Shown: positions 1 to 64,000 of the stretch, piece after piece
Position numbering within the stretch: position 1 is the stretch's first letter
Layout of the letters: each line of letters starts with the position of its first letter
DNA from: Desulfomonile tiedjei
GTDB taxonomy: Bacteria > Desulfobacterota > Desulfomonilia > Desulfomonilales > Desulfomonilaceae
NCBI GenBank assembly: GCA_016218715.1
Contig: JACRDG010000054.1
Coordinates: 13,940 to 77,939 of the forward strand
Direction: 5' to 3'
DNA: 64,000 nucleotides
The notes under the pieces: generated by a model
The model's database searches: none
The model's input: only the letters and a program-made list of their open reading frames with translations
Told to the model about the DNA's origin: nothing
Position numbers and translations under genes: made by a program

Positions 1-533
1 CGCTCGTGAGCCACTGATATATCAGCTTCCTGCACGTCACGCGGTAGGCTTAGGTGCACCGGGCCCCTTCGCCGACCGAACATGGTCAACAGCGCTTCCC
101 GAAAGTGGTGATTCAGCAAACGCGGATTCTCTATGCTGAGTGACATGGCGGTGACGGATCGGAGAATCTCGGTGTCGTTGAAGCTCGATGCGCTTGCGTC
201 TTGAAACTGACCGAGTCCTTCCATGAAGGTTGCAACTTCTCCGCTGAGCACAAGCACGGGAGAGGTATCGGTCCAGGCAGTTGAGACCGCAGTCGTCATG
301 TTCGTCAAACCAGGCCCGCCAATGGCCATGCATGCGCCAAAATTCCCGCTCGCGCGGGAATATCCGTCGGCCATATAGCAGGCGCCTCCCTCTTGAGCCG
401 CGATAATGGGCTTGATCAGGGGAGTGTGTTCGAAAGCGCTCAAGAACGGATCTATCAAGCCGCCGGGAACACAAAACAGCGCTTCAATCCCTTCAGCAGC
501 AAGCGCTTTTAGTATGTAATCAGTCCCCTTCAT
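1..533 (-). CDS. Thiamine-diphosphate-dependent enzyme, N-terminal domain (acetolactate-synthase-large-subunit-like); 3' part lies beyond the window edge
   Basis: My own translation from ATG at 533, with AAGGAGGAGGA just upstream: MKGTDYILKALAAEGIEALFCVPGG...AAQEGGACYMADGYSRASG...IGGPGLTNMTTAV...PVLVLSGE. The frame stays open to position 1. It is absent from the ORF track because it has no stop in the window. The listed 37..474 ORF is an out-of-frame shadow. Confidence 0.8.
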   Translation of the reverse strand, partial: MKGTDYILKALAAEGIEALFCVPGGLIDPFLSAFEHTPLIKPIIAAQEGGACYMADGYSRASGNFGACMAIGGPGLTNMTTAVSTAWTDTSPVLVLSGEVATFMEGLGQFQDASASSFNDTEILRSVTAMSLSIENPRLLNHHFREALLTMFGRRRGPVHLSLPRDVQEADISVAHE

Positions 534-804
534 GGTGTCCTCCTCCTTATCGGTTTGAGCGAGCGAGTCGCGACCTTTATCCGGCATTATGCCGAGGCCT
601 TGCCATTTCGGAGGTCTTTGCGACAATAACGAGAGCAGGGACACTCCTTTGAGGCCCAAAAGATCCCTGAGTGGCCACCCCTATGGGCAGCGAGGGAGGA
701 CCGCCTATCCCTCATGCCCGACCCTCTTGCTTATGAATATATCATGATACGTGACGTCGCGGAAAACTGCGCAGATCCGGCCTGGGAGTGAACTTGTCAG
801 CAGC

Positions 805-3800
805 TTAAAGGTGACCACTATCCAGTACTCTCCTTATGGTACCGAGGATGTCCTTTGCATCGTACGGTTTGCTGACGAATCCTTTTGCACCTCTGCCCTT
901 TTGGTCGCGCGTCAGGCCGTTTGAAGAATACCCACTCGCAACCAGGACGCTGACATCCGGATCGACACGCAACAGTTCTTCCAGGCAACGATGGCCGCCC
1001 ATTCCCGGCATGATAAGGTCCAAGATTATCAGGGCAATTTCCTCCCTGTGAACGGTGTACTTCTCCAATGCCTCTTCTCCGCTGCACGCGGTGATCACCT
1101 GATAACCTCCCATCTCAATCATGTGCCGTCCCATCTCGCGAATCCGGTCATCGTCATCGACAAGGAGAATGGTCTCCGTCCCAAACGCGGGCATTTCCCT
1201 TGTCAACGTCAAATCGGGGATAAGCTCGGTAGCAGACACGGGCAAGTAGATCTTGAAGGATGTCCCTCTTCCGGGTTCGCTGTAGCATCTGATGTACCCT
1301 CCGTGCTGGGACACTATGCCGTGGACCATGGACAAGCCAAGGCCCGTGCCTCCAGCACTGGTCTTCGTGGTGAAAAAGGGTTCGAATATTCGGTCCAGTA
1401 CGTCGGGTTCTATGCCCACACCAGTGTCCGAGACGGAGAGGAGAACATACTTGCCCTTCTTAGCATCAAGGTGGGTCCTCAGGTATTCGTCGCTCAGGGA
1501 AACGTTGCTCGTTTCTATCAGGAGCCGTCCTCCAGCCGGCATGGCGTGCTGTGCGTTGACTCCTAGATTGAGCATTACTTGCTCGATCTGCGCTGGGTCA
1601 GCATCAACAATTCTGAGATCATCAGCGAGCAGCAGATCGATTTGGATCATCCGAGGGAGTGTACGAAGGAGAAGTTTTCCCACTCTACGGATCTCGTCAT
1701 TTAAGTCTATCGGGCGGATCTTCGATTCACTTTTCCGACTGAACGTGAGTATCCGCCCTACGAGATCGGCTCCGTCTCGTGCAGCGTGCTGAATGACTTC
1801 CAGCTTCTTCCGGTCAGGGTCTCCCGGCAATTTCTTCATAAGGAGAATATCTGAATAACCCAAGATGGCCTGGAGCAGGTTATTGAAATCATGCGCAATT
1901 CCACCGGCTAAGGTCCCGACTGCCTCCATCTTTTGTGCATGAAAAAGCTGCTTCGAAAGCGCCAACTGATCAGTAATGTCGCGTTTCATCCCAACGAAGT
2001 TTGTTATCGCGCCCGATGCGTCCCGCACCGGCGATATAGTGGCTTCCTCGGTGTAGAGGGTTCCGTCCTTCCTCTTGTTTACAAATCTCCCTGTCCAGAC
2101 GTCCCCACTCTTTATGGTTTGCCATAGGTGTTCGTAGAATGCCTTGTCCTGCACTCCGCTCTTGAGGACGCGAGGGTTATTGCCCAGAAGCTCTTCTCTT
2201 GCGTACCCCGTCATCCTCCCCAACGACGGGTTCACGTACTGGATCGTGCCATCTGTGTCCGTGATGACCACACCTTCTGCCGCGTACTCCAACGCGGTTG
2301 CGGAGCGTCGCTGGGCCAACTCGGAGTGCCTGGCCTCTGCAATCTTCCACACGGAATCCATGAGCAAAGCGAGTTGCCGCACATCACTTTCATCATAATC
2401 CGTGGCCTTGTTAGCGACCCCGATCACAGCCACGATCCTGTCTCTCCAGAAGACCGGGATTGTCATAAAATTGTGCAGTTCAACATGACCGCTTGGGTAG
2501 CCCTTTTTCAAGGGATTGGGCGCCTGGAAGTCATTCACGACGATCGGCTTGCGTTGTTTTACCGCTTCCCCCCACATGCCAGTCTTCTCGACTTCGTACA
2601 CTGTTTGCGGCTCAGCGACTTCACACTCTTTCATCACCTGCTTTGACCAGGAGTTCAGCTCTAAGAGGTTCTTTTCCTCATCGTAGAAGTAGATGTACCC
2701 CACTTCGCTTTCCGTCAGCTTTACGGCTTCGTTTAGGGTGAAATCCAGAACACCCTGAATGCTTTCCGCTGGATGTTGAGATATGTCGTAAAGACTCTGC
2801 AACCGGGCTTCATTAAGTCTAATCTGCTTCTCCGCACGCTTGCGTTCGGAGATATCCATCGCTGTGAACACCATCCCATGCGACAGATCTCCTGGAACAA
2901 CAGCCGATGAACTCAGTAAGACATCGAACGCCGAGCCGTCTTTTCGCTGAAAGCGAGTCTCTACCGACCCCGTTCCGTGTCTGATGACATCCGGATGCTT
3001 CTCCCTCCCAACACGCAGGAACTCTTCCTCAGTCTCGTAAAGGATTCTCGCACTCTGTCCGGCGAGTTCCTCCCTGGAATATCCCAACATGGTGCACAGA
3101 AGCTGATTAGTCCATCCCAGGGTACGGTTTGCGCTCACCTGGCCAATACCGACGGGAGCCGCCTGTAACAGGCTCCGCAATGTTGCTTCACTTTTTCGGA
3201 GAGCTTCCTCCGCCTCCTTCCAGTCCTCCACATCTCTTGTGACCGAGAGGATATGAGGCTCTCCGCCGAGGACAATGATACGGGCCGACATAAGACCGGT
3301 CCGAACGCGGCCATCTTTGAGGCGGAATTGGGCTTCAAGGTTCCGTACCTGTCCGTCCTCCTTGAGCCCTGCAAAAAGGCGTTCTCTATCCGCCGGGTCG
3401 TCCCAGATGTTGATCTCCAAAGAGGATTTTCCGATCACATCCTCTCTCGTGTATCCTGTAAGTTCGGTAAAGCCCATATTGATGTCAACGCACAGTCCGT
3501 CATCGAGACGATTGATATTCACCGCATCGGGACTGGTATGGAACGCGTTCCGAAAACGCTCCTCACTCTCCTGGAGGGCCTCCTCCGCACGCCTGCGCTC
3601 GGTTATGTCCAGCATTGTTATCAGGTTAGCAGGGCGTCCCTGGAATTGGACAGTTTTGGAAAATATGTCCACCCATTTGGTGATGCCGGATTTTGTGATG
3701 ATCCGAAATGAGTAGTGCGGCACCTGGTCTGCGTCGCCCGCCTGTTTCATGCGGGCCTGCCGCAGGACGAGCGAACGGTCGTCTGGATGCGCAAGGTCGA

Positions 3801-5853
3801 GGAATTGCTCGGGCCGCCACCCAAGAATCTCGTCCACCGAATACTCGAGGAGGGAGGCCATGGCCTCGTTGGCGTAGTGGTAAACCCCATCCTGCAAGAT
3901 AGCTACCGACATAAGTGATTGCTCTGAGAGCAGCCTGAAAATCTGTTGACTTTCAGAGAGGGCGATCTCCATACGCTTACGGTCGCTTATGTCTCTCACG
4001 ATTCCTTCGACACCGGCTGTGGTGCCGTCTCTATTCTTGAAAAGTCTCGCACTGGTAGAAATCCATACAACTCCACCATTCTTGTGCTTGAGTCTCGTCT
4101 GGAAATCGTTGACGAAACCATTTTCGACTATGAGTTCCACGAAGTCTATCCTATCAGACGGATTGACGTAGAGTTCGGCTACATTTAGACCTACCCACTC
4201 TTCAGGTTTGAAACCCAGAACCCTCTCCAAAGCCGGAGAGAGAAAAATCAGCGTTCCATCCATGGTGGCGCGGTAGAAGACATCCTGGAGGTTGTCGATG
4301 ATACGGCGGAACTCTTCTTCGCTCTCACGAAGCTGCTCCTCAGCGTGCCAGCGTTCAGTGATGTCCTCACACGTCATCAAGTGGTGGCCCGCAAGGAGTT
4401 GTGCCGGCCTGAAGTGTATCACCTTGTCTGTACCGTCTTTGCACTTTACTGTGAATATATGGGGACGTTGTTCTCCCGGCGGGGCTTCACGGCAGTCTTC
4501 GACCCAAGCGGAGATCGCTTCTCTCCTCAGGCGGGGCTCGGGAAAAGCCTTACGAAACCATTGACGCCCGTTGGGCACTTCTTCCAGAGAGTAACCAAAC
4601 GTTTCCAAGAAGTTCGGATTGGCATACCGAAATCCCCCGTCTTTATCTATAATGACCAAGCCAAAAGGGGCATTCTCGACAAGCTTCTGAAACTGTTGCT
4701 TCTCGATTTGCAGGAGGTCTTCCGCCTTCTTCAAATCTGAGATATCTCTCATCGTTCCAATCATCCCAACGGGTTTGCCTTGGCGGTCCCTGAGCAGGGA
4801 ATTGTGCATCAGAGTCGGAAAAGGCGTGCCATCCCGCCGCACATGCCAGACCTCCCCCTTGAACTGCCCTGTCTCGCGAACAAGGCGGTTCGCGGCTGCC
4901 ACCTGCGGCATCTGGTCCTCGGTGTGGAAAACGGACAGGTGGCTGCCTTTGAGTTCATCAGGGGAGTACCCGTGCATGTCCGCGAAAGCACTATTGAGGA
5001 ATGTGATATTGCCATCCAGGTCTACCACTGCGATTCCTTCATGACTCTGTTCAATCGCTTCCCCAAGCAGTCTGATTTCCTCTTGAGCCCGTTTCTGGTC
5101 CGTTACATCTCGGACCCACACTTGAACTCCGCTTTCTCCCTCAAACAGGACTGCCTTTGCTCTTATCTCTCCTTCGAGAGACTTTCCCTCTTTTGATTGA
5201 AGTTTGACCTCATAATGGTCGATCACGCTTTCACCGCGCAATCGTGCCTGCGCTCTCTCACGGACCATCGGCTGATGTTCGGGGTGATAGATGATCCAAT
5301 GGTCCTTTCCAATGAGTTCCCCCGGTTCGTAGCCCAACATTTCGTGGAGAAGAGAATTAGCGAATACGATCTCTGTGCCTTTCTGGACAAAGATCCCATC
5401 AAAGCTGTCCTCGACAAGGGTCCTGTATCTCTGCTCGCTCTCCCTCACCCGTTTGTCAGCCGCATGCTTTAGGAGGGCTGTATCTACCTTACTTTTCAGC
5501 TCCAGTAACGTGGCGGTCTTGGCCACATACCCATAAGGCTGAGTCGTCTTGACTCTGTCCAGCAGGTCCTCCTCAGTGTACCCTGTGAGGTAGACCACAG
5601 GAATATCGAATCGATTACAAATCCGCTCGGCAGCCTCTACCCCGTCGATCCTTCCTTCGATCTCGATGTCCATGAGAAGGAGATCGGGCTTGAACTCTTC
5701 CGTGGCTCGAACGGCCTCTTCTCCTTTAGACACCACCCCTGTTACCTCATGGCCGAGATTCCTCAGAGTTCGGGCCATTTCTTCGCCGAGCTGGGTGTCG
5801 TCCGCCCAGATTAGGATTCTTGGCGCCGCGGTATTCCTCCGTTCATCGGTCAT
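805..5853 (-). CDS. Hybrid sensor histidine kinase: REC - long PAS/PAC array - GAF - PAS - HisKA - HATPase_c - REC
   Basis: 1682-aa ORF; ATG 5853 is preceded by AGGAGGGGGG. N-terminal receiver (ILIWADD...DLLLMDIEI). Roughly 7-9 PAS modules. One GAF (YIYFYDEEKNLLELNSW...IPVFWRDRIVAVIGVANK). H-box GGIAHDFNNLL, ATPase motifs DTGVGI / GTGLGLSMV, and a C-terminal receiver (ILLVDDDD...LDLIMPGMGG...SKPY). Confidence 0.9.
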   Translation of the reverse strand: MTDERRNTAAPRILIWADDTQLGEEMARTLRNLGHEVTGVVSKGEEAVRATEEFKPDLLLMDIEIEGRIDGVEAAERICNRFDIPVVYLTGYTEEDLLDRVKTTQPYGYVAKTATLLELKSKVDTALLKHAADKRVRESEQRYRTLVEDSFDGIFVQKGTEIVFANSLLHEMLGYEPGELIGKDHWIIYHPEHQPMVRERAQARLRGESVIDHYEVKLQSKEGKSLEGEIRAKAVLFEGESGVQVWVRDVTDQKRAQEEIRLLGEAIEQSHEGIAVVDLDGNITFLNSAFADMHGYSPDELKGSHLSVFHTEDQMPQVAAANRLVRETGQFKGEVWHVRRDGTPFPTLMHNSLLRDRQGKPVGMIGTMRDISDLKKAEDLLQIEKQQFQKLVENAPFGLVIIDKDGGFRYANPNFLETFGYSLEEVPNGRQWFRKAFPEPRLRREAISAWVEDCREAPPGEQRPHIFTVKCKDGTDKVIHFRPAQLLAGHHLMTCEDITERWHAEEQLRESEEEFRRIIDNLQDVFYRATMDGTLIFLSPALERVLGFKPEEWVGLNVAELYVNPSDRIDFVELIVENGFVNDFQTRLKHKNGGVVWISTSARLFKNRDGTTAGVEGIVRDISDRKRMEIALSESQQIFRLLSEQSLMSVAILQDGVYHYANEAMASLLEYSVDEILGWRPEQFLDLAHPDDRSLVLRQARMKQAGDADQVPHYSFRIITKSGITKWVDIFSKTVQFQGRPANLITMLDITERRRAEEALQESEERFRNAFHTSPDAVNINRLDDGLCVDINMGFTELTGYTREDVIGKSSLEINIWDDPADRERLFAGLKEDGQVRNLEAQFRLKDGRVRTGLMSARIIVLGGEPHILSVTRDVEDWKEAEEALRKSEATLRSLLQAAPVGIGQVSANRTLGWTNQLLCTMLGYSREELAGQSARILYETEEEFLRVGREKHPDVIRHGTGSVETRFQRKDGSAFDVLLSSSAVVPGDLSHGMVFTAMDISERKRAEKQIRLNEARLQSLYDISQHPAESIQGVLDFTLNEAVKLTESEVGYIYFYDEEKNLLELNSWSKQVMKECEVAEPQTVYEVEKTGMWGEAVKQRKPIVVNDFQAPNPLKKGYPSGHVELHNFMTIPVFWRDRIVAVIGVANKATDYDESDVRQLALLMDSVWKIAEARHSELAQRRSATALEYAAEGVVITDTDGTIQYVNPSLGRMTGYAREELLGNNPRVLKSGVQDKAFYEHLWQTIKSGDVWTGRFVNKRKDGTLYTEEATISPVRDASGAITNFVGMKRDITDQLALSKQLFHAQKMEAVGTLAGGIAHDFNNLLQAILGYSDILLMKKLPGDPDRKKLEVIQHAARDGADLVGRILTFSRKSESKIRPIDLNDEIRRVGKLLLRTLPRMIQIDLLLADDLRIVDADPAQIEQVMLNLGVNAQHAMPAGGRLLIETSNVSLSDEYLRTHLDAKKGKYVLLSVSDTGVGIEPDVLDRIFEPFFTTKTSAGGTGLGLSMVHGIVSQHGGYIRCYSEPGRGTSFKIYLPVSATELIPDLTLTREMPAFGTETILLVDDDDRIREMGRHMIEMGGYQVITACSGEEALEKYTVHREEIALIILDLIMPGMGGHRCLEELLRVDPDVSVLVASGYSSNGLTRDQKGRGAKGFVSKPYDAKDILGTIRRVLDSGHL

Positions 5854-6034
5854 GAGAAGGTGCCCCCCTCCTGGAGCTATTCTGGGTCAGCGCGGTGGAA
5901 GTGTCGTCTATTTCCCCAATATGAGGGTACCCTCAAGTCGGTAGGGCGTCAAGAAGATTTCCGGCGTGAGGAACCCTACCGGAACGGCCGGGCGGATACT
6001 CGGCGGTCGCGTCGGACTCTCGAATTCAGGCACT

Positions 6035-6189
6035 TCTCATTCGCGATTAAACAAGTGGTACTGCCGGTGGGCGTTCCTGGGAGGTCTCCGGAGCGCAGTC
6101 AGGCCGTGCCTTCCGTAGCGGAGGAGACCTCCCAGGAGAAGCCCTTGGGAGGCTCCTCGAATATCACCGGTTATAAAGCGAATCGGTAT
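6035..6189 (+). repeat. Copy A of a ~155-bp nested-palindrome intergenic element (core in forward orientation)
   Basis: The core is CCTGGGAGGTCTCC-N33-GGAGACCTCCCAGG. Outer degenerate arms end in ...AAGCGAATCGGTAT. The same core occurs at 10756, 24209 and 44761. Spurious ORFs over all copies share the peptide GRSPERSQAVP. Confidence 0.75.
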
Positions 6190-6207
6190 CAGAAGCCGCG
6201 GCATGAG

Positions 6208-6915
6208 CTATGGCTTCTTGCCCACCGTGACCAGGACGATGGGCCGCACCTCTGATGGGAGCTGGAGTGCCTTATACAGGTCTTCGTCTCTGATTCCGCC
6301 CACCGTATTGGTCTCTAATCCGAGGGCTCGCGCTTGGAGCAGAATGTTCTGGTTGGCGTTTCCAGCTTCCATGACTCCGAAATTGATCCCTCGCTCCGGA
6401 CCGGACGTTGCCTCGGCACGGGTAAAGACAGCGCCGACAATCACAGAAACAGGGGCCTTAGCGATCCACGACTGCCCTTTGCATGCGGAAGACATGGGCT
6501 TGCGACGGTCTCCGTCAGCTATTTTCCGCAAGGCGTGATGTTCGGGTTCGTAATGATACACTCCTGCGGCAAGGTGTTGCGCCGTACCTTCTCCGCAGAC
6601 CAGGTACAGCTCGATCGGATACGTCTTGCGAGCCGATGGGATCACTCTCTTTGTGGCACCCGAGACCGCGTCCGTAGGGATAATGCCATTACCGGCCCAC
6701 AGGAGTTGCCCCACATCGGCGATGGTGAGAGGGTCCGTTGAGTAGGCCCTGGCTGTGGTTCGGGTGGCCATTGCCTTTTCCACTGAGACACTCCCGTCCA
6801 GTGTTGGTCGTGGAAGTGCCGTCTCTGTCGCATGGCCAAGAGAACACGCCAAAGTTAGAGTCAGCGCACAGGAAACAGAGATCCGGGTGTATACGTGGAG
6901 CGCTCTGGAGCGCAT
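6208..6915 (-). CDS. Secreted nitroreductase-fold protein (SagB/ThcOx-type dehydrogenase family)
   Basis: ATG 6915 has GAGGAGG 8 nt upstream; the ORF-track start 6951 lies further upstream. Signal-like N-terminus MRSRALHVYTRISVSCALTLTLACSLGHA. The body (TARAYSTDPLTIADVGQLLWAGNGI...NQNILLQARALGL) looks nitroreductase/SagB-like. Confidence 0.7.
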   Translation of the reverse strand: MRSRALHVYTRISVSCALTLTLACSLGHATETALPRPTLDGSVSVEKAMATRTTARAYSTDPLTIADVGQLLWAGNGIIPTDAVSGATKRVIPSARKTYPIELYLVCGEGTAQHLAAGVYHYEPEHHALRKIADGDRRKPMSSACKGQSWIAKAPVSVIVGAVFTRAEATSGPERGINFGVMEAGNANQNILLQARALGLETNTVGGIRDEDLYKALQLPSEVRPIVLVTVGKKP

Positions 6916-6928
6916 GATTAATGCCTCC

Positions 6929-7495
6929 TCAAGGGTTGTTGACCTGACCAACGTCTAACCATTCAGCCAATGTGAACGCGTGATCCGGGTCCAGATGCTG
7001 CGTGGAGTACAGAAATGGCGTCCCCACCGAGGTAATGGTTCGCGCAATATCTTGATACTCTCTCTGCTCTCTCATGGTTGTGAGACACTCCGCTATCTCT
7101 TCTCGGGTGAGCCCAAAAGGCGGTTCCAGGAAGCTATCTACCGGGACAGGCCGAGGGTATAGCTGAGAATTTTCTCGAACGACCTCAGCTATCAGCCAAA
7201 GCGGGTTTTCCGATTTTCGCACCAGAATTCCAGCGTATGTTTCGCTCAGGCTCTGAGCAGAATAATAGTAAGGAATTCCATTCTTCCCCGAAATCGCCTT
7301 GAGGTCTCGATTTTCTTTCAACACTTGTTTGAGCGTGGTTTCCAAATGAGCTTTCTGCTCAACATCCTCTGATTCGAGAAACCCTTGTTCTTTTAATTCG
7401 GCCAGGATCTCCTCAACTCGAACAAGCTGCCCCGATTCACTTCTGGCGTGGATGATTTTTAGAATATTGGTGCAGATTTTTGGTTCTTGCTCCAT
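6929..7495 (-). CDS. Hypothetical protein in the AOR operon (same position as YdhW in E. coli ydhYVWXUT)
   Basis: 188-aa ORF with ordinary composition. It starts 9 nt after the AOR stop and ends 13 nt before the next start. I recognise no motif; the YdhW analogy is positional only. Confidence 0.6.
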   Translation of the reverse strand: MEQEPKICTNILKIIHARSESGQLVRVEEILAELKEQGFLESEDVEQKAHLETTLKQVLKENRDLKAISGKNGIPYYYSAQSLSETYAGILVRKSENPLWLIAEVVRENSQLYPRPVPVDSFLEPPFGLTREEIAECLTTMREQREYQDIARTITSVGTPFLYSTQHLDPDHAFTLAEWLDVGQVNNP

Positions 7496-7504
7496 TGTAG
7501 CCCC

Positions 7505-9610
7505 TTAGGTCAGTAGCCCTCGTTTGGCTAGCTCATCGGCCACAGTTTCCAGACCGAGTCTCCGGTATGTCTCTCTGGTGGGAGATCCGGTTTGTTTGTC
7601 CCAGGCCATCTCCTCGTAATACATGTCCATTGCTAACTTGATGTCGTCTCTATCCATGCGGATGGTGCCCTTGCTAAACGCGGCCCTGTCCTTGGGGTCC
7701 GCGAACACCCAGTGGGGGATCGTGTCGTGCTTAGTCCGCATCTCTTTCGTGCCCATGTCGCGAATGGTCAGAGCACGATGAAGCAGGAAAATCCGCTCTG
7801 CAACCTGATCAAGCTCTTGACGAGACTTTCTGTCGCCAGTAGCTAGGCTGTAGAGCAACGATTCGATGGAGTCTTCTCCCCTATAATCTCGCTCTCGTAG
7901 GGGCGAAGCAACCCATGGCCCCATCCAGTTGCAGAGGGACAGGCAGTCGTGCAATTCCTTTCTCAGAAGCGACCATTTCGCCATCTTGGCCTTGTAGACG
8001 TTCATCGGCGTGAAATCCGCAACTCCGTCTACCGCGTCAGGTGCTCCCCAAAGCTCGACCGCCAGCCTCTTTTGGACCTCTAGAGGCAATCCGTTTCGAG
8101 TGAAATTGCTGTGGGAATGGCATTGGGCATCACGATTGTATTGCGTGTTAATAATGACTCCGCATTGTCCGGCATCTTCGTTTGAATGATGTTTGGGGTG
8201 CCCAAACTTCCAGTAAAGGAGTTCATGGTTTTCCAGCCACTCCTGCTCCGGGATACCCCACCGTTCGAGAAGGTATCCGGTCCCCAACCCCAGTGCGGTA
8301 GCCAATTCGCCTTGCTTATTAGCGATCTTTGGAAGAAGTTCGAACAGGAATGTGGGATCTCCTTCTTCGTACTTGTCCCACGAATAGCTCTTGAATTCCT
8401 TCTCCGCCACCTTACGACCGAAAATGCCATTATAATACAGCGCTTGAAAATCGCGTTGCAGTTGACCGTAATTCTCCCAGATCCCAAGATCGTCTGCCAG
8501 ATGCATGCCGACCATACACGCCTCAATCGCGGTCTGGCCCCTGGGACCGTCGGGAAAGGTCTTAAAGAAGGCTTTGCCAAACAGTAGCCCGACGCAGGTG
8601 TTCTGCCCCACTTCCGGAATACCATATTTTGCGGCAACCGCCGGGACTTTGAGCATGGTATGGCAACGTATGGGGCAAGCTGTGCAGCCATTTCCTCTGA
8701 CCGTGTACTGCCAAGCCTTGTCGCCGAGAAAGAAGGCTGCATTGTTCGTTCGATATGCGATCCTATTGAGGTTGTGGGGCTCGCACGCACCCGTGTCGAT
8801 GTTCGGGTCCGAGGCGCCCCATCTCCGACCGGCCGAAGCCATCCATCGCGAACCCGCGTTGTAGTGTTCCGCCCACGGTTGAGGACTATTGGGGACCACG
8901 TTTTGGTTATTGGCTCCCAGAAGAGAAAGGTGCAATTTGATGGCCTTCTCCCATTCTTCTTTGTTCCCGGCGATACGGACACTGCCGGTCCCTCGAACAC
9001 CTATGGCTTTGAGGTTCTTAGACCCCATGACCCCGCCAACCCCGCCGGCGGAATGAGAATAGGAATTCATCACCACGGACATGGGCACCAAGTTCTCACC
9101 TGCTTGGCCAATGGCAGCCACCGTAGCCTCTGGTCCCATCTGCTGATTAATTTCAATTGTAGACCGCCGTATGCCCTGCCCCCAGAGTTGTCGGGCATCC
9201 TTGATTTCTGTCCTTCCATCCATAACTGAGAGCCACACCGGATGGTCAGCCTTGCCTTCAATGATGATGGCGTCATAACCGGCATACTTGAGCTCCGCTG
9301 CAAAGTGACCGCCCATATGACCACTCGCAACCAAGGGTCTGGGCCAACAAGTAGGCCACAAAGTTGTTATGGCAGTCCTTCCATTACAGGGAGCGCCCGT
9401 CCCGGCCAAAGGGCCAACTCCAAAGACGATCTTGTTCTCTGGATCAAAAGGTTTGGTTCCAGCCTGAACCTCGTCCCAAATAACCTTGTAGCCTATTCCG
9501 GTTCCGCCCAAATAGTCCTTATATTGCTCCACGGTATCATCAGTTGACATTCTCCCCGTCGATAGATCGACCCGCAGGACTTTGCCTGCCCATCCTCCGT
9601 ACTTTGCCAT
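7505..9610 (-). CDS. Aldehyde:ferredoxin-oxidoreductase-family W/Mo-pterin enzyme, 700 aa (YdhV-like)
   Basis: ATG 9610 has GGAGAGGAG upstream; the ORF-track start 9655 adds 15 codons. AOR-family hallmarks: MAKYGGWAGKVLRVDLSTG, LGGTGIG, AAIGQAGENLV, cluster motif GCTACPIRC, and DCLSLCNW. The length equals that of E. coli YdhV, not the ~600-aa archaeal AORs. Confidence 0.9.
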   Translation of the reverse strand: MAKYGGWAGKVLRVDLSTGRMSTDDTVEQYKDYLGGTGIGYKVIWDEVQAGTKPFDPENKIVFGVGPLAGTGAPCNGRTAITTLWPTCWPRPLVASGHMGGHFAAELKYAGYDAIIIEGKADHPVWLSVMDGRTEIKDARQLWGQGIRRSTIEINQQMGPEATVAAIGQAGENLVPMSVVMNSYSHSAGGVGGVMGSKNLKAIGVRGTGSVRIAGNKEEWEKAIKLHLSLLGANNQNVVPNSPQPWAEHYNAGSRWMASAGRRWGASDPNIDTGACEPHNLNRIAYRTNNAAFFLGDKAWQYTVRGNGCTACPIRCHTMLKVPAVAAKYGIPEVGQNTCVGLLFGKAFFKTFPDGPRGQTAIEACMVGMHLADDLGIWENYGQLQRDFQALYYNGIFGRKVAEKEFKSYSWDKYEEGDPTFLFELLPKIANKQGELATALGLGTGYLLERWGIPEQEWLENHELLYWKFGHPKHHSNEDAGQCGVIINTQYNRDAQCHSHSNFTRNGLPLEVQKRLAVELWGAPDAVDGVADFTPMNVYKAKMAKWSLLRKELHDCLSLCNWMGPWVASPLRERDYRGEDSIESLLYSLATGDRKSRQELDQVAERIFLLHRALTIRDMGTKEMRTKHDTIPHWVFADPKDRAAFSKGTIRMDRDDIKLAMDMYYEEMAWDKQTGSPTRETYRRLGLETVADELAKRGLLT

Positions 9611-9630
9611 AATTCTTAGTCTCCTCTCCG

Positions 9631-10362
9631 TCACTTCTTGTGGCAATCGATACAAGTCTGAGCCTTCTCGGGGGAAACAACGGCAGTGGGCACTACTCTT
9701 GGTGGAACCTTGTCCGTCAAGTCACGCCAAGCGACGTAGCTAAGGGCTCCGGAAGGACAGGCCTCGACACACTTAGGGTTTCCCTCGCATAGGAAACATT
9801 TGGTGGCCTTATTGGTGTCCGAATCGAATGACATCATTTCCCAGGGACAAGCTCGCTGACACATTTTGCAGCCAGTACACTTGTTGGGGTCTACAACGCG
9901 GGCACCGGTAGACGGGCTCACAACGATGGCGTCATTTGGACAGGCGTTCGCGCAAGGCACGGGATGAGGACATTGTTTGCAGAGGTCCTGAATAATTAGG
10001 CCGTTTCCCCAATTGCCTTGGGCACGCAGCCCGGCGTACGGGCCTTTTGGTCCAAAATTGAGGTTTCGGCCAATCTTTATTCGCGCCATTGTTGGAGAGG
10101 CTTTTCCATCGTTAAACTCAGTACAGGCCAGTTCGCACCTCCGGCAGCCGACACATTGAGTAGCATCTGCGATTACGAGCCCCTCAGCCTGATCGACAAT
10201 GATGAGAGGCGGCTCTTTAGCCCCTCTTGCCTCCAAAGCGGAAACCGCAACAATGATACCTCCGGTCATGATCAGAAACTCTCGCCGCGAAAGCGAATGG
10301 CTTGAATTTGTGAAATTCAGGGCCTTTTCCAAAACTTGATGCTTTTGGTATTCGCCGCTCAT
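9631..10362 (-). CDS. Tat-signal 4x[4Fe-4S] ferredoxin-like subunit (YdhX/DmsB-like)
   Basis: ATG 10362. Twin-arginine leader SRREFLIMTGGIIVAVSALEA. Four Cys motifs: CVGCRRCELAC, CKQCPHPVPCANACP, CTGCKMCQRACP and CFLCEGNPKCVEACP. The C-terminus is ...TCIDCHKK. Confidence 0.85.
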   Translation of the reverse strand: MSGEYQKHQVLEKALNFTNSSHSLSRREFLIMTGGIIVAVSALEARGAKEPPLIIVDQAEGLVIADATQCVGCRRCELACTEFNDGKASPTMARIKIGRNLNFGPKGPYAGLRAQGNWGNGLIIQDLCKQCPHPVPCANACPNDAIVVSPSTGARVVDPNKCTGCKMCQRACPWEMMSFDSDTNKATKCFLCEGNPKCVEACPSGALSYVAWRDLTDKVPPRVVPTAVVSPEKAQTCIDCHKK

Positions 10363-10755
10363 CTTCTTCCTTTTTTGTCCTCGGCAATCTTGGTCTGTCT
10401 TACCACGGCTCGATTGCAGGAAAGTCACTGCCGTGAGAATGTTGGCCAGAATGTCAACGTCCTTCTTCGGGTCTCTGGAAGAAGGACAATCTAAGGCCTA
10501 GGCTGCCTGCTTGTGACTGCTCATCCTGGAGCCCAATTTCTTTGAGGGACCTCCGTGAAACATTCCAAACCCCTTGTCAGGAAATCGTTCTATATCGTGA
10601 CCCAGTCAGGATAACTCACAATTGCGGCATCGTCAACAATCTGGGCCGCAGGCGCGCTGGCTTTCTTTAATTCCACATTGAGCGGCACAATCGTACGATC
10701 AACAGCGGTCTTTACGGAACAGCTGCCGCCGCTCATGCTCTGAAAGACGTATCTC

Positions 10756-10912
10756 ATACCAATGTGCAGTTCCATTTGTAACATCCGAGGACTCTGCTCT
10801 GGGCTTTTCCTGGGAGGCCTCCTCCGCTACGGACGGCACAGCCTGACTGCGCTCCGGAGACCTCCCAGGAGCGCCCTTCAGCAATATTACTTATTGAATC
10901 GCACATTGGTAT
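10756..10912 (-). repeat. Copy B of the nested-palindrome element (core reversed relative to copy A)
   Basis: ATACCAATGTGC...CCTGGGAGGCCTCCTCCGCTACGGACGGCACAGCCTGACTGCGCTCCGGAGACCTCCCAGG...GCACATTGGTAT. The terminal arms are inverted copies of each other. The element abuts the stop codon of the VOC gene. Confidence 0.8.
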
Positions 10913-11331
10913 TAGACCTGTTGTCCTTCCTCATGACACTTCGCCTCGATAAGGTTTCCTTCCGGGTCCCGAAAATAGACCGACGTTCCGGTACCGTGCG
11001 CACCCCACCGCGGGACAGGGCCCACTTCTATCGGCACCGCGTCGGCTTGAAGGCGCTCCAGCAGTTCCTGCCAGGTCTCCTTGCTCAACGCAATACAGAA
11101 GTGGTTCAAATTCTCGCGGCCTTCTCCGCTCCGACTGCTCGCTTGCCACATCTTCTTCGGAAAAAGATCGATTATCGTGTCAGCATTCAGTCGCACGGAC
11201 GGGAATGGGACGTTTCCGGACCGGTATTCGTCGAGCCGTTCGGTTGGAAACTGGAGTACCTTCTCATAGAAAGCGATCATCTTCTCATCATCTTCTACAT
11301 TCAAGACGATATGGTCCATCACGCATTGCAT
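10912..11331 (-). CDS. Glyoxalase/bleomycin-resistance/dioxygenase (VOC) family protein
   Basis: ATG 11331 has GGGAGGA 6 nt upstream. MQCVMDHIVLNVEDDEKMIAFYEKVL...HFCIAL...GTSVYFRDPEGNLIE is typical of the VOC fold. The ORF-track start 11472 (TTG) adds 47 codons with no SD. Confidence 0.8.
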   Translation of the reverse strand: MQCVMDHIVLNVEDDEKMIAFYEKVLQFPTERLDEYRSGNVPFPSVRLNADTIIDLFPKKMWQASSRSGEGRENLNHFCIALSKETWQELLERLQADAVPIEVGPVPRWGAHGTGTSVYFRDPEGNLIEAKCHEEGQQV

Positions 11332-11856
11332 TCTGGTTCCTCCCAAAAGATAAATCACCAAGTTCCTGCTTCGCAGGTCTACTCGGGCGCGGTCTCCTTT
11401 CTTGGTTAGCTTATACTGCTTTCGCTTCTTGGGATGTATGTCCAGCGGCTTCTGAACTTCGGGACGAGGCAATCAAAGACGAGGACGGGTCCCAAGAGGA
11501 TTCCGTGATCGGCATACTGGCGGCGCAGGAAGTTTCGCGTTCTCTTGAAGTACCGCCAATGTTTCAGCCCCTAAGGATCGAGAGTGCTCTTTTCATCGGA
11601 GGTCTCCAAAGGACGACCCCAATCATGGGGGTCGGGATCCTCTGCGGGTACGAACACATTGTGGATCTTGCCACATTCATGCCAGACTTTCAGCAGCGCA
11701 GCACGCTTGTCGTGTTCGTGGTCCTTTTCTATGGCCGTCCTCCGCTAGAGTGGGAGGTTACCATAATCAGCGGTGGGGCTTCACGAAAAAATTCGCGGTA
11801 GCGGGCTGCGCAAAGAACCCCGGTTCCGGCCGCGCTATTGCAGGTGCCAACAGCCA

Positions 11857-12696
11857 TCAGCAAGAGTCAGCTTTCCGTAACAGCGTCAATAGCGCCTTTC
11901 GCAATTCTTCGGCCGCAGGAACGGTCTGGGCAAAGACCTCCTCGATCTTGCCGAAATCGAGCATCCTGACGTCCCGGATCTGGGGCCAAACGTAGATGTC
12001 AGGTTTGAGCCTCCTCAGTTTGTCGGTGAGCATCGTTGTCTGCATGATTTCGAAGGTTCCAAGCACAGACTCCAGCGCATTGGGAAACTCCCGTCCGCTG
12101 GCAACTCGGACTCTGCTGACGTTCACTGCAATGATGAAGTCCACACGGCTTGTAAGCAGGTCATAGGGCAGCAGGTTGACCACACCTCCATCGACGAGAA
12201 TTCTGCCTTCTATCGAAACCGGCGAGAAGACTCCGGGTACGGCCATGCTGGCCTTTATGGCAGGCAGCAACTGGCCCTTATTAAACACAACTTCCTCCGC
12301 CGACCAATAATCCGTCGCAACGACGAACAAGGGAATGTTCAGGTTTTCAAAGCAGTCCACCTTGATTTCGTTGAGCAGGGAGTTCAGTATGCCTTCCGCA
12401 TTGATTAACCCGCTACCAGAGAAGTCCGGTTTGAAAGCATAAACCCACTTGAGTAAATCTTCTCTCTTCTCTATCACGTCTCGCCACGTGTCATTCTTGA
12501 GAATTAGGCGTTTTTCGACGATCTCTCTGATCTCTCTGGCGGACATGCCCGATGCATACAATGCACCGACAATTGCTCCCATGCTGGTGCCCGATATAAG
12601 CGCAGGACTCATCTGCAGATCGTCGAGGACCTGCAGAATGGGAATATGGGCGAGCCCTCTCACCCCACCGCCACCCAAAGCAATGCCCAGCTTCAT
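11857..12696 (-). CDS. Patatin-like phospholipase
   Basis: ATG 12696 is preceded by AAGGAGGT. Motifs: MKLGIALGGGGVRGLAHIPIL (oxyanion GGGxRG), GTSMGA (GxSxG nucleophile) and DGG near the C-terminal half. Confidence 0.9.
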   Translation of the reverse strand: MKLGIALGGGGVRGLAHIPILQVLDDLQMSPALISGTSMGAIVGALYASGMSAREIREIVEKRLILKNDTWRDVIEKREDLLKWVYAFKPDFSGSGLINAEGILNSLLNEIKVDCFENLNIPLFVVATDYWSAEEVVFNKGQLLPAIKASMAVPGVFSPVSIEGRILVDGGVVNLLPYDLLTSRVDFIIAVNVSRVRVASGREFPNALESVLGTFEIMQTTMLTDKLRRLKPDIYVWPQIRDVRMLDFGKIEEVFAQTVPAAEELRKALLTLLRKADSC

Positions 12697-13221
12697 GGCT
12701 TCTACCTCCTTCGATGCATCAAGTGCCCTGTTTAGCGTTGGCAGGATGTTGCCATTTTTTCCGCTATCCTTGTCTGTAGGGCATCCAGCTTCCGAGAGCA
12801 CCATCTCTTCGTTCTCGGTCTCGGAGACGACCCGGGAGGTCAGTGTATCACACCCGATCCTTCAAGGGGACCCATTTCATGAGAGGCCTAGAATCGATTC
12901 TAAGCGACATTCTCCAGCGGAGCATATCTCGGGGCGACCGCTTTGCGACCTTTGAAGGCACTCGGCGGGAATGCCTTGCTTGGCTAAGTGATTCCAATAA
13001 GTTACAGCATCTTAGGGAGTCCGGGGAAATGGAGGAGGGCTCGAGGCACTTTCCTCAACCGGAACCGCGTAGTATGATGGCGTCGGCGTACGGCTGGACG
13101 TGCATCTGAGATGGAATCTATCCTGCAGTTTGGAGCGCAGCCGAAATCACGATCAGCGTGCAACAGGAATTCAAGAATTGAATTATGGGCGTCTGCAGGG
13201 CTCTGGCCAAGGAGGAAAGCG

Positions 13222-14130
13222 ATGTTCGAGAACGTGACCACGACGATTGACGAGGAACTATGCACGGGATGCGGGCTGTGCGTGCAAATATGCCCAAGCA
13301 AAACTCTTTCAATGCAAGACGGAAAGGCTGCCGTAACTGGTAAGAGTTCACTGAACTGTGGACACTGTATGGCCATTTGCCCAGCGGGGGCCATTACCGT
13401 TGGAGCGATTGATGACAGCATGTCACGGTTCGTGCATTTTCAGGCTGACCGCAACTGGTTACCGTATGGAGAATTCGACACGGTCCAGATCGTGCGACTG
13501 ATGGCTTCCCGGCGATCCTGCCGGAATTTTCTTGACAGACCGGTGGCTCAGTCGATGCTGGAAGATCTGGTCAAAATCGGGTGCACGGCGCCGTCGGCCA
13601 CGAACTGTCAATTGTGGACGTTTACGGTGCTGCCCACTCGCGAGGCCGTGATGGTGCTCGGCAAAGCAGTGCGGGATTTCTACGTGAAATTGAATTCCAT
13701 GGCCGAGAAGTTCTGGTTACGCATGTTCATGAAACTGATCGGAAAGCCCGAGCTTGATCGCTATTATCAAGAGTATTACGAATTGGTGAAGGAAGGGATG
13801 GCCGAATTCGACCGCACCGGTATTGACCGGTTATTCCACGGCGCGCCTTCGGCTATTGTCGTGGGATCCAAATCCGGTGCGTCGTTGCCCAAGGAAGACG
13901 CAATGCTCGCTTCCCAGAACATACTCCTGGCCGCTCATAGCATGGGTTTGGGAAGCTGCCTGATCGGGATGGCAGTGGAGGCCACGAAAAACGAACGAAC
14001 GATTCAAAGGGTAATCGGGATTCCGGGAGAAGAAACCGTCTATGCGGTCATAGCCTTGGGCTATCCGAACGAATACTACCAACTTCAGGCTGGCAGAAAG
14101 AAACCTGTAATCAGAGTCTTTGAAACCTAG
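13222..14130 (+). CDS. Nitroreductase-family protein with N-terminal 2x[4Fe-4S] ferredoxin domain
   Basis: ATG 13222 follows AAGGAGGAAAGCG. Ferredoxin motifs CTGCGLCVQICP and CGHCMAICP, then a nitroreductase body (RRSCRNF...ASQNILLAAHSMGLGSC). Confidence 0.85.
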   Translation: MFENVTTTIDEELCTGCGLCVQICPSKTLSMQDGKAAVTGKSSLNCGHCMAICPAGAITVGAIDDSMSRFVHFQADRNWLPYGEFDTVQIVRLMASRRSCRNFLDRPVAQSMLEDLVKIGCTAPSATNCQLWTFTVLPTREAVMVLGKAVRDFYVKLNSMAEKFWLRMFMKLIGKPELDRYYQEYYELVKEGMAEFDRTGIDRLFHGAPSAIVVGSKSGASLPKEDAMLASQNILLAAHSMGLGSCLIGMAVEATKNERTIQRVIGIPGEETVYAVIALGYPNEYYQLQAGRKKPVIRVFET

Positions 14131-14168
14131 CGGTCATAGATGCGTATTTGGCTTGCCGTTCTGCGCAC

Positions 14169-15242
14169 TTACACCTGGCTGACTCGCAGAACTGGTTTGA
14201 TCGTATCGCCACGCTTGGCATCGGCGATAGCCTTATTGATCTCGCCGAAGGCATAGAATTTCACGAGGCGGTCAAAGGGAAACTGCCCTGCTTTATACAG
14301 CCCGATCAGTTTAGGGATGAAGCGCTGCGGAACTGCGTCGCCCTGGATGATGCCGCGGGTTTTCCGCCCTTCCGGCAAAGCGTCTGTACCACCCGCTCCG
14401 GTGAGGAGTGCGACAGTGCCGTGTGGATTCAACAGCGCAATGGCGAGCCGATTCATCTTCCAGTCGCCAGTGGTTTCCACCACGTAATCAACGCCGCTGC
14501 CGGTGATGTCGGTAATGCGGGAACCGACGTCCTCATGACGATTGTCGATCACGTGGGTGGCGCCCAATTCTCGGGCAAGCTCGAGGCGCTTGGGTAACCT
14601 GTCTACGCCTACGATCGGGTTCGCCCCAACGATTCGAGCCACCATGATCGCAGCCAAGCCAACTGCTCCCGTACCGAAGATGGCGATGCCCGCCCCTTTT
14701 GAAACCTGCAACGAGTTCATGACAGTGCCTGCCCCGGTCTGGAGGCCGCAACCCAGCGGCGCTAACATTTCCAGAGGCAAGTCTTTGGGAACCTTGACAA
14801 GATTGCGTTTGGTTGCCAGAGCGTGCGTGGCGAACGAAGACTGACCGAAGAAGTGCCCGCGAACGGCACTGCGTTGCAGTGCATTGCTGCCGTCCAGGCG
14901 CTCGAAACCGAAGTTCGCTTCCCAGAAGCGCTCGCAAGCCGTGGGACACCCACTTCGGCATTGCCGGCAAACGCCACAGGACTGGTAGGAGAGCACTACA
15001 TGGTCGCCAAGCGTGACACCCTTCACGCGCTCACCGATCTGCTCCACCACGCCCGCTCCCTCGTGGCCCAGGACTACCGGGGTGGCGGCCGAGTCCCAGT
15101 TGTCACAGAAGTCTATATCGGTGTGGCATATGCCGGAAGCGACGATCCGCACCAGAATCTCGTCCTCTCGTGGACTTTCCATCTGGAGGGTTTCGATCTT
15201 TAAGGGTTCATCTTGCTTGCGCAAAACGGCCGCTTGAATCAT
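14169..15242 (-). CDS. Zinc-dependent alcohol dehydrogenase (aryl/benzyl-alcohol-dehydrogenase-like)
   Basis: Motifs GICHTD, GHEGAGVVEQIG, CRQCRSGCPTAC and GTGAVGLAA. I prefer the ATG at 15242 (MIQAAVLRK...). A TTG at 15272 with GAGGA upstream is an alternative start. Confidence 0.88.
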   Translation of the reverse strand: MIQAAVLRKQDEPLKIETLQMESPREDEILVRIVASGICHTDIDFCDNWDSAATPVVLGHEGAGVVEQIGERVKGVTLGDHVVLSYQSCGVCRQCRSGCPTACERFWEANFGFERLDGSNALQRSAVRGHFFGQSSFATHALATKRNLVKVPKDLPLEMLAPLGCGLQTGAGTVMNSLQVSKGAGIAIFGTGAVGLAAIMVARIVGANPIVGVDRLPKRLELARELGATHVIDNRHEDVGSRITDITGSGVDYVVETTGDWKMNRLAIALLNPHGTVALLTGAGGTDALPEGRKTRGIIQGDAVPQRFIPKLIGLYKAGQFPFDRLVKFYAFGEINKAIADAKRGDTIKPVLRVSQV

Positions 15243-15750
15243 GTGGACTTGCACGGCGGAACGGTCAGCCAATCTTCAGTCCTCTACGCCCGATACTTCT
15301 TTCCTTGCGGAGGCCTCTCTCAAGATAAAGTAGTTTACCACACTCTCAACCTTCCCTCGAGATTCGTTCTCGGAAGCCCAGAGGTCAAATGTGAGCGATT
15401 TCCTCGGGACAGCAATGGCTCATCATGCCCTTTTATGAGAATTTTGCCTGTCAGTCATTGCAATAATCTGACTTTACAAGCATTTTGGCGACAGGTTCTG
15501 TCTCCTGAGTTATCACGTGTGTCGGAACGGCCCAACCAGGGTGTCATGAAGGTTGGAGCAATAGGGTCTTGTCACGAGAGGCGCAGGCTCGGTCTTGTCC
15601 GCTCTGCATTTCGACTGGTCCGGTCCTGTCGGGGTCCCTTGAGGCTAGAGGCCGCTCCCACGATTGACCTTGGCTTGGTGACCGTGTATGTTTCACCAAT
15701 AGCAAAATGAATCAATCTACCAGAGACGGGTCAATCTGACGGAGGGCTCA

Positions 15751-16671
15751 GTGAAGGAAATCAACAAGGTAGCTGTCCTTGGAGCAGGAGCGATGGGGGC
15801 TTACTACGCCTCCAGGTTTTTCGACGCGCCTCCATTCTCCGCGGTATTGGTCGCCCGGGACCCACGCTACGATCGACTGCAGGCAGAAGGTTTGGTGGTC
15901 AACGGAAAGCACTATGCAGTTCCGGTCGTTCACCCTGATGAAGCGGCCACGCCCGCCGATCTCATTATCGTCGCCGTGAAAAGCTACAACCTACCAGAGG
16001 CGGCCAAGGATTTGAAGAACCTGATTGGCGACGAGACGACGCTTATCTCAGTAATGAATGGGCTCGATAGCGAAGAGTACCTTGGTTCCGTCTACGGCAT
16101 GGACAAGGTGCTCTATGCCGTTGCCGTGGGAATAGACGCCTTACGTGAGGGGAATTCGGTCACCTATACCAATCCTGGGAAAACCCTGTTTGGTGAGGCT
16201 GATAATTCCCATACCAGCGAACGAGTCCGCCGCGTGCAACGAGCATTCGAACTGGCGGGAATCGCGTCTGAAATACCCCCTGACATGATGCGTACCCTGT
16301 GGTGGAAGTTCATGGTCAACGTGGGCGTGAACCAGGCGTCTGTAGCGATGCGCGCACCATACGGAGTATTTCAATCGTCGCCGGACGCGCAGGCATTGAT
16401 GGAAGAGCTGATGCGTGAAGTGATCGCGCTGGCACAGCGCATTGGGGTGAACCTCGGAGAGCAAGATCTCGACCGCTGGTATGCCGTTCTCAAGACCCTG
16501 TCTCCCGAAGGCAAGACTTCGATGTTGCAGGATATTGAGGGAGGCCGCAAGACCGAGGTCGAGATTTTTGCCGGAAAGGTGGTAGAGCTGGGCAAGAGTC
16601 ACGGCATCCCCACTCCTGTGAACCGAACCCTGTTGAGCATTGTTCATGTCTTGGAGCACTATCGGGCCTGA
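15751..16671 (+). CDS. panE: 2-dehydropantoate 2-reductase (ApbA/PanE family)
   Basis: GTG start after GGAGGG. Motifs VAVLGAGAMGAYYA (Rossmann), K-x-Y/N region VKSYN, MLQDIEGGRKTE and GIPTPVN. Confidence 0.8.
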   Translation: MKEINKVAVLGAGAMGAYYASRFFDAPPFSAVLVARDPRYDRLQAEGLVVNGKHYAVPVVHPDEAATPADLIIVAVKSYNLPEAAKDLKNLIGDETTLISVMNGLDSEEYLGSVYGMDKVLYAVAVGIDALREGNSVTYTNPGKTLFGEADNSHTSERVRRVQRAFELAGIASEIPPDMMRTLWWKFMVNVGVNQASVAMRAPYGVFQSSPDAQALMEELMREVIALAQRIGVNLGEQDLDRWYAVLKTLSPEGKTSMLQDIEGGRKTEVEIFAGKVVELGKSHGIPTPVNRTLLSIVHVLEHYRA

Positions 16672-16966
16672 GACAGCTGATCTGGATTTCCGGTTGGTGT
16701 CGTTGGCTGATGACCCCAGTTTTATGAAGGGAGAGGCGACGGAGACAGTGTACCATCTCCTGGAACCGATCGAGTCCGGACTGATTGCTGGCGAAGATGT
16801 AATGATAGCTGGCTTCGAGAAGTGGCCTGTCAAAGGCAAACGGGCTCGACGCGGGAGGAATCCGCAGACGCGAAAACCGATCGTCTTGGATGCGCGGCGA
16901 ATGGTCACGTGGCAATACTCGCCGGTGTTGAAGAAGGCCGTGAACGAGTTGGATTTCCCTTACTGA
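16646..16966 (+). CDS. HU/IHF-family DNA-binding protein (divergent)
   Basis: GEDVMIAGFEKWPVKGKRARRGRNPQTRKPIVLDARRMVTWQYSPVLKKAVNE aligns without gaps to the HU segment [51 protein letters not shown]. The start is uncertain (ATG 16646 or TTG 16640). Either start overlaps the last ~26-32 nt of panE. The gene ends 10 nt before the next gene. Confidence 0.6.
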   Translation: MSWSTIGPETADLDFRLVSLADDPSFMKGEATETVYHLLEPIESGLIAGEDVMIAGFEKWPVKGKRARRGRNPQTRKPIVLDARRMVTWQYSPVLKKAVNELDFPY

Positions 16967-16976
16967 AAGGTTACTC

Positions 16977-17717
16977 ATGCCCCCGCGTGCAGCGGATAGT
17001 GCGGCATTGGACGAACAGCGGACGGATTCAGGTGTCGGCCGTGCGGGGCTTCTCGGGCTGTTTGCAGCGGCAGTCCTCACCGTCGCCCTTTGGCAGTTGC
17101 CGGGAGGGAACTACATCCTCTACCCGTTCACGATCCTGGCCACGTGGTTCCACGAGATGGCTCACGGGTTGATGGCTCTCTTCCTGGGGGGAAGCTTTAC
17201 CAAGCTGCTCGTCTTCTCCAATGGTTCCGGGGCGGCCTATTATTCAGGCCCGCTGTTACTCGGATCGATGGGTCAGGTCTTGGTGGCGGCCGCCGGACCC
17301 ATGGGACCCCCCGTAGCAGGTGCGGTGTTGATATTGACTTCAAGGAGCCCCAAGGCTGCAGCTCTGAGTTTGAAGCTGTTGGGAGGCTTCCTGCTCATTT
17401 CTGCTGTCGTTTGGGTGCGATCCCTCTTTGGACTGGTGGCCATCCCTCTATTGGGCGTGGCGGTGCTGGGAGTGGCCTTGAAGGGCTCCGAGCGATTCCA
17501 GAGAGGGGCGATCCAGTTTCTTGGCGTGCAAGCGTGCGTCAGCACGTACCGTCAAATCGATTACCTGTTTAGCTACTCTGCCGGTCCCCTCGGGATTTCC
17601 GATACGGCTCAGATTCAGCAGGTACTGCTGTTGCCGTATTGGTGCTGGGGTGGTTTGATTGCCGTGTCATCGCTGCTGATTCTTGTCCTGAGTCTTTGGA
17701 CCGCCTGTCGATCGTGA
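16977..17717 (+). CDS. Integral-membrane M50B-like zinc metallopeptidase
   Basis: 246 aa with multiple hydrophobic helices. HExxH sits in a helix (WFHEMAHGLMALFLGG), as in Peptidase_M50B-type proteins. Confidence 0.65.
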   Translation: MPPRAADSAALDEQRTDSGVGRAGLLGLFAAAVLTVALWQLPGGNYILYPFTILATWFHEMAHGLMALFLGGSFTKLLVFSNGSGAAYYSGPLLLGSMGQVLVAAAGPMGPPVAGAVLILTSRSPKAAALSLKLLGGFLLISAVVWVRSLFGLVAIPLLGVAVLGVALKGSERFQRGAIQFLGVQACVSTYRQIDYLFSYSAGPLGISDTAQIQQVLLLPYWCWGGLIAVSSLLILVLSLWTACRS

Positions 17718-17957
17718 TCGAACGGTCAAACTGACACACGATCCACGAGATTCGGTCTGAAACCTACTCAAAGGGATTCTGAACGACGTGCTCATCATGG
17801 GCAGCCGCCGCGTGGTGGTCGTCTTTCACACATTTGTGCAACCAGGACGCCGTGGACGAACGGACACCATTCTCGACCATTCCGACACCTCGAACAGGTC
17901 TACGTCTTTGATATAACGTAAGAATAAAATCAAATCCCGGGTCACGGCCAGAAGCGC

Positions 17958-17986
17958 TTGACAAGCAAAGCCCTGTGGCGTAATCT
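17958..17986 (+). promoter_or_regulatory. Candidate sigma70 promoter for the RRM-protein/rpsU pair
   Basis: TTGACA (17958-17963), a 17-nt spacer, then TAATCT (17981-17986). This would give a ~210-nt 5' UTR. Confidence 0.3.
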
Positions 17987-18202
17987 TGAATTCGAACCTT
18001 AACTTGTGTTTCTCCGGTTGGCCTTTCGTCAAGGACTACGGGCGTCATGCAAGGATTAAGATCCTGGGACATAGGCCCCCGTGTCGAGGACTCCACACCG
18101 TAATTCCATCCGGTTCATCCCCGTTCACCAAGAGCCCTTGTTCGTATCTGTAAACGCACCACCGCACAACACGTGGCGTGCCTTTTCGTAAGGAGCTAGA
18201 GA

Positions 18203-18487
18203 ATGAGCATCAAGATTTATGTGGGAAATTTGTCCTTCGATTCCAGCGAAGCAGATCTCAAGGGCCTGTTTGCAGCGTACGGGGAGGTCGAGTCGGCCAA
18301 GGTCATCGTCGACCAATTTACGAACCGGTCTCGGGGATTTGGATTCATCGAAATGTCCAACCGCGAAGAAGGTCTCAAGGCGATCCAGGAACTGGATTCC
18401 AAGGATCTCGACGGTCGCAGTCTGAAAGTGAATGAGGCCAAACCCAAGACCGACTCGCGGGGCGGCGGCGGACGATCCCGCTGGTAA
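18203..18487 (+). CDS. RRM-type (RNP-1/RNP-2) glycine-rich RNA-binding protein
   Basis: AAGGAG lies 8 nt upstream. RNP-2 is IYVGNL and RNP-1 is RGFGFIEM. The C-terminal tail is SRGGGGRSRW. Confidence 0.92.
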   Translation: MSIKIYVGNLSFDSSEADLKGLFAAYGEVESAKVIVDQFTNRSRGFGFIEMSNREEGLKAIQELDSKDLDGRSLKVNEAKPKTDSRGGGGRSRW

Positions 18488-18516
18488 CCGCGATCTTTGG
18501 CCGGTCAGCCCGGGAG

Positions 18517-18548
18517 GGAGAGACTTGCGCAGCCGAGTCTCTCCTTTC
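18517..18548 (+). terminator. Possible intrinsic terminator or attenuator between the RRM gene and rpsU
   Basis: A 9-bp stem (GGAGAGACT / AGTCTCTCC) with a 10-nt loop, followed only by TTTCC (weak U-tract). Confidence 0.4.
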
Positions 18549-18671
18549 CGGAGACGGCCGGTCGAGCCGGGACAGCAGTTTCCGAGGATATAAATTCTCG
18601 GGTGGCCAAAGCAGGACTTGAGCCTGCCCGAATCTTAAGACTTTCATTTCCAGCCAATGAGGACCCAGCCT

Positions 18672-18881
18672 ATGCCGGGAGTTGTCGTCGGAGAAAACGA
18701 ACCCTTTGAAAATGCCCTAAGAAGGTTTAAGAAGCAGCTTCAAAAATCAGGAGTACTCGGAGAGGCCAAGAAGCGTCGTGCCTATGACAAGCCCAGTGTC
18801 AAAAAGAAAAAGAAATCACTCTTGGCCCGCAAGAGGCTTCTCAAGAAGCTAAGAAGAATGGCTCGCATGAGGCCGAGATAA
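18672..18881 (+). CDS. rpsU: 30S ribosomal protein S21
   Basis: [48 protein letters not shown]... is canonical S21. GAGGA lies ~9 nt upstream of ATG 18672. Confidence 0.92.
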
Positions 18882-18948
18882 TCGTGTCGGCCCTGCCATT
18901 GCTTTTAACTGGGTAGACCGCAAGAGGATTGGCCCCAAGAGAAGAAAC

Positions 18949-19287
18949 ATGAAAACAACTGCAGTCAAGATTGGCGAGGAAGGATTGGCAAAGCGCCTTG
19001 TTAAGGACGTTCACTGCGAATTAACAGCGGCGCTCAAGGGGGCCAGCCTTTGGGATAGTCTCGATTACTTCGAAATTTCGATGGGAATGCAGAAAAGGCA
19101 AGATGCGCCGTTTCCCAGATTCGAATGGCTGTCCTGCGCTCCTGTTACCAGTGCCGGCCATCATTATGTCTACATCGGTGCGGTCTTCAACGGCAGGCAC
19201 AATCTGATTTTTGTGGGTAAGACATCTAAGGGATTCGAGAGAGCATGTGAGGTGGCAAACAGGTGTGCCCGCGAATTGGGGGCCTGA
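18949..19287 (+). CDS. Hypothetical protein (112 aa)
   Basis: ORF with ordinary composition and a weak SD. I recognise no motif. Confidence 0.45.
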   Translation: MKTTAVKIGEEGLAKRLVKDVHCELTAALKGASLWDSLDYFEISMGMQKRQDAPFPRFEWLSCAPVTSAGHHYVYIGAVFNGRHNLIFVGKTSKGFERACEVANRCARELGA

Positions 19288-19781
19288 AAGCCGGTTGCAT
19301 AACTCAATACAGGCGGCCGACCGCCCATCTTGCCAAACTTGTGAACCTTTCCCGGCTTGTGGCCGGCCCCCAAAGGACCACGCACGCCGGGTAGTATGGG
19401 GTTGCTCTATCGCGCACCGATCGCTCTCGGTGTTCGAGATGTCCTCGGTCGACTCTTCAGCCGTCCCTAATAATCTCAGTGTGGGAGGTTTCCAGTCATC
19501 ACTGACGGGAACCGTGCAAGGCAAAAGAACGAGAATAGCCTTCGCCATTCCTCGGAACAGTCCTGAGTCTCACCGGAGTTTTTACGATTATACGCTTGCC
19601 AAGACGTTTCTCCTGACAATAAACTATATTTCACATCTTCTGGCCGTCACTCCTGTAAACGCCGGCGGCGGTTATCGAGACGGATTGCCTTGTATCCTGG
19701 CCCAGTGCGCACGTCGCGAACCACATGCCCCGTGCACGGTGGTTCGAGGATTCAGATAAGGCGTTTCCGAAGTCTCATGGC

Positions 19782-20198
19782 TTACCCCGCTTTGGCAAGA
19801 GCGCTGCGAAGCGTGTTCACGGCCAGGTCTGCGCAGTGGGTGTGCTCCACCGGCAGCCCTCCCAGGTACTCCATCAGATCGTTGCTCGTGATTTTCATGG
19901 CTTCCTGGATCTCGAGTCCTTTAGCCATGCAGGTGAGCGCACTGGAACAGGCGATCGTCGGGCCACACCCGTTGGTAACGAAGCTGATGCGCGTGACGGT
20001 ACTGTCGTCCAGCCCAACATAGATCCCTATCGTATCGCCGCAGATCCCACTCATTGCATTGAAGCAATCGGGGTCTTTCAGTTCGCCGAAATTCCTCGGG
20101 TTCAGGAAATGATCTATGACTCTTGGCGAATAGGTTTTTCGAGCCTCTTTGAGAACCAGTCCTTCAATATCGTCGAATACTTCTTTTTCCCTGCTCAT
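19782..20198 (-). CDS. IscU/NifU-N-type Fe-S cluster scaffold protein
   Basis: The three scaffold cysteines sit in context: GICGDTIG, NGCGPTIACSSAL and HCADLAVNTL. Confidence 0.85.
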   Translation of the reverse strand: MSREKEVFDDIEGLVLKEARKTYSPRVIDHFLNPRNFGELKDPDCFNAMSGICGDTIGIYVGLDDSTVTRISFVTNGCGPTIACSSALTCMAKGLEIQEAMKITSNDLMEYLGGLPVEHTHCADLAVNTLRSALAKAG

Positions 20199-20230
20199 TG
20201 ATTGACCCTGCTGTTGAGTAAGTTGTTTCG

Positions 20231-21277
20231 CTATCCAAAGACCACGGAATCTCCGTTGCCGACATACAGATCACTCTGTGAGCCTCTGCTTCCCGTTCCC
20301 TTAACGAGCGGGTACCCGAGCTCAGCCATCCGTTGGACGGCGAGCAATCCGGTGCAGTGGTTTGCAGCTATTTTCTCGAAGCCGTACGCTCCCATCTTTT
20401 CTATCCACCCGCGTTCTTCCTCTTCGAGGGTACCAAACGGTGCAATATGCAAGCCTCCGTACAGGCCGTAGAGCTTTCCCCCGGCGTTGAGGTTATTGAG
20501 TGCGTAATCGGCAAAGGTCACAATATTCTGATGGCAGCATCCCGTGACGAGAACCAGACCGGCGTCCTTTACGTTGAAGTAGAGCGATTGCTCTCCGCGA
20601 ATCTTCAGGATGATGGGAACGTCAAAACCGACGGAAACCGCACCTTCCATCAATTCGGTGATTTCTCCCACCTGGAATTTAATGATCTCTCCTTTGTGTC
20701 GGATTGCGTTCTTCGGGCCGGCCGCGGCAAAATCGGCTCCCCCAAGATAGCTCATTGCCGGCGGCTGGAAACTGCTTGGGATGATGATCTTTATCTCCGG
20801 GTTGTATCGGAGGACCGCTTCCAGGCCCCAGAAGTGATCGAGATGCTCGTGGGTTATATAGAGGAAAGCGATTTCGCCGTTCTTCAGCATTCGGTCCACG
20901 CCTTCCGCCTTGAGCCGCTCATCCATGTAGTTGACGTTCCAACCCGTGTCCACGAGGAATTTGGTCTTTGCCCCTGTCAGGCTCTCCACCTCAACAAGGG
21001 AGCAGCTCCCGGCCGCGTTGGAAGGAGACCAGTCACTGGTCCATTGGTCCGCCTCTCTTGGGCCCCCTGCTTTCATGAGGTCTGCGAGGAGGACGTGGGT
21101 ATCCCACCAGCCCACTTCTGAAATGCATGTGATCGTAACGCGTTTGCATTCTCCAATAGCTCTCAGATCATGGAGACGGGAATCCATAGGCCGTGCCATG
21201 GAAGCTGAGTCCAGGCTGATCAACGTTCCGCCGATGGCTACGGTCTTACAGAAATTCCCTTGCCACACCGTTTGCAT
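20231..21277 (-). CDS. Metallo-beta-lactamase-fold protein (COG1237-like)
   Basis: ATG 21277 follows AAGGAGA. HxHxDH motif YITHEHLDHFWG, with later GCCHQN and NHCTG. The gene lies 32 nt upstream of the IscU-like gene. Confidence 0.8.
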   Translation of the reverse strand: MQTVWQGNFCKTVAIGGTLISLDSASMARPMDSRLHDLRAIGECKRVTITCISEVGWWDTHVLLADLMKAGGPREADQWTSDWSPSNAAGSCSLVEVESLTGAKTKFLVDTGWNVNYMDERLKAEGVDRMLKNGEIAFLYITHEHLDHFWGLEAVLRYNPEIKIIIPSSFQPPAMSYLGGADFAAAGPKNAIRHKGEIIKFQVGEITELMEGAVSVGFDVPIILKIRGEQSLYFNVKDAGLVLVTGCCHQNIVTFADYALNNLNAGGKLYGLYGGLHIAPFGTLEEEERGWIEKMGAYGFEKIAANHCTGLLAVQRMAELGYPLVKGTGSRGSQSDLYVGNGDSVVFG

Positions 21278-21500
21278 ATTCAGTCTCCTTCGCTGGATAA
21301 GTCGACAGAGTTGATGCCGGTCTCCCGGATAGTCCGCCAGGATCATAACCGCTGGCGCAACCAAGTGCCGGGTTCATGCAAGAGGAACCGCAACAACTGC
21401 ACGGAACGCACCCCTTGTTCGAAAGATGGCTTCCGCACACGGTGGACCGTTTCGCATGGCCGAAAGGCGCGTGAGCGATCGAAATGGCGGAAACGGACAT
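21246..21500 (-). CDS. Possible Cys-rich small protein (84 aa), speculative
   Basis: ATG 21500 has AGGAG 6 nt upstream. The product contains VCGSHLSNKGCVPCSCCGSSCMNPALGC. It overlaps the MBL start by 32 nt. Its composition also fits a GC-rich shadow frame. Confidence 0.25.
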   Translation of the reverse strand: MSVSAISIAHAPFGHAKRSTVCGSHLSNKGCVPCSCCGSSCMNPALGCASGYDPGGLSGRPASTLSTYPAKETEYANGVAREFL

Positions 21501-21637
21501 CAGGTGCTCCTACCGGGATGCACCGCAAAAAACACAAACCGGTCGATCGAAGCTTCTTCCTGTGCGTACAAGGAGTTTACTCACCCAACCGCATTCCGTA
21601 GATCGGTATGTCCATATCGGCATTGGTCTACCTTTTC

Positions 21638-21958
21638 TCAGGGATTCTTTTTCAGGGATTGCAAGACGCTCTCGAGATGAGCAGCTCTCTCAAAATTTTC
21701 GACCCTAATCTCGACAGAGGCCACGCCTCTGACTCCCTCAAGCTTCTTCTTGATGGAGTTAGCCAACGAGTAAGCCATCGGGCAGACAGGCGAAGATGGC
21801 CGAAACACGAGGGCGACGGTGCCATCGGCTCTTACTTCAATATGGTGAATCAGATCCATGCGCATGATGCTCAGGCCGGTTTCCGGGTCGATTATTTCGC
21901 CGAGCGCCCGTCTTACGTGCATTTCGATGCCTTCGGCTTCCACAGGTTTTCTCCTCAT
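21638..21958 (-). CDS. DUF59 / MIP18-family Fe-S assembly protein
   Basis: IIDPETGLSIMRMDLIHHIEV...SSPVCPMA is typical DUF59. Its start overlaps the upstream stop (ATGA). Confidence 0.8.
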   Translation of the reverse strand: MRRKPVEAEGIEMHVRRALGEIIDPETGLSIMRMDLIHHIEVRADGTVALVFRPSSPVCPMAYSLANSIKKKLEGVRGVASVEIRVENFERAAHLESVLQSLKKNP

Positions 21959-22818
21959 GACAGAAGATCCAGCTCCAGCTTCTCCCAGATCTCCCGAATG
22001 GCCAGGTTTGCGGGAGAATCGCCATCTTCCACCACACAGTGTCGCTGAACCATGGACCGGATCACCTGGGGATCGTAAGGGATGTGCCCCAGAACCGCTG
22101 CCTGAGCTTGTTCGGAGACATGCTCGATTTTTTCGGCGACTTCGGGGTTAACATCGTATTTGTTGATAATCACCGACACGGGAATGCGGAACCCTCGTAC
22201 GAGCTGCAAGGCACGCTCCATGTCGTGCAACCCCGACAGCGTCGGCTCGGTCACGATCAAGACTCGGTCCGCTCCCGTAATGGAAGAAATAACGGGGCAC
22301 CCCACTCCGGGAGCCCCGTCCACTAAAATCAGGAGGGTATCCCGCTTTCTCGCCAGGACCTTGGCCTGATTCCTGACGAGCGCAACCAGTTTGCCGGAAT
22401 TCTCCTCACCAGGGTAGAGAGCGGCGTGCACCATAGGACCAAACCGGGTGTCTGAGATGAACCATCGACCGTTCAAGCCCTCCTCAAGAGAGACGGCTCG
22501 TTCAGGACAAACATGAAAGCAAACACCGCACCCCTCACAGGAGAACGGGCTGACCACGAACTCCTCGGAGATCGCCCCAAAGCGACACGATTCCCTACAA
22601 GCGCCGCATTGGGAGCACTTTTCAGCATCAATCCTCGCCTTGGCTCCTCCCCGGAAGTCTTCCTCGTGGAGCCTCTTTGGGTGAGCCAGTATGTGAAGAT
22701 CGGCCGCGTCTACGTCACAGTCGGCCAACACCTTGTCCCGGGCAAGGAACGCGAAACATGCCGTCAGTGTGGTTTTTCCAGTACCGCCCTTGCCGCTGAT
22801 TATGACAAGCTCCTTCAT
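21955..22818 (-). CDS. MinD/ParA-type P-loop ATPase with inserted 2x[4Fe-4S] ferredoxin domain
   Basis: Deviant Walker A GKGGTGKTT, followed by CSQCGACRESC and CEGCGVCFHVCP. Confidence 0.85.
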   Translation of the reverse strand: MKELVIISGKGGTGKTTLTACFAFLARDKVLADCDVDAADLHILAHPKRLHEEDFRGGAKARIDAEKCSQCGACRESCRFGAISEEFVVSPFSCEGCGVCFHVCPERAVSLEEGLNGRWFISDTRFGPMVHAALYPGEENSGKLVALVRNQAKVLARKRDTLLILVDGAPGVGCPVISSITGADRVLIVTEPTLSGLHDMERALQLVRGFRIPVSVIINKYDVNPEVAEKIEHVSEQAQAAVLGHIPYDPQVIRSMVQRHCVVEDGDSPANLAIREIWEKLELDLLS

Positions 22819-23684
22819 GAAATCGCTTCCTTGAGATTTGACGTGCTGCCGTCGATCATTTCGGTGATCTTGGTAAATATTTCCAGGAACAGCTTGATAT
22901 ATTGAGGAGCCGAGACCACGAGGAGATTCCCCCGTGCATACCCGTCAGCGATCTGACGATCGTGGGGTATTTCTGCCAAAAGCGGAATACTTCGCTGAGC
23001 ACAGAACCTCTGCACTTCCTGGTCCCCAACGTCCGAACGGTTCAGAATCACTCCGAGCGGGATGGCGAGATGAGAGACTGCCTCTACTGCAATGCTCAGA
23101 TCGTGCAGTCCGAAAGGAGTGGGCTCCGTAACGAGGATGATGAAATCCGACCCCGTAACCGTGTTAATCACCGGACAGGACGCGCCGGGAGGCGCGTCGA
23201 GAATGGCAATCTTGTTGGGATCGATCTTCTCTTTCACTGCCCTGATGAGCGGGGGAGACATCGCTTCTCCAATCCTGAGGCGCCCGTGGACGAACTCCAC
23301 CGGTCCGGCGAACCCTGATTCCCGGACCCCCAGCTCTCGGGAGCCCTCCTGAATCGCTCCTTCCGGACAGAGAAGCGTGCATCCCCCGCAACCGTGACAC
23401 ATCTCGGGGAAGGTGAGGACCTGGTCCCCGATCACGACTATGGCACTGAACCGACAAACCTCTCCGCACTTCCCGCAGAGCGTGCATTTGTCCGTGTCCA
23501 CAATCGGCACGGGAACGGTTATGGATTCACACCTCTGCAGAACCGGTTTCATGAGGATGTGACAATTGGGCTCTTCCACATCACAGTCCAGCAACTGCGC
23601 TCTCGAGCCGAGTACCGCGGCAAGGCTGGTCGCGATAGTGGTCTTGCCGGTCCCGCCTTTTCCGCTCGCTACGCTTATGATCAT
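22815..23684 (-). CDS. MinD/ParA-type P-loop ATPase with inserted ferredoxin domain (paralog)
   Basis: GKGGTGKTT, CTLCGKCGEVC and CHGCGGCTLLCP. There is a 4-nt overlap with the downstream paralog. Confidence 0.85.
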   Translation of the reverse strand: MIISVASGKGGTGKTTIATSLAAVLGSRAQLLDCDVEEPNCHILMKPVLQRCESITVPVPIVDTDKCTLCGKCGEVCRFSAIVVIGDQVLTFPEMCHGCGGCTLLCPEGAIQEGSRELGVRESGFAGPVEFVHGRLRIGEAMSPPLIRAVKEKIDPNKIAILDAPPGASCPVINTVTGSDFIILVTEPTPFGLHDLSIAVEAVSHLAIPLGVILNRSDVGDQEVQRFCAQRSIPLLAEIPHDRQIADGYARGNLLVVSAPQYIKLFLEIFTKITEMIDGSTSNLKEAIS

Positions 23685-23746
23685 ATGACGCCACTCCCAA
23701 GGCCAAGGCAGCCGGAATGCTTGTTACCACATATTTCCCTGTTCAT
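23681..23746 (-). CDS. 21-codon upstream ORF, translationally coupled to the MinD-ferredoxin gene (speculative)
   Basis: My own translation: MNREICGNKHSGCLGLGSGVI. GGAGG lies 6 nt before ATG 23746. The TGA stop overlaps the ATG of the next gene (ATATGA). Confidence 0.35.
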   Translation of the reverse strand: MNREICGNKHSGCLGLGSGVI

Positions 23747-24012
23747 CGTTCGCCTCCATCGGCGTTACGCATGTGGAAAGGGGCTTGAGACGGACAGTTT
23801 CCGCACCCGCTCGTTTCTCAATCCTTTTCCACTGGCCGGGAGGACCCTCGCCAGGCAACACCGTCCGAGGGCCACTACCTCACACGCCGTGCGGGCGCTC
23901 TCCCGATATGAACCACCGGTACCGCCTCGCGTTCGGCTTATTGGAGACCTTCCCTTCATGTCGTAGGACAACCTCCGGACAAGCTCCCTCAGAATTGCCC
24001 CCCGTCGGAGGC

Positions 24013-24030
24013 ATGCAGCTTCTGTGCCAT
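24013..24030 (-). promoter_or_regulatory. Weak candidate sigma54 promoter upstream of the Fe-S carrier cluster
   Basis: The minus strand reads ATGGCACAGAAGCTGCAT. GG-N10-GC spacing is correct, but the -12 box is CTGC rather than TTGC, and the site is ~270 nt from the first start codon. Confidence 0.25.
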
Positions 24031-24208
24031 ATACGTGGCTGTGACCACCAGCCTACGGGAGAGTCCCGAATGTCAGGAAAACAAAGGCTTGAAGAGAGGC
24101 AAAATGTTGCAAGGTGCACCGTGTTTGATGGCAGCAGGGTGCATTGTGCACCCAAGCCCCCGTTGGGGGGAATATCGACGGACAGATGGGGCGAAGAAAG
24201 AACCGCTC

Positions 24209-24343
24209 ATACCTATGCGCGATCCAAAAAGGAATGCTGCTGACGGGCGCTCCTGGGAGGTCTCCGGAGCGCAGTCAGGCTGTGCCGTCCGGAGCTCACA
24301 GGAAGCTCCTCTGAATATTACTTATTGAAAAGCGCATTGGTAT
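24209..24343 (+). repeat. Copy C of the nested-palindrome element (forward core, ~22-bp internal deletion)
   Basis: ATACCTATGCGC...CCTGGGAGGTCTCCGGAGCGCAGTCAGGCTGTGCCGTCCG then truncated ...GCGCATTGGTAT. The right half of the 14-bp core repeat is missing. Confidence 0.7.
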
Positions 24344-24423
24344 CAAAGGTAGCAGACGAATGGGTATCACATTGAGGTGGAAAAAGAGGTCGTCCAAACG
24401 TGCATGAGATTTTGCAACCAGCT

Positions 24424-25260
24424 CTAATCGAACATGAGCGTGGTAACCTGTACGAGTTCCTGAAGACGTTCGAAGCCGTCTACGTCCATGCCTGTTATCT
24501 CGAACCCAGCTGCACAAGGGGACGATTCGAACGTAGGGAGAAACCATTTACATTCCACTCGCACCCGAAAAGGCTTGAGGTTGGTGCATTCGTCAGGAAC
24601 AACAACGAAGGTCTTTTGTTGACCGACCTCCGCCAGTACACCGGCGACGCCGAGCCCCTTTTCCGTAAGGTCCCTGACCTTACCTCTGTTTTGCGGGTTT
24701 CCTTCGTCGTATACCTTTATCGAAAGTATCGGGTAGCCTCGCACCCAATGCCTCATCTCACGAGGCGTCGCGGGACTGTCCAGATCAGGATAGGCGCTGA
24801 GGAGTTCGTGCCACGTCAAAGCTCCGGAGCGAACAAGCTTCCAAAAAGTGCTTTGAAGGCCACGTGAAGAAAGCTCATATTTCCGCATGAGTTCCGTCTC
24901 ACTCAAACCGGCCCGGACATCCCTGATGATATCTGAAACACTTATTCTTTTCTTGTCTCGCGCTTCTCTCTCTCGAAACAAAGAGATTCCTGCATTCGTC
25001 ATTTCATTCAAGAGTCTCTCCAAGGCGCTGCGGGTCAATTTGTATTTCTTCATCAACCCGGAGTGGGTAACACCCGACCGGACGTCTCGGAGAAGGTCCT
25101 TCACACTCAGCTCTCTGACAACCCCCAGCTCGACCAGTTTCTCGATGAGTTTTTCTAGATCAAGAGGCGATAGTTTGTACTTCACCATGAGAGCGGAATC
25201 GCTCATACCCGACTGGAGATCCTCCAGCACTTGTTTCGCGTCGACCACGAGCTTGCTCAT
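24424..25260 (-). CDS. PilZ-domain (c-di-GMP-binding type) protein with three N-terminal ~40-aa helical repeats
   Basis: ATG 25260 follows AGGGGGGAGAG. Repeats: LEDLQSGMSDSALMVKYKLSPLDLEKL / LRDVRSGVTHSGLMKKYKLTRSALERL / IRDVRAGLSETELMRKYELSSRGLQST. The C-terminal domain carries RHWVR (RxxxR), then DLTEKG (DxS/TxxG) 21 residues later. Confidence 0.7.
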   Translation of the reverse strand: MSKLVVDAKQVLEDLQSGMSDSALMVKYKLSPLDLEKLIEKLVELGVVRELSVKDLLRDVRSGVTHSGLMKKYKLTRSALERLLNEMTNAGISLFREREARDKKRISVSDIIRDVRAGLSETELMRKYELSSRGLQSTFWKLVRSGALTWHELLSAYPDLDSPATPREMRHWVRGYPILSIKVYDEGNPQNRGKVRDLTEKGLGVAGVLAEVGQQKTFVVVPDECTNLKPFRVRVECKWFLPTFESSPCAAGFEITGMDVDGFERLQELVQVTTLMFD

Positions 25261-25312
25261 GCTCTCCCCCCTCGTAAATGTCGGCAATGTGTGAAATTAC
25301 ATCCGCGAAGTG

Positions 25313-25341
25313 ATGTTAGCAACATTACAGCCGATTGACAA
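25313..25341 (-). promoter_or_regulatory. Candidate sigma70 promoter for the PilZ gene
   Basis: Minus strand: TTGTCA, a 17-nt spacer, then TAACAT, about 50 nt upstream of the ATG. Confidence 0.35.
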
Positions 25342-25786
25342 GGGCCTTTGTGACGGGGCAAGAGACTCTTCTTCCGGGGTCCGCCTACGGCCGCGGTCAA
25401 TCCGAATCCACTAAAGGTGCCCGAATCCAATTTCGCCCTGTCGAGTAGCTCCAGAGCAGCATTACAGGGGTGTGACGTTTCCTCTTCGTCCTTCCGGATT
25501 CGCGCCGCTATGGCTTCGCATTTCTGTATCCGATAAGGCCAATCCTAAAAGCACCTGTTTCGTCGATAGCCGAACGGATCAAGGCTCTGGCATTCAGGCT
25601 ATACCCTGAGGTCGGGATCAATGATAGATGGCCCCCAGAGCCATATCACGGACCTTCCGAGCCGTAAGAATATGAAAAGACTTGATTCCTCTTGCTCGGC
25701 AACGAGATTTGTCTTACTGTTATGCCCATCACGGATGCAGACTCCATTCGACCGCGGAGCCAGCAAGGAAGAGCAAAGGGGGCGGC

Positions 25787-27214
25787 GTGACAGACGACAA
25801 CAAGAACAGAGGCGAGCTGATTCGCGAGCTCGAGGAATTGCGTCAGCTCGTTTCCTTGCTACAAGCCAGAGGAGCGGATGCAGAAGACTCTTGGCGCCGC
25901 GCCCAGCAACGTGGCCAAGGGGAACCACGAGCGGATGAGTTCGCTGAGACACGAGAATTCCCAGACCGCCTCCTTCGCACCGAAGAGCGCACCGAGACGA
26001 TTGACCTCGGTGCGCTCTTCACTAAAGAGATCACGGATTCCGGCAGTTTCGACATACGGGGAGGAATCTGGGCCACCACGTTTGGGAAGGTCCTACAGGC
26101 ACTTCCTATTCCCGCCATGGTACTCGACCAATCGGGCAAGGTCACGGTGGCCAACGAAGCCTCCGGAAGAATCAGTACAGATTACGAAAGTATCCTCGGC
26201 TCTGCATTTTCTGACCTGTTCCCCAATCCCGCTGTATCCGAGAGGGTCGGCACCCTCGTGGAAGAGGTATTCTCCACGAGAAAGGCCAGGGTAGGCGAAG
26301 GAATTATCCAGATAAAGGAGAGCAGGGTATGGGCTCGTATGACTTTTCGGGCTGTCAGGATAGCTCTCGACCGATTTGTGCTCGTCTTAGTTGAGGACCT
26401 CACCGCCGAAAAGAAACAGCTTCAGATTCAGAAGAGGCTCCGCCGAGAACTCGAGGGTGCGCTGGTCACCGCAAGGAAGCTCCAGGCTGAAGCAGATGCG
26501 GCCAACCGAGCCAAGAGCAACTTCCTCGCAAGCATGAGCCATGAATTGCGTACGCCCCTCAATGCGATCATCGGCTTTTCACAAATTATGCAAGGCCAGA
26601 CCACCGGCAATCTCAATGAGCACCAACTGAGTCATGTGAACGACATCTTTGATGCCGGGCTTCATCTACTCGACCTCATTAATGACATCCTCGACCTCGA
26701 AAAGGTTGAGTCTGGTACGATGGAACTGCGGCTCTCGGGAGTCAGCTTGAGGGGCCTTCTGGAGAGCAGTCTCGTCATGATCAGAGAACAGGCCCTCAAG
26801 AGGGGGCTTGCCCTGGGCCTTAGCATTCCCGACGAACTGGCAGAGTTGCCGTTTCGGGTCGACGAGATCAAATTCAAACAAATTATGTTCAACCTGCTCT
26901 CCAACGCGGTAAAGTTCACGCCGGATGGGGGGCGTATCAACGTCGCGGTGACGAGAGAGGGCGATCGACTCGTCTTCACGGTGTCAGACACGGGAATTGG
27001 CTTGGCGCCTCATGACCAGGCGCGTATTTTTGATGAGTTCGTGCAGGTGAACTCATCCTATGCCCGTCGGGAACAGGGAACCGGCTTGGGACTGGCATTG
27101 ACGCGCAACCTCGTGCAGTTACATGGTGGTGGTATTTGGGTCGAGAGTGACGGGCTAGGAAAAGGCTCGAAATTCTTCTTCAGCATACCTTTGGAGACAC
27201 AGCAGGAACCCTAG
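25787..27214 (+). CDS. PAS-domain sensor histidine kinase
   Basis: Coiled-coil N-terminus, a PAS module (IPAMVLDQSGKVTVANEA), H-box SHELRTPLNAIIGFSQ, and ATPase motifs NLLSNAVKFT, DTGIGL, GTGLGLAL. The start is uncertain: GTG 25787 after AAGGGGG, or TTG 25682. Confidence 0.85.
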   Translation: MTDDNKNRGELIRELEELRQLVSLLQARGADAEDSWRRAQQRGQGEPRADEFAETREFPDRLLRTEERTETIDLGALFTKEITDSGSFDIRGGIWATTFGKVLQALPIPAMVLDQSGKVTVANEASGRISTDYESILGSAFSDLFPNPAVSERVGTLVEEVFSTRKARVGEGIIQIKESRVWARMTFRAVRIALDRFVLVLVEDLTAEKKQLQIQKRLRRELEGALVTARKLQAEADAANRAKSNFLASMSHELRTPLNAIIGFSQIMQGQTTGNLNEHQLSHVNDIFDAGLHLLDLINDILDLEKVESGTMELRLSGVSLRGLLESSLVMIREQALKRGLALGLSIPDELAELPFRVDEIKFKQIMFNLLSNAVKFTPDGGRINVAVTREGDRLVFTVSDTGIGLAPHDQARIFDEFVQVNSSYARREQGTGLGLALTRNLVQLHGGGIWVESDGLGKGSKFFFSIPLETQQEP

Positions 27215-27293
27215 TACTCGATTTCCTCAATACAGTCGCGTATTTCTGAAGGACACGGTTGCCGTTTATCGCCGTGGCCTCGCTGGCTGTTCG

Positions 27294-27317
27294 GTGGGAT
27301 AGGCGTCCCGCCTGTCA
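27294..27317 (+). repeat. Degenerate copy of a 23-nt GC-rich hairpin motif
   Basis: GTGGGATAGGCGTCCCGCCTGTCA compared with GTGGGACAGGCATCTTGCCTGTCA at 41452. Confidence 0.4.
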
Positions 27318-28011
27318 TTTCCTCATGCAGGTAGCTTGACGTGACAACGCTTCTGTTCGTTTCCCCGACTCGCTGAGCCACTGTCAAGAGTTACGCAGCC
27401 GGATTTCTCCCCATTCGGCGTGAATCGGGCCGCGTTGCTTATTGGGGTTACGGAGTAAAGGGTCCTGCACGTCCTATGGAAGAACACGCTACAAGCAATC
27501 TCAGTTCGGCAAGTCAACGGCGGTACAGAACGCATTGATATTCCTTTATATTATGGGACTCCCATAGTAGGACGAAGCCCTTCGAGAAGCGCTGCCTCGA
27601 GGCAATGGAACTCGAGATTCTGCCCAACAAGCCTGATCGAACCGCGCTGAACATAACCCTCAAACTAAAGCCCGAAAAAAGAACGTCACCTCATCCAATT
27701 ACTCGCGACGAATGAAACAAGGCCTTCTGGTTGGGATACGGCCATATCCACCATGGAGCGGTTGCCGCAAATAATGTCTGATAGACGGCATGGTTTTGAC
27801 GACACGGGGGTGTTGCCCGTTATTTGCGAGCAGGCAATGCGGCTATGCGCAGGACACCTCACCAACCCTGGGCCCAGGACCCCAAACCGTTTCGGCTGCT
27901 TCGATCGAACAGTATTTTTAGCAATCCCGGTGAATCGCCGATCACCAAGATGTCATTGGGCGTCACAATCAAGTCCGCGGCAAAAACCGCGATAGTCGAG
28001 GAGGGGAAACT

Positions 28012-29706
28012 ATGAAGAGGCTGGGTGAGTTGGTATCGTGCTCATGCGTTCTGACTCTGTTGTCCGCGATGGGCTTTTTGGCGATGGCTGCAGGAGGCGA
28101 CGTGACGGCAAGGTTGTCCGGGAGCGTGCATCAGACTTCTTTCGTGCGGCTGGCCGCTGATCTCGATAAGCTTACCGACCAAAAGGCTATTGCTGAAATC
28201 GCCTTTCAGGATGCCGATCCAGCGCAACGAAAAAAAGCGGTTGCCAAGCTGAGAGATCAAAAGGCTCTGGCGGAGTTGGCGGAAAAAGATTTAGACCCCC
28301 ACGTGCGTGCCGAAGCGGTCAAGAAGCTGTCCGATCAACAGATCGTGTTTGAGATCGCGCAGAAAGACGCGGACCCCCTGGTACGCATGGCCGCGCTTGA
28401 GAAGATCCGTGATCAGAAGCAGGTCGCGGAACTGGCCAAAAAGGATGGGGACTCGTCGGTCCGTCTCGCGGCCATAGCCAAGCTTAACGAGCAAGCCGCT
28501 CTAGCAGAGGTCGCACAAAACGACCCCGAGAACGACCTCCGAAAGAAAGCGGTGGAAAAGATTACCAGTCAGGGGCACATAGCAACTGTCGCCCAGAAAG
28601 CAGAAGCTGTGGACATTCGCAAGGCCGCGGTAGCAAAACTTCAGGATCAAAAGGCGCTGGCCGAAGTTGCAAGAAACGACCGGGAAAGTTCCCTTCGGAG
28701 TGCAGCGGTGGAAAAACTCAGAGACCAGCTCGCCCTCGCCGACGTGGCGACGAAGGATACCGATGCCCAAGTCCGAGCACAGGCAGCCAAGAAAATCACT
28801 GAGGATCGCTGTCTCAAGGTGCTCGCTCTGCAGTCTCCGGATACAACGGTCAGGCTGGCCTGCGTCAATCGAGTCCACGATCAGAAGACGCTCGGTCCCG
28901 TCGCGCAGAACGACGCTGAACCGGAAATCCGTCGCGCAGCCCTCAAGAAGCTTTCTGACGACAAAGCCTTGGCCGCAGTGGCAAAGAAAGACACGGATCA
29001 GACCATACGCACGGCTGCGGTAGAAAAACTGAGAGACCAAAAGGCCTTGGCCGAGATCTGCAGAACCGACTCGTCTCCTGAGATTCGCAAGGTGGCATTG
29101 GATCGTATCAAGGACCCAGCCCACATTGGTGCGGCGGTGTCGGGCAACTCGGATGCTACAATCAAGTCGCTCGGGTTGGAACGGATCATGAAGCAGCGGA
29201 ATCTCGACAAACTCCTGCCGGAACAGAAACGCAAAGCGACGATACTGCAAACCCTTTTGCTGGAGCCACCGGTATTTGAACATTACGGATTTGCCAGCCT
29301 AACCTATAGCTTTTGGACAAATCGGAAGGAATACACGATCCGGGACACGGGCCAACAGGTTTCACTCACTGAGGAAACCGCGAGCGTCCGCATAACCGGA
29401 AAGGATGGAAAGCCTATCTCTAACCGCACCTATGAGAGTGCCAAGGGTCAACCCACTGAGACCTTTCCCGCGGCGTCCAATGTCGCGTTTGATAGGACGA
29501 ATTCGGTCGATGTCAATATTGCCGAGATTTGCGATGATATCCTGAAGCCGTTTGACCCAAGTACCCAGGAGCAACTCCATCCGGCATCGACCGGCGCGAG
29601 AGGGGTATTTTGTTGTCGCTCGGGAGTGTGTCGAAAGGAAAGGACCGCTAACAACTGTAATGCAGCGGGGGGCAAAGTAGTTACGGATTGCAGCCACTGC
29701 AAGTAG
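28012..29706 (+). CDS. Secreted HEAT/PBS-lyase-like repeat protein with Cys-rich C-terminal tail
   Basis: GAGGAGGGG SD. Signal-like LVSCSCVLTLLSAMGFLAMAAG. Thirteen in-phase 26-residue repeats (DQKALAEvAxxDxDxxVRxxAVxKLx). A ~170-aa unique C-terminus ends in CCRSGVCRKERTANNCNAAGGKVVTDCSHCK. Confidence 0.85.
   Translation: MKRLGELVSCSCVLTLLSAMGFLAMAAGGDVTARLSGSVHQTSFVRLAADLDKLTDQKAIAEIAFQDADPAQRKKAVAKLRDQKALAELAEKDLDPHVRAEAVKKLSDQQIVFEIAQKDADPLVRMAALEKIRDQKQVAELAKKDGDSSVRLAAIAKLNEQAALAEVAQNDPENDLRKKAVEKITSQGHIATVAQKAEAVDIRKAAVAKLQDQKALAEVARNDRESSLRSAAVEKLRDQLALADVATKDTDAQVRAQAAKKITEDRCLKVLALQSPDTTVRLACVNRVHDQKTLGPVAQNDAEPEIRRAALKKLSDDKALAAVAKKDTDQTIRTAAVEKLRDQKALAEICRTDSSPEIRKVALDRIKDPAHIGAAVSGNSDATIKSLGLERIMKQRNLDKLLPEQKRKATILQTLLLEPPVFEHYGFASLTYSFWTNRKEYTIRDTGQQVSLTEETASVRITGKDGKPISNRTYESAKGQPTETFPAASNVAFDRTNSVDVNIAEICDDILKPFDPSTQEQLHPASTGARGVFCCRSGVCRKERTANNCNAAGGKVVTDCSHCK
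28177..29190 (+). repeat. 13 x 78-nt in-frame tandem repeats inside the HEAT-like gene
   Basis: Residues 56-393 split into 13 consecutive 26-residue units with no indels. The units have diverged at the DNA level. Confidence 0.8.
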
Positions 29707-29721
29707 GTCCAATGCTGAGTG

Positions 29722-29883
29722 TCACTTCTCATAACTGACTGGCGTGGCCGTGGCCGAACCCTGCTTGCTATTGTCGAGGGCTAGAGCGGCGTCCTGCAAA
29801 CACGAGGCATGATGATGGCCACTTCCATGGCTTGGGAGACAGCAGGCGGCGGTCAACTCAATTTTCACCGACTTCCTGGCCAT
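29722..29883 (-). CDS. 53-codon Cys/His-rich small ORF at the 3' end of the Mo-enzyme operon (speculative)
   Basis: My own translation: MARKSVKIELTAACCLPSHGSGHHHASCLQDAALALDNSKQGSATATPVSYEK. GGAGGT lies 5 nt before ATG 29883. The ORF starts 51 nt after the GltD-like stop. It is too short for the ORF track. Confidence 0.4.
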   Translation of the reverse strand: MARKSVKIELTAACCLPSHGSGHHHASCLQDAALALDNSKQGSATATPVSYEK

Positions 29884-29934
29884 GGAAGACCTCCATGACC
29901 AAGCTTATAGTACTGTTAGCTCCGGAACGCGACT

Positions 29935-31887
29935 CTAATATGTCTCGGCCTCAGTTGGGCGGCGGGCGCTGAAATCCGGCTGGCCGCCTGCGATTCTGGC
30001 GGCGTGGGCTATCCGCTTGCATTCGGGGCAGAGTTTTTGCCCGAGGGCTTTGTCGGGAGCCTCCACCAATCTGTTCACGTGACGCAACAGGATCGTCGGG
30101 ATATAGTGCACCCCGCACCCTTCGCACCGTTCGAGCTTTATTCGATTGATCACCGTTCCGCTCATGAGAATGAGACGCTCGCCGTCCCGGTCTTCCATCT
30201 GGAGAGCGCCCGTAGGGCAGATGTTCACACAAGACCCGCAGCCAATGCACTTCGGGAGCCCGCGCGCGTAGTCCTTCAGAATGAGCGAACTCTCCCCTGC
30301 ATGGTGGAATTTGATGGCCGATACACCGAGTCTGTCCTCGCAGACCTCTACGCATTTGCCGCATCGCTCGCAAATGTCACAGCGCATACACCGTCGGGCT
30401 TCCTGCCGAGCGGCTATCTCGTCCAGTCCCAGCTCGACCTGGTCGAAGGTGTGCATCCTCCTGTCCAAGTCTATGAGCGGGATTTCTTGGCGCTGTATAA
30501 ATGCTTTCTCGTGGTAATCCATTCGGGTCGGCGGCACCATGGTGCGGGGCCGAGGGAAGGCCTGCGCATGGAAATCCTGGCCGCGGAGGAATGCATGGAT
30601 CGCCCTGGCGGCTTTTTTACCGGCGCCGATGGCCTGGACCACCGTTGCAGGACCCGTCACCGCGTCTCCGCCGGCAAAGACGTCGCTGATGCTCGTCTGT
30701 TGATTGTGTGCTTTCACCCATATGGTCTCCCGCCGGGTGAGTTCCAGATCTCCCAGGCCAGGATAGCTGAGAACGGCAGGCTTTTGGCCTATCGCTGCTA
30801 TCACCGCTCCCACGGGCATTTTGTATTCGGACCCATCGACGGGGGTGGGTCTTCGTCGGCCGCTCTCATCCGGCTCGCCGAGCGTTGCCATGAGGCATTC
30901 CAGGGAATCGATTTTACCGAAACTTCCGAGGATCCTGGAAGGGATGGTGAGCTGATGGACATGGATCCCCTCTTCCGCCATCTGGATGATTTCCTCGAAG
31001 TGCGCGGGCATTTCGGAACGGGTGCGGCGATAGACGATGCTCACCGACTGCGAACCAAGACGCACGCACGTTCGGGCGGCATCCACAGCGGCATTGCCCC
31101 CGCCAATAATGGCCACGCTGTTCGCTGGCTTGATTTTCTTCCCCAAGGACACGTCCTTGAGGAAGTTCAAGGCACTCAACACCTGGGGGTACTCTTCTTC
31201 TCCCGGAATGGCGAGTTTAAGGCCTTCCCAGGCCCCGATACCCAGGAAAAAGGCCTTGTAACCGTCCTTTCGCAGGTGATCGAGCGTAAGATCGGAGCCA
31301 ACAGCAGTGTTGACGTTGAATTCCACTCCCATGGCGCCGATGGCCTCTATTTCCCTCCGCACCACGTGACGAGGTAACCGAAACTCCGGGATACCTGCAA
31401 TCATGAGACCGCCCGGTTCCGGCATCGCCTCGAAGACCGTCACGGGGTACCCTTCCCACGCCAGGAAATACGCAGCGGTGAGCCCGGCCGGTCCGGATCC
31501 GATAATAGCCACTTTCTCCGTGAACTTGTTCTCCGGCTCCGGAATCTTGTAGCCTCGACCCTTATCGTTGACCATCTTGGCTGCCAGGCCCTTGAGGTCC
31601 TTGATGCACAGGGATTTGTCGAGATATCGCCGCTGACACCAGGACTCACAGGGATTGGTGCAGACGAGGCCGCAGACCCAGGGAAACGGATTGTCCTGCC
31701 TGATGATCTCGATAGCCTCGTCGTACCGCCCGAGTGCTATCAGGGCCACGTACGAAGGGATGTCTATGCCTGCGGGACAGTTGATTTGGCACGGCGCCGA
31801 GGATTCACGTTTGAGGCCGTCTTCCGCGTAGACAATCCGGTCTTTGTCCGCCGCCGGTCCGGGAGAAAACAATGGGTCGACTGCCAT
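29935..31887 (-). CDS. GltD-like NAD(P)H-dependent FAD oxidoreductase with C-terminal 2x[4Fe-4S] ferredoxin domains
   Basis: ATG 31887 (AAGGAA upstream) lies 13 nt after the ferredoxin stop. GltD-type N-terminal cluster region CQINCPAGIDIPSYV...NPFPWVCGLVCTNPCESWC. Dinucleotide folds VAIIGSGPAGLTAA and VAIIGGGNAAVDAA. C-terminal motifs CMRCDICERCGKC and CIGCGSCVNICP. Confidence 0.85.
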   Translation of the reverse strand: MAVDPLFSPGPAADKDRIVYAEDGLKRESSAPCQINCPAGIDIPSYVALIALGRYDEAIEIIRQDNPFPWVCGLVCTNPCESWCQRRYLDKSLCIKDLKGLAAKMVNDKGRGYKIPEPENKFTEKVAIIGSGPAGLTAAYFLAWEGYPVTVFEAMPEPGGLMIAGIPEFRLPRHVVRREIEAIGAMGVEFNVNTAVGSDLTLDHLRKDGYKAFFLGIGAWEGLKLAIPGEEEYPQVLSALNFLKDVSLGKKIKPANSVAIIGGGNAAVDAARTCVRLGSQSVSIVYRRTRSEMPAHFEEIIQMAEEGIHVHQLTIPSRILGSFGKIDSLECLMATLGEPDESGRRRPTPVDGSEYKMPVGAVIAAIGQKPAVLSYPGLGDLELTRRETIWVKAHNQQTSISDVFAGGDAVTGPATVVQAIGAGKKAARAIHAFLRGQDFHAQAFPRPRTMVPPTRMDYHEKAFIQRQEIPLIDLDRRMHTFDQVELGLDEIAARQEARRCMRCDICERCGKCVEVCEDRLGVSAIKFHHAGESSLILKDYARGLPKCIGCGSCVNICPTGALQMEDRDGERLILMSGTVINRIKLERCEGCGVHYIPTILLRHVNRLVEAPDKALGQKLCPECKRIAHAARIAGGQPDFSARRPTEAETY

Positions 31888-31900
31888 AAGCTGTTCCTTT

Positions 31901-32413
31901 TCAGGGATTGGGCACATCCTGAGCGATTCCTCTGGCAAAACGCTCCCGCCTAGCTGCTGTGGACTCGGACGGGGAGACCCATTTGAGCGCGGCCGTCGTG
32001 CAACCGGTTACGCAAGCAGGCTCCAGTCCCTGATCGACGCGATCCTTGCAGTAGTCACATTTGAAGACGCGCCCGTGCTCTTTGTCCCACTGAGGAGCAC
32101 CCCACGGACATGCTGTAATGCATGCCTTGCATCCGATACACAGGGACGGATCCACGAAAACGATACCGTCCGCCTGGCGCTTCTGCATGGCTCCGGTCGG
32201 ACATGCTGAGACGCACCACGGCTTTTCGCAGTGAAAACACGGCATAAATATGAACTGAATTCTCGGGACGCCTTTCTGCATCTGTGGACCGACCGGAACG
32301 ATCTTGCAATAGCTCGGCCCGACCGGAACATCGTTCTGCGTCTTGCAGTGCAGCTCGCAGGCTCGGCAACCGATGCATCTGTTCTGATCCTGATATATGT
32401 AGTAGTCGCTCAT
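31901..32413 (-). CDS. 4x[4Fe-4S] ferredoxin-type electron-transfer subunit (PsrB/DmsB-like), no signal peptide
   Basis: Cys motifs CIGCRACELHC, CFHCEKPWCVSACP, CIGCKACITACP and CDYCKDR...C. AGAGGAG SD. Confidence 0.9.
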   Translation of the reverse strand: MSDYYIYQDQNRCIGCRACELHCKTQNDVPVGPSYCKIVPVGPQMQKGVPRIQFIFMPCFHCEKPWCVSACPTGAMQKRQADGIVFVDPSLCIGCKACITACPWGAPQWDKEHGRVFKCDYCKDRVDQGLEPACVTGCTTAALKWVSPSESTAARRERFARGIAQDVPNP

Positions 32414-32439
32414 ATTCGCAGCTCCTCTGTCGATGGTCT

Positions 32440-34533
32440 CTACGATACCTTGCGTACACGCACGAAACAGTCGGTCACGGGACAGTTCCCGCCGACGGCA
32501 ACCGTCAGCAGTCCCTTCATGAGGGTGTTGTCCCGCATACCCTTTCTGTAGGCCCGACTTTGCAGGGGGATCTCTCTGCCATATCCGTGGAGAGTATAGA
32601 CTGCCTCAGGATGAATCAAGTCCGTCACCGAAGCCCTGACGGTCTGGGCCACGCCTTCGGCCGACACTTCTACCAAATCACCGGTTTTTATTCCGAGCTT
32701 CCCGGCTTCAGCAGTATTCATCCACAGGGTATTCTCCGACTGCAATTCGTTCAGGTACAGATTGTTCAGTGAAGTGCCCTGCGTGTGAAGTGCGATCTTG
32801 CCGGTGACGAGGCGATAATGACCTTCAGGCGGGGTCTTGGGATTCTCATACACCGGGAATGACGCGATGCCGTTATCCTCCAGCATGGACGATTTCAGTT
32901 CTATCTTCCCTGACTTTGTCTTGAACTTCAAGCCGTCCTTGCGATCCCAGAGGATCTGCTCCCGTGAAAGTTCTATGTACCCTTTTTGGTCAAAATCATT
33001 CAGCCGGAAACCGGTATCCTTCAACTGCCAGTCGATCAGCTCTTCAATGGTGGTGTAAGGGAAGTACTCGCCGATGCCGAGACGATCCGCCAGTTGCTTG
33101 AAGATCCACCACTTGGGTTTGGTGTCGTACTTTGGTTCCACCGCCTGTCGCCGCAACCAGAGCGCGGGTTTGGGGCCGCCCTTTGCAATGACCGGGTCGG
33201 TTCTTTCCAGGTAGGTCGATTCCGGCAATATCACGTCGGAAACCCATCCGGTATGGCTGTAGTTCACATCGATGGTTACCAGCAGGTCCAGTTTCGAGAG
33301 TCCCTCAGCGAACGCCTCGGGATCGGGAAGCGCGGAGAGCGGATCGTAACGGTAGCAGATGAACGCCTTGACTGGATAGGGATCTTCGTTGAGGATCGCG
33401 TGTGGGAGCATCTGAGCCAGCCCGTAATCGGGCGAAAGATGCTTGTACTTCCACCCGACTCCGTCGAAGCGTTTCTTCTCTACTTTGGGGATGCCGGTGA
33501 CGAGTTTGCGCACGGGCTTGTACCCTGCGTCGGCCTCACTTTTGTTGAACAGAAGCCCTCCCTTCGCCTCGTACACGCCTAAGAGTGCATTAAGAATGTA
33601 AATGGATCGCCTGAAATAGTAGTCGTTCTCCGTCCAGGCGGTCATCCATCCCTGATTGAGGATTACCGCGGGACTGGCATCGGCGATCTCATGTGCGATG
33701 GTTTTGATCGCTTTTGCAGGGACCCCGGTCTCCTTTTCAGCCCACTCCGGTGTGTAGGGCTCAATGAACGAGGCCAGTTCCTTCATGCCAAGGACCCATC
33801 GCTCGACAAAATCCGCATCGTAGAGCCGTTCACTCATGAGCACCTGGATAAGAGCCAGATTGAAAGCGTAGTCCGTTCCCGGTCTGATCATGTGGAAACG
33901 GTTCGCCTTGGCCGCGGTATAGTTCCAGCGCACGTCGATGTGCGTGAACTTCATGCCTCTCTCCAGCGCGTCGATGAAGTCTTTGGCCTCTTTGGTCCCG
34001 ATCGACTCGAGGATGTTCCGGCCGTACAGAACCGCGTACTTGCAGTTTTTCCAATCGTACGCGACCGTATTTCGCCGGTGACCGGCCATGGCATTATGTG
34101 CGTTGTGCACGCTGTTGGAGCAGGAACCGTGGTGGTTGACGTAATTCGGGGAACCCAGTGCCTTAATGAACGCCTTCTGCATGTCCGTAAACGGACCGCC
34201 TCGGTCGCCAAGCACAATGCTCTCACCGCCGGAGCTTTTTCTGATTTGGTTCAGCTTCTCGGCAACGTAGTCGAGCGCCTCGTCCCACGTGGCTTTTCTC
34301 CACTTTCCGGAACCTCGATTGCCGTCTCTTATGACCGGGTGCTGCAGTCGCTCCGAATCATTCTCGAAGACCTTCCCTGCCGCTCCTCTCGGGCACAGAA
34401 ATCGCCCTCCGAGCAGGTGGGGATTCCCCCAGAGGTGCTTGACCATACCGTTTTCCACCTCAACCTCGATCGGGCAACGGACGGTGCACATGGCGCAAAC
34501 GCTGTAGACGGATGTGCTCCTGGTTTCAGACAT
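32440..34533 (-). CDS. Molybdo/tungstopterin (MopB superfamily) oxidoreductase catalytic subunit, PsrA/PhsA/acetylene-hydratase-like, cytoplasmic
   Basis: ATG 34533 (AGAGGA upstream). The N-terminus MSETRSTSVYSVCAMCTVRCPIEV carries the CxxCxxxC cluster motif directly, with no RR leader. Probable metal-ligand region HHGSCSNS. The motifs DPYPVKAF and DVILPESTYLER are shared with this clade. Confidence 0.9.
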   Translation of the reverse strand: MSETRSTSVYSVCAMCTVRCPIEVEVENGMVKHLWGNPHLLGGRFLCPRGAAGKVFENDSERLQHPVIRDGNRGSGKWRKATWDEALDYVAEKLNQIRKSSGGESIVLGDRGGPFTDMQKAFIKALGSPNYVNHHGSCSNSVHNAHNAMAGHRRNTVAYDWKNCKYAVLYGRNILESIGTKEAKDFIDALERGMKFTHIDVRWNYTAAKANRFHMIRPGTDYAFNLALIQVLMSERLYDADFVERWVLGMKELASFIEPYTPEWAEKETGVPAKAIKTIAHEIADASPAVILNQGWMTAWTENDYYFRRSIYILNALLGVYEAKGGLLFNKSEADAGYKPVRKLVTGIPKVEKKRFDGVGWKYKHLSPDYGLAQMLPHAILNEDPYPVKAFICYRYDPLSALPDPEAFAEGLSKLDLLVTIDVNYSHTGWVSDVILPESTYLERTDPVIAKGGPKPALWLRRQAVEPKYDTKPKWWIFKQLADRLGIGEYFPYTTIEELIDWQLKDTGFRLNDFDQKGYIELSREQILWDRKDGLKFKTKSGKIELKSSMLEDNGIASFPVYENPKTPPEGHYRLVTGKIALHTQGTSLNNLYLNELQSENTLWMNTAEAGKLGIKTGDLVEVSAEGVAQTVRASVTDLIHPEAVYTLHGYGREIPLQSRAYRKGMRDNTLMKGLLTVAVGGNCPVTDCFVRVRKVS

Positions 34534-34563
34534 CTTTGATTCCTCTCGCCTCATATATAGGCC

Positions 34564-35151
34564 TCAGACTGTTGTTTGTCGGTTGGTAGCCCCTAAATTC
34601 GCCGTTTCCTGAAGTCCGCGAGGATTCCCGTCAACGGAATCGAGCATTTGCTTTATCGTTCGAAAGTAAGGGAGCCGGTTTTTGACCCTCTTGAACCCGA
34701 GATAGGCGGCTGCGTAGAGGGCTATGAAAACGCAGACATAGGTTACGCTGCTTCCGGTGAACAGCAGGGGAAACTCCACGTCTGTAAAGCGGGAACCCAT
34801 CCAGGTAAGAGCGAAGAAGACGGGCCACAGAAATGCAGCGGAAAAGGCGATCTGCATGAAAAACGTCCGCCCAAAAGCGTCGTTGGCTAGTTTATTGGAA
34901 GCTTTGTAGGCAGTCTGATCACCGGCTGCTTGGGCATCTTCGGAGAGGTTCTGGTAATGAACCATCTCCTCGGTGGTCCTGTCGATGTGCTTCCGGCAGA
35001 TGAGAAATACCACCGAGATGCATAGTTCTCCAATGAGCAGGGTCACAAACGCCAGTACAAACGTCCCGATGAGAAAGTCCGGGAAAGTATGCCCGGTCAA
35101 TCGGTAGAACCAGATCACGTACGGATCGATCGCCAGGAGTATCGGGTGCAT
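34564..35151 (-). CDS. Integral membrane protein of unknown function (195 aa, ~4 TM)
   Basis: GAGGA SD. Hydrophobic helices flank a polar loop (TEEMVHYQNLSEDAQAAGDQTAYKASNKLAND). Confidence 0.7.
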   Translation of the reverse strand: MHPILLAIDPYVIWFYRLTGHTFPDFLIGTFVLAFVTLLIGELCISVVFLICRKHIDRTTEEMVHYQNLSEDAQAAGDQTAYKASNKLANDAFGRTFFMQIAFSAAFLWPVFFALTWMGSRFTDVEFPLLFTGSSVTYVCVFIALYAAAYLGFKRVKNRLPYFRTIKQMLDSVDGNPRGLQETANLGATNRQTTV

Positions 35152-35176
35152 GGTGTTTCCTCGTGATCGTGATCGC

Positions 35177-35212
35177 GCCGGTCACTGAGTCCTCTCAGGC
35201 TCAGTGACCGGC
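35177..35212 (-). other. Perfect 13-bp stem-loop between the permease and the membrane-protein gene
   Basis: GCCGGTCACTGAG - 10 nt - CTCAGTGACCGGC. It begins 11 nt after the TauE stop and ends 25 nt before the next ATG. There is no U-tract. Confidence 0.55.
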
Positions 35213-35222
35213 CGCAATCCGC

Positions 35223-36389
35223 TTAGAGTCCGGGGAGTGAAAAGTCGAAGAACCCGCGAAGAGTGTACCCGATACCCACGTATAGGGCAAGCACCACGAA
35301 GAGCCGCTTCAACCATATGTCCGGGATCTTTTTCGACGTCATGGGTCCCAACACGGAACCGATGGCGATTCCCACGAGTTCGATGCCAATAAACATCAGG
35401 TCGGCCGGAACATTCTTGACGAACATGTACGACAGGATCGAGCTGATCATGCCGACGAGAACCGCGAGTGCCGAGGTTCCTGCCACGATGTACATCGGGA
35501 GGCCCGCCACTGATGTCAGGTAGGGAACATACAGAAAGCCGCCACCCACTCCGATAAAGGACGAGATTGCATTGATGAAGAACCCCCCGATCAAGGCCAG
35601 AACCGGGCTGAAGCCGAACTCGACACCGTAGAAGGTAAATGTGGTGCGGCTCAGGCCCCATTGCTTGACGCGGACGCCCATGTCAGTACTCATGGCGCCG
35701 CTACCGGTGCTGCCCTTCTTGATGTGCTCTTTCTCAAAGGCCGCGGCCGCTTCCTTTGCCGCCTTCTTGCTGGCCTGTCCTCTAGGAGTCGTATCATAGA
35801 AAAGGAATCCACCGATCACCAGGACCGTAATTCCGAAGTACCCCACATATTGGCTGAGCTGGATCTTGCCTGCAGTCAACACCGGAATGAGCACACCTGC
35901 AGCGATCCCGCCCACCGCGAGACAGATGCCCAGCGGAAGGACCAGCCGGCCCATCCGATAGTACGTTGCCGAGGAGATCAACGCTGACAAGCCCACCAGG
36001 TATTGATTGCTCATCCGGATGGAATCCGTGAGCAGCTTGTTGAGTGCGGGGTTGGTCTTCTTGAAGGTCTTGGCGTAGTCTCCCAACCCGAATACCGTGA
36101 TGTGGCCCACTCCCGCCATGATGCCGCCGAACGCGCCCACGGTGGAAAAGATCCAGCCGACCCAGATCCCCCAGACAATCCCTAAGAGCCAAAATGGCCT
36201 CGCTCCACCCGGGATTCCCAGGAACCCTGGTTCACCTTTGGGGTCAATCATCCCCGGGCCTGTGCCCTGAGGGGTACTGGCGATGGCGTCTTGTAGTTTG
36301 TCCGCGGCCGCTGGGCTCGCGAGGAGTACGGTGCTCATGACAGCGACTGCTGCCACCAGCCCCAATATAACCCAGTTGTTTTGCTTCAT
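35223..36389 (-). CDS. TauE/SafE (TSUP) family anion permease, 388 aa, with N-terminal signal/anchor
   Basis: GGAGGT SD. Two TSUP half-domains with Gly-rich helices (FSTVGAFGGIMAGVG; SFIGVGGGFLYVP) are separated by a Lys/Ala-rich cytoplasmic loop. Confidence 0.8.
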   Translation of the reverse strand: MKQNNWVILGLVAAVAVMSTVLLASPAAADKLQDAIASTPQGTGPGMIDPKGEPGFLGIPGGARPFWLLGIVWGIWVGWIFSTVGAFGGIMAGVGHITVFGLGDYAKTFKKTNPALNKLLTDSIRMSNQYLVGLSALISSATYYRMGRLVLPLGICLAVGGIAAGVLIPVLTAGKIQLSQYVGYFGITVLVIGGFLFYDTTPRGQASKKAAKEAAAAFEKEHIKKGSTGSGAMSTDMGVRVKQWGLSRTTFTFYGVEFGFSPVLALIGGFFINAISSFIGVGGGFLYVPYLTSVAGLPMYIVAGTSALAVLVGMISSILSYMFVKNVPADLMFIGIELVGIAIGSVLGPMTSKKIPDIWLKRLFVVLALYVGIGYTLRGFFDFSLPGL

Positions 36390-36434
36390 CGGTACCTCCG
36401 TGTTCTCGTATGCCTATATCTTCCACCGGGACGT

Positions 36435-36827
36435 TTAGCCGTCCGGCATCAGTGCTTCAGATTCTTCGTCCTGCTTCTTTGACGCGAGCAGCTCGCGAAC
36501 CTTCGTCTCGATCGTGTCCAACTCCACAGGCCTGAGGAGATAATCGTCGGCGATTCCATGTTCACCGGTTTCCGCACTCGCGCAGCACGTGAGGGCGAGA
36601 ACTTTCACCCCGTGCCTCACCTTTTTCAAAGGGGCCGCAAGCCTCAGGCTCTCGTGCCGCGACTTTCGGACTTCCAGCACCACGAGATCGGGAGCCAGAG
36701 AACTTGCCCTCTCCACGGCCTCATGGTAGTCGCTGCAGGTGAACACCCGGTGCCCATCTCTCTCCAGGACACGCTTGAGCAAGGTTGCCGAATCCTGTTC
36801 CTCATCAACGACTAGAATGATGGCCAA
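36435..36827 (-). CDS. Stand-alone receiver-fold protein with Glu at the phospho-acceptor position (pseudo-receiver)
   Basis: TTG start with GGGGA 6 nt upstream. ILVVDEEQD, then DLVVLEV where canonical receivers have D-L-x-x-x-D. YLLRP replaces the conserved K-P. Confidence 0.75.
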   Translation of the reverse strand: MAIILVVDEEQDSATLLKRVLERDGHRVFTCSDYHEAVERASSLAPDLVVLEVRKSRHESLRLAAPLKKVRHGVKVLALTCCASAETGEHGIADDYLLRPVELDTIETKVRELLASKKQDEESEALMPDG

Positions 36828-36889
36828 GGCATGTCCCCGATCTTGCAGTCACCGCCGGCCGAGAATCCGGCCGCTTGTCATGGTCCAGA

Positions 36890-36904
36890 GCAACGACCGT
36901 GCCA
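36890..36904 (-). promoter_or_regulatory. Sigma54 (-24/-12) promoter
   Basis: The minus strand reads TGGCACGGTCGTTGC, matching TGGCAC-N5-TTGC exactly. It lies 63 nt upstream of the first start codon and directly downstream of an NtrC-family activator gene. Confidence 0.7.
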
Positions 36905-37138
36905 CGAACGCGGACGAGGCGCAAGATCGGATAATTATTTGAATTACTGGCTTTTTTTCGTAAGGAGCGGTTCAGATCTGGGGAGGGCAATCGGATTCAG
37001 CTCGCGCGGGCGCAAGGAAAGTGTGGCACCTCGCGGATCGGCCAAGAAATATCGTCAACAAGATAAATGTGTTAAGCATTCCAAGGAAAAAAGTTGCACT
37101 GCAATAGTTTCCGTGCACCGGCGGCGGTCTTTCCGGTC

Positions 37139-38551
37139 CTAGTCTTCCTCTGTTTGGAATTCACGGGAGGTGATGCCGTAGCGTCGCATAACCTGCTGGA
37201 GCGCCTGGCGTTCCAGGCCGCATTCCCGCGCCGCTTTGGTAACGTTGCCGTGGTTTCGCGCGAGTACGTCTGACAGATACTGGCTGTGGAAGCGCTCGAG
37301 CACCTGCACCTTGGCTTCCTTATAGGGGAGGAGGCCGACGGTATTGGGCACGAGGCACCCTTTCTCCGCGACAGCCTCCCAGCCGACGTCTTCGGGCCTG
37401 ATTTCGGGGCTCGGCGAGAGGAGGACGGCCCGACTGAGCACGTTTTCCAATTCCCGTACGTTTCCGCGCCACGCGTGGTTCATAAATCGGCTCATCAGCT
37501 CGGGCGTTACGGTCATGGAGCGTTTCTTGAATTCCTGGCAAAACCTTTTCAGAAAGTGTTCCACCAGCAGAGGAATATCCTCGGTTCGTTCCCGTAGAGG
37601 CGGCATGTGGATCGCTACCACGTTCAGGCGATAGAACAAATCCTCACGAAAGAGATTCTCCTGTATTTTCGTGCCGAGATCCTGATTGGTGGAGGCAATG
37701 ATGCGGACGTCCACTTTGATACTCTTGGTCTGTCCCAGCGGACGAATTTCTTTCTCCTGCAGCACGTGGAGGAGCTTGGTCTGCAAGGTAGGGGAAATGT
37801 CCCCGATCTCGTCGAGGCATATGGTCCCTCCCTGCGCTTCCCAAAAGAGTCCTCGCTTGTCTGACGTGGCATGCGTGAACGCTCCTTTTCGATGTCCAAA
37901 CAGTTCGCTTTCGAGGATATTCTCCGGGAGGTTGGGGCAATTCACCGCCAGGAAGGGCATCCGGCTGCGAAGACTCAGATCGTGAATGGCCCGCGCTGCC
38001 AGATCTTTGCCCGTCCCCGATTCACCGGTGATGAGGACCGTGACATCGGTCTTGGCGATGAGCCGTATCATCTCAAAGACTCGTTGCATTTTGGGGCTAG
38101 CACCGACCATTTCCTGGAAGCGTTCCTGCTCTTCGATGCGGCGGTGCAGGAGGAGATTCTCCCGAACCAGCCGGCTCCGTTCCATGGCTTTGCCCAGGAG
38201 GTGGACGAGCTTGTTCAGTTCGAAGGGTTTGGCAATGAAGTCGTACGCTCCCTCTTTGATGGCCTTTACGGCCAGGTCTATGGAGCCGTAGGCGGTCATC
38301 AAGACCACAGTCAGTCCCGGATACCCGCGAGTGACTTTCTCCAGGAATTCCATACCGTCCATTCCCGGCATGCGAATGTCCGCCAGGACCACGTCAAAGA
38401 GAGAGGCTTCCAGGATTTCCAGGGCTCGATATGCATTGGACGCGGTCTCAACCTCGCAATCGAGGTCCGGCGGGAGGCTGCGTTTCAGGAGCCTCAGCAT
38501 ATCTTCTTCGTCGTCCACGACGAGCAGTCTCGATTTGGCAGTTTCCGTCAT
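37139..38551 (-). CDS. Sigma54-dependent response regulator (NtrC family: REC-AAA+-HTH)
   Basis: Receiver LLVVDDEED...ADIRMPGMDG. AAA+ motifs GESGTGKDLAARAIH and ESELFGHRKGAFTHA (GAFTGA-type loop). C-terminal Fis-type HTH GNVTKAARECGLERQAL. Confidence 0.92.
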   Translation of the reverse strand: MTETAKSRLLVVDDEEDMLRLLKRSLPPDLDCEVETASNAYRALEILEASLFDVVLADIRMPGMDGMEFLEKVTRGYPGLTVVLMTAYGSIDLAVKAIKEGAYDFIAKPFELNKLVHLLGKAMERSRLVRENLLLHRRIEEQERFQEMVGASPKMQRVFEMIRLIAKTDVTVLITGESGTGKDLAARAIHDLSLRSRMPFLAVNCPNLPENILESELFGHRKGAFTHATSDKRGLFWEAQGGTICLDEIGDISPTLQTKLLHVLQEKEIRPLGQTKSIKVDVRIIASTNQDLGTKIQENLFREDLFYRLNVVAIHMPPLRERTEDIPLLVEHFLKRFCQEFKKRSMTVTPELMSRFMNHAWRGNVRELENVLSRAVLLSPSPEIRPEDVGWEAVAEKGCLVPNTVGLLPYKEAKVQVLERFHSQYLSDVLARNHGNVTKAARECGLERQALQQVMRRYGITSREFQTEED

Positions 38552-40101
38552 GTGGATGGCCCGGGCCCTTCGGAGGTGGAAACGCTCTGAGGTGGTGTGC
38601 CCATTGTAACCGGGAGCACTACGGTGAACGTGCTGCCGCTGTCGACCTCGCTGTGCGCTTCAATCAGCCCGTTGTGATCCTGAATGATCCCGTAGCTGAC
38701 CGACAAGCCCAATCCGGTACCTTCGCCCACCGGCTTGGTGGTGAAGAACGGATCGAAGATTTTGTCTATCAGTTCGTCAGGAATCCCGCACCCGGTGTCC
38801 CTGATGGATATGCGGAGGCACTGCTCGGCAGGGTCCGCCTTGGTGGCCACGGAGATGCTGCCACTGCCTTGAATGGCTTGCCGTGCATTCATCAGGAGAT
38901 TCATGATGACTTGCTTGAGTTTCTCGCCGTCAGCGACGAGTGTGGGCAGGTCCGGATCCAGGTCGGTCTCCAGGGTGATCTTGTCGAGTTCGAATTGATG
39001 GGACACGAGCGAAAGTACTTCCTGCACGCACTGATTGACCTCGATGGAGGTCTTGTTCGTTCTCGTTCCGCGAGCGAATTTCAGGAGGTCATCCACGACG
39101 GTCTTGCAATTGCGCGCGTGTTTTTCAATGATTTTGAGGTCCTCGTAAACCTGAGTACCCTCAGTGTTCTCTCTGAGAAGCAACTGGGTGTACCCCAGCA
39201 TCACACCGAGCGGATTGTTGATTTCGTGCGCGATACCCGTTGAGATCTGTCCGAGCGAGGCGAGTTTGTCGGCCCGCTGAAGCTGTTTTTCCATGAGGAG
39301 TCTGGCCGTCAGGTCTTTGGCGATCCCTTCATATCCGGTTATTCCGCTCTGCCCGTCGGTACGGGCCGTGGCGCTGAGGAGCACGAAGAGTTCCGACCCC
39401 TGGTTCGATCGCAGACGGCACTCCCGGTCCCGGACGAACCCGTTCGTGCGAAGTTCGTTCATCAAACCGATGTAGTCGGGTTCGTGGACAAAGAAGCTGC
39501 GGAAATCGAGCACTCCGACCAGTTCTTCCTTGGCCGCATAGCCCAGTGAAGTCAATCCGGCGTTGTTTATGTCGACAAAGCGAGCGTCTCCGTCCAGGAT
39601 GAATATCATGTCCATGGAACCCTCGAAGACGCGACGATACTTTTTCTCGGAGCGACTCAGTTCCTCGGTTCGCTGTCTCACCAGGGACTCGAGATTCCGG
39701 TTGAGACGCATGACCTCTTGCCCCGCGTCCTCGAGAGCACGCTTGTCCTGGAGTATTCCCGCGTTGATCTTATCGACCCGCTGAAAAAAGAGGGTGATGG
39801 CCGCCACCACCACGAACGCGAGCGTATTGAAGGCACCGCTGTACGGGCGGAGCGCTACCCACACATCGGGCATATCGAGGAGGAGCAGAAAACGCTTTGC
39901 TATATGACCGACGGATCGGGAAACCGCGAATACCGCCAAGGCCGCAGAAAACCAGAGGATATACGTCCACATGGCATTGGTGGGCTGTGCTTTGACCAGA
40001 CGCCGAGCATACCATACCGCAGCGAACGAGAGGACCACCATAGTGGCGGCCCCAAAAACGTCCACAAACCATACCGGAGCCATGGAATAGGAATCACTCA
40101 T
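38548..40101 (-). CDS. Membrane-bound PAS sensor histidine kinase
   Basis: N-terminal TM helices, a PAS module ([22 protein letters not shown]), H-box [10 protein letters not shown], and ATPase motifs [24 protein letters not shown]. The stop overlaps the regulator ATG (ATGA). The start (ATG 40101, or TTG 40122) overlaps the upstream gene. Confidence 0.85.
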
Positions 40102-40630
40102 GAGGTCGTTCCGCCTCCGCAAGCACTTTTTTGTAAAGCGACCGGAGTCCGAGGACGAGGCAGAGGATTGCGGGCACGCACAAGAGATGATCCAGTTTCA
40201 GGATAAAGTAGACCACAGCCCAAGGACTGGCACCCGTATCGAGGCGCTGGGTCCAACCCGGGTGACCCCGGATCATATTGGCCGAAATCAGCTCTTCCAC
40301 CCAGTGCCCGGAAAAGGCCACGACGTTCCAGGCGATGAATAGCACGCATGAGATTTGGATAAGCCGCCACCCGGTTTGATCGGTGAGGCGATTCCGGTGC
40401 AGCCAGTACACAAGGATACCCATTGATGCGGCGAAATACACGTGCGCGAGCTGATGGGCGTAGAGCCCTTCTGGCGCGGGATGGGACTGGAAGGCCCAGG
40501 CAAAGTCCGCACTCCCTGACAGACTCGCGACGGAGGCCAACAAAAAGAATCCGAGACCTCTGGATTTCCTGTGCGATGAGGGGGTTTTCTCGGGAGACGG
40601 CGGTTCCATGTGGGTCGGTCGATCTGTCAT
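40094..40630 (-). CDS. His-rich 4-TM membrane protein co-transcribed with the kinase
   Basis: 178 aa. Signal-like GLGFFLLASVASLSGSADFAWA. HPAPEGLYAHQLAHVYF and several TM segments. I recognise no family. Confidence 0.6.
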   Translation of the reverse strand: MTDRPTHMEPPSPEKTPSSHRKSRGLGFFLLASVASLSGSADFAWAFQSHPAPEGLYAHQLAHVYFAASMGILVYWLHRNRLTDQTGWRLIQISCVLFIAWNVVAFSGHWVEELISANMIRGHPGWTQRLDTGASPWAVVYFILKLDHLLCVPAILCLVLGLRSLYKKVLAEAERPHE

Positions 40631-40843
40631 TCCTTCAACGGTTATGCTCCGAAGGTGAAAGATGCGCTCCGGATGCAGCGCAGGTTAACCTTTCTCACAT
40701 GTACTTCCATCGACACGGTTTGTCAAACGCCGGAGACCACCCGGCACGCGCCGGATGCGCAAGCCACACCGCGAGTCCGTTCTTGAACACTATTCATCTC
40801 GAGGGGCACGGCAGCCTCATACGAATTCACTTGCGGGGACGCA

Positions 40844-40883
40844 ATCAGGGGAAACCTCTTGAAAAAAAGAAGTTTCCCCTGAT
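40844..40883 (-). terminator. 12-bp stem-loop downstream of the small zinc-ribbon gene
   Basis: ATCAGGGGAAAC - 16 nt - GTTTCCCCTGAT. The T/A run sits in the loop, not after the stem. Confidence 0.3.
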
Positions 40884-40909
40884 ATCGCTCGCTTGGATAT
40901 GCCTCGGTG

Positions 40910-41098
40910 TTACGGCACGGGCGGTTCATGATCCTTGCAGAACGGAGCCTCTCCGACCACCGGCATGTTGCAGATTTTGCAGAGGCCTCTCCTGACCGGG
41001 TCATGGATGTCCGCGCACACATCTGCTGCGCCCTCACCGACTTCTTTTTCGGCAAGCTTGCCTTCCTCGGTTCGCTCCCTTTTCTCTTCCGACGTCAT
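40910..41098 (-). CDS. Small (62 aa) acidic protein with 4-Cys zinc-ribbon-like C-terminus
   Basis: GGAGG lies 5 nt before ATG 41098. Sequence: MTSEEKRERTEEGKLAEKEVGEGAADVCADIHDPVRRGLCKICNMPVVGEAPFCKDHEPPVP. Confidence 0.5.
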   Translation of the reverse strand: MTSEEKRERTEEGKLAEKEVGEGAADVCADIHDPVRRGLCKICNMPVVGEAPFCKDHEPPVP

Positions 41099-41451
41099 GG
41101 CACCCTCCTCTCGTCCTCCTGGCTGATTATAGCTTGTCCGCGGCTGGACGATTGTTGTAGCCCTTCGGAGAATCGCAGACCGCCCCTCTTCCCTGGGCCC
41201 ACCTCGAATTCCCTCCGAGGGCCCGCGGCAACTTCTTGATCATAAGATACTGCGGTGACATCAGCGTGGCAAGGGTGCCTGAGGAAGAGCCACTGGTTCT
41301 CTTGGGCCAGTCGCGCAATCGAATTCTTGTATCGGTGTTGTCCCGGGAGTGCGGAAAGAACCGCAGGGTCGCCTTGTCATGGACTACGAGAATCGGACGG
41401 ATGGCTAAGTACACCGTTTCATAAATACGGTCGCGGATTTTAGGTTTGTTG

Positions 41452-41508
41452 GTGGGACAGGCATCTTGCCTGTCACTTCTTAATGGACCGGCAAGATGCC
41501 GGCCCCAC
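41452..41508. repeat. Inverted pair of the 23-nt GC-rich hairpin motif
   Basis: GTGGGACAGGCATCTTGCCTGTCAC - 10 nt - GACCGGCAAGATGCCGGCCCCAC. Each half is itself a hairpin (GGCA-NNN-TGCC core). Confidence 0.55.
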
Positions 41509-41608
41509 TGAACAGCCAAGAGCAGAGCCTCCAAGCGAGACCGTATTCATGAAAACAAGTACTAAGGCCGACTCTTGCGGCCTGGTTCTGTTTCACGAGA
41601 TTTTCCTG

Positions 41609-44038
41609 TCATTGCTTCACCAGCACCACGAAACCGTTGGCCGGGACCGTCACGGTGAGACGGCCCTGGCTGGACGGGATAATAGCCCCGCTATTACCGA
41701 CATTCCGGCCGCCATAGATAGCAGCATCGCTGTTGAAGATTTCCTTCCAACCGGCGTTGGGAATGGCCGGCAAATCCTTCTCGATCAGGTAACCGTTGGC
41801 AAAGGGAGTGTTGTTGAGACTCGCGAGAATAATGACTTGTTCGTCTCCGTTCCACCGCTTAAAGGCAACCACTCGATTGGGGTTCCAATGGTGGAGGATG
41901 TCAATGTTGTGGCTGCGGATCGAGCGCAGACGGCGGCTGAGACTGATGATATCCTGGTAGAAGCGAAAGAGCGCCTTGCCGTTCCCGGTCCGATCGCCGA
42001 GGATGTCCTCGCGGTTTGACAGAAAGTTATCGTACTTATAACGCTTGCATGCTCCGATCTCTTCACCCATGAAGAACATGGGGGTACCGGCCGAAAGCAA
42101 GGAGAGGCCGAAGCAGACGCGAGAGCGTGCCGCCGCCGCGATTCGCGTGGCATCAATGAGGGGCGCGTCATTGACTGCCGTGACCATAGTCCGCGCCGTG
42201 CCACCGGCATTTCCAGCCTCGTCGTGGGACTCGTGGAAGACGACCTGGTCGTAGCGGCTGTTGTACAGGGCACTACAGAACCAGTCCATCTGGAGCGGTT
42301 CGTCACTGCCAAATCCCGCTCGCTTCAGGAGACGAGCTCTGTCTCCGGCCATGTCGGAGTCGCCGACCAGATTGTGGTAAAAGGCCAATTCCCATCTGGC
42401 GTTGAACCCAAGCCCTCCTTGCGCGGGAGGTTTCGTCACCGCGTCCCACCCAGTGTGGTCCTCCGCGATCAGCATGACCGAAGGTTTGATCGTTCGCAGT
42501 GTTCGGCTCCATTCTCGCAGGAGCTTCTGCCCAAAGACGTTGGCGCTCCCGATGGAACGCCCGTCCGCGTGGAGGGCGTTGTCGCGGTGAATCGCCTGAG
42601 TCAAGTCAACGCGAAGCCCGTCGACGTGCATCTCCTCGATGAGAAAAGCGGCGCTGCTGATAAACTGATGCCGGACAATTTCTTCCCAGAAGCGCGGTGC
42701 GAAGCCTGTAGAGCCGTTGTCAAGGTAGCCCCCCTCCGCAAATGCGTAGTCAGTGGGGCGCCCTTCGTACCAGTAATAGATATTCTGGTCAGGAGCGGTT
42801 GAGTCATATTGCCACTGGGCGCGTTCCGCGTTTCCGTCGTAGTGATTGTACACCACGTCCTGAATGACCGCGATGCCCCGTCGGTGGCATTCACGCACGA
42901 AATGGCGGTATTTATCGCGGCCTCCTGCGCTGCATTCGATACAGAAGTGGTGACTGTCACCGTAACCCCACGCGACATTGCTCGAGAACTCCGCCATGGG
43001 AAGCAATTCGACGGCATTCACACCCAGGTCAACGAGGTGATTCAAGAATTCGAGTGCATCGCTCAAATCTCCGGGTCCAGCTTTACCAATCCCCCCCAAT
43101 GAACCAACGTGCAACTCGTAGATGACTATGTCTTCAACGCGGGTGGGCACCGGCAAGCCGGGAGTGAATTCCGAAGCCCAGAACTCCTCCGCGGGGATGA
43201 GGGCCGGTGTTGTCCCGGGAGGCGTGGATGCGAAATCCCGGCGCACCATGTCCGGATCGATGACCACACTGCAGCTCACGGTTCCGTCCAGGGTTTCAAC
43301 AGTCCCCGGCCAAGGAGCGTTCGCGGGATTGATGCCCCCCTTTCCGATCTGACCCCGGGAGAAGATGTCCGTCCGATAGACGGTTTCCCCTTGCGCATTC
43401 ACGATGCGGTACATGTACGGCAAACTCATATAGGTCTTGAAATCCCCCGGTGCGCTCCCTTCCCAGACGCCGTCCCAAACAGACCCAACTGTTTTGGAGA
43501 GCCCGATCATGGGCTGGGACGGATCGATTCCGCTGCCCAGACCGGTAATGTAGCCGCTGGCAGGACTGCCAAAGACTACCTCCACACCTTGAGCGTTGGG
43601 CGCCCAAACCGCGAATCGCAGGCCAGGTTCCGCGGTTCCCGCGGCGAACCGTTTGTTGGCTCCCAGCCGACGACCGTAGGTCAGGTAGTAGCGTTCCACT
43701 TGAACCGCCGTGCCTCCGCCGGTGAGCCGAAACTCGCGATGACGCTCAACGGAATTGACGTCCCGCACCTCGGTGGGAATTCCCCAGGAATGGGCAGCCT
43801 GTGGCCCGTCGAGGATCACGCCCCACTTGAACGTCCTGCCCTGATCGGCGAGATCGAGCGAGACCGAGGCTTTGAAGATCGGACAACCGTCTGGCCCTAT
43901 CCCCTCCTGCATCGGAACTTCCGTCCAATCATCCGAATACCGCCCGTCACCGTCCCAACTTCCGACCAGGCGCGCGTTGCGAAAGATCGCCCGCTTCAGG
44001 CCGGTGATGAATTGAAACTCCACCGTCTGCGTTGCCAT
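41609..44038 (-). CDS. GH13 alpha-amylase-family glucan branching/debranching-type enzyme with CBM48-like module
   Basis: GGGGAGGGG SD. E-set/CBM48-like FAVWAPNAQGVEVVFG. GH13 regions GVNAVELLPMAEF, HRRGIAVIQDVVYNHY, VDGLRVDLTQAIH, LIAEDHTGW and FHESHDEAGN. Confidence 0.88.
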   Translation of the reverse strand: MATQTVEFQFITGLKRAIFRNARLVGSWDGDGRYSDDWTEVPMQEGIGPDGCPIFKASVSLDLADQGRTFKWGVILDGPQAAHSWGIPTEVRDVNSVERHREFRLTGGGTAVQVERYYLTYGRRLGANKRFAAGTAEPGLRFAVWAPNAQGVEVVFGSPASGYITGLGSGIDPSQPMIGLSKTVGSVWDGVWEGSAPGDFKTYMSLPYMYRIVNAQGETVYRTDIFSRGQIGKGGINPANAPWPGTVETLDGTVSCSVVIDPDMVRRDFASTPPGTTPALIPAEEFWASEFTPGLPVPTRVEDIVIYELHVGSLGGIGKAGPGDLSDALEFLNHLVDLGVNAVELLPMAEFSSNVAWGYGDSHHFCIECSAGGRDKYRHFVRECHRRGIAVIQDVVYNHYDGNAERAQWQYDSTAPDQNIYYWYEGRPTDYAFAEGGYLDNGSTGFAPRFWEEIVRHQFISSAAFLIEEMHVDGLRVDLTQAIHRDNALHADGRSIGSANVFGQKLLREWSRTLRTIKPSVMLIAEDHTGWDAVTKPPAQGGLGFNARWELAFYHNLVGDSDMAGDRARLLKRAGFGSDEPLQMDWFCSALYNSRYDQVVFHESHDEAGNAGGTARTMVTAVNDAPLIDATRIAAAARSRVCFGLSLLSAGTPMFFMGEEIGACKRYKYDNFLSNREDILGDRTGNGKALFRFYQDIISLSRRLRSIRSHNIDILHHWNPNRVVAFKRWNGDEQVIILASLNNTPFANGYLIEKDLPAIPNAGWKEIFNSDAAIYGGRNVGNSGAIIPSSQGRLTVTVPANGFVVLVKQ

Positions 44039-44194
44039 GATAATCCCCTCCCCGTTGCTTGCCGACGTTTACGGCAGTTCCGAAATTGTCCGACTGATTC
44101 ACCGAGCAGTCCTGGAGGACTCGCTCACCCCGGAAAACGCAGAGCCGGAATAGTGGACACCCAGACCCTGGTGACTCACTTCCGACACGATCTG

Positions 44195-44707
44195 TCATGC
44201 GTTTCCCATCGTTGCGTCGCTGTCAATGCGCTGCGCCGTACTGTCCGCAGCCTCCCGAAGGTCGATAAACTGTTTTCCCGCTGGAGTTATCTGAACGTAG
44301 TCGGACAGGTTGGCCCCTTCACTGGCTATTTGCTTTATTGAATGAACGGTGATGTATCCGATGTCTCTGAGGTGATAAAGCTCTCTTTCGAGGCCGTTGG
44401 ACATCCTATAAGGGCCAAAATGCCCTGAGCCGATTTTCTTCAGGTTCACGTACATGAGAGGGGACATGGTGGCCATAAACAATGCCGCTATTTTGGAGTC
44501 CAAGCTGCTCACGGCCTCATGGACCGTGTCAAGTTCTGCTCTGAATTCCTGCAACTTGACTGGCCCAAGCTCGATTCCGCCTCCGCTTTCGATCCGCGCG
44601 GATATCCCTTTGGCGAGCTTTCGGATCTCATCACGGTACTGTCCGACGAGCCACAGAATGACACCTGCCCAGATCAAGGTCTGAATGATAGAAGCGAACT
44701 CCTTCAT
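44195..44707 (-). CDS. Hypothetical membrane-anchored protein (170 aa)
   Basis: ATG 44707 follows GGGGGA. One N-terminal TM segment (IIQTLIWAGVILWLVGQY). I recognise no motif. Confidence 0.55.
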   Translation of the reverse strand: MKEFASIIQTLIWAGVILWLVGQYRDEIRKLAKGISARIESGGGIELGPVKLQEFRAELDTVHEAVSSLDSKIAALFMATMSPLMYVNLKKIGSGHFGPYRMSNGLERELYHLRDIGYITVHSIKQIASEGANLSDYVQITPAGKQFIDLREAADSTAQRIDSDATMGNA

Positions 44708-44760
44708 GTTATCCCCCTTTTCGTGTGTTTTGATTCTTGGCTCTGTCCTGACGTGTCGTG

Positions 44761-44916
44761 ATACCGATTCGCTTTTCAACTTGTAATATTCGAGAGCGTG
44801 CCAAGGGCTTTTCCTGGGAGGTCTCCTCCGCTGCGAACGGCACAGCCTGACTGCGCTCTGGAGACCTCCCAGGAGCGCCCATCGGCGGCATCACATTTTG
44901 AATCGCGAATCGGTAT
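44761..44916 (-). repeat. Copy D of the nested-palindrome element (reverse core)
   Basis: ATACCGATTCGC...CCTGGGAGGTCTCCTCCGCTGCGAACGGCACAGCCTGACTGCGCTCTGGAGACCTCCCAGG...GCGAATCGGTAT. It lies 54 nt upstream of the 44707 start codon. Confidence 0.8.
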
Positions 44917-45358
44917 GATGAGGCTCCGCCACTCGGCTAAGGGTCTGAAACCCCTCCCCCTACTCGAGGGCACGCACTCTTGCCTTCGCCGCTCATCGGC
45001 TTCCCTCTTCCCAATGGCCAGAACAAATTGGGCACTTCAAGAAAACCGACACACCCCCATCGTTTCAGGTTTTCAGATCGAGCAAGTTCTGTCAAGTGCC
45101 CTCTAACGGGTGAACGGATACACAGCGGACCAGATTGTGGTTGACGACCGGACGGATGGGAAGGTATTCTCGGATACTGGTGGCTATCAGCCTCGTTGGA
45201 CAAGATCGTCTCAGTTCCACGTCCGCCGCGTTCCCCGGAGAGAAAGTGGCAGCCATTTGAGAGGTAAGGACCGGTTGCATGGCCCGCCAACTAACCCAAG
45301 CCGCAGTTGACGAGCGCGCAATAGGCTCGGGAAGAGCTGTTGTCCATTGGGAGGGGTC

Positions 45359-46321
45359 ATGAACCGACTTGCGATGGTCGTTGCCATTTGTTGTATGACG
45401 GCCTGTCTCGCTTTCGCGTCGCCGGGAGAGACACCGGAAGAAGGCCTGCAAATCCTCCTCCAGGCCAAGCAATTTCACGAAGGTTCCGGCCGTCCCAAGG
45501 ACCTCTCAAAAGCCATCCAGGGCTACCAGGAAGCTCTGCGCATCTTTGAGAAGAACGGCATTCGCCCTGGGGTGGGGGCCGCAGCCGGTGGAATGGGTAT
45601 GGCGCTCTTGGAGCGCAGGGAGTTCGAGGGAGCGATGGCACTCTTTTCGACGGCCCTCCCCATTCTCCAGGAAATGGGGCTGGAGGAGCAGCGAGGCAAA
45701 ATGCTCATGGGCATGGGGCTCGTATCCCTGGCCCAAGCCCGGCCTGACGCGGCAAGGGGATACTTCGAGAAAGCTCTTGCCATCTTCCGCAGGGTCGGCG
45801 ATGAGGGGGAACTAGCCGATGCCCTGGTCAATCTGGCCGATGCGCTCAAAAAGAGCGGGGAGCAAGAAAAGGCCCTGGAGTGCTACGAGCAATCCGCTGC
45901 GATCTTCCGCAGGCGCTTTGACTATTCCGGGGAGTTTCGCGCGCTCATGGACTTGGCCTGGCTGCTCTATTCGCGAGGCGATAATGAAAAAGCCTTGAAA
46001 TGTGTCGAGCGATCCCTCACCATTACACGCTTGTTCGACGACACTGAGCGCGAAGTGGCCGCGCTCGGGAACATCGCGGCCGTTTGTCACGAGTTGGGCC
46101 GACTGGACAAGGCCCTGAAATGTTACGAACAATCCCTCGCGCTCTGCCGGGCCTCCAAAGATCTGGCGAGCGAAAGCCGCGTCCTCGCCCTGATGGCAGA
46201 GGTCTACATGAAGCGGGACCAATACGGCAAAGGATTGTACCACCTCCTGTATCATTATTGGGTGGAGTTGAAGATCCGGAACCATGCCGGAAAAGGCATA
46301 GAGGGGGCCGAAAAGAAATGA
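45359..46321 (+). CDS. TPR-repeat protein with signal peptide
   Basis: GGGAGGGG SD. MNRLAMVVAICCMTACLAFASPG, then about seven 40-aa TPR-like units (ALxxYExALxIFRxxGD...). Confidence 0.85.
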   Translation: MNRLAMVVAICCMTACLAFASPGETPEEGLQILLQAKQFHEGSGRPKDLSKAIQGYQEALRIFEKNGIRPGVGAAAGGMGMALLERREFEGAMALFSTALPILQEMGLEEQRGKMLMGMGLVSLAQARPDAARGYFEKALAIFRRVGDEGELADALVNLADALKKSGEQEKALECYEQSAAIFRRRFDYSGEFRALMDLAWLLYSRGDNEKALKCVERSLTITRLFDDTEREVAALGNIAAVCHELGRLDKALKCYEQSLALCRASKDLASESRVLALMAEVYMKRDQYGKGLYHLLYHYWVELKIRNHAGKGIEGAEKK

Positions 46322-46476
46322 CAACAGAACCCTAGGGCTCTCCAGTTCGGTTCGTTGACCGTCCGGCCCTGGCCGGCGCGCCCGGAAAATGGCAAGGGTG
46401 GAGCCGTGGCTTCGTCAATCCCGACCAGGATTGGGGAAAGAAGCTTTGGATCTGGATCACAGCGAAGGAAAGGAAA

Positions 46477-47493
46477 ATGGAAAAGCTGTTCAATGCGTTT
46501 TTGTTCATTACGCTCGCAGCCATTTTGTCTTTCGGATCACCTGTTGTTGATCGAGCCGGTGGGGCCGATAGTTTCTTCGTCAGCGAAGGCGGTGAATCAT
46601 TGCTCGGGCCGGAGACAGATTGGGCGTCTCCGGATTCTTTTCTGACTACCGGCGTTCCCGGCAAGGCACCCACAGGGCGAGGATGGAAAACGGCCGGAAG
46701 TGCGCCTCGGTCCGATCTCACGCCGCGTCTGGTAGCGGCAGGTGGAAAGGACGATCTTGGCATCATCACGGCTCCGTCTGATGGAGCTCTGTCACCAGGG
46801 GACGGACGCAAAGTAGGCATTCCATACGAAGAGAAAAAGCGAATTGCAATTCCCGCGGCATTCGGTGCGGGGCAGGAATGTCATGCGGCTGCCTATGAGG
46901 CCGCTATTGGCGACCCGCGGGAATCATACGATCCAGCTGCGTGGTTGTGTTTCTCGTGTACCAAAGACACGAAGGCGCGGACATGCTTCGAGGCTCGATC
47001 AGCCTCCTACTCCCACCAGTTCGTACATCACCTGCCAATAGTCCCCATTTTTCCCCACAAAGAGCCGCGGGAGGGAATCCTTTTTAGTGCAACATTTTCC
47101 GGCGGAGGTAGCGGCTGGTCTGAATTCTTAACACTGTGGGTCTATCACAAAGAATGCGGGCAATTCATCAATATACTGCCGGAGATAGAGATCAGCAACC
47201 TTGGCGTTTTCAAGTTCTTGAATGGCCGCAAAGGCCGGCCCGGTGGTGTTCTGGTCGTGGCAGAGGGGATATGGGCTGAAGGAGAGATGCACTTTGACGC
47301 CCATAAATGCCTGATTAAGATCTACCGATATAGCCGCAAAGAGAAGAAATTTAAGCGTCTCGTAGGAGTCGAATTTCTGACCCAAAAGAAGTACGACTTT
47401 GATGGCTCGCCGACAACAGAGGTTATCGACGATCAGATGGACAAGATAAGGCAAATTCTTGCCCGAAGCTGTGGCAACAGAGAGATGGCTTGA
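46477..47493 (+). CDS. Secreted hypothetical protein (338 aa)
   Basis: GAAAGGAAA SD. Signal-like LFNAFLFITLAAILSFGSPV. I recognise no motif. Confidence 0.65.
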   Translation: MEKLFNAFLFITLAAILSFGSPVVDRAGGADSFFVSEGGESLLGPETDWASPDSFLTTGVPGKAPTGRGWKTAGSAPRSDLTPRLVAAGGKDDLGIITAPSDGALSPGDGRKVGIPYEEKKRIAIPAAFGAGQECHAAAYEAAIGDPRESYDPAAWLCFSCTKDTKARTCFEARSASYSHQFVHHLPIVPIFPHKEPREGILFSATFSGGGSGWSEFLTLWVYHKECGQFINILPEIEISNLGVFKFLNGRKGRPGGVLVVAEGIWAEGEMHFDAHKCLIKIYRYSRKEKKFKRLVGVEFLTQKKYDFDGSPTTEVIDDQMDKIRQILARSCGNREMA

Positions 47494-47547
47494 CTCAAGC
47501 CTGGAGACAAAGGGAAAAGTGTTTACACAAAGAAGTTCCCCCCGATA

Positions 47548-48084
47548 TTACTCCTTTGAAGGTCCAAGCTGCTCCCGGCATCGGATAAAGCCTACGGACT
47601 TCATGGTCATTACCACTTCACCGTGCTGGTTCCTCGCCTCGGCAAAGACGCGAATGGACCCCTGATCGGGTTTTGATTGAGAGCGCTGGGCATCGAGGAC
47701 GGTGACGCGGAGCGAAAGCGTGTCTCCCGGCCGGACAGGCTTGAGCCAGCGCAATTCGTCCACACCGGGTGACCCGAGACTCGCCTCGCGAGACACGAAA
47801 TGGTCGACCAGGAGCCGCATGGCCTGGCTCGCGGTGTACCAACCGCTGGCGATCAAACCGCCGTACACGGACTTCTTCGCAGCCGCAGGATCGGTATGAA
47901 ACGGTTGTGGATCGAAGCGCCGAGCGAAGGCGATCATGTCGGCTTCGTCGAGCGTGACACAGCCGAACTCAAGAACCTCGCCAGCGACGTAGTCCTCGAA
48001 ATATCGGTCCGTGGGCGCAGCGCCGGGCGACGGCGCCTCCGCAGTGGGCTTGCATCCGGTCGATCCGTCGGTTTTTATCTCCAT
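47548..48084 (-). CDS. MaoC-like (R)-hydratase / hotdog-fold protein
   Basis: [30 protein letters not shown]...[20 protein letters not shown]. Confidence 0.85.
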
Positions 48085-48468
48085 AACCTCTCCCTCAGCG
48101 ATCCACCCTTTGATTCGTCACGCGTGACCAATTCGAGACTACAAGCCTCCAGCCTGGTGGTTCGTTCGTAAATTGAAGCCTGGATCCCACTATACCACAT
48201 CGGGCCTGCTACTTGTCCAAAGATTCCGGCTCATTTTAGACCGTGCAAAATGTAAAGTATAATTGAATCAGGAAGATAGAAAACTGCCGGAGGTTTGGGT
48301 TCACGCGGACCCTTGGGTGTGGCGGCGGCGTGGAGCGCTGCCACGGCTCCACTGGCCCGCTCAGGGAAATCTCGGCCTCGCCGGAACTTTCGCGGGCAAC
48401 CATTTGTCGTATTGGTTTATAATCAGTATTTACTTGTACCTTGCTGTAGATGTGACACGAGGTGAGGG

Positions 48469-49464
48469 TTGGGCGGCAACAAAGCGCGAGACATGGTGCT
48501 GGCCGGTGACATCGGCGGGACCAAGACACGTCTGGGCCTGTTCAGTTGTACGGAAAGGCTCCCTCAGGCCTTGGCCATCGAATCGTATTCCAGCCAGGTG
48601 GCTTCAGGCCTAGAAGAGATGATCGCTCATTTTCTCTCGAGGCACGACGGACCGATTTCCGCGGCATGCTTCGGCATTGCAGGCCCCGTCATCGATGGCC
48701 GGTGCAAGGTGACCAATTTGGCGTGGGAGGCTTCTGAAGAGGAAATCCGGCGGCAATTCACGTGGAAAAATGTGCACTTGATCAATGACTTGAGCGCCAC
48801 CGGCCTCGCGATTCCGCTTCTTGACGACGCTGACCTGTTTCCGTTGAATCCCGCGGGACCGGAACCGCGCGGGACTGTCGGGCTCGTTGCGCCGGGCACC
48901 GGCCTGGGCATTTCGCTGCTTGTCAGGCAAGACGGCCGACTGATTCCGATACCTTCTGAAGGGGGCCATGTCGATTTTGCTCCCCGCACTGAGGAGGAAT
49001 TCGAGCTGTGGCGTTATCTCCGCCGGGATCGCGACCACGTCAGTGTGGAACAGATCGTTTCAGGACCCGGCATACTCGCAATTTACTCCTGGCTCAAGGA
49101 ACGTGAAGAGCACGAGGAACCGGAGTGGCTCCGAGACAAAATGGAGCTTGTCGAGCCGCCGATCGCGATTTCGGAAGCGGCCGTTCAAGAGAGAGAGCCT
49201 TTGTGCGTGGAAACCCTGAATTACTTCGTATCGATTCTCGGCGCAACCGCGGGGAACGTGGCTCTGACCGGCATGACCACCGGGGGAATGTATCTGGGAG
49301 GCGGTATATGCCCGAAGATCTTGCCTAAACTGCAAGAGAACATATTTATGGAAGCCTTTACGGACAAGGGACGGTTCAGGGATCTGCTCTCGGGCATGGC
49401 GATTCGCGTCATCCTCGACGATAAGGCCGCCCTGTTGGGCGCGGCATGGTGTGCGTGCCAATAA
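48469..49464 (+). CDS. glk: Glucokinase
   Basis: LAGDIGGTKTRLGLF (ROK/Glk ATP-binding motif), INDLSATG and EGGHVDFAP. Start is TTG 48469 (after GAGGTGAGGG) or ATG 48493. Confidence 0.85.
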   Translation: MGGNKARDMVLAGDIGGTKTRLGLFSCTERLPQALAIESYSSQVASGLEEMIAHFLSRHDGPISAACFGIAGPVIDGRCKVTNLAWEASEEEIRRQFTWKNVHLINDLSATGLAIPLLDDADLFPLNPAGPEPRGTVGLVAPGTGLGISLLVRQDGRLIPIPSEGGHVDFAPRTEEEFELWRYLRRDRDHVSVEQIVSGPGILAIYSWLKEREEHEEPEWLRDKMELVEPPIAISEAAVQEREPLCVETLNYFVSILGATAGNVALTGMTTGGMYLGGGICPKILPKLQENIFMEAFTDKGRFRDLLSGMAIRVILDDKAALLGAAWCACQ

Positions 49465-49548
49465 CCGGCAAGGTGGGTGCTGAAACGATTTCGCACTGAG
49501 ACGGGAAAGGTGGCCAACCCTAACCCTGTCGCAAAAGGAGTGGGAAAT

Positions 49549-49571
49549 CACCGGCAAGATGCCGGCGCCAC
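49549..49571 (-). repeat. Copy of the 23-nt hairpin motif in the glk-zwf spacer
   Basis: CACCGGCAAGATGCCGGCGCCAC is the reverse complement of GTGGCGCCGGCATCTTGCCGGTG. Confidence 0.5.
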
Positions 49572-49688
49572 TAAGAGTCTCCGCTCCCTCCGGGAGGGGG
49601 ACAGGGTGAGGGCATCAGGATTCCTCGTTGGACAGAACGATCGTAAGAAGCCCTCGCTGCGGTGCCAGGGTGTTGGATAGGGGGACTC

Positions 49689-51254
49689 ATGGATCTTACG
49701 GATCGAAAGCAGGAGAAACCGGTCGCAGTGGCCGAAAGCCACGTACCCGATCTGAAGGTTTCCCGCCAGGGCTGCCTTGCAGAACAACCGCCGGAGCCGT
49801 GCATCATAGTCATTTTCGGCGTCACCGGAGACCTGGCTTCACGGAAACTCGCTCCTGCTTTTTACAAATTGTATTTGTCGGGTGGTCTCCCGTCTCGGTT
49901 TGCAATAGTAGGGTGTGCGCGTCACCCGATGGATCACGATCAGTTCAGAGAGCACATCAAGAAAGCAGTCGGGGAGTCCGATAAAGCTCGGTGGGAGGAA
50001 TTTGCCGCGTCTCTTTTCTATCACCGACTTCACTTCGACTCGGCAGATTCATATGCCGAACTTGGGGAAATGTTGCATGCGCTGGATGAACAGCATTCGC
50101 TGGGCGGCAATAAGATATTCTATTTGGCGGTGCCTCCGTCGCTGTACAAGGATACCGCGCGGATGCTGGGTGAGGCGGGCTTTTCCCGGGAAGGTGTCGG
50201 CGGCAACGGATGGGCGAGACTGGTGGTGGAGAAGCCGTTTGGGCGGGATCTGCCAACGGCCGTGGACCTGAACGTCAGCCTTCAACAGCACTGGCAAGAG
50301 CGCCAGATCTTCAGAATAGATCATTACATTGCCAAGGAGACCGTCCAGAATGTACTTATGTTTCGCTTCGCCAACACCATTTTCGAACCTCTGTGGAACC
50401 GTATGTTCATAGATCGCGTCTTCATTAGTGCAGCCGAGTCTCTGGGAGTGGAGAAGCGGGCCGCGTACTACGAAGACGCGGGTGTCTTGCGGGATATGTT
50501 CCAGAACCACATGATGCAACTGCTCGCGGTGACCGCCATGGAGCCCCCTTCCCGCTTCGAGGCAGAACCGGTGAGAGATGAAAAATCCAAGGTGTTCGGC
50601 TGCTTGATGCCTTTCCAGCTCGGCTCTATCGACGAAAACCTCGTCCTGGGCCAATACGGTCCGGGGACGATAGACGGCATCCAAGTTCCCGGATATCGGG
50701 AGGAGCCGGGAGTGAACTCGGAGTCTGCCACACCAACGTTTGCGATGATGAGAGTTTTCGTGGGCAACTGGCGCTGGGAAGGGGTTCCCTTTTACCTCAT
50801 GTCCGGGAAGAGGCTCGAGCGGAAGGTGACGGAGATCGTAATCCACTTCAAACAGGTTCCGCACCTCCTCTTCACGAGGGTGCTGGAAGACAGGATCACC
50901 CCGAACGTTTTGACCCTGGGTATTCAGCCGGATGAAAAGATAACCCTGACGTTTGAGACGAAGAACCCCGGGGCGACCATCTGCCTCCGGTCGGTCACTA
51001 TGGACTTCAATTACGCGCAGAATTATGGCGGCCCGACCCTGGATGCTTACGAAAAAGCGCTCCTTGACTGCATGCAGGGCGATCAAACCCTATTATGGAG
51101 ACAGGACGCCGTGGAAATGTGCTGGTCCTTTCTCGACCCGGTTCTGGAATGGTGCGAGACGTGCGCGCCCGAGGAACGGTGCCTGTTGCCCTATGAGGCA
51201 GGGAGTTGGGGACCGGAGACAGCGGAAATATGGCCGAATCGACGGACGCGGTGA
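49689..51254 (+). CDS. zwf: Glucose-6-phosphate 1-dehydrogenase
   Basis: ATG 49689 follows AGGGGGA. Motifs IFGVTGDLASRKL, RIDHYIAKE and LRDMFQNHMMQLL. Confidence 0.92.
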   Translation: MDLTDRKQEKPVAVAESHVPDLKVSRQGCLAEQPPEPCIIVIFGVTGDLASRKLAPAFYKLYLSGGLPSRFAIVGCARHPMDHDQFREHIKKAVGESDKARWEEFAASLFYHRLHFDSADSYAELGEMLHALDEQHSLGGNKIFYLAVPPSLYKDTARMLGEAGFSREGVGGNGWARLVVEKPFGRDLPTAVDLNVSLQQHWQERQIFRIDHYIAKETVQNVLMFRFANTIFEPLWNRMFIDRVFISAAESLGVEKRAAYYEDAGVLRDMFQNHMMQLLAVTAMEPPSRFEAEPVRDEKSKVFGCLMPFQLGSIDENLVLGQYGPGTIDGIQVPGYREEPGVNSESATPTFAMMRVFVGNWRWEGVPFYLMSGKRLERKVTEIVIHFKQVPHLLFTRVLEDRITPNVLTLGIQPDEKITLTFETKNPGATICLRSVTMDFNYAQNYGGPTLDAYEKALLDCMQGDQTLLWRQDAVEMCWSFLDPVLEWCETCAPEERCLLPYEAGSWGPETAEIWPNRRTR

Positions 51255-51305
51255 GCGTGTTTTAAGCGCTCGCCCTTCCTTTGGTACAGGCCGAGAGGGG
51301 GGCAT

Positions 51306-53327
51306 GTGAACTCGGAAGAACTGGATCGGTTGTGTATCGATACATTACGCTTTCTGGCTGTAGATGCGGTGCAGAAGGCTGAATCGGGGCATCCCGGATT
51401 GCCGCTCGGATCCGCGCCCATGTTCTATGTCGTGTGGGATCGGTTCCTCAAATACAACCCGGAAAATCCGCAATGGCCCAACAGGGATCGATTCGTTCTC
51501 TCCGCGGGCCATGGGTGTGCGTTACTCTACGCGATGCTGCATGTGGCCGGGTTTGATCTGTCTCTGGAAGAACTGCAGCGATTTCGCCAGTGGGAGAGCC
51601 GAACGCCAGGTCACCCCGAATACGGGAAGACCCCGGGGGTTGAAGCCACCACGGGTCCTCTCGGGCAGGGGCTTGCTAATGCCGTCGGTATGGCCATAGC
51701 TGAGACGGCCCTTGCCGCGCGCTTTAACCGGCCGGATTTTGCGATAGTCGACCATTACACGTACGTGGAAGCGAGCGACGGCGACCTCATGGAAGGGGTC
51801 TCCTCGGAAGCAGCCTCTTTGGCCGGGCACTTACGACTGGGCAAGCTCATCGTGCTCTACGACGACAATCATATCAGCATCGAAGGCAGCACAAACCTGG
51901 CATTTACCGAGAATCGGGTCGCACGCTTTGCCGCGTTCGGATGGCACGCCCAGCAAGTGGCCGACGGAAACGAACTTCCCGCAATCCACGCCGCTCTGGA
52001 AGCTGCCCGCGAAAACAGGGATCAACCCTCCTTTATCGCCGTGCACAGCCATATCGGATTCGGCAGTCCGCACAAGCAGGATACCGCCGAGGCTCATGGC
52101 GAGCCTCTGGGAGAGAAAGAAGTCCGTCTGACAAAATTGAACCTCGGGTGGCCCACAGAGCCGCCCTTTTACGTTCCCGACGAAGCGCGGGATCATTTTC
52201 GGCAGGCAATCGATCGCGGGAAAAGGCACCAGGCCGAATGGGAAAGCCTCTTTCAAAGCTATTCGGATCGACATCCCGAACTGGCTGCCAAATTTCATCG
52301 AGTGATGCAGCGAAAACTTCCCGCCAACTGGGACAGCCGTGTTCCGAAATTTACCGTGGATCAGGGGCCGATGGCGACCCGCGTGGCTTCCGGAAAGGCA
52401 CTCAATGCAATCGCTCCTTTCTTGCCCGAACTGATGGGTGGCTCGGCAGATCTGGCCCCCAGCACCAAAACTCTTATGGCAGGCGCGGGTGACTTTGAGG
52501 CAGACGACCGTTTCGCGCGAAATATTCACTTTGGCGTCCGTGAACACGCAATGGGAAGCATTGCCAATGGGCTGGCGCTGCATGGCGGCATCATTCCCTA
52601 CGCCGCGACGTTTCTCATTTTCAGCGATTACATGCGGCCCCCCATCCGCCTTGCCGCCTTGACCGATCTCCACGTCATCTACGTCTTTACCCATGACAGT
52701 ATCGGGCTGGGCGAAGATGGTCCCACGCATCAGCCTGTCGAGCAATTGCTGGGGCTGCGAGCCATTCCGAACATGGTCGTCATTCGTCCCGCGGACGCCA
52801 ACGAAACGGCAGCAGCGTGGAGGATTGCCATTCAGCGACCCGGACCGGTCGCTCTGGCGCTGACCCGGCAGAATTTGCCGGTCCTGGACTCGGCTATTTA
52901 TGCCGGCGTCCTCGAAGGGGTTCAGCGTGGCGGATACCTCCTCGCTGAAGCGCCAAATGGCGGCAGGCCGGACATCGTGCTGGTCGCGTCCGGATCGGAA
53001 GTCCACCTGGCGATCGAGGCCCGAGAGAAGTTGCTCCAAGACGGTGTACGTTGCCGAGTGGTGAGCCTCCCCAGTTGGAACCTGTTTGACGAACAGAGCG
53101 AGGAATATCGCAGCGGTCTGTTCCCGTCGGATGTGCCGGTCCTCGCGATCGAGGCGGGAGTCTCTCTCGGATGGAGGCCGTATCTGGGGCGAGGCGTTGA
53201 CGTCATCGCTGTGGACCGCTTCGGGGCTTCAGCTCCAGGGAAAAAGAATATGCAGGAATATGGCTTTACCGTGGAGAACATCTGCGAACGGGCCTTCAAA
53301 TTGCTGAAGCACTCTCAGAAAACATGA
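51306..53327 (+). CDS. tkt: Transketolase
   Basis: Motifs [34 protein letters not shown] and [19 protein letters not shown] start after GAGAGGGGGG. Confidence 0.95.
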
Positions 53328-53484
53328 GGGGCGGTAACATGGAGGTATCCGTTTACCGGGTCAACGGTAGTCCCGCGAAATCACGATGGGGGAGGTTTGG
53401 AGGGGGAGATGGTCTCTCCCTCCATCCTCACCGGTCGCAGAGCCGCCTCAAGCCCGGTGAACGATTACAAATGGAGGAACATGA

Positions 53485-54609
53485 ATGAGCAATAATCCGT
53501 TACTCAAGATACAGGGATTTGGCCAGAGCATCTGGCTGGATTTCATCAGCCGGAACATGCTGACGTCGGGCGAACTCAAGCGACTCATCGAAGACGACGG
53601 ATTGCGGGGGGTCACGTCCAATCCTGCCATTTTCGAGAAGGCGATAACCGGCAGCAACGATTACCAGCCCGCGATCGTTTCCCTGGCTCGGGAAGGCAAA
53701 CGACCTGAAGAGATCTACGAGGTCCTGGCGATTGACGACGTCCGGCAAGCTGCTGACAGCTTTCAAGGCGTCTTCACCTCATTGAACGGCAGCGACGGCT
53801 TTGTGAGCCTGGAGTGTTCACCCGATCTGGCGCGCGACACCGAGGCAACCATTCAGGAGGCCCGTCATTTGTGGGCCGCTCTGGACAGACCGAATGTTTT
53901 CATCAAGGTCCCCGGCACGAAGGAAGGCCTCCCGGCCATCCGGAAACTCATCAGCGAAGGGATCAACGTGAATGTGACGTTGCTCTTCGGCCTGGACCGA
54001 TACCGCGAGGTAGCCGAAGCCTATATAGCAGGTCTCGAAGACCGCGTGGCTGCCGGGCGTCCAGTGGACCACGTGGCATCCGTAGCGAGTTTCTTCCTCA
54101 GTCGGATCGATCTGCTGGTCGACCCCGTGCTCGAAGAGGTGATAAACAAGGGAGGGCCGCAGGGTGAAGTGGCAAATCTCGCCCATGGCGAGGTCGCGAT
54201 AGCAAGCGCGCGGGTCGCCTATCAGATCTACAAAGAGGTGATCTCGGGCGAAAGATTTCGCAAGCTGGCTGACAGAGGGGCGCGGCCGCAACGGGTGCTC
54301 TGGGCGAGCACGAGCACCAAGAATCCAGCGTACAGCGACATCAAATACGTCGAAGCCCTTATCGGCCCGGAAACGGTCAATACCCTCCCCCAGGAAACCC
54401 TGAACGCGTATCGCGATCACGGCAAGCCGGCTGCTCGGCTTGAACAAGGCCTAGAACAGGCCAGGCAGGTCCTGGACCGTTTGCCCGAAGTCGGCATCGA
54501 CCTGGGGAAGGTAACCCAGCAACTGGAAGACGAGGGGATCGAAAAATTCAGCAAGCCGTTCCACACGTTGCTGCAGGCGCTCGACAAGATCCGGAGAGAG
54601 GCTTTGTAA
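53485..54609 (+). CDS. tal: Transaldolase (long, ~370-aa type)
   Basis: GGAGGA SD. Motifs GQSIWLDFISR, GVTSNPAIFEKAI and FIKVPGTKEGLPAI. Confidence 0.9.
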   Translation: MSNNPLLKIQGFGQSIWLDFISRNMLTSGELKRLIEDDGLRGVTSNPAIFEKAITGSNDYQPAIVSLAREGKRPEEIYEVLAIDDVRQAADSFQGVFTSLNGSDGFVSLECSPDLARDTEATIQEARHLWAALDRPNVFIKVPGTKEGLPAIRKLISEGINVNVTLLFGLDRYREVAEAYIAGLEDRVAAGRPVDHVASVASFFLSRIDLLVDPVLEEVINKGGPQGEVANLAHGEVAIASARVAYQIYKEVISGERFRKLADRGARPQRVLWASTSTKNPAYSDIKYVEALIGPETVNTLPQETLNAYRDHGKPAARLEQGLEQARQVLDRLPEVGIDLGKVTQQLEDEGIEKFSKPFHTLLQALDKIRREAL

Positions 54610-54741
54610 GTCCGATAGTTCGAGAGGCAATGCTCGCGGCTGAGGTATCCGTGCGGAAAACTTCCAAGCCGCGCTTGAAAAGAGGGCAATCCATTTGAGC
54701 CCTCTCAGAACACTTGTAACGGGAGGGGTGGAGGAGTTTCC

Positions 54742-56157
54742 ATGGACGATGCGACCTACGATATTGGGATGGCCGGACTGGGTGTCATGGGCCGTAACCT
54801 TGCCCTGAACATGGCGGACAATGGCTTCGCAGTCGTGGGGTACAATCGGCACCCGGACAAAGTTTCTGAATTCGAGGGCGAGGCCGCGGGTCGAAAGGTT
54901 CTGGGCGCTCGATCCATCCCGGAGCTGGTGGCCCCGTTGCAAAAGCCTCGGGCAGTGATGCTGATGGTCCCCGCGGGCGCGGCGGTGGATGAGATGATCG
55001 GCGAGCTTCTCCCACACCTGGAGCCGGGAGATTTGATCGTGGACGGCGGGAACTCGCATTACCGGGACACCGATAGGCGTGCCAAGACATTGGCTGACAA
55101 GGGTATACAATTTCTGGGAGTGGGCATTTCGGGCGGAGAGCACGGAGCGCGCTTCGGGCCGAGCATGATGCCCGGCGGGCACAGAGATGCGTACGAGCGG
55201 GTGCAACCAATTTTTGAGGTGATTGCGGCCAAGGTGAGCGGGGACCCGTGCGTCACCTACCTGGGGCCCGGTTCCGCAGGTCATTACGTCAAGATGGTGC
55301 ACAACGGGATTGAATACGGGCTCATGCAGCTCATTGCAGAAACCTACGACCTGATGAAACGGGGTCTCCGCCTGAACAACGACGAGTTGGCCGATGTTTA
55401 CCACGAGTGGAACCAGTGGGAGTTGCAATCGTTCCTGGTGGAGATTACCTCGGACATATTCAGGCGCGCCGATGCGAGTACGGACGGACGAGTCATAGAC
55501 AAGATCCTCGACAAAGCCCATCAGAAAGGGACTGGCAAGTGGACTTCCCAGGACGCCATGGACCTGCAGGTGCCGGTACCGACGATAGACACTGCGGTGT
55601 CGATGCGGGACATGTCCACGCTTAAGGCACAACGGAAGGTCGCAGCCGAACGGCTCGTGGGGCCGGCCCCGGAGTGCGATGCGGATAAGCGGCAAGTAAC
55701 CGAACTACTTCGCAGCGCCCTCTATGCAGCCATGATCGTGACCTACGCTCAGGGCATGGCCTTGCTAAGAGCGGCATCGGATACATACGGGTACGAGCTC
55801 CGACTTCATGATGTGGCTCGAGTCTGGCGCGGGGGCTGCATTATTCGCGCGCGATTGCTGGATGACATACAGGCGGCATTCGAGGCCCAACCTGACTTGC
55901 CCAACCTGCTCGTCCACGTGACCTTTGAAAAGGCGATACTCGATCGGCAGGGAGCCTTACGCAAAGTTGCCCAGACCGCGGTAGTTTGCGGTCTTCCGGC
56001 TCCTGGACTGATGGCCTCTCTCGCCTACTTCGACGCATTCCGCAGCAGCTGGTTGCCGGCTAATTTGCTCCAGGCGCAACGCGACTATTTTGGCTCGCAT
56101 ACGTACGAACGAATCGATAAGTCGGGCTTTTTTCACACCATGTGGGAACAGGTGTGA
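54742..56157 (+). CDS. gnd: 6-phosphogluconate dehydrogenase, decarboxylating
   Basis: Motifs IGMAGLGVMGRNLALN, GGNSHYRDT, GVGISGGEHGAR and VKMVHNGIEYGLMQ. Confidence 0.95.
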   Translation: MDDATYDIGMAGLGVMGRNLALNMADNGFAVVGYNRHPDKVSEFEGEAAGRKVLGARSIPELVAPLQKPRAVMLMVPAGAAVDEMIGELLPHLEPGDLIVDGGNSHYRDTDRRAKTLADKGIQFLGVGISGGEHGARFGPSMMPGGHRDAYERVQPIFEVIAAKVSGDPCVTYLGPGSAGHYVKMVHNGIEYGLMQLIAETYDLMKRGLRLNNDELADVYHEWNQWELQSFLVEITSDIFRRADASTDGRVIDKILDKAHQKGTGKWTSQDAMDLQVPVPTIDTAVSMRDMSTLKAQRKVAAERLVGPAPECDADKRQVTELLRSALYAAMIVTYAQGMALLRAASDTYGYELRLHDVARVWRGGCIIRARLLDDIQAAFEAQPDLPNLLVHVTFEKAILDRQGALRKVAQTAVVCGLPAPGLMASLAYFDAFRSSWLPANLLQAQRDYFGSHTYERIDKSGFFHTMWEQV

Positions 56158-56180
56158 CTGCAGAGTGGAACGCCATAGGC

Positions 56181-56924
56181 ATGAAATCAATCGAGACAGA
56201 CCGAGGTGTTGTCCGCGTTTATTCCGGGGAGGAGACGCTCAGCCGAGCGGCTGCTGACCTGTTCGAGAAGACTGCTCACCGTGCGGTGGATTTGAGAGAC
56301 GGCTTTGCCGTGGTTCTGTCCGGAGGGCATTCTCCTGAACGCGCCTACCGACTTCTGGCGGAGCACATTTACCGTGAACGTGTGCCGTGGGACAAAATAG
56401 ACGTGTTCTGGGGCGACGAGCGGTGCGTGGCACGGGACGATCCAAGAAACAACGCGCGCATGGCATTCGATAGGTTGCTCGGTCACGTTCCCATACCCGA
56501 AATCCGGCTTCACCCCATTCCCGTAGAAGAACCACCGGAGCAGGCCGCGGATCGCTATGAAGAGCTACTGCGCAACTTCTTCCAGGGGCGGCCACCGAGC
56601 TTCGATCTGGTCCTTTTGGGCCTCGGGGAGAACGGGCATACCGCGTCACTCTTTCCAGGCACTCCGATTCTAGAAGAACACAGCCGGTGGGTGAAAGAAG
56701 TGTATGTGCCCGAGCAGCATATGTATCGCGTCTCTCTAACCGTCCCGATTATCAATCAGGCCTCGACGGTCGCATTCCTGGTTCATGGCCCGAGCAAATC
56801 CCGCGTGCTCCGAGAGGTCGTGAAAGGTCCGCTGCGGCCACGGGACCTGCCCGCTCAACTCATCGTCCCCGCAGACGGCGAGCTGCTCTGGCTGGTGGAC
56901 GCCGAAGCGGCCCGGGAATTATAG
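56181..56924 (+). CDS. pgl: 6-phosphogluconolactonase
   Basis: Motifs VLSGGHSP, WGDERCV and LGLGENGHTASLFPG. The start is uncertain: ATG 56181, or GTG 56142/56154 overlapping the gnd stop. Confidence 0.85.
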   Translation: MKSIETDRGVVRVYSGEETLSRAAADLFEKTAHRAVDLRDGFAVVLSGGHSPERAYRLLAEHIYRERVPWDKIDVFWGDERCVARDDPRNNARMAFDRLLGHVPIPEIRLHPIPVEEPPEQAADRYEELLRNFFQGRPPSFDLVLLGLGENGHTASLFPGTPILEEHSRWVKEVYVPEQHMYRVSLTVPIINQASTVAFLVHGPSKSRVLREVVKGPLRPRDLPAQLIVPADGELLWLVDAEAAREL

Positions 56925-57131
56925 GGGAGCGCCCTGAAGGCTGTCGTAGGGCTAAACCACACGCTGTGGATCATGCCAAGGTATCCCAGTCGGCCGCCTG
57001 CGTACAGCATGCCTTGATAGGACCCGGCCATACCCTCGAACGGTCAAAGAGGAAGATTCTCGTCTTTGACTATTGCCTGCTGAGCTGGTAATAATGTGAT
57101 TGATAAGATTGAGGTTCGTGGTGAGGTCGCC

Positions 57132-58322
57132 ATGCTCCTGGACGATCTTCTCAAGACGGCTTTTAAACAAGTCTATCGGAACAAGCGACGGTACAAGGGG
57201 GCGATAATCGGCACGGCGATGGGAATAGCCGGGCTTGTCGCTGTCGTCACGATGGGGGATTCGGTGGAGAGCACCCTCGGTAAGAACTTGGAATTGCTGG
57301 GCAATGCCACCATCGTGAAAGCAGGGTGGGATTTTGACCATACTCCTCGATGGCATCACGGCCAATATACCGAGAAAGATGTGGAGGATTTGAAGAGATT
57401 GCCCGGTGTCCTGAGGATCTCGACGGCTCAATGGAAAAGCAAGGTGAGAACCTCATTCGGAAAGAAAGTCTACAGGTTCAATCTGGGCGGAGTCGAGGCG
57501 GCCTTTTTCGACACGATGAGCATGACCGTGACCAAGGGGAGGAAGCTCACCGAAAAGGATGAGAGGCTTACCCGGCACGTGTGCGTGATCGGTCCGACCG
57601 TGCAGAAAGAGATCTTCGAAGGCGGCGACGCTCTCGGAAAGGAACTCTTGGTCAACGGGCTAATGCTCAAGGTCGTCGGCCTGTTGGGAGGAGCGGAGGA
57701 CGCTTCGTACATGGAAACGATTTTCATACCTATATCTGTCGCTCAGGGGCAGCTCGAGCATATGCAAAAGCTCCGCCACATTTATCTGCGGGCAAAAGAC
57801 TGGGACACCGTGCCCATCCTGCAGAAGCAAGTGGAAGAAACGCTCCGGAACAATCAACCTGCATATGCTCAAGCCATGTCGATCACGTACGATCAAGAGC
57901 GCGTGGTCATGATCCAGACGGTCGTACTGATCTTCAAGTTCTTTCTCCTCGCGGCAATAGCGGTCACGCTCGTCCTGGGCGGACTCGGCATTACCAACGT
58001 GATGCTCGCGGTGGTCAACGAGCGGATCACCGAAATCGGGCTGCGTAAGGCCGTGGGAGCCACGGAGGGAATGATCGTCTCGCAGTTTCTCCTCGAGTCG
58101 CTGACGGTGAGCCTGATCGGGGCTGCTGTGGGCATTTTGTCAGGTCTTGGGGCCGTGGAGCTCCTTCAGAGTATCTTTGAGACTGTTGCCGGCCTTGCGA
58201 CCTTTCTCTACAGCATATTGGGTTCCGTGTTGATCGCAGTGGTGCTAGGGGTAGCCTCCGGCTTGGTTCCCGCTGCGAGGGCCGGCCGGCTTAGCGCGGT
58301 GGACGCGATGAGATTCGAATAA
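57132..58322 (+). CDS. FtsX/MacB-type ABC-transporter permease (no adjacent ATPase)
   Basis: MLLDDLLKTAFKQVYRNKRRYKGAIIGTAMGIAGLVAV, a large extracytoplasmic domain, then a C-terminal FtsX 3-TM bundle (ERITEIGLRKAVGAT...). Confidence 0.85.
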   Translation: MLLDDLLKTAFKQVYRNKRRYKGAIIGTAMGIAGLVAVVTMGDSVESTLGKNLELLGNATIVKAGWDFDHTPRWHHGQYTEKDVEDLKRLPGVLRISTAQWKSKVRTSFGKKVYRFNLGGVEAAFFDTMSMTVTKGRKLTEKDERLTRHVCVIGPTVQKEIFEGGDALGKELLVNGLMLKVVGLLGGAEDASYMETIFIPISVAQGQLEHMQKLRHIYLRAKDWDTVPILQKQVEETLRNNQPAYAQAMSITYDQERVVMIQTVVLIFKFFLLAAIAVTLVLGGLGITNVMLAVVNERITEIGLRKAVGATEGMIVSQFLLESLTVSLIGAAVGILSGLGAVELLQSIFETVAGLATFLYSILGSVLIAVVLGVASGLVPAARAGRLSAVDAMRFE

Positions 58323-58371
58323 ATCAACCGTCGAGGTTTCATGCAACCATGACAGGAACTGAGGGGTCAGG

Positions 58372-61300
58372 ATGAGCCGCGTTCAACGTATTCTCGTTGT
58401 GGATGACGAGCAGGGAAACCGAACCCTGTTGGAAGCCATGCTTGCATCTCTCGGCTACGAGTCTGACCTCGCCCATAATGGCTCGGAGGCCCTCGAAAGG
58501 CTTACTCCCGCGATCGATCTTGTCCTTCTGGATGTGCTCATGCCGGGTCTGGACGGGTTCGAAGTCACGCGACGAATCCGAAGTCACGCGGTCTGCAAAG
58601 CCGTGCCTGTCATTATGGTGACCGCGCTTGAAGGGAAAAAGGATCGACTTCGCGCGGTGGCCGCAGGCGCCAACGACTTCATTTGCAAACCGATCGACAG
58701 GATGGAATTGCAGATTCGTGTGGCATCCCTTCTCAGGATGAAAGAAGCCCAGGACGCCTTGCGGCAAAGTGAAGAGAAATACCGAGAGCTCGTGGAGCAT
58801 TCCAACAGCATTATCCTGCGGTGGAACCGGGACGGCCGTGTCACCTTTTTGAACGAGTTCGGCCAGACCTTCTTCGGATATAGCGGAGAGGAAGCCATCG
58901 GCCGGCACATGGTTGGCACCATCGTTCCGGAAACCGGCCAGGCCGGGCCCAACTTGGCGCAGATGATTCGAGACATCGGCACGTACCCGGAACGCTATGT
59001 GAACGATCAAAACGAGAGTATGCGCCGCAACGGGGAACGGGTCTGGATTTCCTGGACCAACAGGCCGATATTCGACCCACACGGCAGCGTTGTGGAAATA
59101 CTGTCCGTGGGCAACGATCACACCGACCTGAAACGGGCAGAGGAGGAATTGCGAAAGTCCAAAGAGGAGCTGCAGATAAGGGTGGCGGAGCGGACGGCCG
59201 AATTGCAGAGCGCCAACGAGCGCTTGCAGATCGAACTTGCCGAACGTAAACGAGCCGAGGCGCTCCTCCGAGAATCGGAAGAGAAGTATCGTCTCGTCGT
59301 AGAAAGAGCCCTGGAAGGAATTTTTGTGGCCCAGGACGGAATGCTGAGATTCGTCAATCCGAAGACCGTTGGTCTCCTGACGTACACCGAAGAAGAGTTG
59401 CTCTCAAAACCGTTCACGGATTTCGTTTTCCCGGATGACAGGCAGATGGTGTATGAGCGCCACGTACGGAGATTGCGAGGCGAGGCGTTGCCCAGCCGCT
59501 ATCCCTTTCGGCTTCTGGACAAGGACGGAACCGTGAAGTGGGTCGAGATCGACAGTGCCGTGATCCCCTGGGATGACAGGCCTGCTGCGCTTGTTTTCAT
59601 GACGGACATCACCGAACGGATGCTGATGGAAGAAGCGCTCAGGGAGAGTGAGGAATGGTATCGTACGCTCGTAGAGAATAGTTTTGACGGTCTCTTCGTC
59701 CAGAAAGGCCCCAAGATCGTCTTTGCCAATGTTCGTCTTTGTGAAATGCTGGGTTATTCGGGAAACGAACTGGAGGGCATGGATCACTGGCTCATCTATC
59801 ATCCGGATTATCAGAGCATTACCCGCGACAGAGCCCTGGCGCGCATGAGGGGCAAAGAAGTGGAGCCTCGGTATGAAGTCAAATTGCAGCGCAAGGACGG
59901 GACGTTCTTCCCTGGAGAAATCACCGCGAGAGCACTGAAAGTCCGAGGCGAGCCGGGCGTGCAGGTCTGGATAAGAGACCTTTCGAAAAGGAAACGCTCG
60001 GAGAAAGTGCAAAGGCGTTTGGCCACTGCCGTGGAACAGGCGGCTGAAGCAATCATCATCACCGATGTCGAAGGAACCATTCAGTACGTGAATCCTGCCT
60101 TTGAGAGTATCTCCGGGTATGCCCGCGATGAAGTCCTCGGCCGGAACCCCAGGGTGCTGCAGAGCGGATCCCATGACCAAGAGTTCTACAAGGATTTATG
60201 GGATACGATTACAGGCGGACACGTTTGGACAGGCAGTTTCATCAACAAGCGAAAGGACGGACGCTCAATCCATTCAGACACGACAATTTCACCTGTCAAG
60301 GATTCCAGCGGGAAGATTGTGAACTTCGTGGCAGTAGGCCGGGACATGACCGACCACAGAGAACTCTCGAAGCAGCTTCTCCATGCCCAAAAGATGGAGG
60401 CGATAGGAACCCTGTCAGGAGGGATTGCCCATGACTTCAACAACCTTTTGACCGTGGTGCTTGGCTTCACCGAAATCATGCTTATGGAGAAGAATGAAAA
60501 CGACCGCGAGTATGCAGACCTTCAGAAAATACTCCATGCAGCCAAGAGCGGGGCTGAACTGGTTCAGCGGTTGCTTACTTTCAGCAGGAGGGTGGAGCCG
60601 CAGCCCGTTCCCTTGAATCTCAACAAACAGATTACGCAGGTGGAGAAGCTGCTGCGGCGCACGATTCCCAAGATGATCGATATTCAGCTTAATCTGTCGG
60701 GCCACCTTGCGGAAATTGACGCGGACCCATCGCAAATCGAACTCGTCCTGATGAATTTGGCCGTAAACGCTCGTGACGCGATGCCCGATGGCGGGAAACT
60801 CTCCATTGGAACGCGAAACGTTTCGCTTGATGATGAATATTGCAGGCTCCACGTCGGAGCCACCCCCGGGGATTACGTGCTGCTGGCAGTTTCCGACACT
60901 GGCCACGGAATGGATAGAAACACGCAAGAACACATATTCGAACCATTTTACACGACCAAAGAACTGGGCCGCGGGACAGGCTTGGGGCTCGCGATGGTGT
61001 ACGGGATCGTGAGCCAACATCACGGTCACATCACGTGCGAAAGTCAGGTCGGCTCCGGCACCACCTTCTCCGTCCATTTTCCTGCCGTCAAAGGACCGGC
61101 TGTACAGGAAGTCGACGAGACTGCAGTGATGCCCGCGTTCGGAACTGAAACCCTCATGCTGGTTGATGACGAAGAGTTCGTGCGGGAATTGGGTGCCCGG
61201 ATACTCGACAAGGCCGGCTACACGGTTTTGGCGGCGAGCAACGGGATGGAAGCACGCGAACTATTTGAGAAAGAGAGATCACGTGTTTCCCTGGTGGTAC

Positions 61301-61512
61301 TCGACCTCATCATGCCGGAAATGGGCGGGAAAGAATGTCTCAGGGAACTTCTCAAGATCGATCCGCAGGTCAGGGTCCTTGTCACCAGCGGTTACTCAGC
61401 AGATGCGCCGGTGAAGGATTGCCTGGAGGCCGGTGCAAAGGGATTCGTCAGAAAACCGTTCAGGATGAAGGAGTTGCTCCGGCAGGTCCGAAGAGTCTTG
61501 GACGAGTGTTGA
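58372..61512 (+). CDS. Hybrid sensor histidine kinase: REC - PAS x4-5 - HisKA - HATPase_c - REC
   Basis: 1046 aa. N-terminal receiver ILVVDDEQ...LLDVLMPGLDG...CKP. PAS modules separated by coiled coils. H-box GGIAHDFNNLL. ATPase motifs DTGHGM and GTGLGLAMV. C-terminal receiver LMLVDDEE...LDLIMPEMGG...RKPF. Confidence 0.9.
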   Translation: MSRVQRILVVDDEQGNRTLLEAMLASLGYESDLAHNGSEALERLTPAIDLVLLDVLMPGLDGFEVTRRIRSHAVCKAVPVIMVTALEGKKDRLRAVAAGANDFICKPIDRMELQIRVASLLRMKEAQDALRQSEEKYRELVEHSNSIILRWNRDGRVTFLNEFGQTFFGYSGEEAIGRHMVGTIVPETGQAGPNLAQMIRDIGTYPERYVNDQNESMRRNGERVWISWTNRPIFDPHGSVVEILSVGNDHTDLKRAEEELRKSKEELQIRVAERTAELQSANERLQIELAERKRAEALLRESEEKYRLVVERALEGIFVAQDGMLRFVNPKTVGLLTYTEEELLSKPFTDFVFPDDRQMVYERHVRRLRGEALPSRYPFRLLDKDGTVKWVEIDSAVIPWDDRPAALVFMTDITERMLMEEALRESEEWYRTLVENSFDGLFVQKGPKIVFANVRLCEMLGYSGNELEGMDHWLIYHPDYQSITRDRALARMRGKEVEPRYEVKLQRKDGTFFPGEITARALKVRGEPGVQVWIRDLSKRKRSEKVQRRLATAVEQAAEAIIITDVEGTIQYVNPAFESISGYARDEVLGRNPRVLQSGSHDQEFYKDLWDTITGGHVWTGSFINKRKDGRSIHSDTTISPVKDSSGKIVNFVAVGRDMTDHRELSKQLLHAQKMEAIGTLSGGIAHDFNNLLTVVLGFTEIMLMEKNENDREYADLQKILHAAKSGAELVQRLLTFSRRVEPQPVPLNLNKQITQVEKLLRRTIPKMIDIQLNLSGHLAEIDADPSQIELVLMNLAVNARDAMPDGGKLSIGTRNVSLDDEYCRLHVGATPGDYVLLAVSDTGHGMDRNTQEHIFEPFYTTKELGRGTGLGLAMVYGIVSQHHGHITCESQVGSGTTFSVHFPAVKGPAVQEVDETAVMPAFGTETLMLVDDEEFVRELGARILDKAGYTVLAASNGMEARELFEKERSRVSLVVLDLIMPEMGGKECLRELLKIDPQVRVLVTSGYSADAPVKDCLEAGAKGFVRKPFRMKELLRQVRRVLDEC

Positions 61513-61587
61513 TCTCCTCTTCGGCAGCTGCCAAAGCTCACTTCCCAAGTGAGGGGATTCGTAGGTCGGCGGCCGCCCAATCCGACG

Positions 61588-63327
61588 CTATGCTCGGCAA
61601 CGGCTATGTGTCCCCTGAAACGGTTTTCCGAATCGTACGGCCATAATGGCAATGTCGTCCAAGCCGGGCTCACCTCGAGTAAACGAGACCACGTCTTCCA
61701 GTATCCCTTCCACCAGCTCCTTCACTCCCTGGTCGGCTCGCGGGGCAATGCAGCGTTTCAGGCCCTCGTAACCGAAAAAAGAGCCATCCCTGTCGCAAGC
61801 TTCCGTCAGACCGTCGGTAAACGTAATCAGGACATCACCGGGTTTCAGCGTGCAGACATCGGTGCGAAACACCGCATCTTCAAACAACCCGAGGACTGGT
61901 CCGCCCGGCCGGCCGAACTCTTCGACCTCCTGTCCGTTGCGGAGAGCGACCGGCGAGTTGTGCCCCGCGTTGACGTAAACAAGCCTACCTGTCCTGATAT
62001 TGAGAACTGCACAGAATACGCTGACGAACATGGAGCTGTCATTCCCTTGAAGGAGCTGCCCGTTGACCCTGCCAAGAATTCCATCGGGGAGGGTGGCTCG
62101 GATGGCTGCCGAACCGATCAAGGACTTGACGACGGCCATGAGAATTGCTGCAGGAACGCCTTTACCGGAAACGTCTCCGATCACCAGACACAAATGATCC
62201 TCGTCCATGAAGAAGAAATCGTAGAAGTCTCCCCCTACTGCTCTGGCGGGAACAAGGAGCGCGTGGATCTCGAACTCGCCATGCCCGGGAAACGGAGGAA
62301 ACGTGTGCGGAACCAAGCTCATCTGAATCCTGGCCGCGGCCGAAAGTTCGCATTCGATGCGTTCCGTGGAGGCCACGGCTTCGCAATAGTCCTGCACATA
62401 CTGGGTGAGCTCTCCACCTAATCGGTTGAACGATCGCGCCAGGTCCCTTACCTCAAGAGTACCCTTTTCATCTACATCCACGGTGAAGTTGCCTTCTCCG
62501 ATTTGCGTTACCGCGTCTCTCAACCGCACAAAAGGGCGGGCCATGGATCTGCCGAGGATCAGCGCCACGCCGCCGCCAAAGGCAAAGAGCGCGAAACTGC
62601 CCGCCAGAATAGTGCCTCGCGCTTGGCTCAGAGCTGACCGGGCAGCCTCTCTGATCCATTCCTCCGAGCGTCTCAGTGCGGACTGTTGGGCAGATCTGAT
62701 CTTCCGATGCACGGGAAGAAAATACTCGTCGATGTTCACCGCGCCCACAACGACGAAATTCGTTCCGGGAACGTGCATCAGGACCATATACTTTTCCCGC
62801 GATTCATTTACCGTGTCCAAGAAGGTGTAGTATCCCCTGACCTTGGCCTCGGTGCCGGAACGCTCCACCAGCTTCCACATGTCGGGAAACTGGTCCTTCC
62901 ATTCGGAGAAATTTCTGCCTTCCACCGATTTGTTCGGATGCAGGATGTTGAGTCCGGTCCTGTCATTGAGGTCCACGTACCCCGATTCCCTTCCCCATGC
63001 ATGAATGGATTGGGTCGCGATGCGTCTGACCTCGTCATTCTTGCGAAGCGCCCCATAGTCCAGCTTGTCGAGGTGGTCCAGCGTGAACGCGAGCGTGGCT
63101 GCCACCTCACTGACTTTCGCGTCCAGCGACTGTTCCCCGTACGTTCTGAGAATACGCTCAGAGAGCTGATAATTGGCTGTTGCCAGGAAATCCACACTAT
63201 CGCGGGCAGAAGCCGTCGTCTCGCGATGAAGTCCGTCGACTGTGTGGTACACGAGGATCAGAGTACCGGCGATCGTTACGACAATGATTGACAGATACGA
63301 GAGAAGGAGCTGAGTCATGATCTTCAT
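61588..63327 (-). CDS. Cache-HAMP-PP2C (SpoIIE-type) membrane-bound serine phosphatase
   Basis: ATG 63327 follows GGGAGGTG. TM1, a ~220-aa extracytoplasmic Cache-like domain, TM2 plus HAMP (RPFVRLRDAVTQIGEGNF), and a PP2C core (GGDFYDFF...IGDVSGKGVPAA...TDGLTEA...DDIAIMAV). Confidence 0.85.
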   Translation of the reverse strand: MKIMTQLLLSYLSIIVVTIAGTLILVYHTVDGLHRETTASARDSVDFLATANYQLSERILRTYGEQSLDAKVSEVAATLAFTLDHLDKLDYGALRKNDEVRRIATQSIHAWGRESGYVDLNDRTGLNILHPNKSVEGRNFSEWKDQFPDMWKLVERSGTEAKVRGYYTFLDTVNESREKYMVLMHVPGTNFVVVGAVNIDEYFLPVHRKIRSAQQSALRRSEEWIREAARSALSQARGTILAGSFALFAFGGGVALILGRSMARPFVRLRDAVTQIGEGNFTVDVDEKGTLEVRDLARSFNRLGGELTQYVQDYCEAVASTERIECELSAAARIQMSLVPHTFPPFPGHGEFEIHALLVPARAVGGDFYDFFFMDEDHLCLVIGDVSGKGVPAAILMAVVKSLIGSAAIRATLPDGILGRVNGQLLQGNDSSMFVSVFCAVLNIRTGRLVYVNAGHNSPVALRNGQEVEEFGRPGGPVLGLFEDAVFRTDVCTLKPGDVLITFTDGLTEACDRDGSFFGYEGLKRCIAPRADQGVKELVEGILEDVVSFTRGEPGLDDIAIMAVRFGKPFQGTHSRCRA

Positions 63328-63405
63328 GGTTCGACACCTCCCGTGGCACTGCACGCGTGTGGTTCATCCCGAGTTCCGGCTTGCCTGGCGACCTCGAAAG
63401 GGGGC

Positions 63406-63882
63406 TTACGTCCCCCGACGTTGTAGGAAGTTGAGAGCCTTCATGGTCATGACCACTTCGCTATGCTGATTGAGGACCTCGATGTACGAACGAACCAGCC
63501 CCCGGTCCGGCTTGGAGCGTGATGGTTTGGCTTCAAGGACTGTGACTCGGAGCGACAGCATATCCCCGGGGCGCACCGGCTTGAGCCACCGCAGCTCATC
63601 CACACCGGGCGAACCCAGGCTCGCCACCCGAGAGAGGTAGTGCTCCACGAAGAGCCTCATCATCAGACTCGCCGTATGCCAGCCGCTGGCGATCAATCCG
63701 CCAAACGGGGACTGCCTCGCCGCTTCCCGATCCGTATGAAAGGGTTGCGGGTCGAACCGTTGACCGAAAGCGATGATCTCGGCTTCCTCGACGCCGATGC
63801 AACCGCATTCGTAAACCGCTCTCGGAACGTAATCCTCGAAGTAGCGGTCGTCGATCGGGGTTACGAATTTCGTATTCGTCAT
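63406..63882 (-). CDS. MaoC-like hotdog-fold hydratase (paralog of 47548..48084)
   Basis: [38 protein letters not shown]...[29 protein letters not shown]. Confidence 0.85.
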
Positions 63883-63890
63883 AAAGCTCC

Positions 63891-64000
63891 TTAAAGCCCC
63901 CCGCCCTGCAATTCGCGATACAGCTCAGAAGTCTCGGTCTCACCAGCGTCCATCGCACGGTGGCCGACCTTAAACGTGATCGGTGCCCGGACGAGCACGC
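63891..64000 (-). CDS. 3' end of an unidentified CDS running off the window
   Basis: My own translation, open to the edge: ...[35 protein letters not shown]. The stop lies 8 nt before the MaoC SD/start. Confidence 0.4.

Follow-up and report, generated by a model that had tools for sequence, protein, structure and literature searches.

The question raised by this locus is what kind of sequence is represented by the nested palindrome of approximately 155 nt that occurs four times in a 64,000-nt stretch of contig JACRDG010000054.1 of Desulfomonile tiedjei (the whole stretch analysed is referred to here as the window, and its first nucleotide is position 1). A preliminary description of the window had considered a non-autonomous mobile element, a REP-like family and a family of structured RNAs, and had reported that the asymmetric core of the palindrome flips its orientation within the outer arms. 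By taking into account the terminal repeats, a TNA target-site duplication, a pair of filled and empty sites, the dispersal of the copies and their decay, the first of these possibilities is strongly supported, and the family is best understood as a MITE, i.e. a non-coding, 154-155-bp remnant of a cut-and-paste DNA transposon, with an estimated probability of about 0.88.

Copies within the window

The four copies reported previously were all found, at the positions given for them, by reading of the sequence and by alignment. The 14-mer CCTGGGAGGTCTCC, when up to two mismatches are allowed, occurs 10 times in the window versus 0.74 occurrences expected by chance, a count that none of 100 shuffles reached, and seven of these 10 occurrences fall inside the four copies. 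On alignment of A (+), B (−), C (+) and D (−), homology extends along the whole ~155 nt, column identity averaging 79%, and a profile built from all copies of the family, when run on the window, matched A, B, C and D only. These four copies represent three or four subfamilies and, with the TNA triplets that flank them, are distributed as follows.

6040..6188, plus strand: copy A, subfamily S4, with the left inverted repeat lacking its 6 terminal nt (TACCGA)
6037-6039 and 6189-6191: TNA triplets of copy A, TCA, identical on both sides
10757..10911, minus strand: copy B, full length (155 nt), subfamily S2, canonical orientation on this strand
10809..10869, minus strand: core of copy B, 61 nt, a 14-bp stem (one mismatch) around an asymmetric 33-nt segment
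10754..10756: low-coordinate TNA of copy B, TCA, one C/T transition away from the TTA of the opposite side
10912..10914, minus strand: high-coordinate TNA of copy B, TTA on the plus strand, serving as TAA stop codon for a glyoxalase-family ORF
24210..24342, plus strand: copy C, with an internal deletion of ~22 nt, the core stem having lost its 3' arm
24207-24209 and 24343-24345: TNA triplets of copy C, TCA and TCA
44762..44915, minus strand: copy D, full length (154 nt), subfamily S3
44759-44761 and 44916-44918: TNA triplets of copy D, TGA and TGA

The 14-bp inverted repeat had been described as perfect in each copy, which holds for A and D but not for B, with its one mismatch, nor for C, where a single arm is left; the loss of approximately 22 bp including one core arm from copy C was confirmed by alignment. 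Copy A is probably immobile after the loss of its TACCGA end. The copy said to adjoin a stop codon is B, whose flank is the TAA stop of the ORF at 10912..11472 (−), and that said to lie 54 nt upstream of a start codon is D, the ATG being at 44707 (−). The peptide GRSPERSQAVP, proposed to be common to the spurious ORFs that the copies generate, is encoded over A and D only, the ORFs over B and C using different frames.

Orientation of the core and of the arms

The flipping of the core, as initially proposed, proved to be wrong, in that B and D are reversed as whole elements, arms included. With the core masked, the arms of all 24 complete copies tested (the deleted copy C is not scorable) find matches among other copies solely in the orientation of the core, with best arm scores of 66-95 for the core-oriented comparison versus 2-22 for the flipped one. 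With nhmmer every copy yields a whole-element score of approximately 120-180 bits in one orientation and of 17-51 bits in the other (for copy B, 160.7 bits on the minus strand versus 35.1 on the plus strand). The element inserts as a unit in either orientation. An invertible DNA switch, with the core flipped within fixed arms by site-specific recombination at the 14-bp inverted repeats, would account for the perfect 14-bp repeat that bounds the core and for the presence of both core orientations on the plus strand. However, the constant co-orientation of arms and core, the strongly one-sided nhmmer scores and the lack of a recombinase gene nearby leave such a switch with next to no credibility.

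Ends and target-site duplication

The element is 153-155 nt long and has no coding capacity. Its ends are inverted repeats, TACC(G/A)AT(T/G)(C/T)GC ... GC..AT(C/T)GGTA over the first 11-12 nt, which differ between subfamilies by paired, compensatory changes. TNA flanks the element on both sides, with C as the predominant base beyond the left triplet and G beyond the right one, so that the target can be written as C|TNA|G. The middle base discriminates between two origins of the triplets, as an extension of the inverted repeats would lead to a complementary N at the two ends and a direct duplication to the same N. Both ends are available for 25 loci; 16 of these have identical triplets, 19 have the same middle base on the two sides, and only two have complementary middle bases. 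When the right-hand flanks were permuted, a mean of 8.4 middle bases was shared, and none of 200,000 permutations reached 19. The flanking TNA is a 3-bp direct target-site duplication, and the non-identical triplets of the other nine loci are assumed to reflect later mutation.

The presence of a TA dinucleotide at both junctions (TNA|TACC ... GGTA|TNA) would also be expected of a MITE of the IS630/Tc1-mariner type, which, like Correia or RUP, duplicates TA. However, T-N-A with the same N would then have to be found outside the TA on both sides by chance, and both the same N in 19 of the 25 loci and an empty site with a single TGA (described below) fit only a 3-bp TNA duplication, making an origin of the IS630 type very improbable.

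The ends and the duplication also bear on the proposal of a REP-like family, i.e. REP/REPIN palindromes moved by RAYT, an IS200-like tyrosine transposase. The copies are indeed intergenic, GC-rich, palindromic and repeated, and they resemble both REP/REPIN and ERIC sequences as intergenic palindromic repeats with stable stem-loops, but no sequence is held in common with either. REPINs have, to our knowledge, neither a target-site duplication nor true terminal inverted repeats, and ERIC is flanked by TA, whereas the ends of the element are classic inverted repeats and its 3-bp TNA duplication is highly significant. As no Y1-transposase or RAYT was found among 40 ORFs of the window either, the REP-like assignment is unsupported and highly unlikely.

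At copy B the duplication coincides with a stop codon, and both TCA and TTA would read as stop on the strand of the glyoxalase gene; at two further loci (L019 and L015) the duplication is likewise the stop codon of a long ORF. These 3-4 cases in approximately 30 copies do not clearly exceed what is expected of an element that seeks TNA and whose survival is confined to sites outside genes.

A second family and a pair of filled and empty sites

The window also contains a single copy of a second MITE family, distinct from that of copies A-D, which is referred to as family 1.

41409..41562, plus strand: second MITE family, 154 nt, with a core unrelated to family 1
41406-41408 and 41563-41565: duplication of the second family, TAA and TAA, in a C_TAA_G context

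Its ends are GTACACCGTTTCATAAATACGGTC.../...GACCGTATTCATGAAAACAAGTAC, its interior consists of two GC-rich hairpins, GACAGGCATCTTGCCTGTC and CCGGCAAGATGCCGG, and further copies are found in loci L006, L007, L008 and L021. In L008 a family-1 element is nested inside the terminal repeat of the second family, and the filled site reads ...CCGCGACCGGACTTC TGA (154 nt) TGA AATGGCGCAC. The same family-2 sequence in L006 has the empty site, ...CCGCGACCGGACTTC TGA AATGGTGTAA, and the window copy of family 2 also has one TGA at the position that is filled in L008. The L008/L006 pair directly demonstrates insertion with 3-bp duplication.

Two other sequences share features with these families and support a modular make-up. 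One is an element found as one copy in the sequence examined from a Desulfomonilaceae MAG:

19181-19306 of JBGSLQ010000054.1 (MAG JTS-AC162): L035 element, ~123 nt

Its ends, TACCATTTCGCC... and ...AAAAGCGAATCGGTA, are as in family 1 over the first ~16 nt on each side, and it is flanked by a TAA/TAA duplication; its interior, of the GC-hairpin type, is unrelated to that of family 1. The other is a third short repeat at ~49517-49657 of the window, which matches L006 at 994-1089 and L017 at 2646-2722, has the CCGGCAAGATGCCGG hairpin module in common with the second family and contains a palindrome of the GGGACAGGGTGAGGG / CCCTC...GAGAGAGGG type that is also found in the flanks of L017 and L027.

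Copies beyond the window

In total 35 copies of family 1 were collected, corresponding to 34 distinct loci (L031 and L032 being one locus). Besides the four in the window, 27 came from JGI metagenomes (24 of them in Ga0265297), where retrieval required an exact 24-nt match within the core, and four from contigs reached through spurious ORFs, two of these being in the NCBI MAG GCA_964457565.1. Thus, the search for further copies, as envisaged in the preliminary description, led to 31 elsewhere, in metagenomes and one NCBI MAG. Most copies are located on contigs of 1-4 kb. Flanks are unrelated between loci, and homology begins and ends at the same bases throughout. Decay is seen in copies A and C and in those of L027 and L018; the L027 sequence had been considered as a longer element and was rejected, as it is a truncated copy.

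The exact 29-base core pattern gave no match in 185,579 species-representative genomes, which indicates that the family is absent from, or has diverged in, these genomes, including more than 20 Desulfomonilaceae MAGs. No copy was detected by blastn in the PLSDB plasmids, and the core pattern had no match in the IMG/VR viral contigs, in which the single match to the terminal-repeat pattern was discarded as an unrelated iteron-like region. A search by nhmmer over 1.26 Mb of AOR-anchored loci (see below) also returned no copy. Of the two open frames present in the element, one was queried against 5.8 billion proteins and retrieved only nine short hypothetical ORFs of 50-89 aa.

Immediately beyond the family-1 copy of L031, at 5289-5330 (3540-3580 of L032), there is a solo right end of 22 nt, TTATTTGAACGCGAAATGGTA, next to which come TGA and a left-end-like TACGATTCGG, an arrangement that looks like debris from more insertions at one spot. 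An ORF beyond this solo end was evaluated as a possible transposase and rejected, since it encodes a PAS-domain protein.

Core conservation and the question of a structured RNA

The element is a near-perfect palindrome with a very stable predicted fold. Values calculated for the consensus are −77.6 kcal/mol as RNA (z-score −7.9) and −43.5 kcal/mol as DNA (z-score −8.3), and the RNAs of the two strands of copy B are predicted to fold with −72 and −83 kcal/mol. Two small hairpins are predicted in the 33-nt segment of the core, closed by the 14-bp stem. Identity between subfamilies is approximately 96% in the core, 65-74% in the arms and 75-79% in the terminal repeats, so that the core is more conserved than the ends, opposite to what is usual for MITEs. 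The high core conservation is in part an ascertainment bias, since the metagenome copies were retrieved by an exact core match. Selection on the core at the level of individual copies was considered and rejected: with the 24 core columns fixed by the search pattern set aside, the density of singletons is approximately 0.32 per column, equal to that of the arms, and private mutations that are equally dense in core and arms indicate that individual copies are under no visible selection. The conservation that remains is that of the source copies, and it may stem from a function in transposition, from recombination among subfamilies or from selection for a cargo.

These features may suggest a structured non-coding RNA or a cis-regulatory RNA family, the functional part of which would be the three-way-junction core. 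The stability of the predicted fold (−72 to −83 kcal/mol, with z-scores of −7.4 to −8.5), the near identity of the 61-nt core across subfamilies with diverged arms, and the retention of the core in L018, where the arms have decayed, are all in line with such an RNA. However, Rfam matched no family at gathering thresholds in the window, and even with an E-value cutoff of 10 the best match was to mir-296 with 18 bits versus a threshold of 66, that is, noise, so that no RNA-family identity emerged from this check. The element contains no conserved promoter or intrinsic terminator, and a U run after the core hairpin is absent from the RNA of either strand. Relative to the transcription of their neighbours, copies have either orientation, and A and B, which occupy similar spacers, are opposed.

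RNAalifold predicted 47 pairs, four of which show compensatory changes, three in the terminal repeats and one in the arms; the covariation check proposed initially therefore gave compensatory changes, mostly in the terminal repeats, but none in the core, which by its invariance is uninformative in either direction, and where core substitutions do occur they disrupt pairs. Compensatory changes in the terminal repeats are expected if both ends must bind one transposase. Given, in addition, the equal density of private mutations in core and arms outside the columns fixed by the search pattern, and a target duplication and nested insertion that demand transposition anyway, the structured-RNA family is unsupported and must be regarded as improbable.

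A related proposal, which combines with the MITE nature of the element, is that the 61-nt core is a functional cargo, for instance a site bound by a protein or a signal for RNA processing, maintained by selection and carried on several MITE backbones. The related termini with a different interior in the L035 element, the hairpin modules common to other repeats of the window and the contrast between the conservation of the core and that of the arms leave room for this proposal, which is nevertheless doubtful.

Genomic context

Forty ORFs of the window, when scanned against Pfam, are ordinary chromosomal genes, which include those for a nitroreductase, ferredoxin-AOR-YdhW, a glyoxalase, a patatin, CooC-like ATPases, a molybdopterin oxidoreductase, pentose-phosphate enzymes and many sensor kinases. 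Copies A and B lie, with opposite orientations, in spacers between minus-strand genes, B having the glyoxalase gene on one side and the ferredoxin-AOR-YdhW genes on the other, and copy D is between divergent genes. The element is likely to be largely neutral at its sites.

Other features of the window are a region of ~520 nt at 23685-24206, from a CooC-like ATPase gene to copy C, without a convincing ORF or Rfam match; two paralogous MaoC-dehydratase genes, at 47574-47958 and 63414-63798, with ~73% DNA identity and 15.8 kb apart; and two large PAS/histidine-kinase genes, at 805-5853 and 58372-61512, that have inverted similar segments in common.

The AOR protein shares 93% identity with its counterpart in a MAG labelled Desulfomonile tiedjei and 80-89% with those of several Desulfomonilaceae MAGs, which places the host, an uncultured bacterium, in this family. 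At the nucleotide level the three-gene set ferredoxin-AOR-YdhW (6929-10404 of the window) is 75-86% identical in many Desulfomonilaceae and Syntrophobacterales MAGs. An orthologous empty site for A or B was searched for in 80 loci anchored on the AOR protein and was not found in them. Homology to these loci ends at ~6929 and at ~10370-10404, only ferredoxin-AOR-YdhW being syntenic, and its neighbours are different in every genome compared. That A and B form a composite transposon around the AOR genes was also considered, and rejected, as A has its own TCA/TCA duplication and the outer flanks differ.

The putative mobilising enzyme and comparison with known systems

The statement of the preliminary description that no transposase is present in the window was borne out by the Pfam scan, in which no transposase, recombinase, RAYT or Y1-transposase was found among the 40 ORFs scanned. 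A search for paired terminal repeats in the window and in 1.3 Mb of related loci revealed no autonomous element, one for inverted repeats with an identical TNA duplication at a spacing of 60-2600 bp in the 1.3 Mb revealed no longer element, and a scan of all ORFs for the YREK motif revealed no transposase. Locus L060, a candidate parent element, was discarded as a MeaB/mutase locus.

That the element behaves as an IS5-type MITE is well supported. The inverted repeats at its two ends would be bound by a DDE transposase acting in trans, which would insert the element at C|TNA|G through a 3-nt staggered cut, the repair of which would leave TNA doubled, with one triplet on each side. From the TNA target, the mobilising enzyme is most likely an IS5-family transposase that is IS1031-like, or something similar. 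The 3-bp TNA duplication, the palindromic extended target (here C-TNA-G), the short terminal repeats and the occurrence as non-coding sequences of approximately 150 bp in several subfamilies are features that the element has in common with the IS5-family MITEs (IS1031/IS427/ISL2) and with the Tourist elements of PIF/Harbinger. The PIF/Harbinger-Tourist elements are eukaryotic relatives of the IS5-type system and likewise generate a 3-bp TNA duplication. A preference for 5'-TNA-3' and a 3-bp direct repeat are documented for the IS1031 group of the IS5 family (PMC12016507). The termini of the element (TACCGATTCGC...) are, however, unlike the IS5-family ends with which they were compared (GAACCTGTCTAG..., GAGACC... 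and ACGTCAG...): no match was found to the published ends of ISLrh (GAACCTGTCTAGTATCT), of ISPg1/ISPg4/ISPg9 (GAGAC...) and of ISPg3 (ACGTCAG...), the element starting with TACC and the published ends with GAACCTG, GAGACC or ACGTCAG.

The Correia elements (CREE) of Neisseria resemble the element in size (~104-157 bp), in being near-palindromes that form a long hairpin once transcribed, and in their mainly intergenic location, often near gene ends and in both orientations. Unlike the element, they duplicate TA, have 26-bp terminal repeats of unrelated sequence and are restricted to Neisseria, and no promoter-like site is conserved in the element. Known effects of Correia act through hairpin cleavage by RNase III, through promoters and through an IHF site (PMC10969869, PMC3184786), and those of ERIC involve RNase E (PMC10969869). 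Correia effects offer a model for a possible role of the element: where co-transcribed, it would give a very stable hairpin that could alter the processing or the stability of mRNAs, as is the case for Correia and ERIC. The Chunjie MITE comes from Geobacter uraniireducens, of a related group formerly also placed in the Deltaproteobacteria and, as far as its account in PMC10969869 goes, has conserved terminal and direct repeats, many partial copies and insertions within operons; being longer (178-235 bp), it differs from the element, the comparison being one of published descriptions.

Implications

The copies in the window represent a new family within a known kind of MITE, whose other copies have so far come from metagenomes and one MAG only. 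For the specialist it is an unsurprising, ordinary example of a well-known class. Its practical consequences concern annotation, as the element yields spurious ORFs, nine such hypothetical proteins being already present in public databases, and assembly, as metagenome assemblies are broken by the element, so that masking would help. The copies are markers for strain typing, and the termini provide a defined handle toward finding the transposase. As exemplified by copy B, insertion can reuse the stop codon of a gene and leave the gene undamaged. The family shows that TNA-targeting transposition has been active in this uncultured Desulfomonilaceae lineage, where the same TNA target has been used by at least two families of 154-bp MITEs.

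Follow-up and report, generated by a model that had tools for sequence, protein, structure and literature searches.

A gene cluster on the minus strand of the 64,000-nucleotide stretch of DNA analysed here (the window) is real, widely conserved and controlled by sigma-54. Its products are predicted to include a soluble cytoplasmic oxidoreductase of three subunits, passing electrons from NADPH to a molybdenum or tungsten (Mo/W) centre that cleaves thiosulfate or polysulfide, with TauE transport and a sigma-54 switch; we give this complete picture an even chance of being correct. The core of the system is not without precedent. Leaderless "PhsAB-like" enzymes lacking PhsC have already been reported, from genome and proteome data on Desulfovibrio and sulfur disproportionators (PMC13490349, PMC9751629, PMC5165239, PMC4215793), and the catalytic subunit of the window, judged from its sequence, is one of these already noted cytoplasmic enzymes, a group without biochemical characterisation. 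The initial annotation knew of no characterised enzyme with such subunits. None combining MopB, iron-sulfur and NADPH-flavoprotein subunits was found in the structures, families or literature searched, but the PhsAB-like core had already been described; in that literature, it is the combination with an NADPH flavoprotein, TauE and a sensor that appears to be the undescribed part. We regard the cluster as a good candidate for the cytoplasmic enzyme, sought for a long time, with which sulfate reducers and sulfur disproportionators reduce thiosulfate.

Gene content and regulation of the cluster

Ten minus-strand open reading frames had been read as a single operon. All ten are present at the coordinates first given, and nine of them are backed by domains and conservation. 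The tenth, a 53-codon Cys/His frame (29722..29883), is a doubtful gene; despite a GGAGG ribosome-binding site 6 nt 5' of its ATG, it has no match in domain and family searches, and no related locus carries a homologue 3' of the flavoprotein gene. Two transcription units are likelier than one, with the effector genes, served by the sigma-54 promoter, more likely forming a unit separate from the sensor genes.

The sensor genes begin with a 178-aa His-rich membrane protein (40094..40630), a putative kinase co-sensor with a signal or anchor helix and three transmembrane helices. It belongs to no Pfam or NCBIfam family, all of its 102 homologues are annotated as hypothetical, and its AF2 model (pLDDT 83.6) has no fold match in the PDB. 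Its invariant residues are Q48, H50, P53, E54, G55, H59, H63, W101, N102, H109, D147 and H148, and its gene lies immediately 5' of the kinase gene in loci L015, L019, L021, L033, L039, L045 and L083. The membrane histidine kinase (38548..40122; PAS, HisKA and HATPase_c domains) has four N-terminal hydrophobic helices and lacks a periplasmic domain; the D. tiedjei orthologue is 63% identical, and those of nine related loci 34-43%. The NtrC-type sigma-54 activator (37139..38551; Response_reg, Sigma54_activat at E 3e-67, HTH_8) joins a receiver, an AAA+ domain and a Fis-type HTH, and carries the GAFTHA variant of the GAFTGA loop, in common with its L011 and L017 orthologues. The starts and stops of these three genes overlap as first described, by 4 nt (ATGA) between kinase and activator, and the frames of the four-helix protein and the kinase overlap as well.

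A gap of 311 bp separates the activator gene from the receiver gene. The exact -24/-12 element reported earlier, TGGCACGGTCGTTGC, is found there at 36890..36904, 62 nt 5' of the receiver gene start, and is the sole exact match within 64 kb (0.11 expected). Equivalent sites are located 5' of TauE, REC or MopB genes in L002, L011, L015, L017, L023, L030 and L083. The dyad TGCAC-N13-GTGCA is likewise present (37095..37117), but the palindrome TTGCA-N-TGCAA at 37094..37104 describes the conserved element more aptly; it is part of a putative upstream activator site (37094..37118) made of a half-site GTGCAC, then the palindrome, then a T run. The exact palindrome occurs once in the window (0.11 expected) and three times in the 1.4 Mb that the window and the loci make up together, each copy 5' of a REC or MopB gene of the cluster, and comparable TGCA-rich dyads are seen 130-230 nt 5' of the -24 element in L002, L011, L015, L017, L039, L045 and L083. 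These recurring promoter and TGCA-type upstream sites lend comparative backing to the sigma-54/NtrC control proposed in the initial annotation. Together with the trio of His-rich membrane protein, PAS kinase and NtrC activator, the sigma-54 promoter and the palindromic upstream site are seen again in other lineages. The His-rich protein and the intramembrane PAS kinase may jointly respond to a signal and govern the activator which, bound at TTGCA-N-TGCAA, would turn on expression from the sigma-54 promoter. The single-domain receiver (36435..36827; Response_reg E 2.6e-12) is degenerate, with Glu at the phospho-acceptor position and Arg replacing the conserved Lys. The Glu-for-Asp exchange is real, yet specific to the window; Asp and Lys are kept in all seven homologues aligned.

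The catalytic and iron-sulfur subunits

The catalytic (MopB) subunit is a leaderless PsrA/PhsA-like Mo/W-bisPGD protein of 697 aa (32440..34533; Molybdop_Fe4S4, Molybdopterin and Molydop_binding domains). Its frame spans 32440..34554, and homologue N-termini fix the start at Met8, as annotated. The subunit matches PsrA of T. thermophilus (PDB 2vpw) over its full length (E 1e-118), and the Cys of its HHGSCSNS motif aligns with that of PsrA SLCTAP, the Mo ligand. There are 12 residues ahead of CAMCTVRC, and a Tat motif is absent here and in every homologue of at least 40% identity, in all of which the first cluster Cys comes after about 12 residues; relatives at 35-37% identity possess RRxFL leaders. 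The leaderless proteins form a monophyletic clade that includes the window's subunit. Because it is leaderless, the enzyme must be cytoplasmic, in agreement with the first reading. The accompanying PsrB/DmsB-type iron-sulfur subunit (31901..32413, 170 aa; Fer4_11 E 2.8e-25, TIGR02951 150 bits) has 17 Cys in four cluster motifs and no signal peptide, and its gene is next after MopB in 36 of 43 complete loci.

The catalytic subunit had been assigned to a "PsrA/acetylene-hydratase clade", of which the PsrA/PhsA half holds. The acetylene-hydratase label is not apt, as Thr follows the second cluster Cys where acetylene hydratase (2e7z) has an Asp, presumably its catalytic Asp13. This residue also speaks against the view that the protein catalyses a non-redox reaction or a hydroxylation of an organic compound, like acetylene hydratase, pyrogallol transhydroxylase or resorcinol hydroxylase, while the flavoprotein merely keeps the metal reduced. 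Such a function is extremely improbable, even though those enzymes too reside in the cytoplasm and fall within the broader PsrA-like group, and acetylene hydratase comes second among the solved matches (E 1.5e-54). That match is only partial, and weaker than the one to PsrA by 64 orders of magnitude, the one to pyrogallol transhydroxylase (E 1.6e-11) covers about 100 residues only, the cluster is without catabolic genes for aromatics or acetylene, and the TauE association suggests an inorganic or sulfonated anion.

Substrate, transport and direction of the reaction

The substrate cannot be read from the sequences of PsrA-family enzymes, which are promiscuous (PMC13047784). It is therefore conceivable that NADPH reduces another acceptor, such as tetrathionate, selenite or selenate, arsenate, or an S- or N-oxide, for detoxification or assimilation rather than energy, with TauE carrying that anion. 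NADPH specificity is usual in assimilatory or detoxifying enzymes, the leaderless clade is also present in soil Actinomycetota, Chloroflexota and Rhodocyclaceae, groups without known sulfur respiration, and the model of the putative selenate reductase subunit YgfK matches the flavoprotein with 361 bits. In addition, a PhnD-type oxyanion-binding protein, weakly matching the TtrS sensor domain, adjoins the regulators in L006, L035 and L058. We nevertheless consider another acceptor unlikely, since the match to the NCBIfam PhsA equivalog (550.6 bits, under the cut-off of 694) is far stronger than those to ArrA, TtrA, DmsA, YnfE/F and NasC, and the sole experimental hints for the clade point to thiosulfate.

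On our analysis, the most likely function is the reductive cleavage of thiosulfate (or polysulfide) by NADPH in the cytoplasm, thiosulfate being favoured because of published proteomics and fitness data on relatives. During thiosulfate disproportionation by Dissulfuribacter thermophilus, the cytoplasmic PhsAB-like pair is more abundant, as is the pair of TauE and a "co-occurring transmembrane protein" (PMC13490349). In D. alaskensis G20, lactate/thiosulfate is the condition on which PhsAB mutants are least fit, the phenotype being mild (PMC4215793), and the PhsAB-like proteins of Desulfolithobacter are of low abundance in thiosulfate disproportionation. DITHS69_2028 and Dde_1076 probably belong to the clade, judging by how they have been described in print (no Tat, no PhsC, nuo synteny) and by the annotation of Desulfovibrionaceae homologues. 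Among the thiosulfate disproportionators with homologues is D. tiedjei DSM 6799, whose regulator-transporter-MopB-FeS layout is the same.

The TSUP/TauE-family anion permease (35223..36389, 388 aa; Pfam TauE 65.1 bits, cut-off 32.6) has an N-terminal signal or anchor and a long central loop, and shares 73% identity with that of D. tiedjei. Its association with the cluster is supported by co-occurrence: of 43 complete loci with a leaderless MopB, 19 have TauE next to it, as against 1 of 15 Tat-type loci. Directly after TauE, in 17 loci, stands the gene of a 195-aa three-helix membrane protein (34564..35151), which matches no Pfam or NCBIfam family at E 0.01, is homologous to a 213-aa protein encoded behind the long TauE in Desulfobulbales (92% probability in hhalign) and is only weakly similar to EMC3/TMCO1. 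The two may carry a sulfur oxyanion through the membrane, thiosulfate in or sulfite out.

A low-potential donor is required, because the thiosulfate/(HS- + HSO3-) couple lies at -402 mV; NADPH lies at -320 mV, and its electron transfer to thiosulfate is endergonic at standard conditions. NADPH could be adequate if sulfite and sulfide stay low, a condition that DsrAB or an exporter of sulfite would secure. Members of the leaderless clade swap partners, and both the NADPH flavoprotein and the 11-subunit Nuo of a sister subclade fit the low-potential couple.

The opposite direction, in which a cytoplasmic sulfite dehydrogenase converts sulfite and NADP+ to sulfate and NADPH, would resemble SoeAB without its membrane anchor, with TauE exporting sulfate or importing sulfite. 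At an established value of -516 mV, the sulfate/sulfite couple could reduce NADP+, a sister-subclade enzyme could feed Nuo in its forward, proton-pumping direction, the TauE family is named for sulfite export, and the leaderless clade is common among disproportionators, whose reported "sulfite oxidoreductase" activity would be accounted for. Oxidation of sulfite is still distinctly unlikely in our estimate. The nearest characterised relatives, PsrA and PhsA, split S-S bonds rather than transfer oxygen atoms, the D. thermophilus pair is far commoner on thiosulfate than on sulfite plus H2, a condition in which sulfite disproportionation takes place as well, and the G20 phenotype is thiosulfate-specific.

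The flavoprotein and its known relatives

The third subunit would be a DsrL/NfnL-type NADP(H) iron-sulfur flavoprotein of 650 aa (29935..31887; Fer4_20, Pyr_redox_2, Fer4_7 and Fer4_21 domains), encoded in a frame of 29935..31938, whose annotated start is fixed at 31887 by homologue N-termini. It is composed of an N-terminal 2x[4Fe-4S] domain, FAD/NAD(P) Rossmann folds, a linker, a C-terminal 2x[4Fe-4S] domain and a terminal CxxC...CxxC. Its description as a GltD-like NAD(P)H flavoprotein is plausible as to the input module, but it is nearer to DsrL/NfnL than to GltD proper.

A neighbourhood search for MopB, GltD-like and TSUP genes, suggested with the initial annotation, also bears on the partnership. 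Of 43 complete leaderless loci, 23 have the flavoprotein gene next after the MopB-FeS pair, whereas none of 15 Tat-type loci does. In the window the spacer after the FeS gene is 13 nt, and the gene order is kept across six phyla (in Desulfobacterota, Bacillota, Actinomycetota, Chloroflexota, Acidobacteriota and Betaproteobacteria). This conservation argues against the flavoprotein being an independent, co-transcribed NADPH:ferredoxin-type oxidoreductase, with the Mo enzyme fed by ferredoxin or another carrier, as does the fusion of the same module to a MopB-like domain in NfnA and StnA. Desulfovibrionaceae and D. tiedjei DSM 6799 do have MopB-FeS (with TauE) without the flavoprotein, and the clade's exchange of partners is in keeping with such independence, which we rate as very unlikely. 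In the preferred three-subunit enzyme, the FAD would oxidise NADPH, and electrons would pass through the flavoprotein clusters, the four clusters of the PsrB-like subunit and the catalytic FS0 to the Cys-ligated PsrA/PhsA-type Mo/W-bisPGD, where the S-S bond of thiosulfate (yielding sulfide and sulfite) or polysulfide would be split.

The best solved relatives of the flavoprotein are NfnA of NfnABC (9bov, 4e-119), StnA (8oh5, 2e-110) and NfnB (4ylf, 5e-89). With DsrL it shares the domain order and the YRR motif, which marks NADP(H) specificity (PMC7596348) and is kept in 25 of 32 partner proteins; the motif points to the use of NADPH rather than NADH. In NfnABC and Stn, this NADPH-input module, whose FAD ends the cluster chain, is fused to an Fdh/MopB-like domain (PMC11829005).

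The cluster and its catalytic subunit

Ten open reading frames of the window follow one another on the minus strand from 40630 to 29722. The flanking genes are unrelated; one is a convergent HEAT-repeat gene and the other is GlgB-like. The domain content proposed in the initial annotation is mostly borne out by Pfam and NCBIfam. The kinase (38548-40122) carries PAS, HisKA and HATPase domains, the activator (37139-38551) is of the NtrC type (Sigma54_activat, E 3e-67), and a receiver-only protein (36435-36827) is also recognized. The TauE permease (35223-36389) reaches 65.1 bits with the Pfam TauE profile, against a cut-off of 32.6, over residues 72-373. The MopB catalytic subunit (32440-34533) matches Molybdop_Fe4S4, Molybdopterin and Molydop_binding, all three above their Pfam cut-offs. 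It is followed by a four-cluster FeS subunit of the PsrB/DmsB type with 17 Cys (31901-32413) and by a flavoprotein that resembles GltD/NfnB and has an additional dicluster domain at its C-terminus (29935-31887). The N-termini of homologues set the start of MopB at Met8 (697 aa) and that of the flavoprotein at 31887 (650 aa). A His-rich 178-aa membrane protein (40094-40630) and a 195-aa membrane protein (34564-35151) match no family in Pfam or NCBIfam. The membrane proteins of the effector unit are two, the TauE permease and the three-helix 195-aa protein, and none of the ten frames has an NrfD match in either database. The last frame, of 53 codons, is preceded by a good ribosome-binding site. 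As a conserved small subunit it was rejected, its homologue being absent from the related loci even in a relaxed tblastn search, and because it lacks a counterpart there we do not include it in the system.

Scans of the region for terminators and sigma-70 promoters gave hits no more numerous than in shuffled sequence, and Rfam and tRNA scans gave zero matches anywhere in the 64-kb window. About 9 kb from the operon lies a complete oxidative pentose phosphate cluster, a source of NADPH (49662-56157, plus strand), with genes for glucose-6-phosphate dehydrogenase, transketolase, transaldolase and 6-phosphogluconate dehydrogenase. The window also encodes a tungsten enzyme of the aldehyde:ferredoxin oxidoreductase family (7505-9655, minus strand), as well as a pair of multi-PAS hybrid histidine kinases of very large size, 1682 and 1046 aa (805-5853, minus strand, and 58372-61512, plus strand).

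The best full-length match of MopB is PsrA of T. thermophilus (2vpw, E 1e-118). In the phmmer alignment to this structure, the Cys of the MopB motif HHGSCSNS falls on the metal-ligand Cys of the PsrA motif SLCTAP; this residue, C138, is invariant in the homologue alignment A1. The cluster motif CAMCTVRC occupies residues 13-20 of the 697-aa form, leaving 12 residues before the first Cys, and the twin-arginine motif RRxFL is absent. Among NCBIfam models, the PhsA equivalog NF012032 matches best, at 550.6 bits, which is short of its 694-bit cut-off, with a best stretch limited to MopB residues 5-535. A homologue scan with one genome per species yielded 80 loci. All homologues of at least 40% identity start 8-15 residues before YSxCxMCxVRC and have no twin-arginine motif. 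In relatives with 35-37% identity, among them Thermaceae, Geothrix and Anaerolineae, an RRxFL leader is present and the Cys motif differs. The leaderless proteins form a single clade in a neighbour-joining tree; this, together with the missing leader, places MopB in a separate, cytoplasmic branch within the PsrA/PhsA group.

The initial annotation had placed the protein in a PsrA/acetylene-hydratase clade, and of this the leaderless PsrA type stands, while the acetylene-hydratase part does not agree with the alignment. The acetylene hydratase of Pelobacter acetylenicus (2e7z) belongs to the wider PsrA-like group too, is likewise cytoplasmic and leaderless, and has the same FS0 motif spacing as MopB. 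However, the match to it is partial (E 1.5e-54), and the residue after the second cluster Cys is Thr in MopB (CAMCTVRC) and Asp in acetylene hydratase (CQSCDINC), where it is the catalytic Asp. Acetylene hydratase is, moreover, a monomeric enzyme with neither an FeS nor a flavoprotein partner, whereas both genes are adjacent in the window. The acetylene-hydratase reading was ruled out on the alignment, and a function of that kind is scarcely credible for this protein.

The flavoprotein and the exchange of electron partners

Among solved structures, the closest relatives of the flavoprotein are the NfnL-like, NADPH-binding parts of NfnA from the NfnABC complex of C. saccharolyticus (9bov, 4e-119) and of StnA (8oh5, 2e-110), with NfnB (4ylf) and GltD ranking behind them. 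In NfnABC, NADPH is oxidised at the NfnL-like FAD domain. This domain terminates the chain of clusters and is fused to an Fdh/MopB-like domain whose pterin site has been lost and which has been called an evolutionary remnant (PMC11829005). By analogy, the NfnA fusion offers a fusion-type argument that the flavoprotein module may work with MopB modules. In the numbering of a 667-aa form with a TTG start, the domains are Fer4_20 (47-124), Pyr_redox_2 (142-440) and Fer4_21 with Fer4_7 (521-609). This is the domain order described for DsrL, the NAD(P)H:acceptor oxidoreductase that partners DsrAB, namely an N-terminal 2x[4Fe-4S] domain, FAD/NAD(P) Rossmann folds, a linker of about 100 aa and a C-terminal 2x[4Fe-4S] domain (PMC7596348). 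The YRR motif, a mark of specificity for NADP(H) in both NfnB and DsrL-2 (PMC7596348), is present as VYRRTRSEMPA after GGGNAAVDAAR, and 25 of the 32 partner flavoproteins retain it. Unlike DsrL, the window protein has an extra terminal CxxC...CxxC motif, and its gene follows the MopB-FeS pair with no link to dsr genes within the window; because the gene does not lie beside dsrAB, we call the protein DsrL/NfnL-like and not DsrL proper.

Two variants of this region were observed elsewhere. In Desulfobaccales the flavoprotein is a 1130-aa fusion of an N-terminal NuoF-like part (Complex1_51K, SLBB, NADH_4Fe-4S), an NfnL/GltD-like part and a ferredoxin domain (L030:12737-16129; L035:12800-16198; L027:2890-6285; also L058 and L031). 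This is a Bfu-like composition beside a real Mo enzyme, and electron bifurcation is a possibility for the fused version. In Desulfobacterales the flavoprotein gene is followed by three conserved genes (L008, L009, L015, L016, L018, L019, L022, L023, L029, L077). They encode a 70-aa protein (MxFRRGQKVE...PDALIEVSL.GKGTHRxPQDCL) that follows the flavoprotein gene in Desulfobacterales only and is unrelated to the 53-codon frame, a CBS-pair protein, and a 253-aa 2Fe-2S/2x4Fe-4S protein whose terminal CxxC...CxxC motif is that of the window flavoprotein.

Partners were surveyed by tblastn with the window proteins and by clustering of all ORFs in the related loci, and were counted at the loci with full flanks, 43 leaderless and 15 of the Tat type. 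The FeS subunit is adjacent in 36/43 leaderless and 13/15 Tat-type loci, the flavoprotein in 23/43 and 0/15, TauE in 19/43 and 1/15, and the 195-aa protein in 9/43 and 1/15; the kinase and the NtrC-type activator are each adjacent in 9 of the 43 leaderless loci. The co-occurrence of MopB, a GltD-like protein and a TSUP permease, proposed earlier as a check, is found at leaderless loci. The whole effector set with an NtrC-type activator recurs in a Desulfobacteraceae locus (L011), in L030 and in Desulfobacca (L035, L058), and the loci of Desulfovibrionaceae hold TauE, the 195-aa protein, MopB and FeS only.

Within the leaderless clade, the electron partner is swapped, being the flavoprotein in several subclades and nuo in others. 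The nuo-linked members, of T. acidiphilum, Caldimicrobium and Desulfobulbales, have MopB-FeS immediately before a nuo operon of 11 subunits from which nuoEFG is missing (L001:10001-22085; also L005, L012, L024, L033, L038, L039, L021 and L052). The pair of this sister subclade is placed as if it replaced the NADH-oxidising module of Nuo, and such a linkage was once noted for Thermodesulfovibrio N1 (PMC5165239). A flavoprotein that shares the locus and has no link to the Mo enzyme would need to be set against its adjacency at leaderless loci and its absence from Tat-type loci, and we regard it as distinctly improbable.

The locus of D. tiedjei DSM 6799, the cultured type strain and a thiosulfate disproportionator, bears on the organization of the system (L083; CP003360.1, 2072574-2093047). 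It has the same sensor trio, gap and receiver, a TauE of 73% identity and a 195-aa gene of 56%, with a MopB merely 44% identical to that of the window. No flavoprotein gene was found at this locus; the FeS gene is followed by a 77-codon ORF and then, about 0.75 kb downstream, by a gene for a DDE transposase. In this strain the redox module appears to have been exchanged or truncated. Since the sensor/TauE part is kept beside a divergent MopB and no flavoprotein, the regulatory-transport part and the redox part behave as separate modules.

Further membrane and periplasmic proteins accompany some loci. A PhnD-type periplasmic oxyanion-binding lipoprotein of 317 aa, which weakly matches the periplasmic region of TtrS, a tetrathionate sensor (E 2.4e-8), is encoded beside the activator gene in L006, L035 and L058, and the window has no such gene. 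In L039 and L045 a long TauE is followed by a 213-215-aa protein, and the 213-aa protein of Desulfobulbales is homologous to the 195-aa protein (hhalign probability 92%). Both follow a TauE gene and share a topology of TM1, a long helical hairpin, TM2 and TM3, which, with sub-threshold hits, recalls the EMC3/TMCO1 (DUF106) family. An assignment of the fold of the 195-aa protein was rejected, as EMC3/TMCO1 stays below threshold, the single-sequence AF2 model has a pLDDT of 66, and its Foldseek matches, with a best E value of 0.2, are meaningless.

Putative sensor, promoter and operator

The exact -24/-12 element noted in the initial annotation is present at 36890-36904, 62 nt upstream of the receiver gene, and is the sole one in 64 kb (expected 0.11). 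It fits GG-N10-GC with the TGGCAC-N5-TTGC consensus, and the adjacent activator has a Sigma54_activat AAA+ domain. Elements of the sigma-54 type that deviate by one mismatch at most precede TauE, receiver or MopB genes in L002, L011, L015 (twice), L017, L023 and L030; others lie upstream of the gene for the His-rich protein in L039 and L045, and upstream of the receiver gene of D. tiedjei DSM 6799. At a distance of 130-230 nt upstream, these elements are repeatedly accompanied by TGCA-rich dyads. The dyad of the window, also noted initially, is there too, and it overlaps a TTGCA-N-TGCAA site. This palindrome is the conserved core; the window has a single exact copy, at 37094-37104 (expected 0.11), and the 1.4 Mb of window and loci taken together have only three exact copies, every one upstream of the cluster. 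The putative target sequence of the activator in the window is TTGCAGTGCAA, and in D. tiedjei DSM 6799 the sequence ATTGCACCTGCAA, a TTGCA..TGCAA site, stands right after the activator stop codon. The activator loop reads GAFTHA, not GAFTGA, and this is common to the closest orthologues, in L011 and L017.

The window receiver has Glu at the phospho-acceptor position, as observed at the outset, and Arg for the conserved Lys. The substitution itself is confirmed; as a family trait it does not hold, for all seven homologues (7/7) keep Asp and Lys, which makes it a local degeneration. This copy is probably non-phosphorylatable or decaying. About 100 hypothetical proteins, in which five His are invariant, make up the family of the His-rich protein; Pfam has no entry for it, and in its members the gene is always directly upstream of an intramembrane-type PAS kinase gene. 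The AF2 model of the window protein is confident, with a pLDDT of 83.6, and finds no fold relative in the PDB (best E 0.31).

Substrate and relation to known systems

Cytoplasmic thiosulfate reductase activity in sulfate reducers has been measured for decades. No characterised enzyme with the subunit set of the window was found in NCBIfam, the PDB or the literature searched, and the same literature describes no characterised PhsAB-type enzyme without a membrane subunit. For the flavoprotein-linked variant, DVU0173 and Dde_1076, it offered nothing beyond PMC4215793. For leaderless relatives there is indirect evidence from proteomics and fitness data. In Dissulfuribacter thermophilus, a cytoplasmic PhsAB-like pair is up, with a log2 fold change of 2.5-3.5, in thiosulfate disproportionation as compared with growth on sulfite and H2, and a pair of TauE and a "co-occurring transmembrane protein" is up in the same comparison (PMC13490349). 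In D. alaskensis G20, the fitness of PhsAB mutants is lowest on lactate/thiosulfate (PMC4215793). The picture is mixed, since the PhsAB-like proteins of Desulfolithobacter are of low abundance, and the authors of that study state that PhsAB has never been analysed functionally (PMC9751629). By analogy, the D. thermophilus and G20 data on relatives point to thiosulfate as the substrate, and an enzyme that acts on another oxyanion is considered unlikely.

At -402 mV, thiosulfate cleavage calls for either a donor of low potential or the removal of its products. NADPH, or a Nuo complex driven by the proton-motive force, fits the first need, and a sulfite exporter fits the second. The same parts run in reverse would make a sulfite dehydrogenase, which we hold to be quite unlikely. 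Given the fit of the couple with NADPH or Nuo donors and with a sulfite exporter, and the thiosulfate data on leaderless pairs, NADPH-dependent thiosulfate/polysulfide reduction is rated the best explanation, with roughly even prospects of being correct.

A wider proposal may be put forward, tentatively and as less likely than not. Leaderless PhsAB-like enzymes would be modular cytoplasmic sulfur-oxyanion reductases, in which one Mo-FeS core is joined to interchangeable low-potential modules: the DsrL/NfnL-type NADPH flavoprotein, the NuoF-fused, Bfu-like and possibly bifurcating version of Desulfobaccales, or the 11-subunit Nuo without NuoEFG. The window version would be the missing NADPH:thiosulfate oxidoreductase that starts thiosulfate reduction and disproportionation. 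It would represent, in function, the ancestral type behind the MopB remnant without pterin in the Nfn/Stn transhydrogenases, and would be placed under a new His-rich membrane sensor with no known fold relative.

The locus, with about two dozen alike across six phyla, gives a concrete candidate for a long-discussed enzyme activity, and it names a candidate donor, NADPH by way of the DsrL/NfnL-type flavoprotein, together with a permease pair, a sensor, a promoter and an operator that would each be dedicated to the system. A vague annotation becomes a concrete candidate for a three-subunit enzyme and its regulon, with an inferred substrate. Real Mo enzymes are linked by the locus to the degenerate MopB domain of the Nfn/Stn transhydrogenases, and two membrane protein families with no assigned function emerge, the putative His-rich co-sensor and the TauE companion.

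Among the described systems closest to that of the window are the cytoplasmic PhsAB-like pairs of sulfur disproportionators and sulfate reducers, which likewise have a leaderless A subunit, a B subunit and no C subunit: DITHS69_2028/2027 of Dissulfuribacter thermophilus, GF1_30490/30500 of Desulfolithobacter, THER_0567/0568 of Thermodesulfovibrio N1 and Dde_1076/1075 of D. alaskensis. These pairs stand alone or upstream of an 11-subunit nuo operon; THER_0567/0568 is nuo-linked (PMC5165239), and GF1_30490/30500 lies beside nuoB, as do the pairs in L033 and L039. The window MopB shares one clade with the nuo-linked proteins of T. acidiphilum (59% identity) and Caldimicrobium (54%). From published descriptions and synteny, we infer the link to DITHS69_2028, GF1_30490 and Dde_1076. 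A search seeded with a Desulfovibrio homologue returned many Desulfovibrionaceae "thiosulfate reductase" proteins, and the PhsA proteins of D. thermophilus and G20 were not among the matches listed. Desulfurella amilsii PhsAB was ruled out as the closest described relative, as it has a Tat signal. The literature searched on PhsAB-like pairs makes no mention of a flavoprotein partner, TauE adjacency or a sensor/sigma-54 module, and the conserved coupling to an NADPH-specific DsrL/NfnL-type flavoprotein, the adjacency of the TauE pair and the dedicated sensor, sigma-54 promoter and operator appear undescribed.

The Bfu-family transhydrogenases NfnABC and StnABC share with the window the NfnL-like NADPH-oxidising FAD domain, which in them is fused to an Fdh/MopB-like domain and passes electrons into a chain of clusters. 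In NfnA, however, the MopB-like domain lacks the pterin site, whereas in the window MopB is a separate protein with all cofactor-binding domains, and NuoE/NuoF-like subunits are absent from the window. The respiratory polysulfide/thiosulfate reductases PsrABC (T. thermophilus, 2vpw) and PhsABC (Salmonella) have the same three-domain Mo-bisPGD subunit with its FS0 cluster and Cys metal ligand, and the same four-cluster B subunit. Unlike them, the window system has no Tat leader and no NrfD/PsrC quinol-oxidising anchor; it is predicted to lie in the cytoplasm, where an NADPH flavoprotein would stand in for the anchor. The first Cys motif is YSxCxMCxVRC in the window clade and CEMCxWRC or CENCFWKC in PsrA/PhsA, and, unlike PhsA, MopB falls below the PhsA equivalog cut-off. 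Judged by its sequence, the window system would be a PsrAB/PhsAB module that departs from two defining respiratory features, Tat export and the NrfD anchor, and it belongs to the already noticed cytoplasmic PhsAB-like clade.
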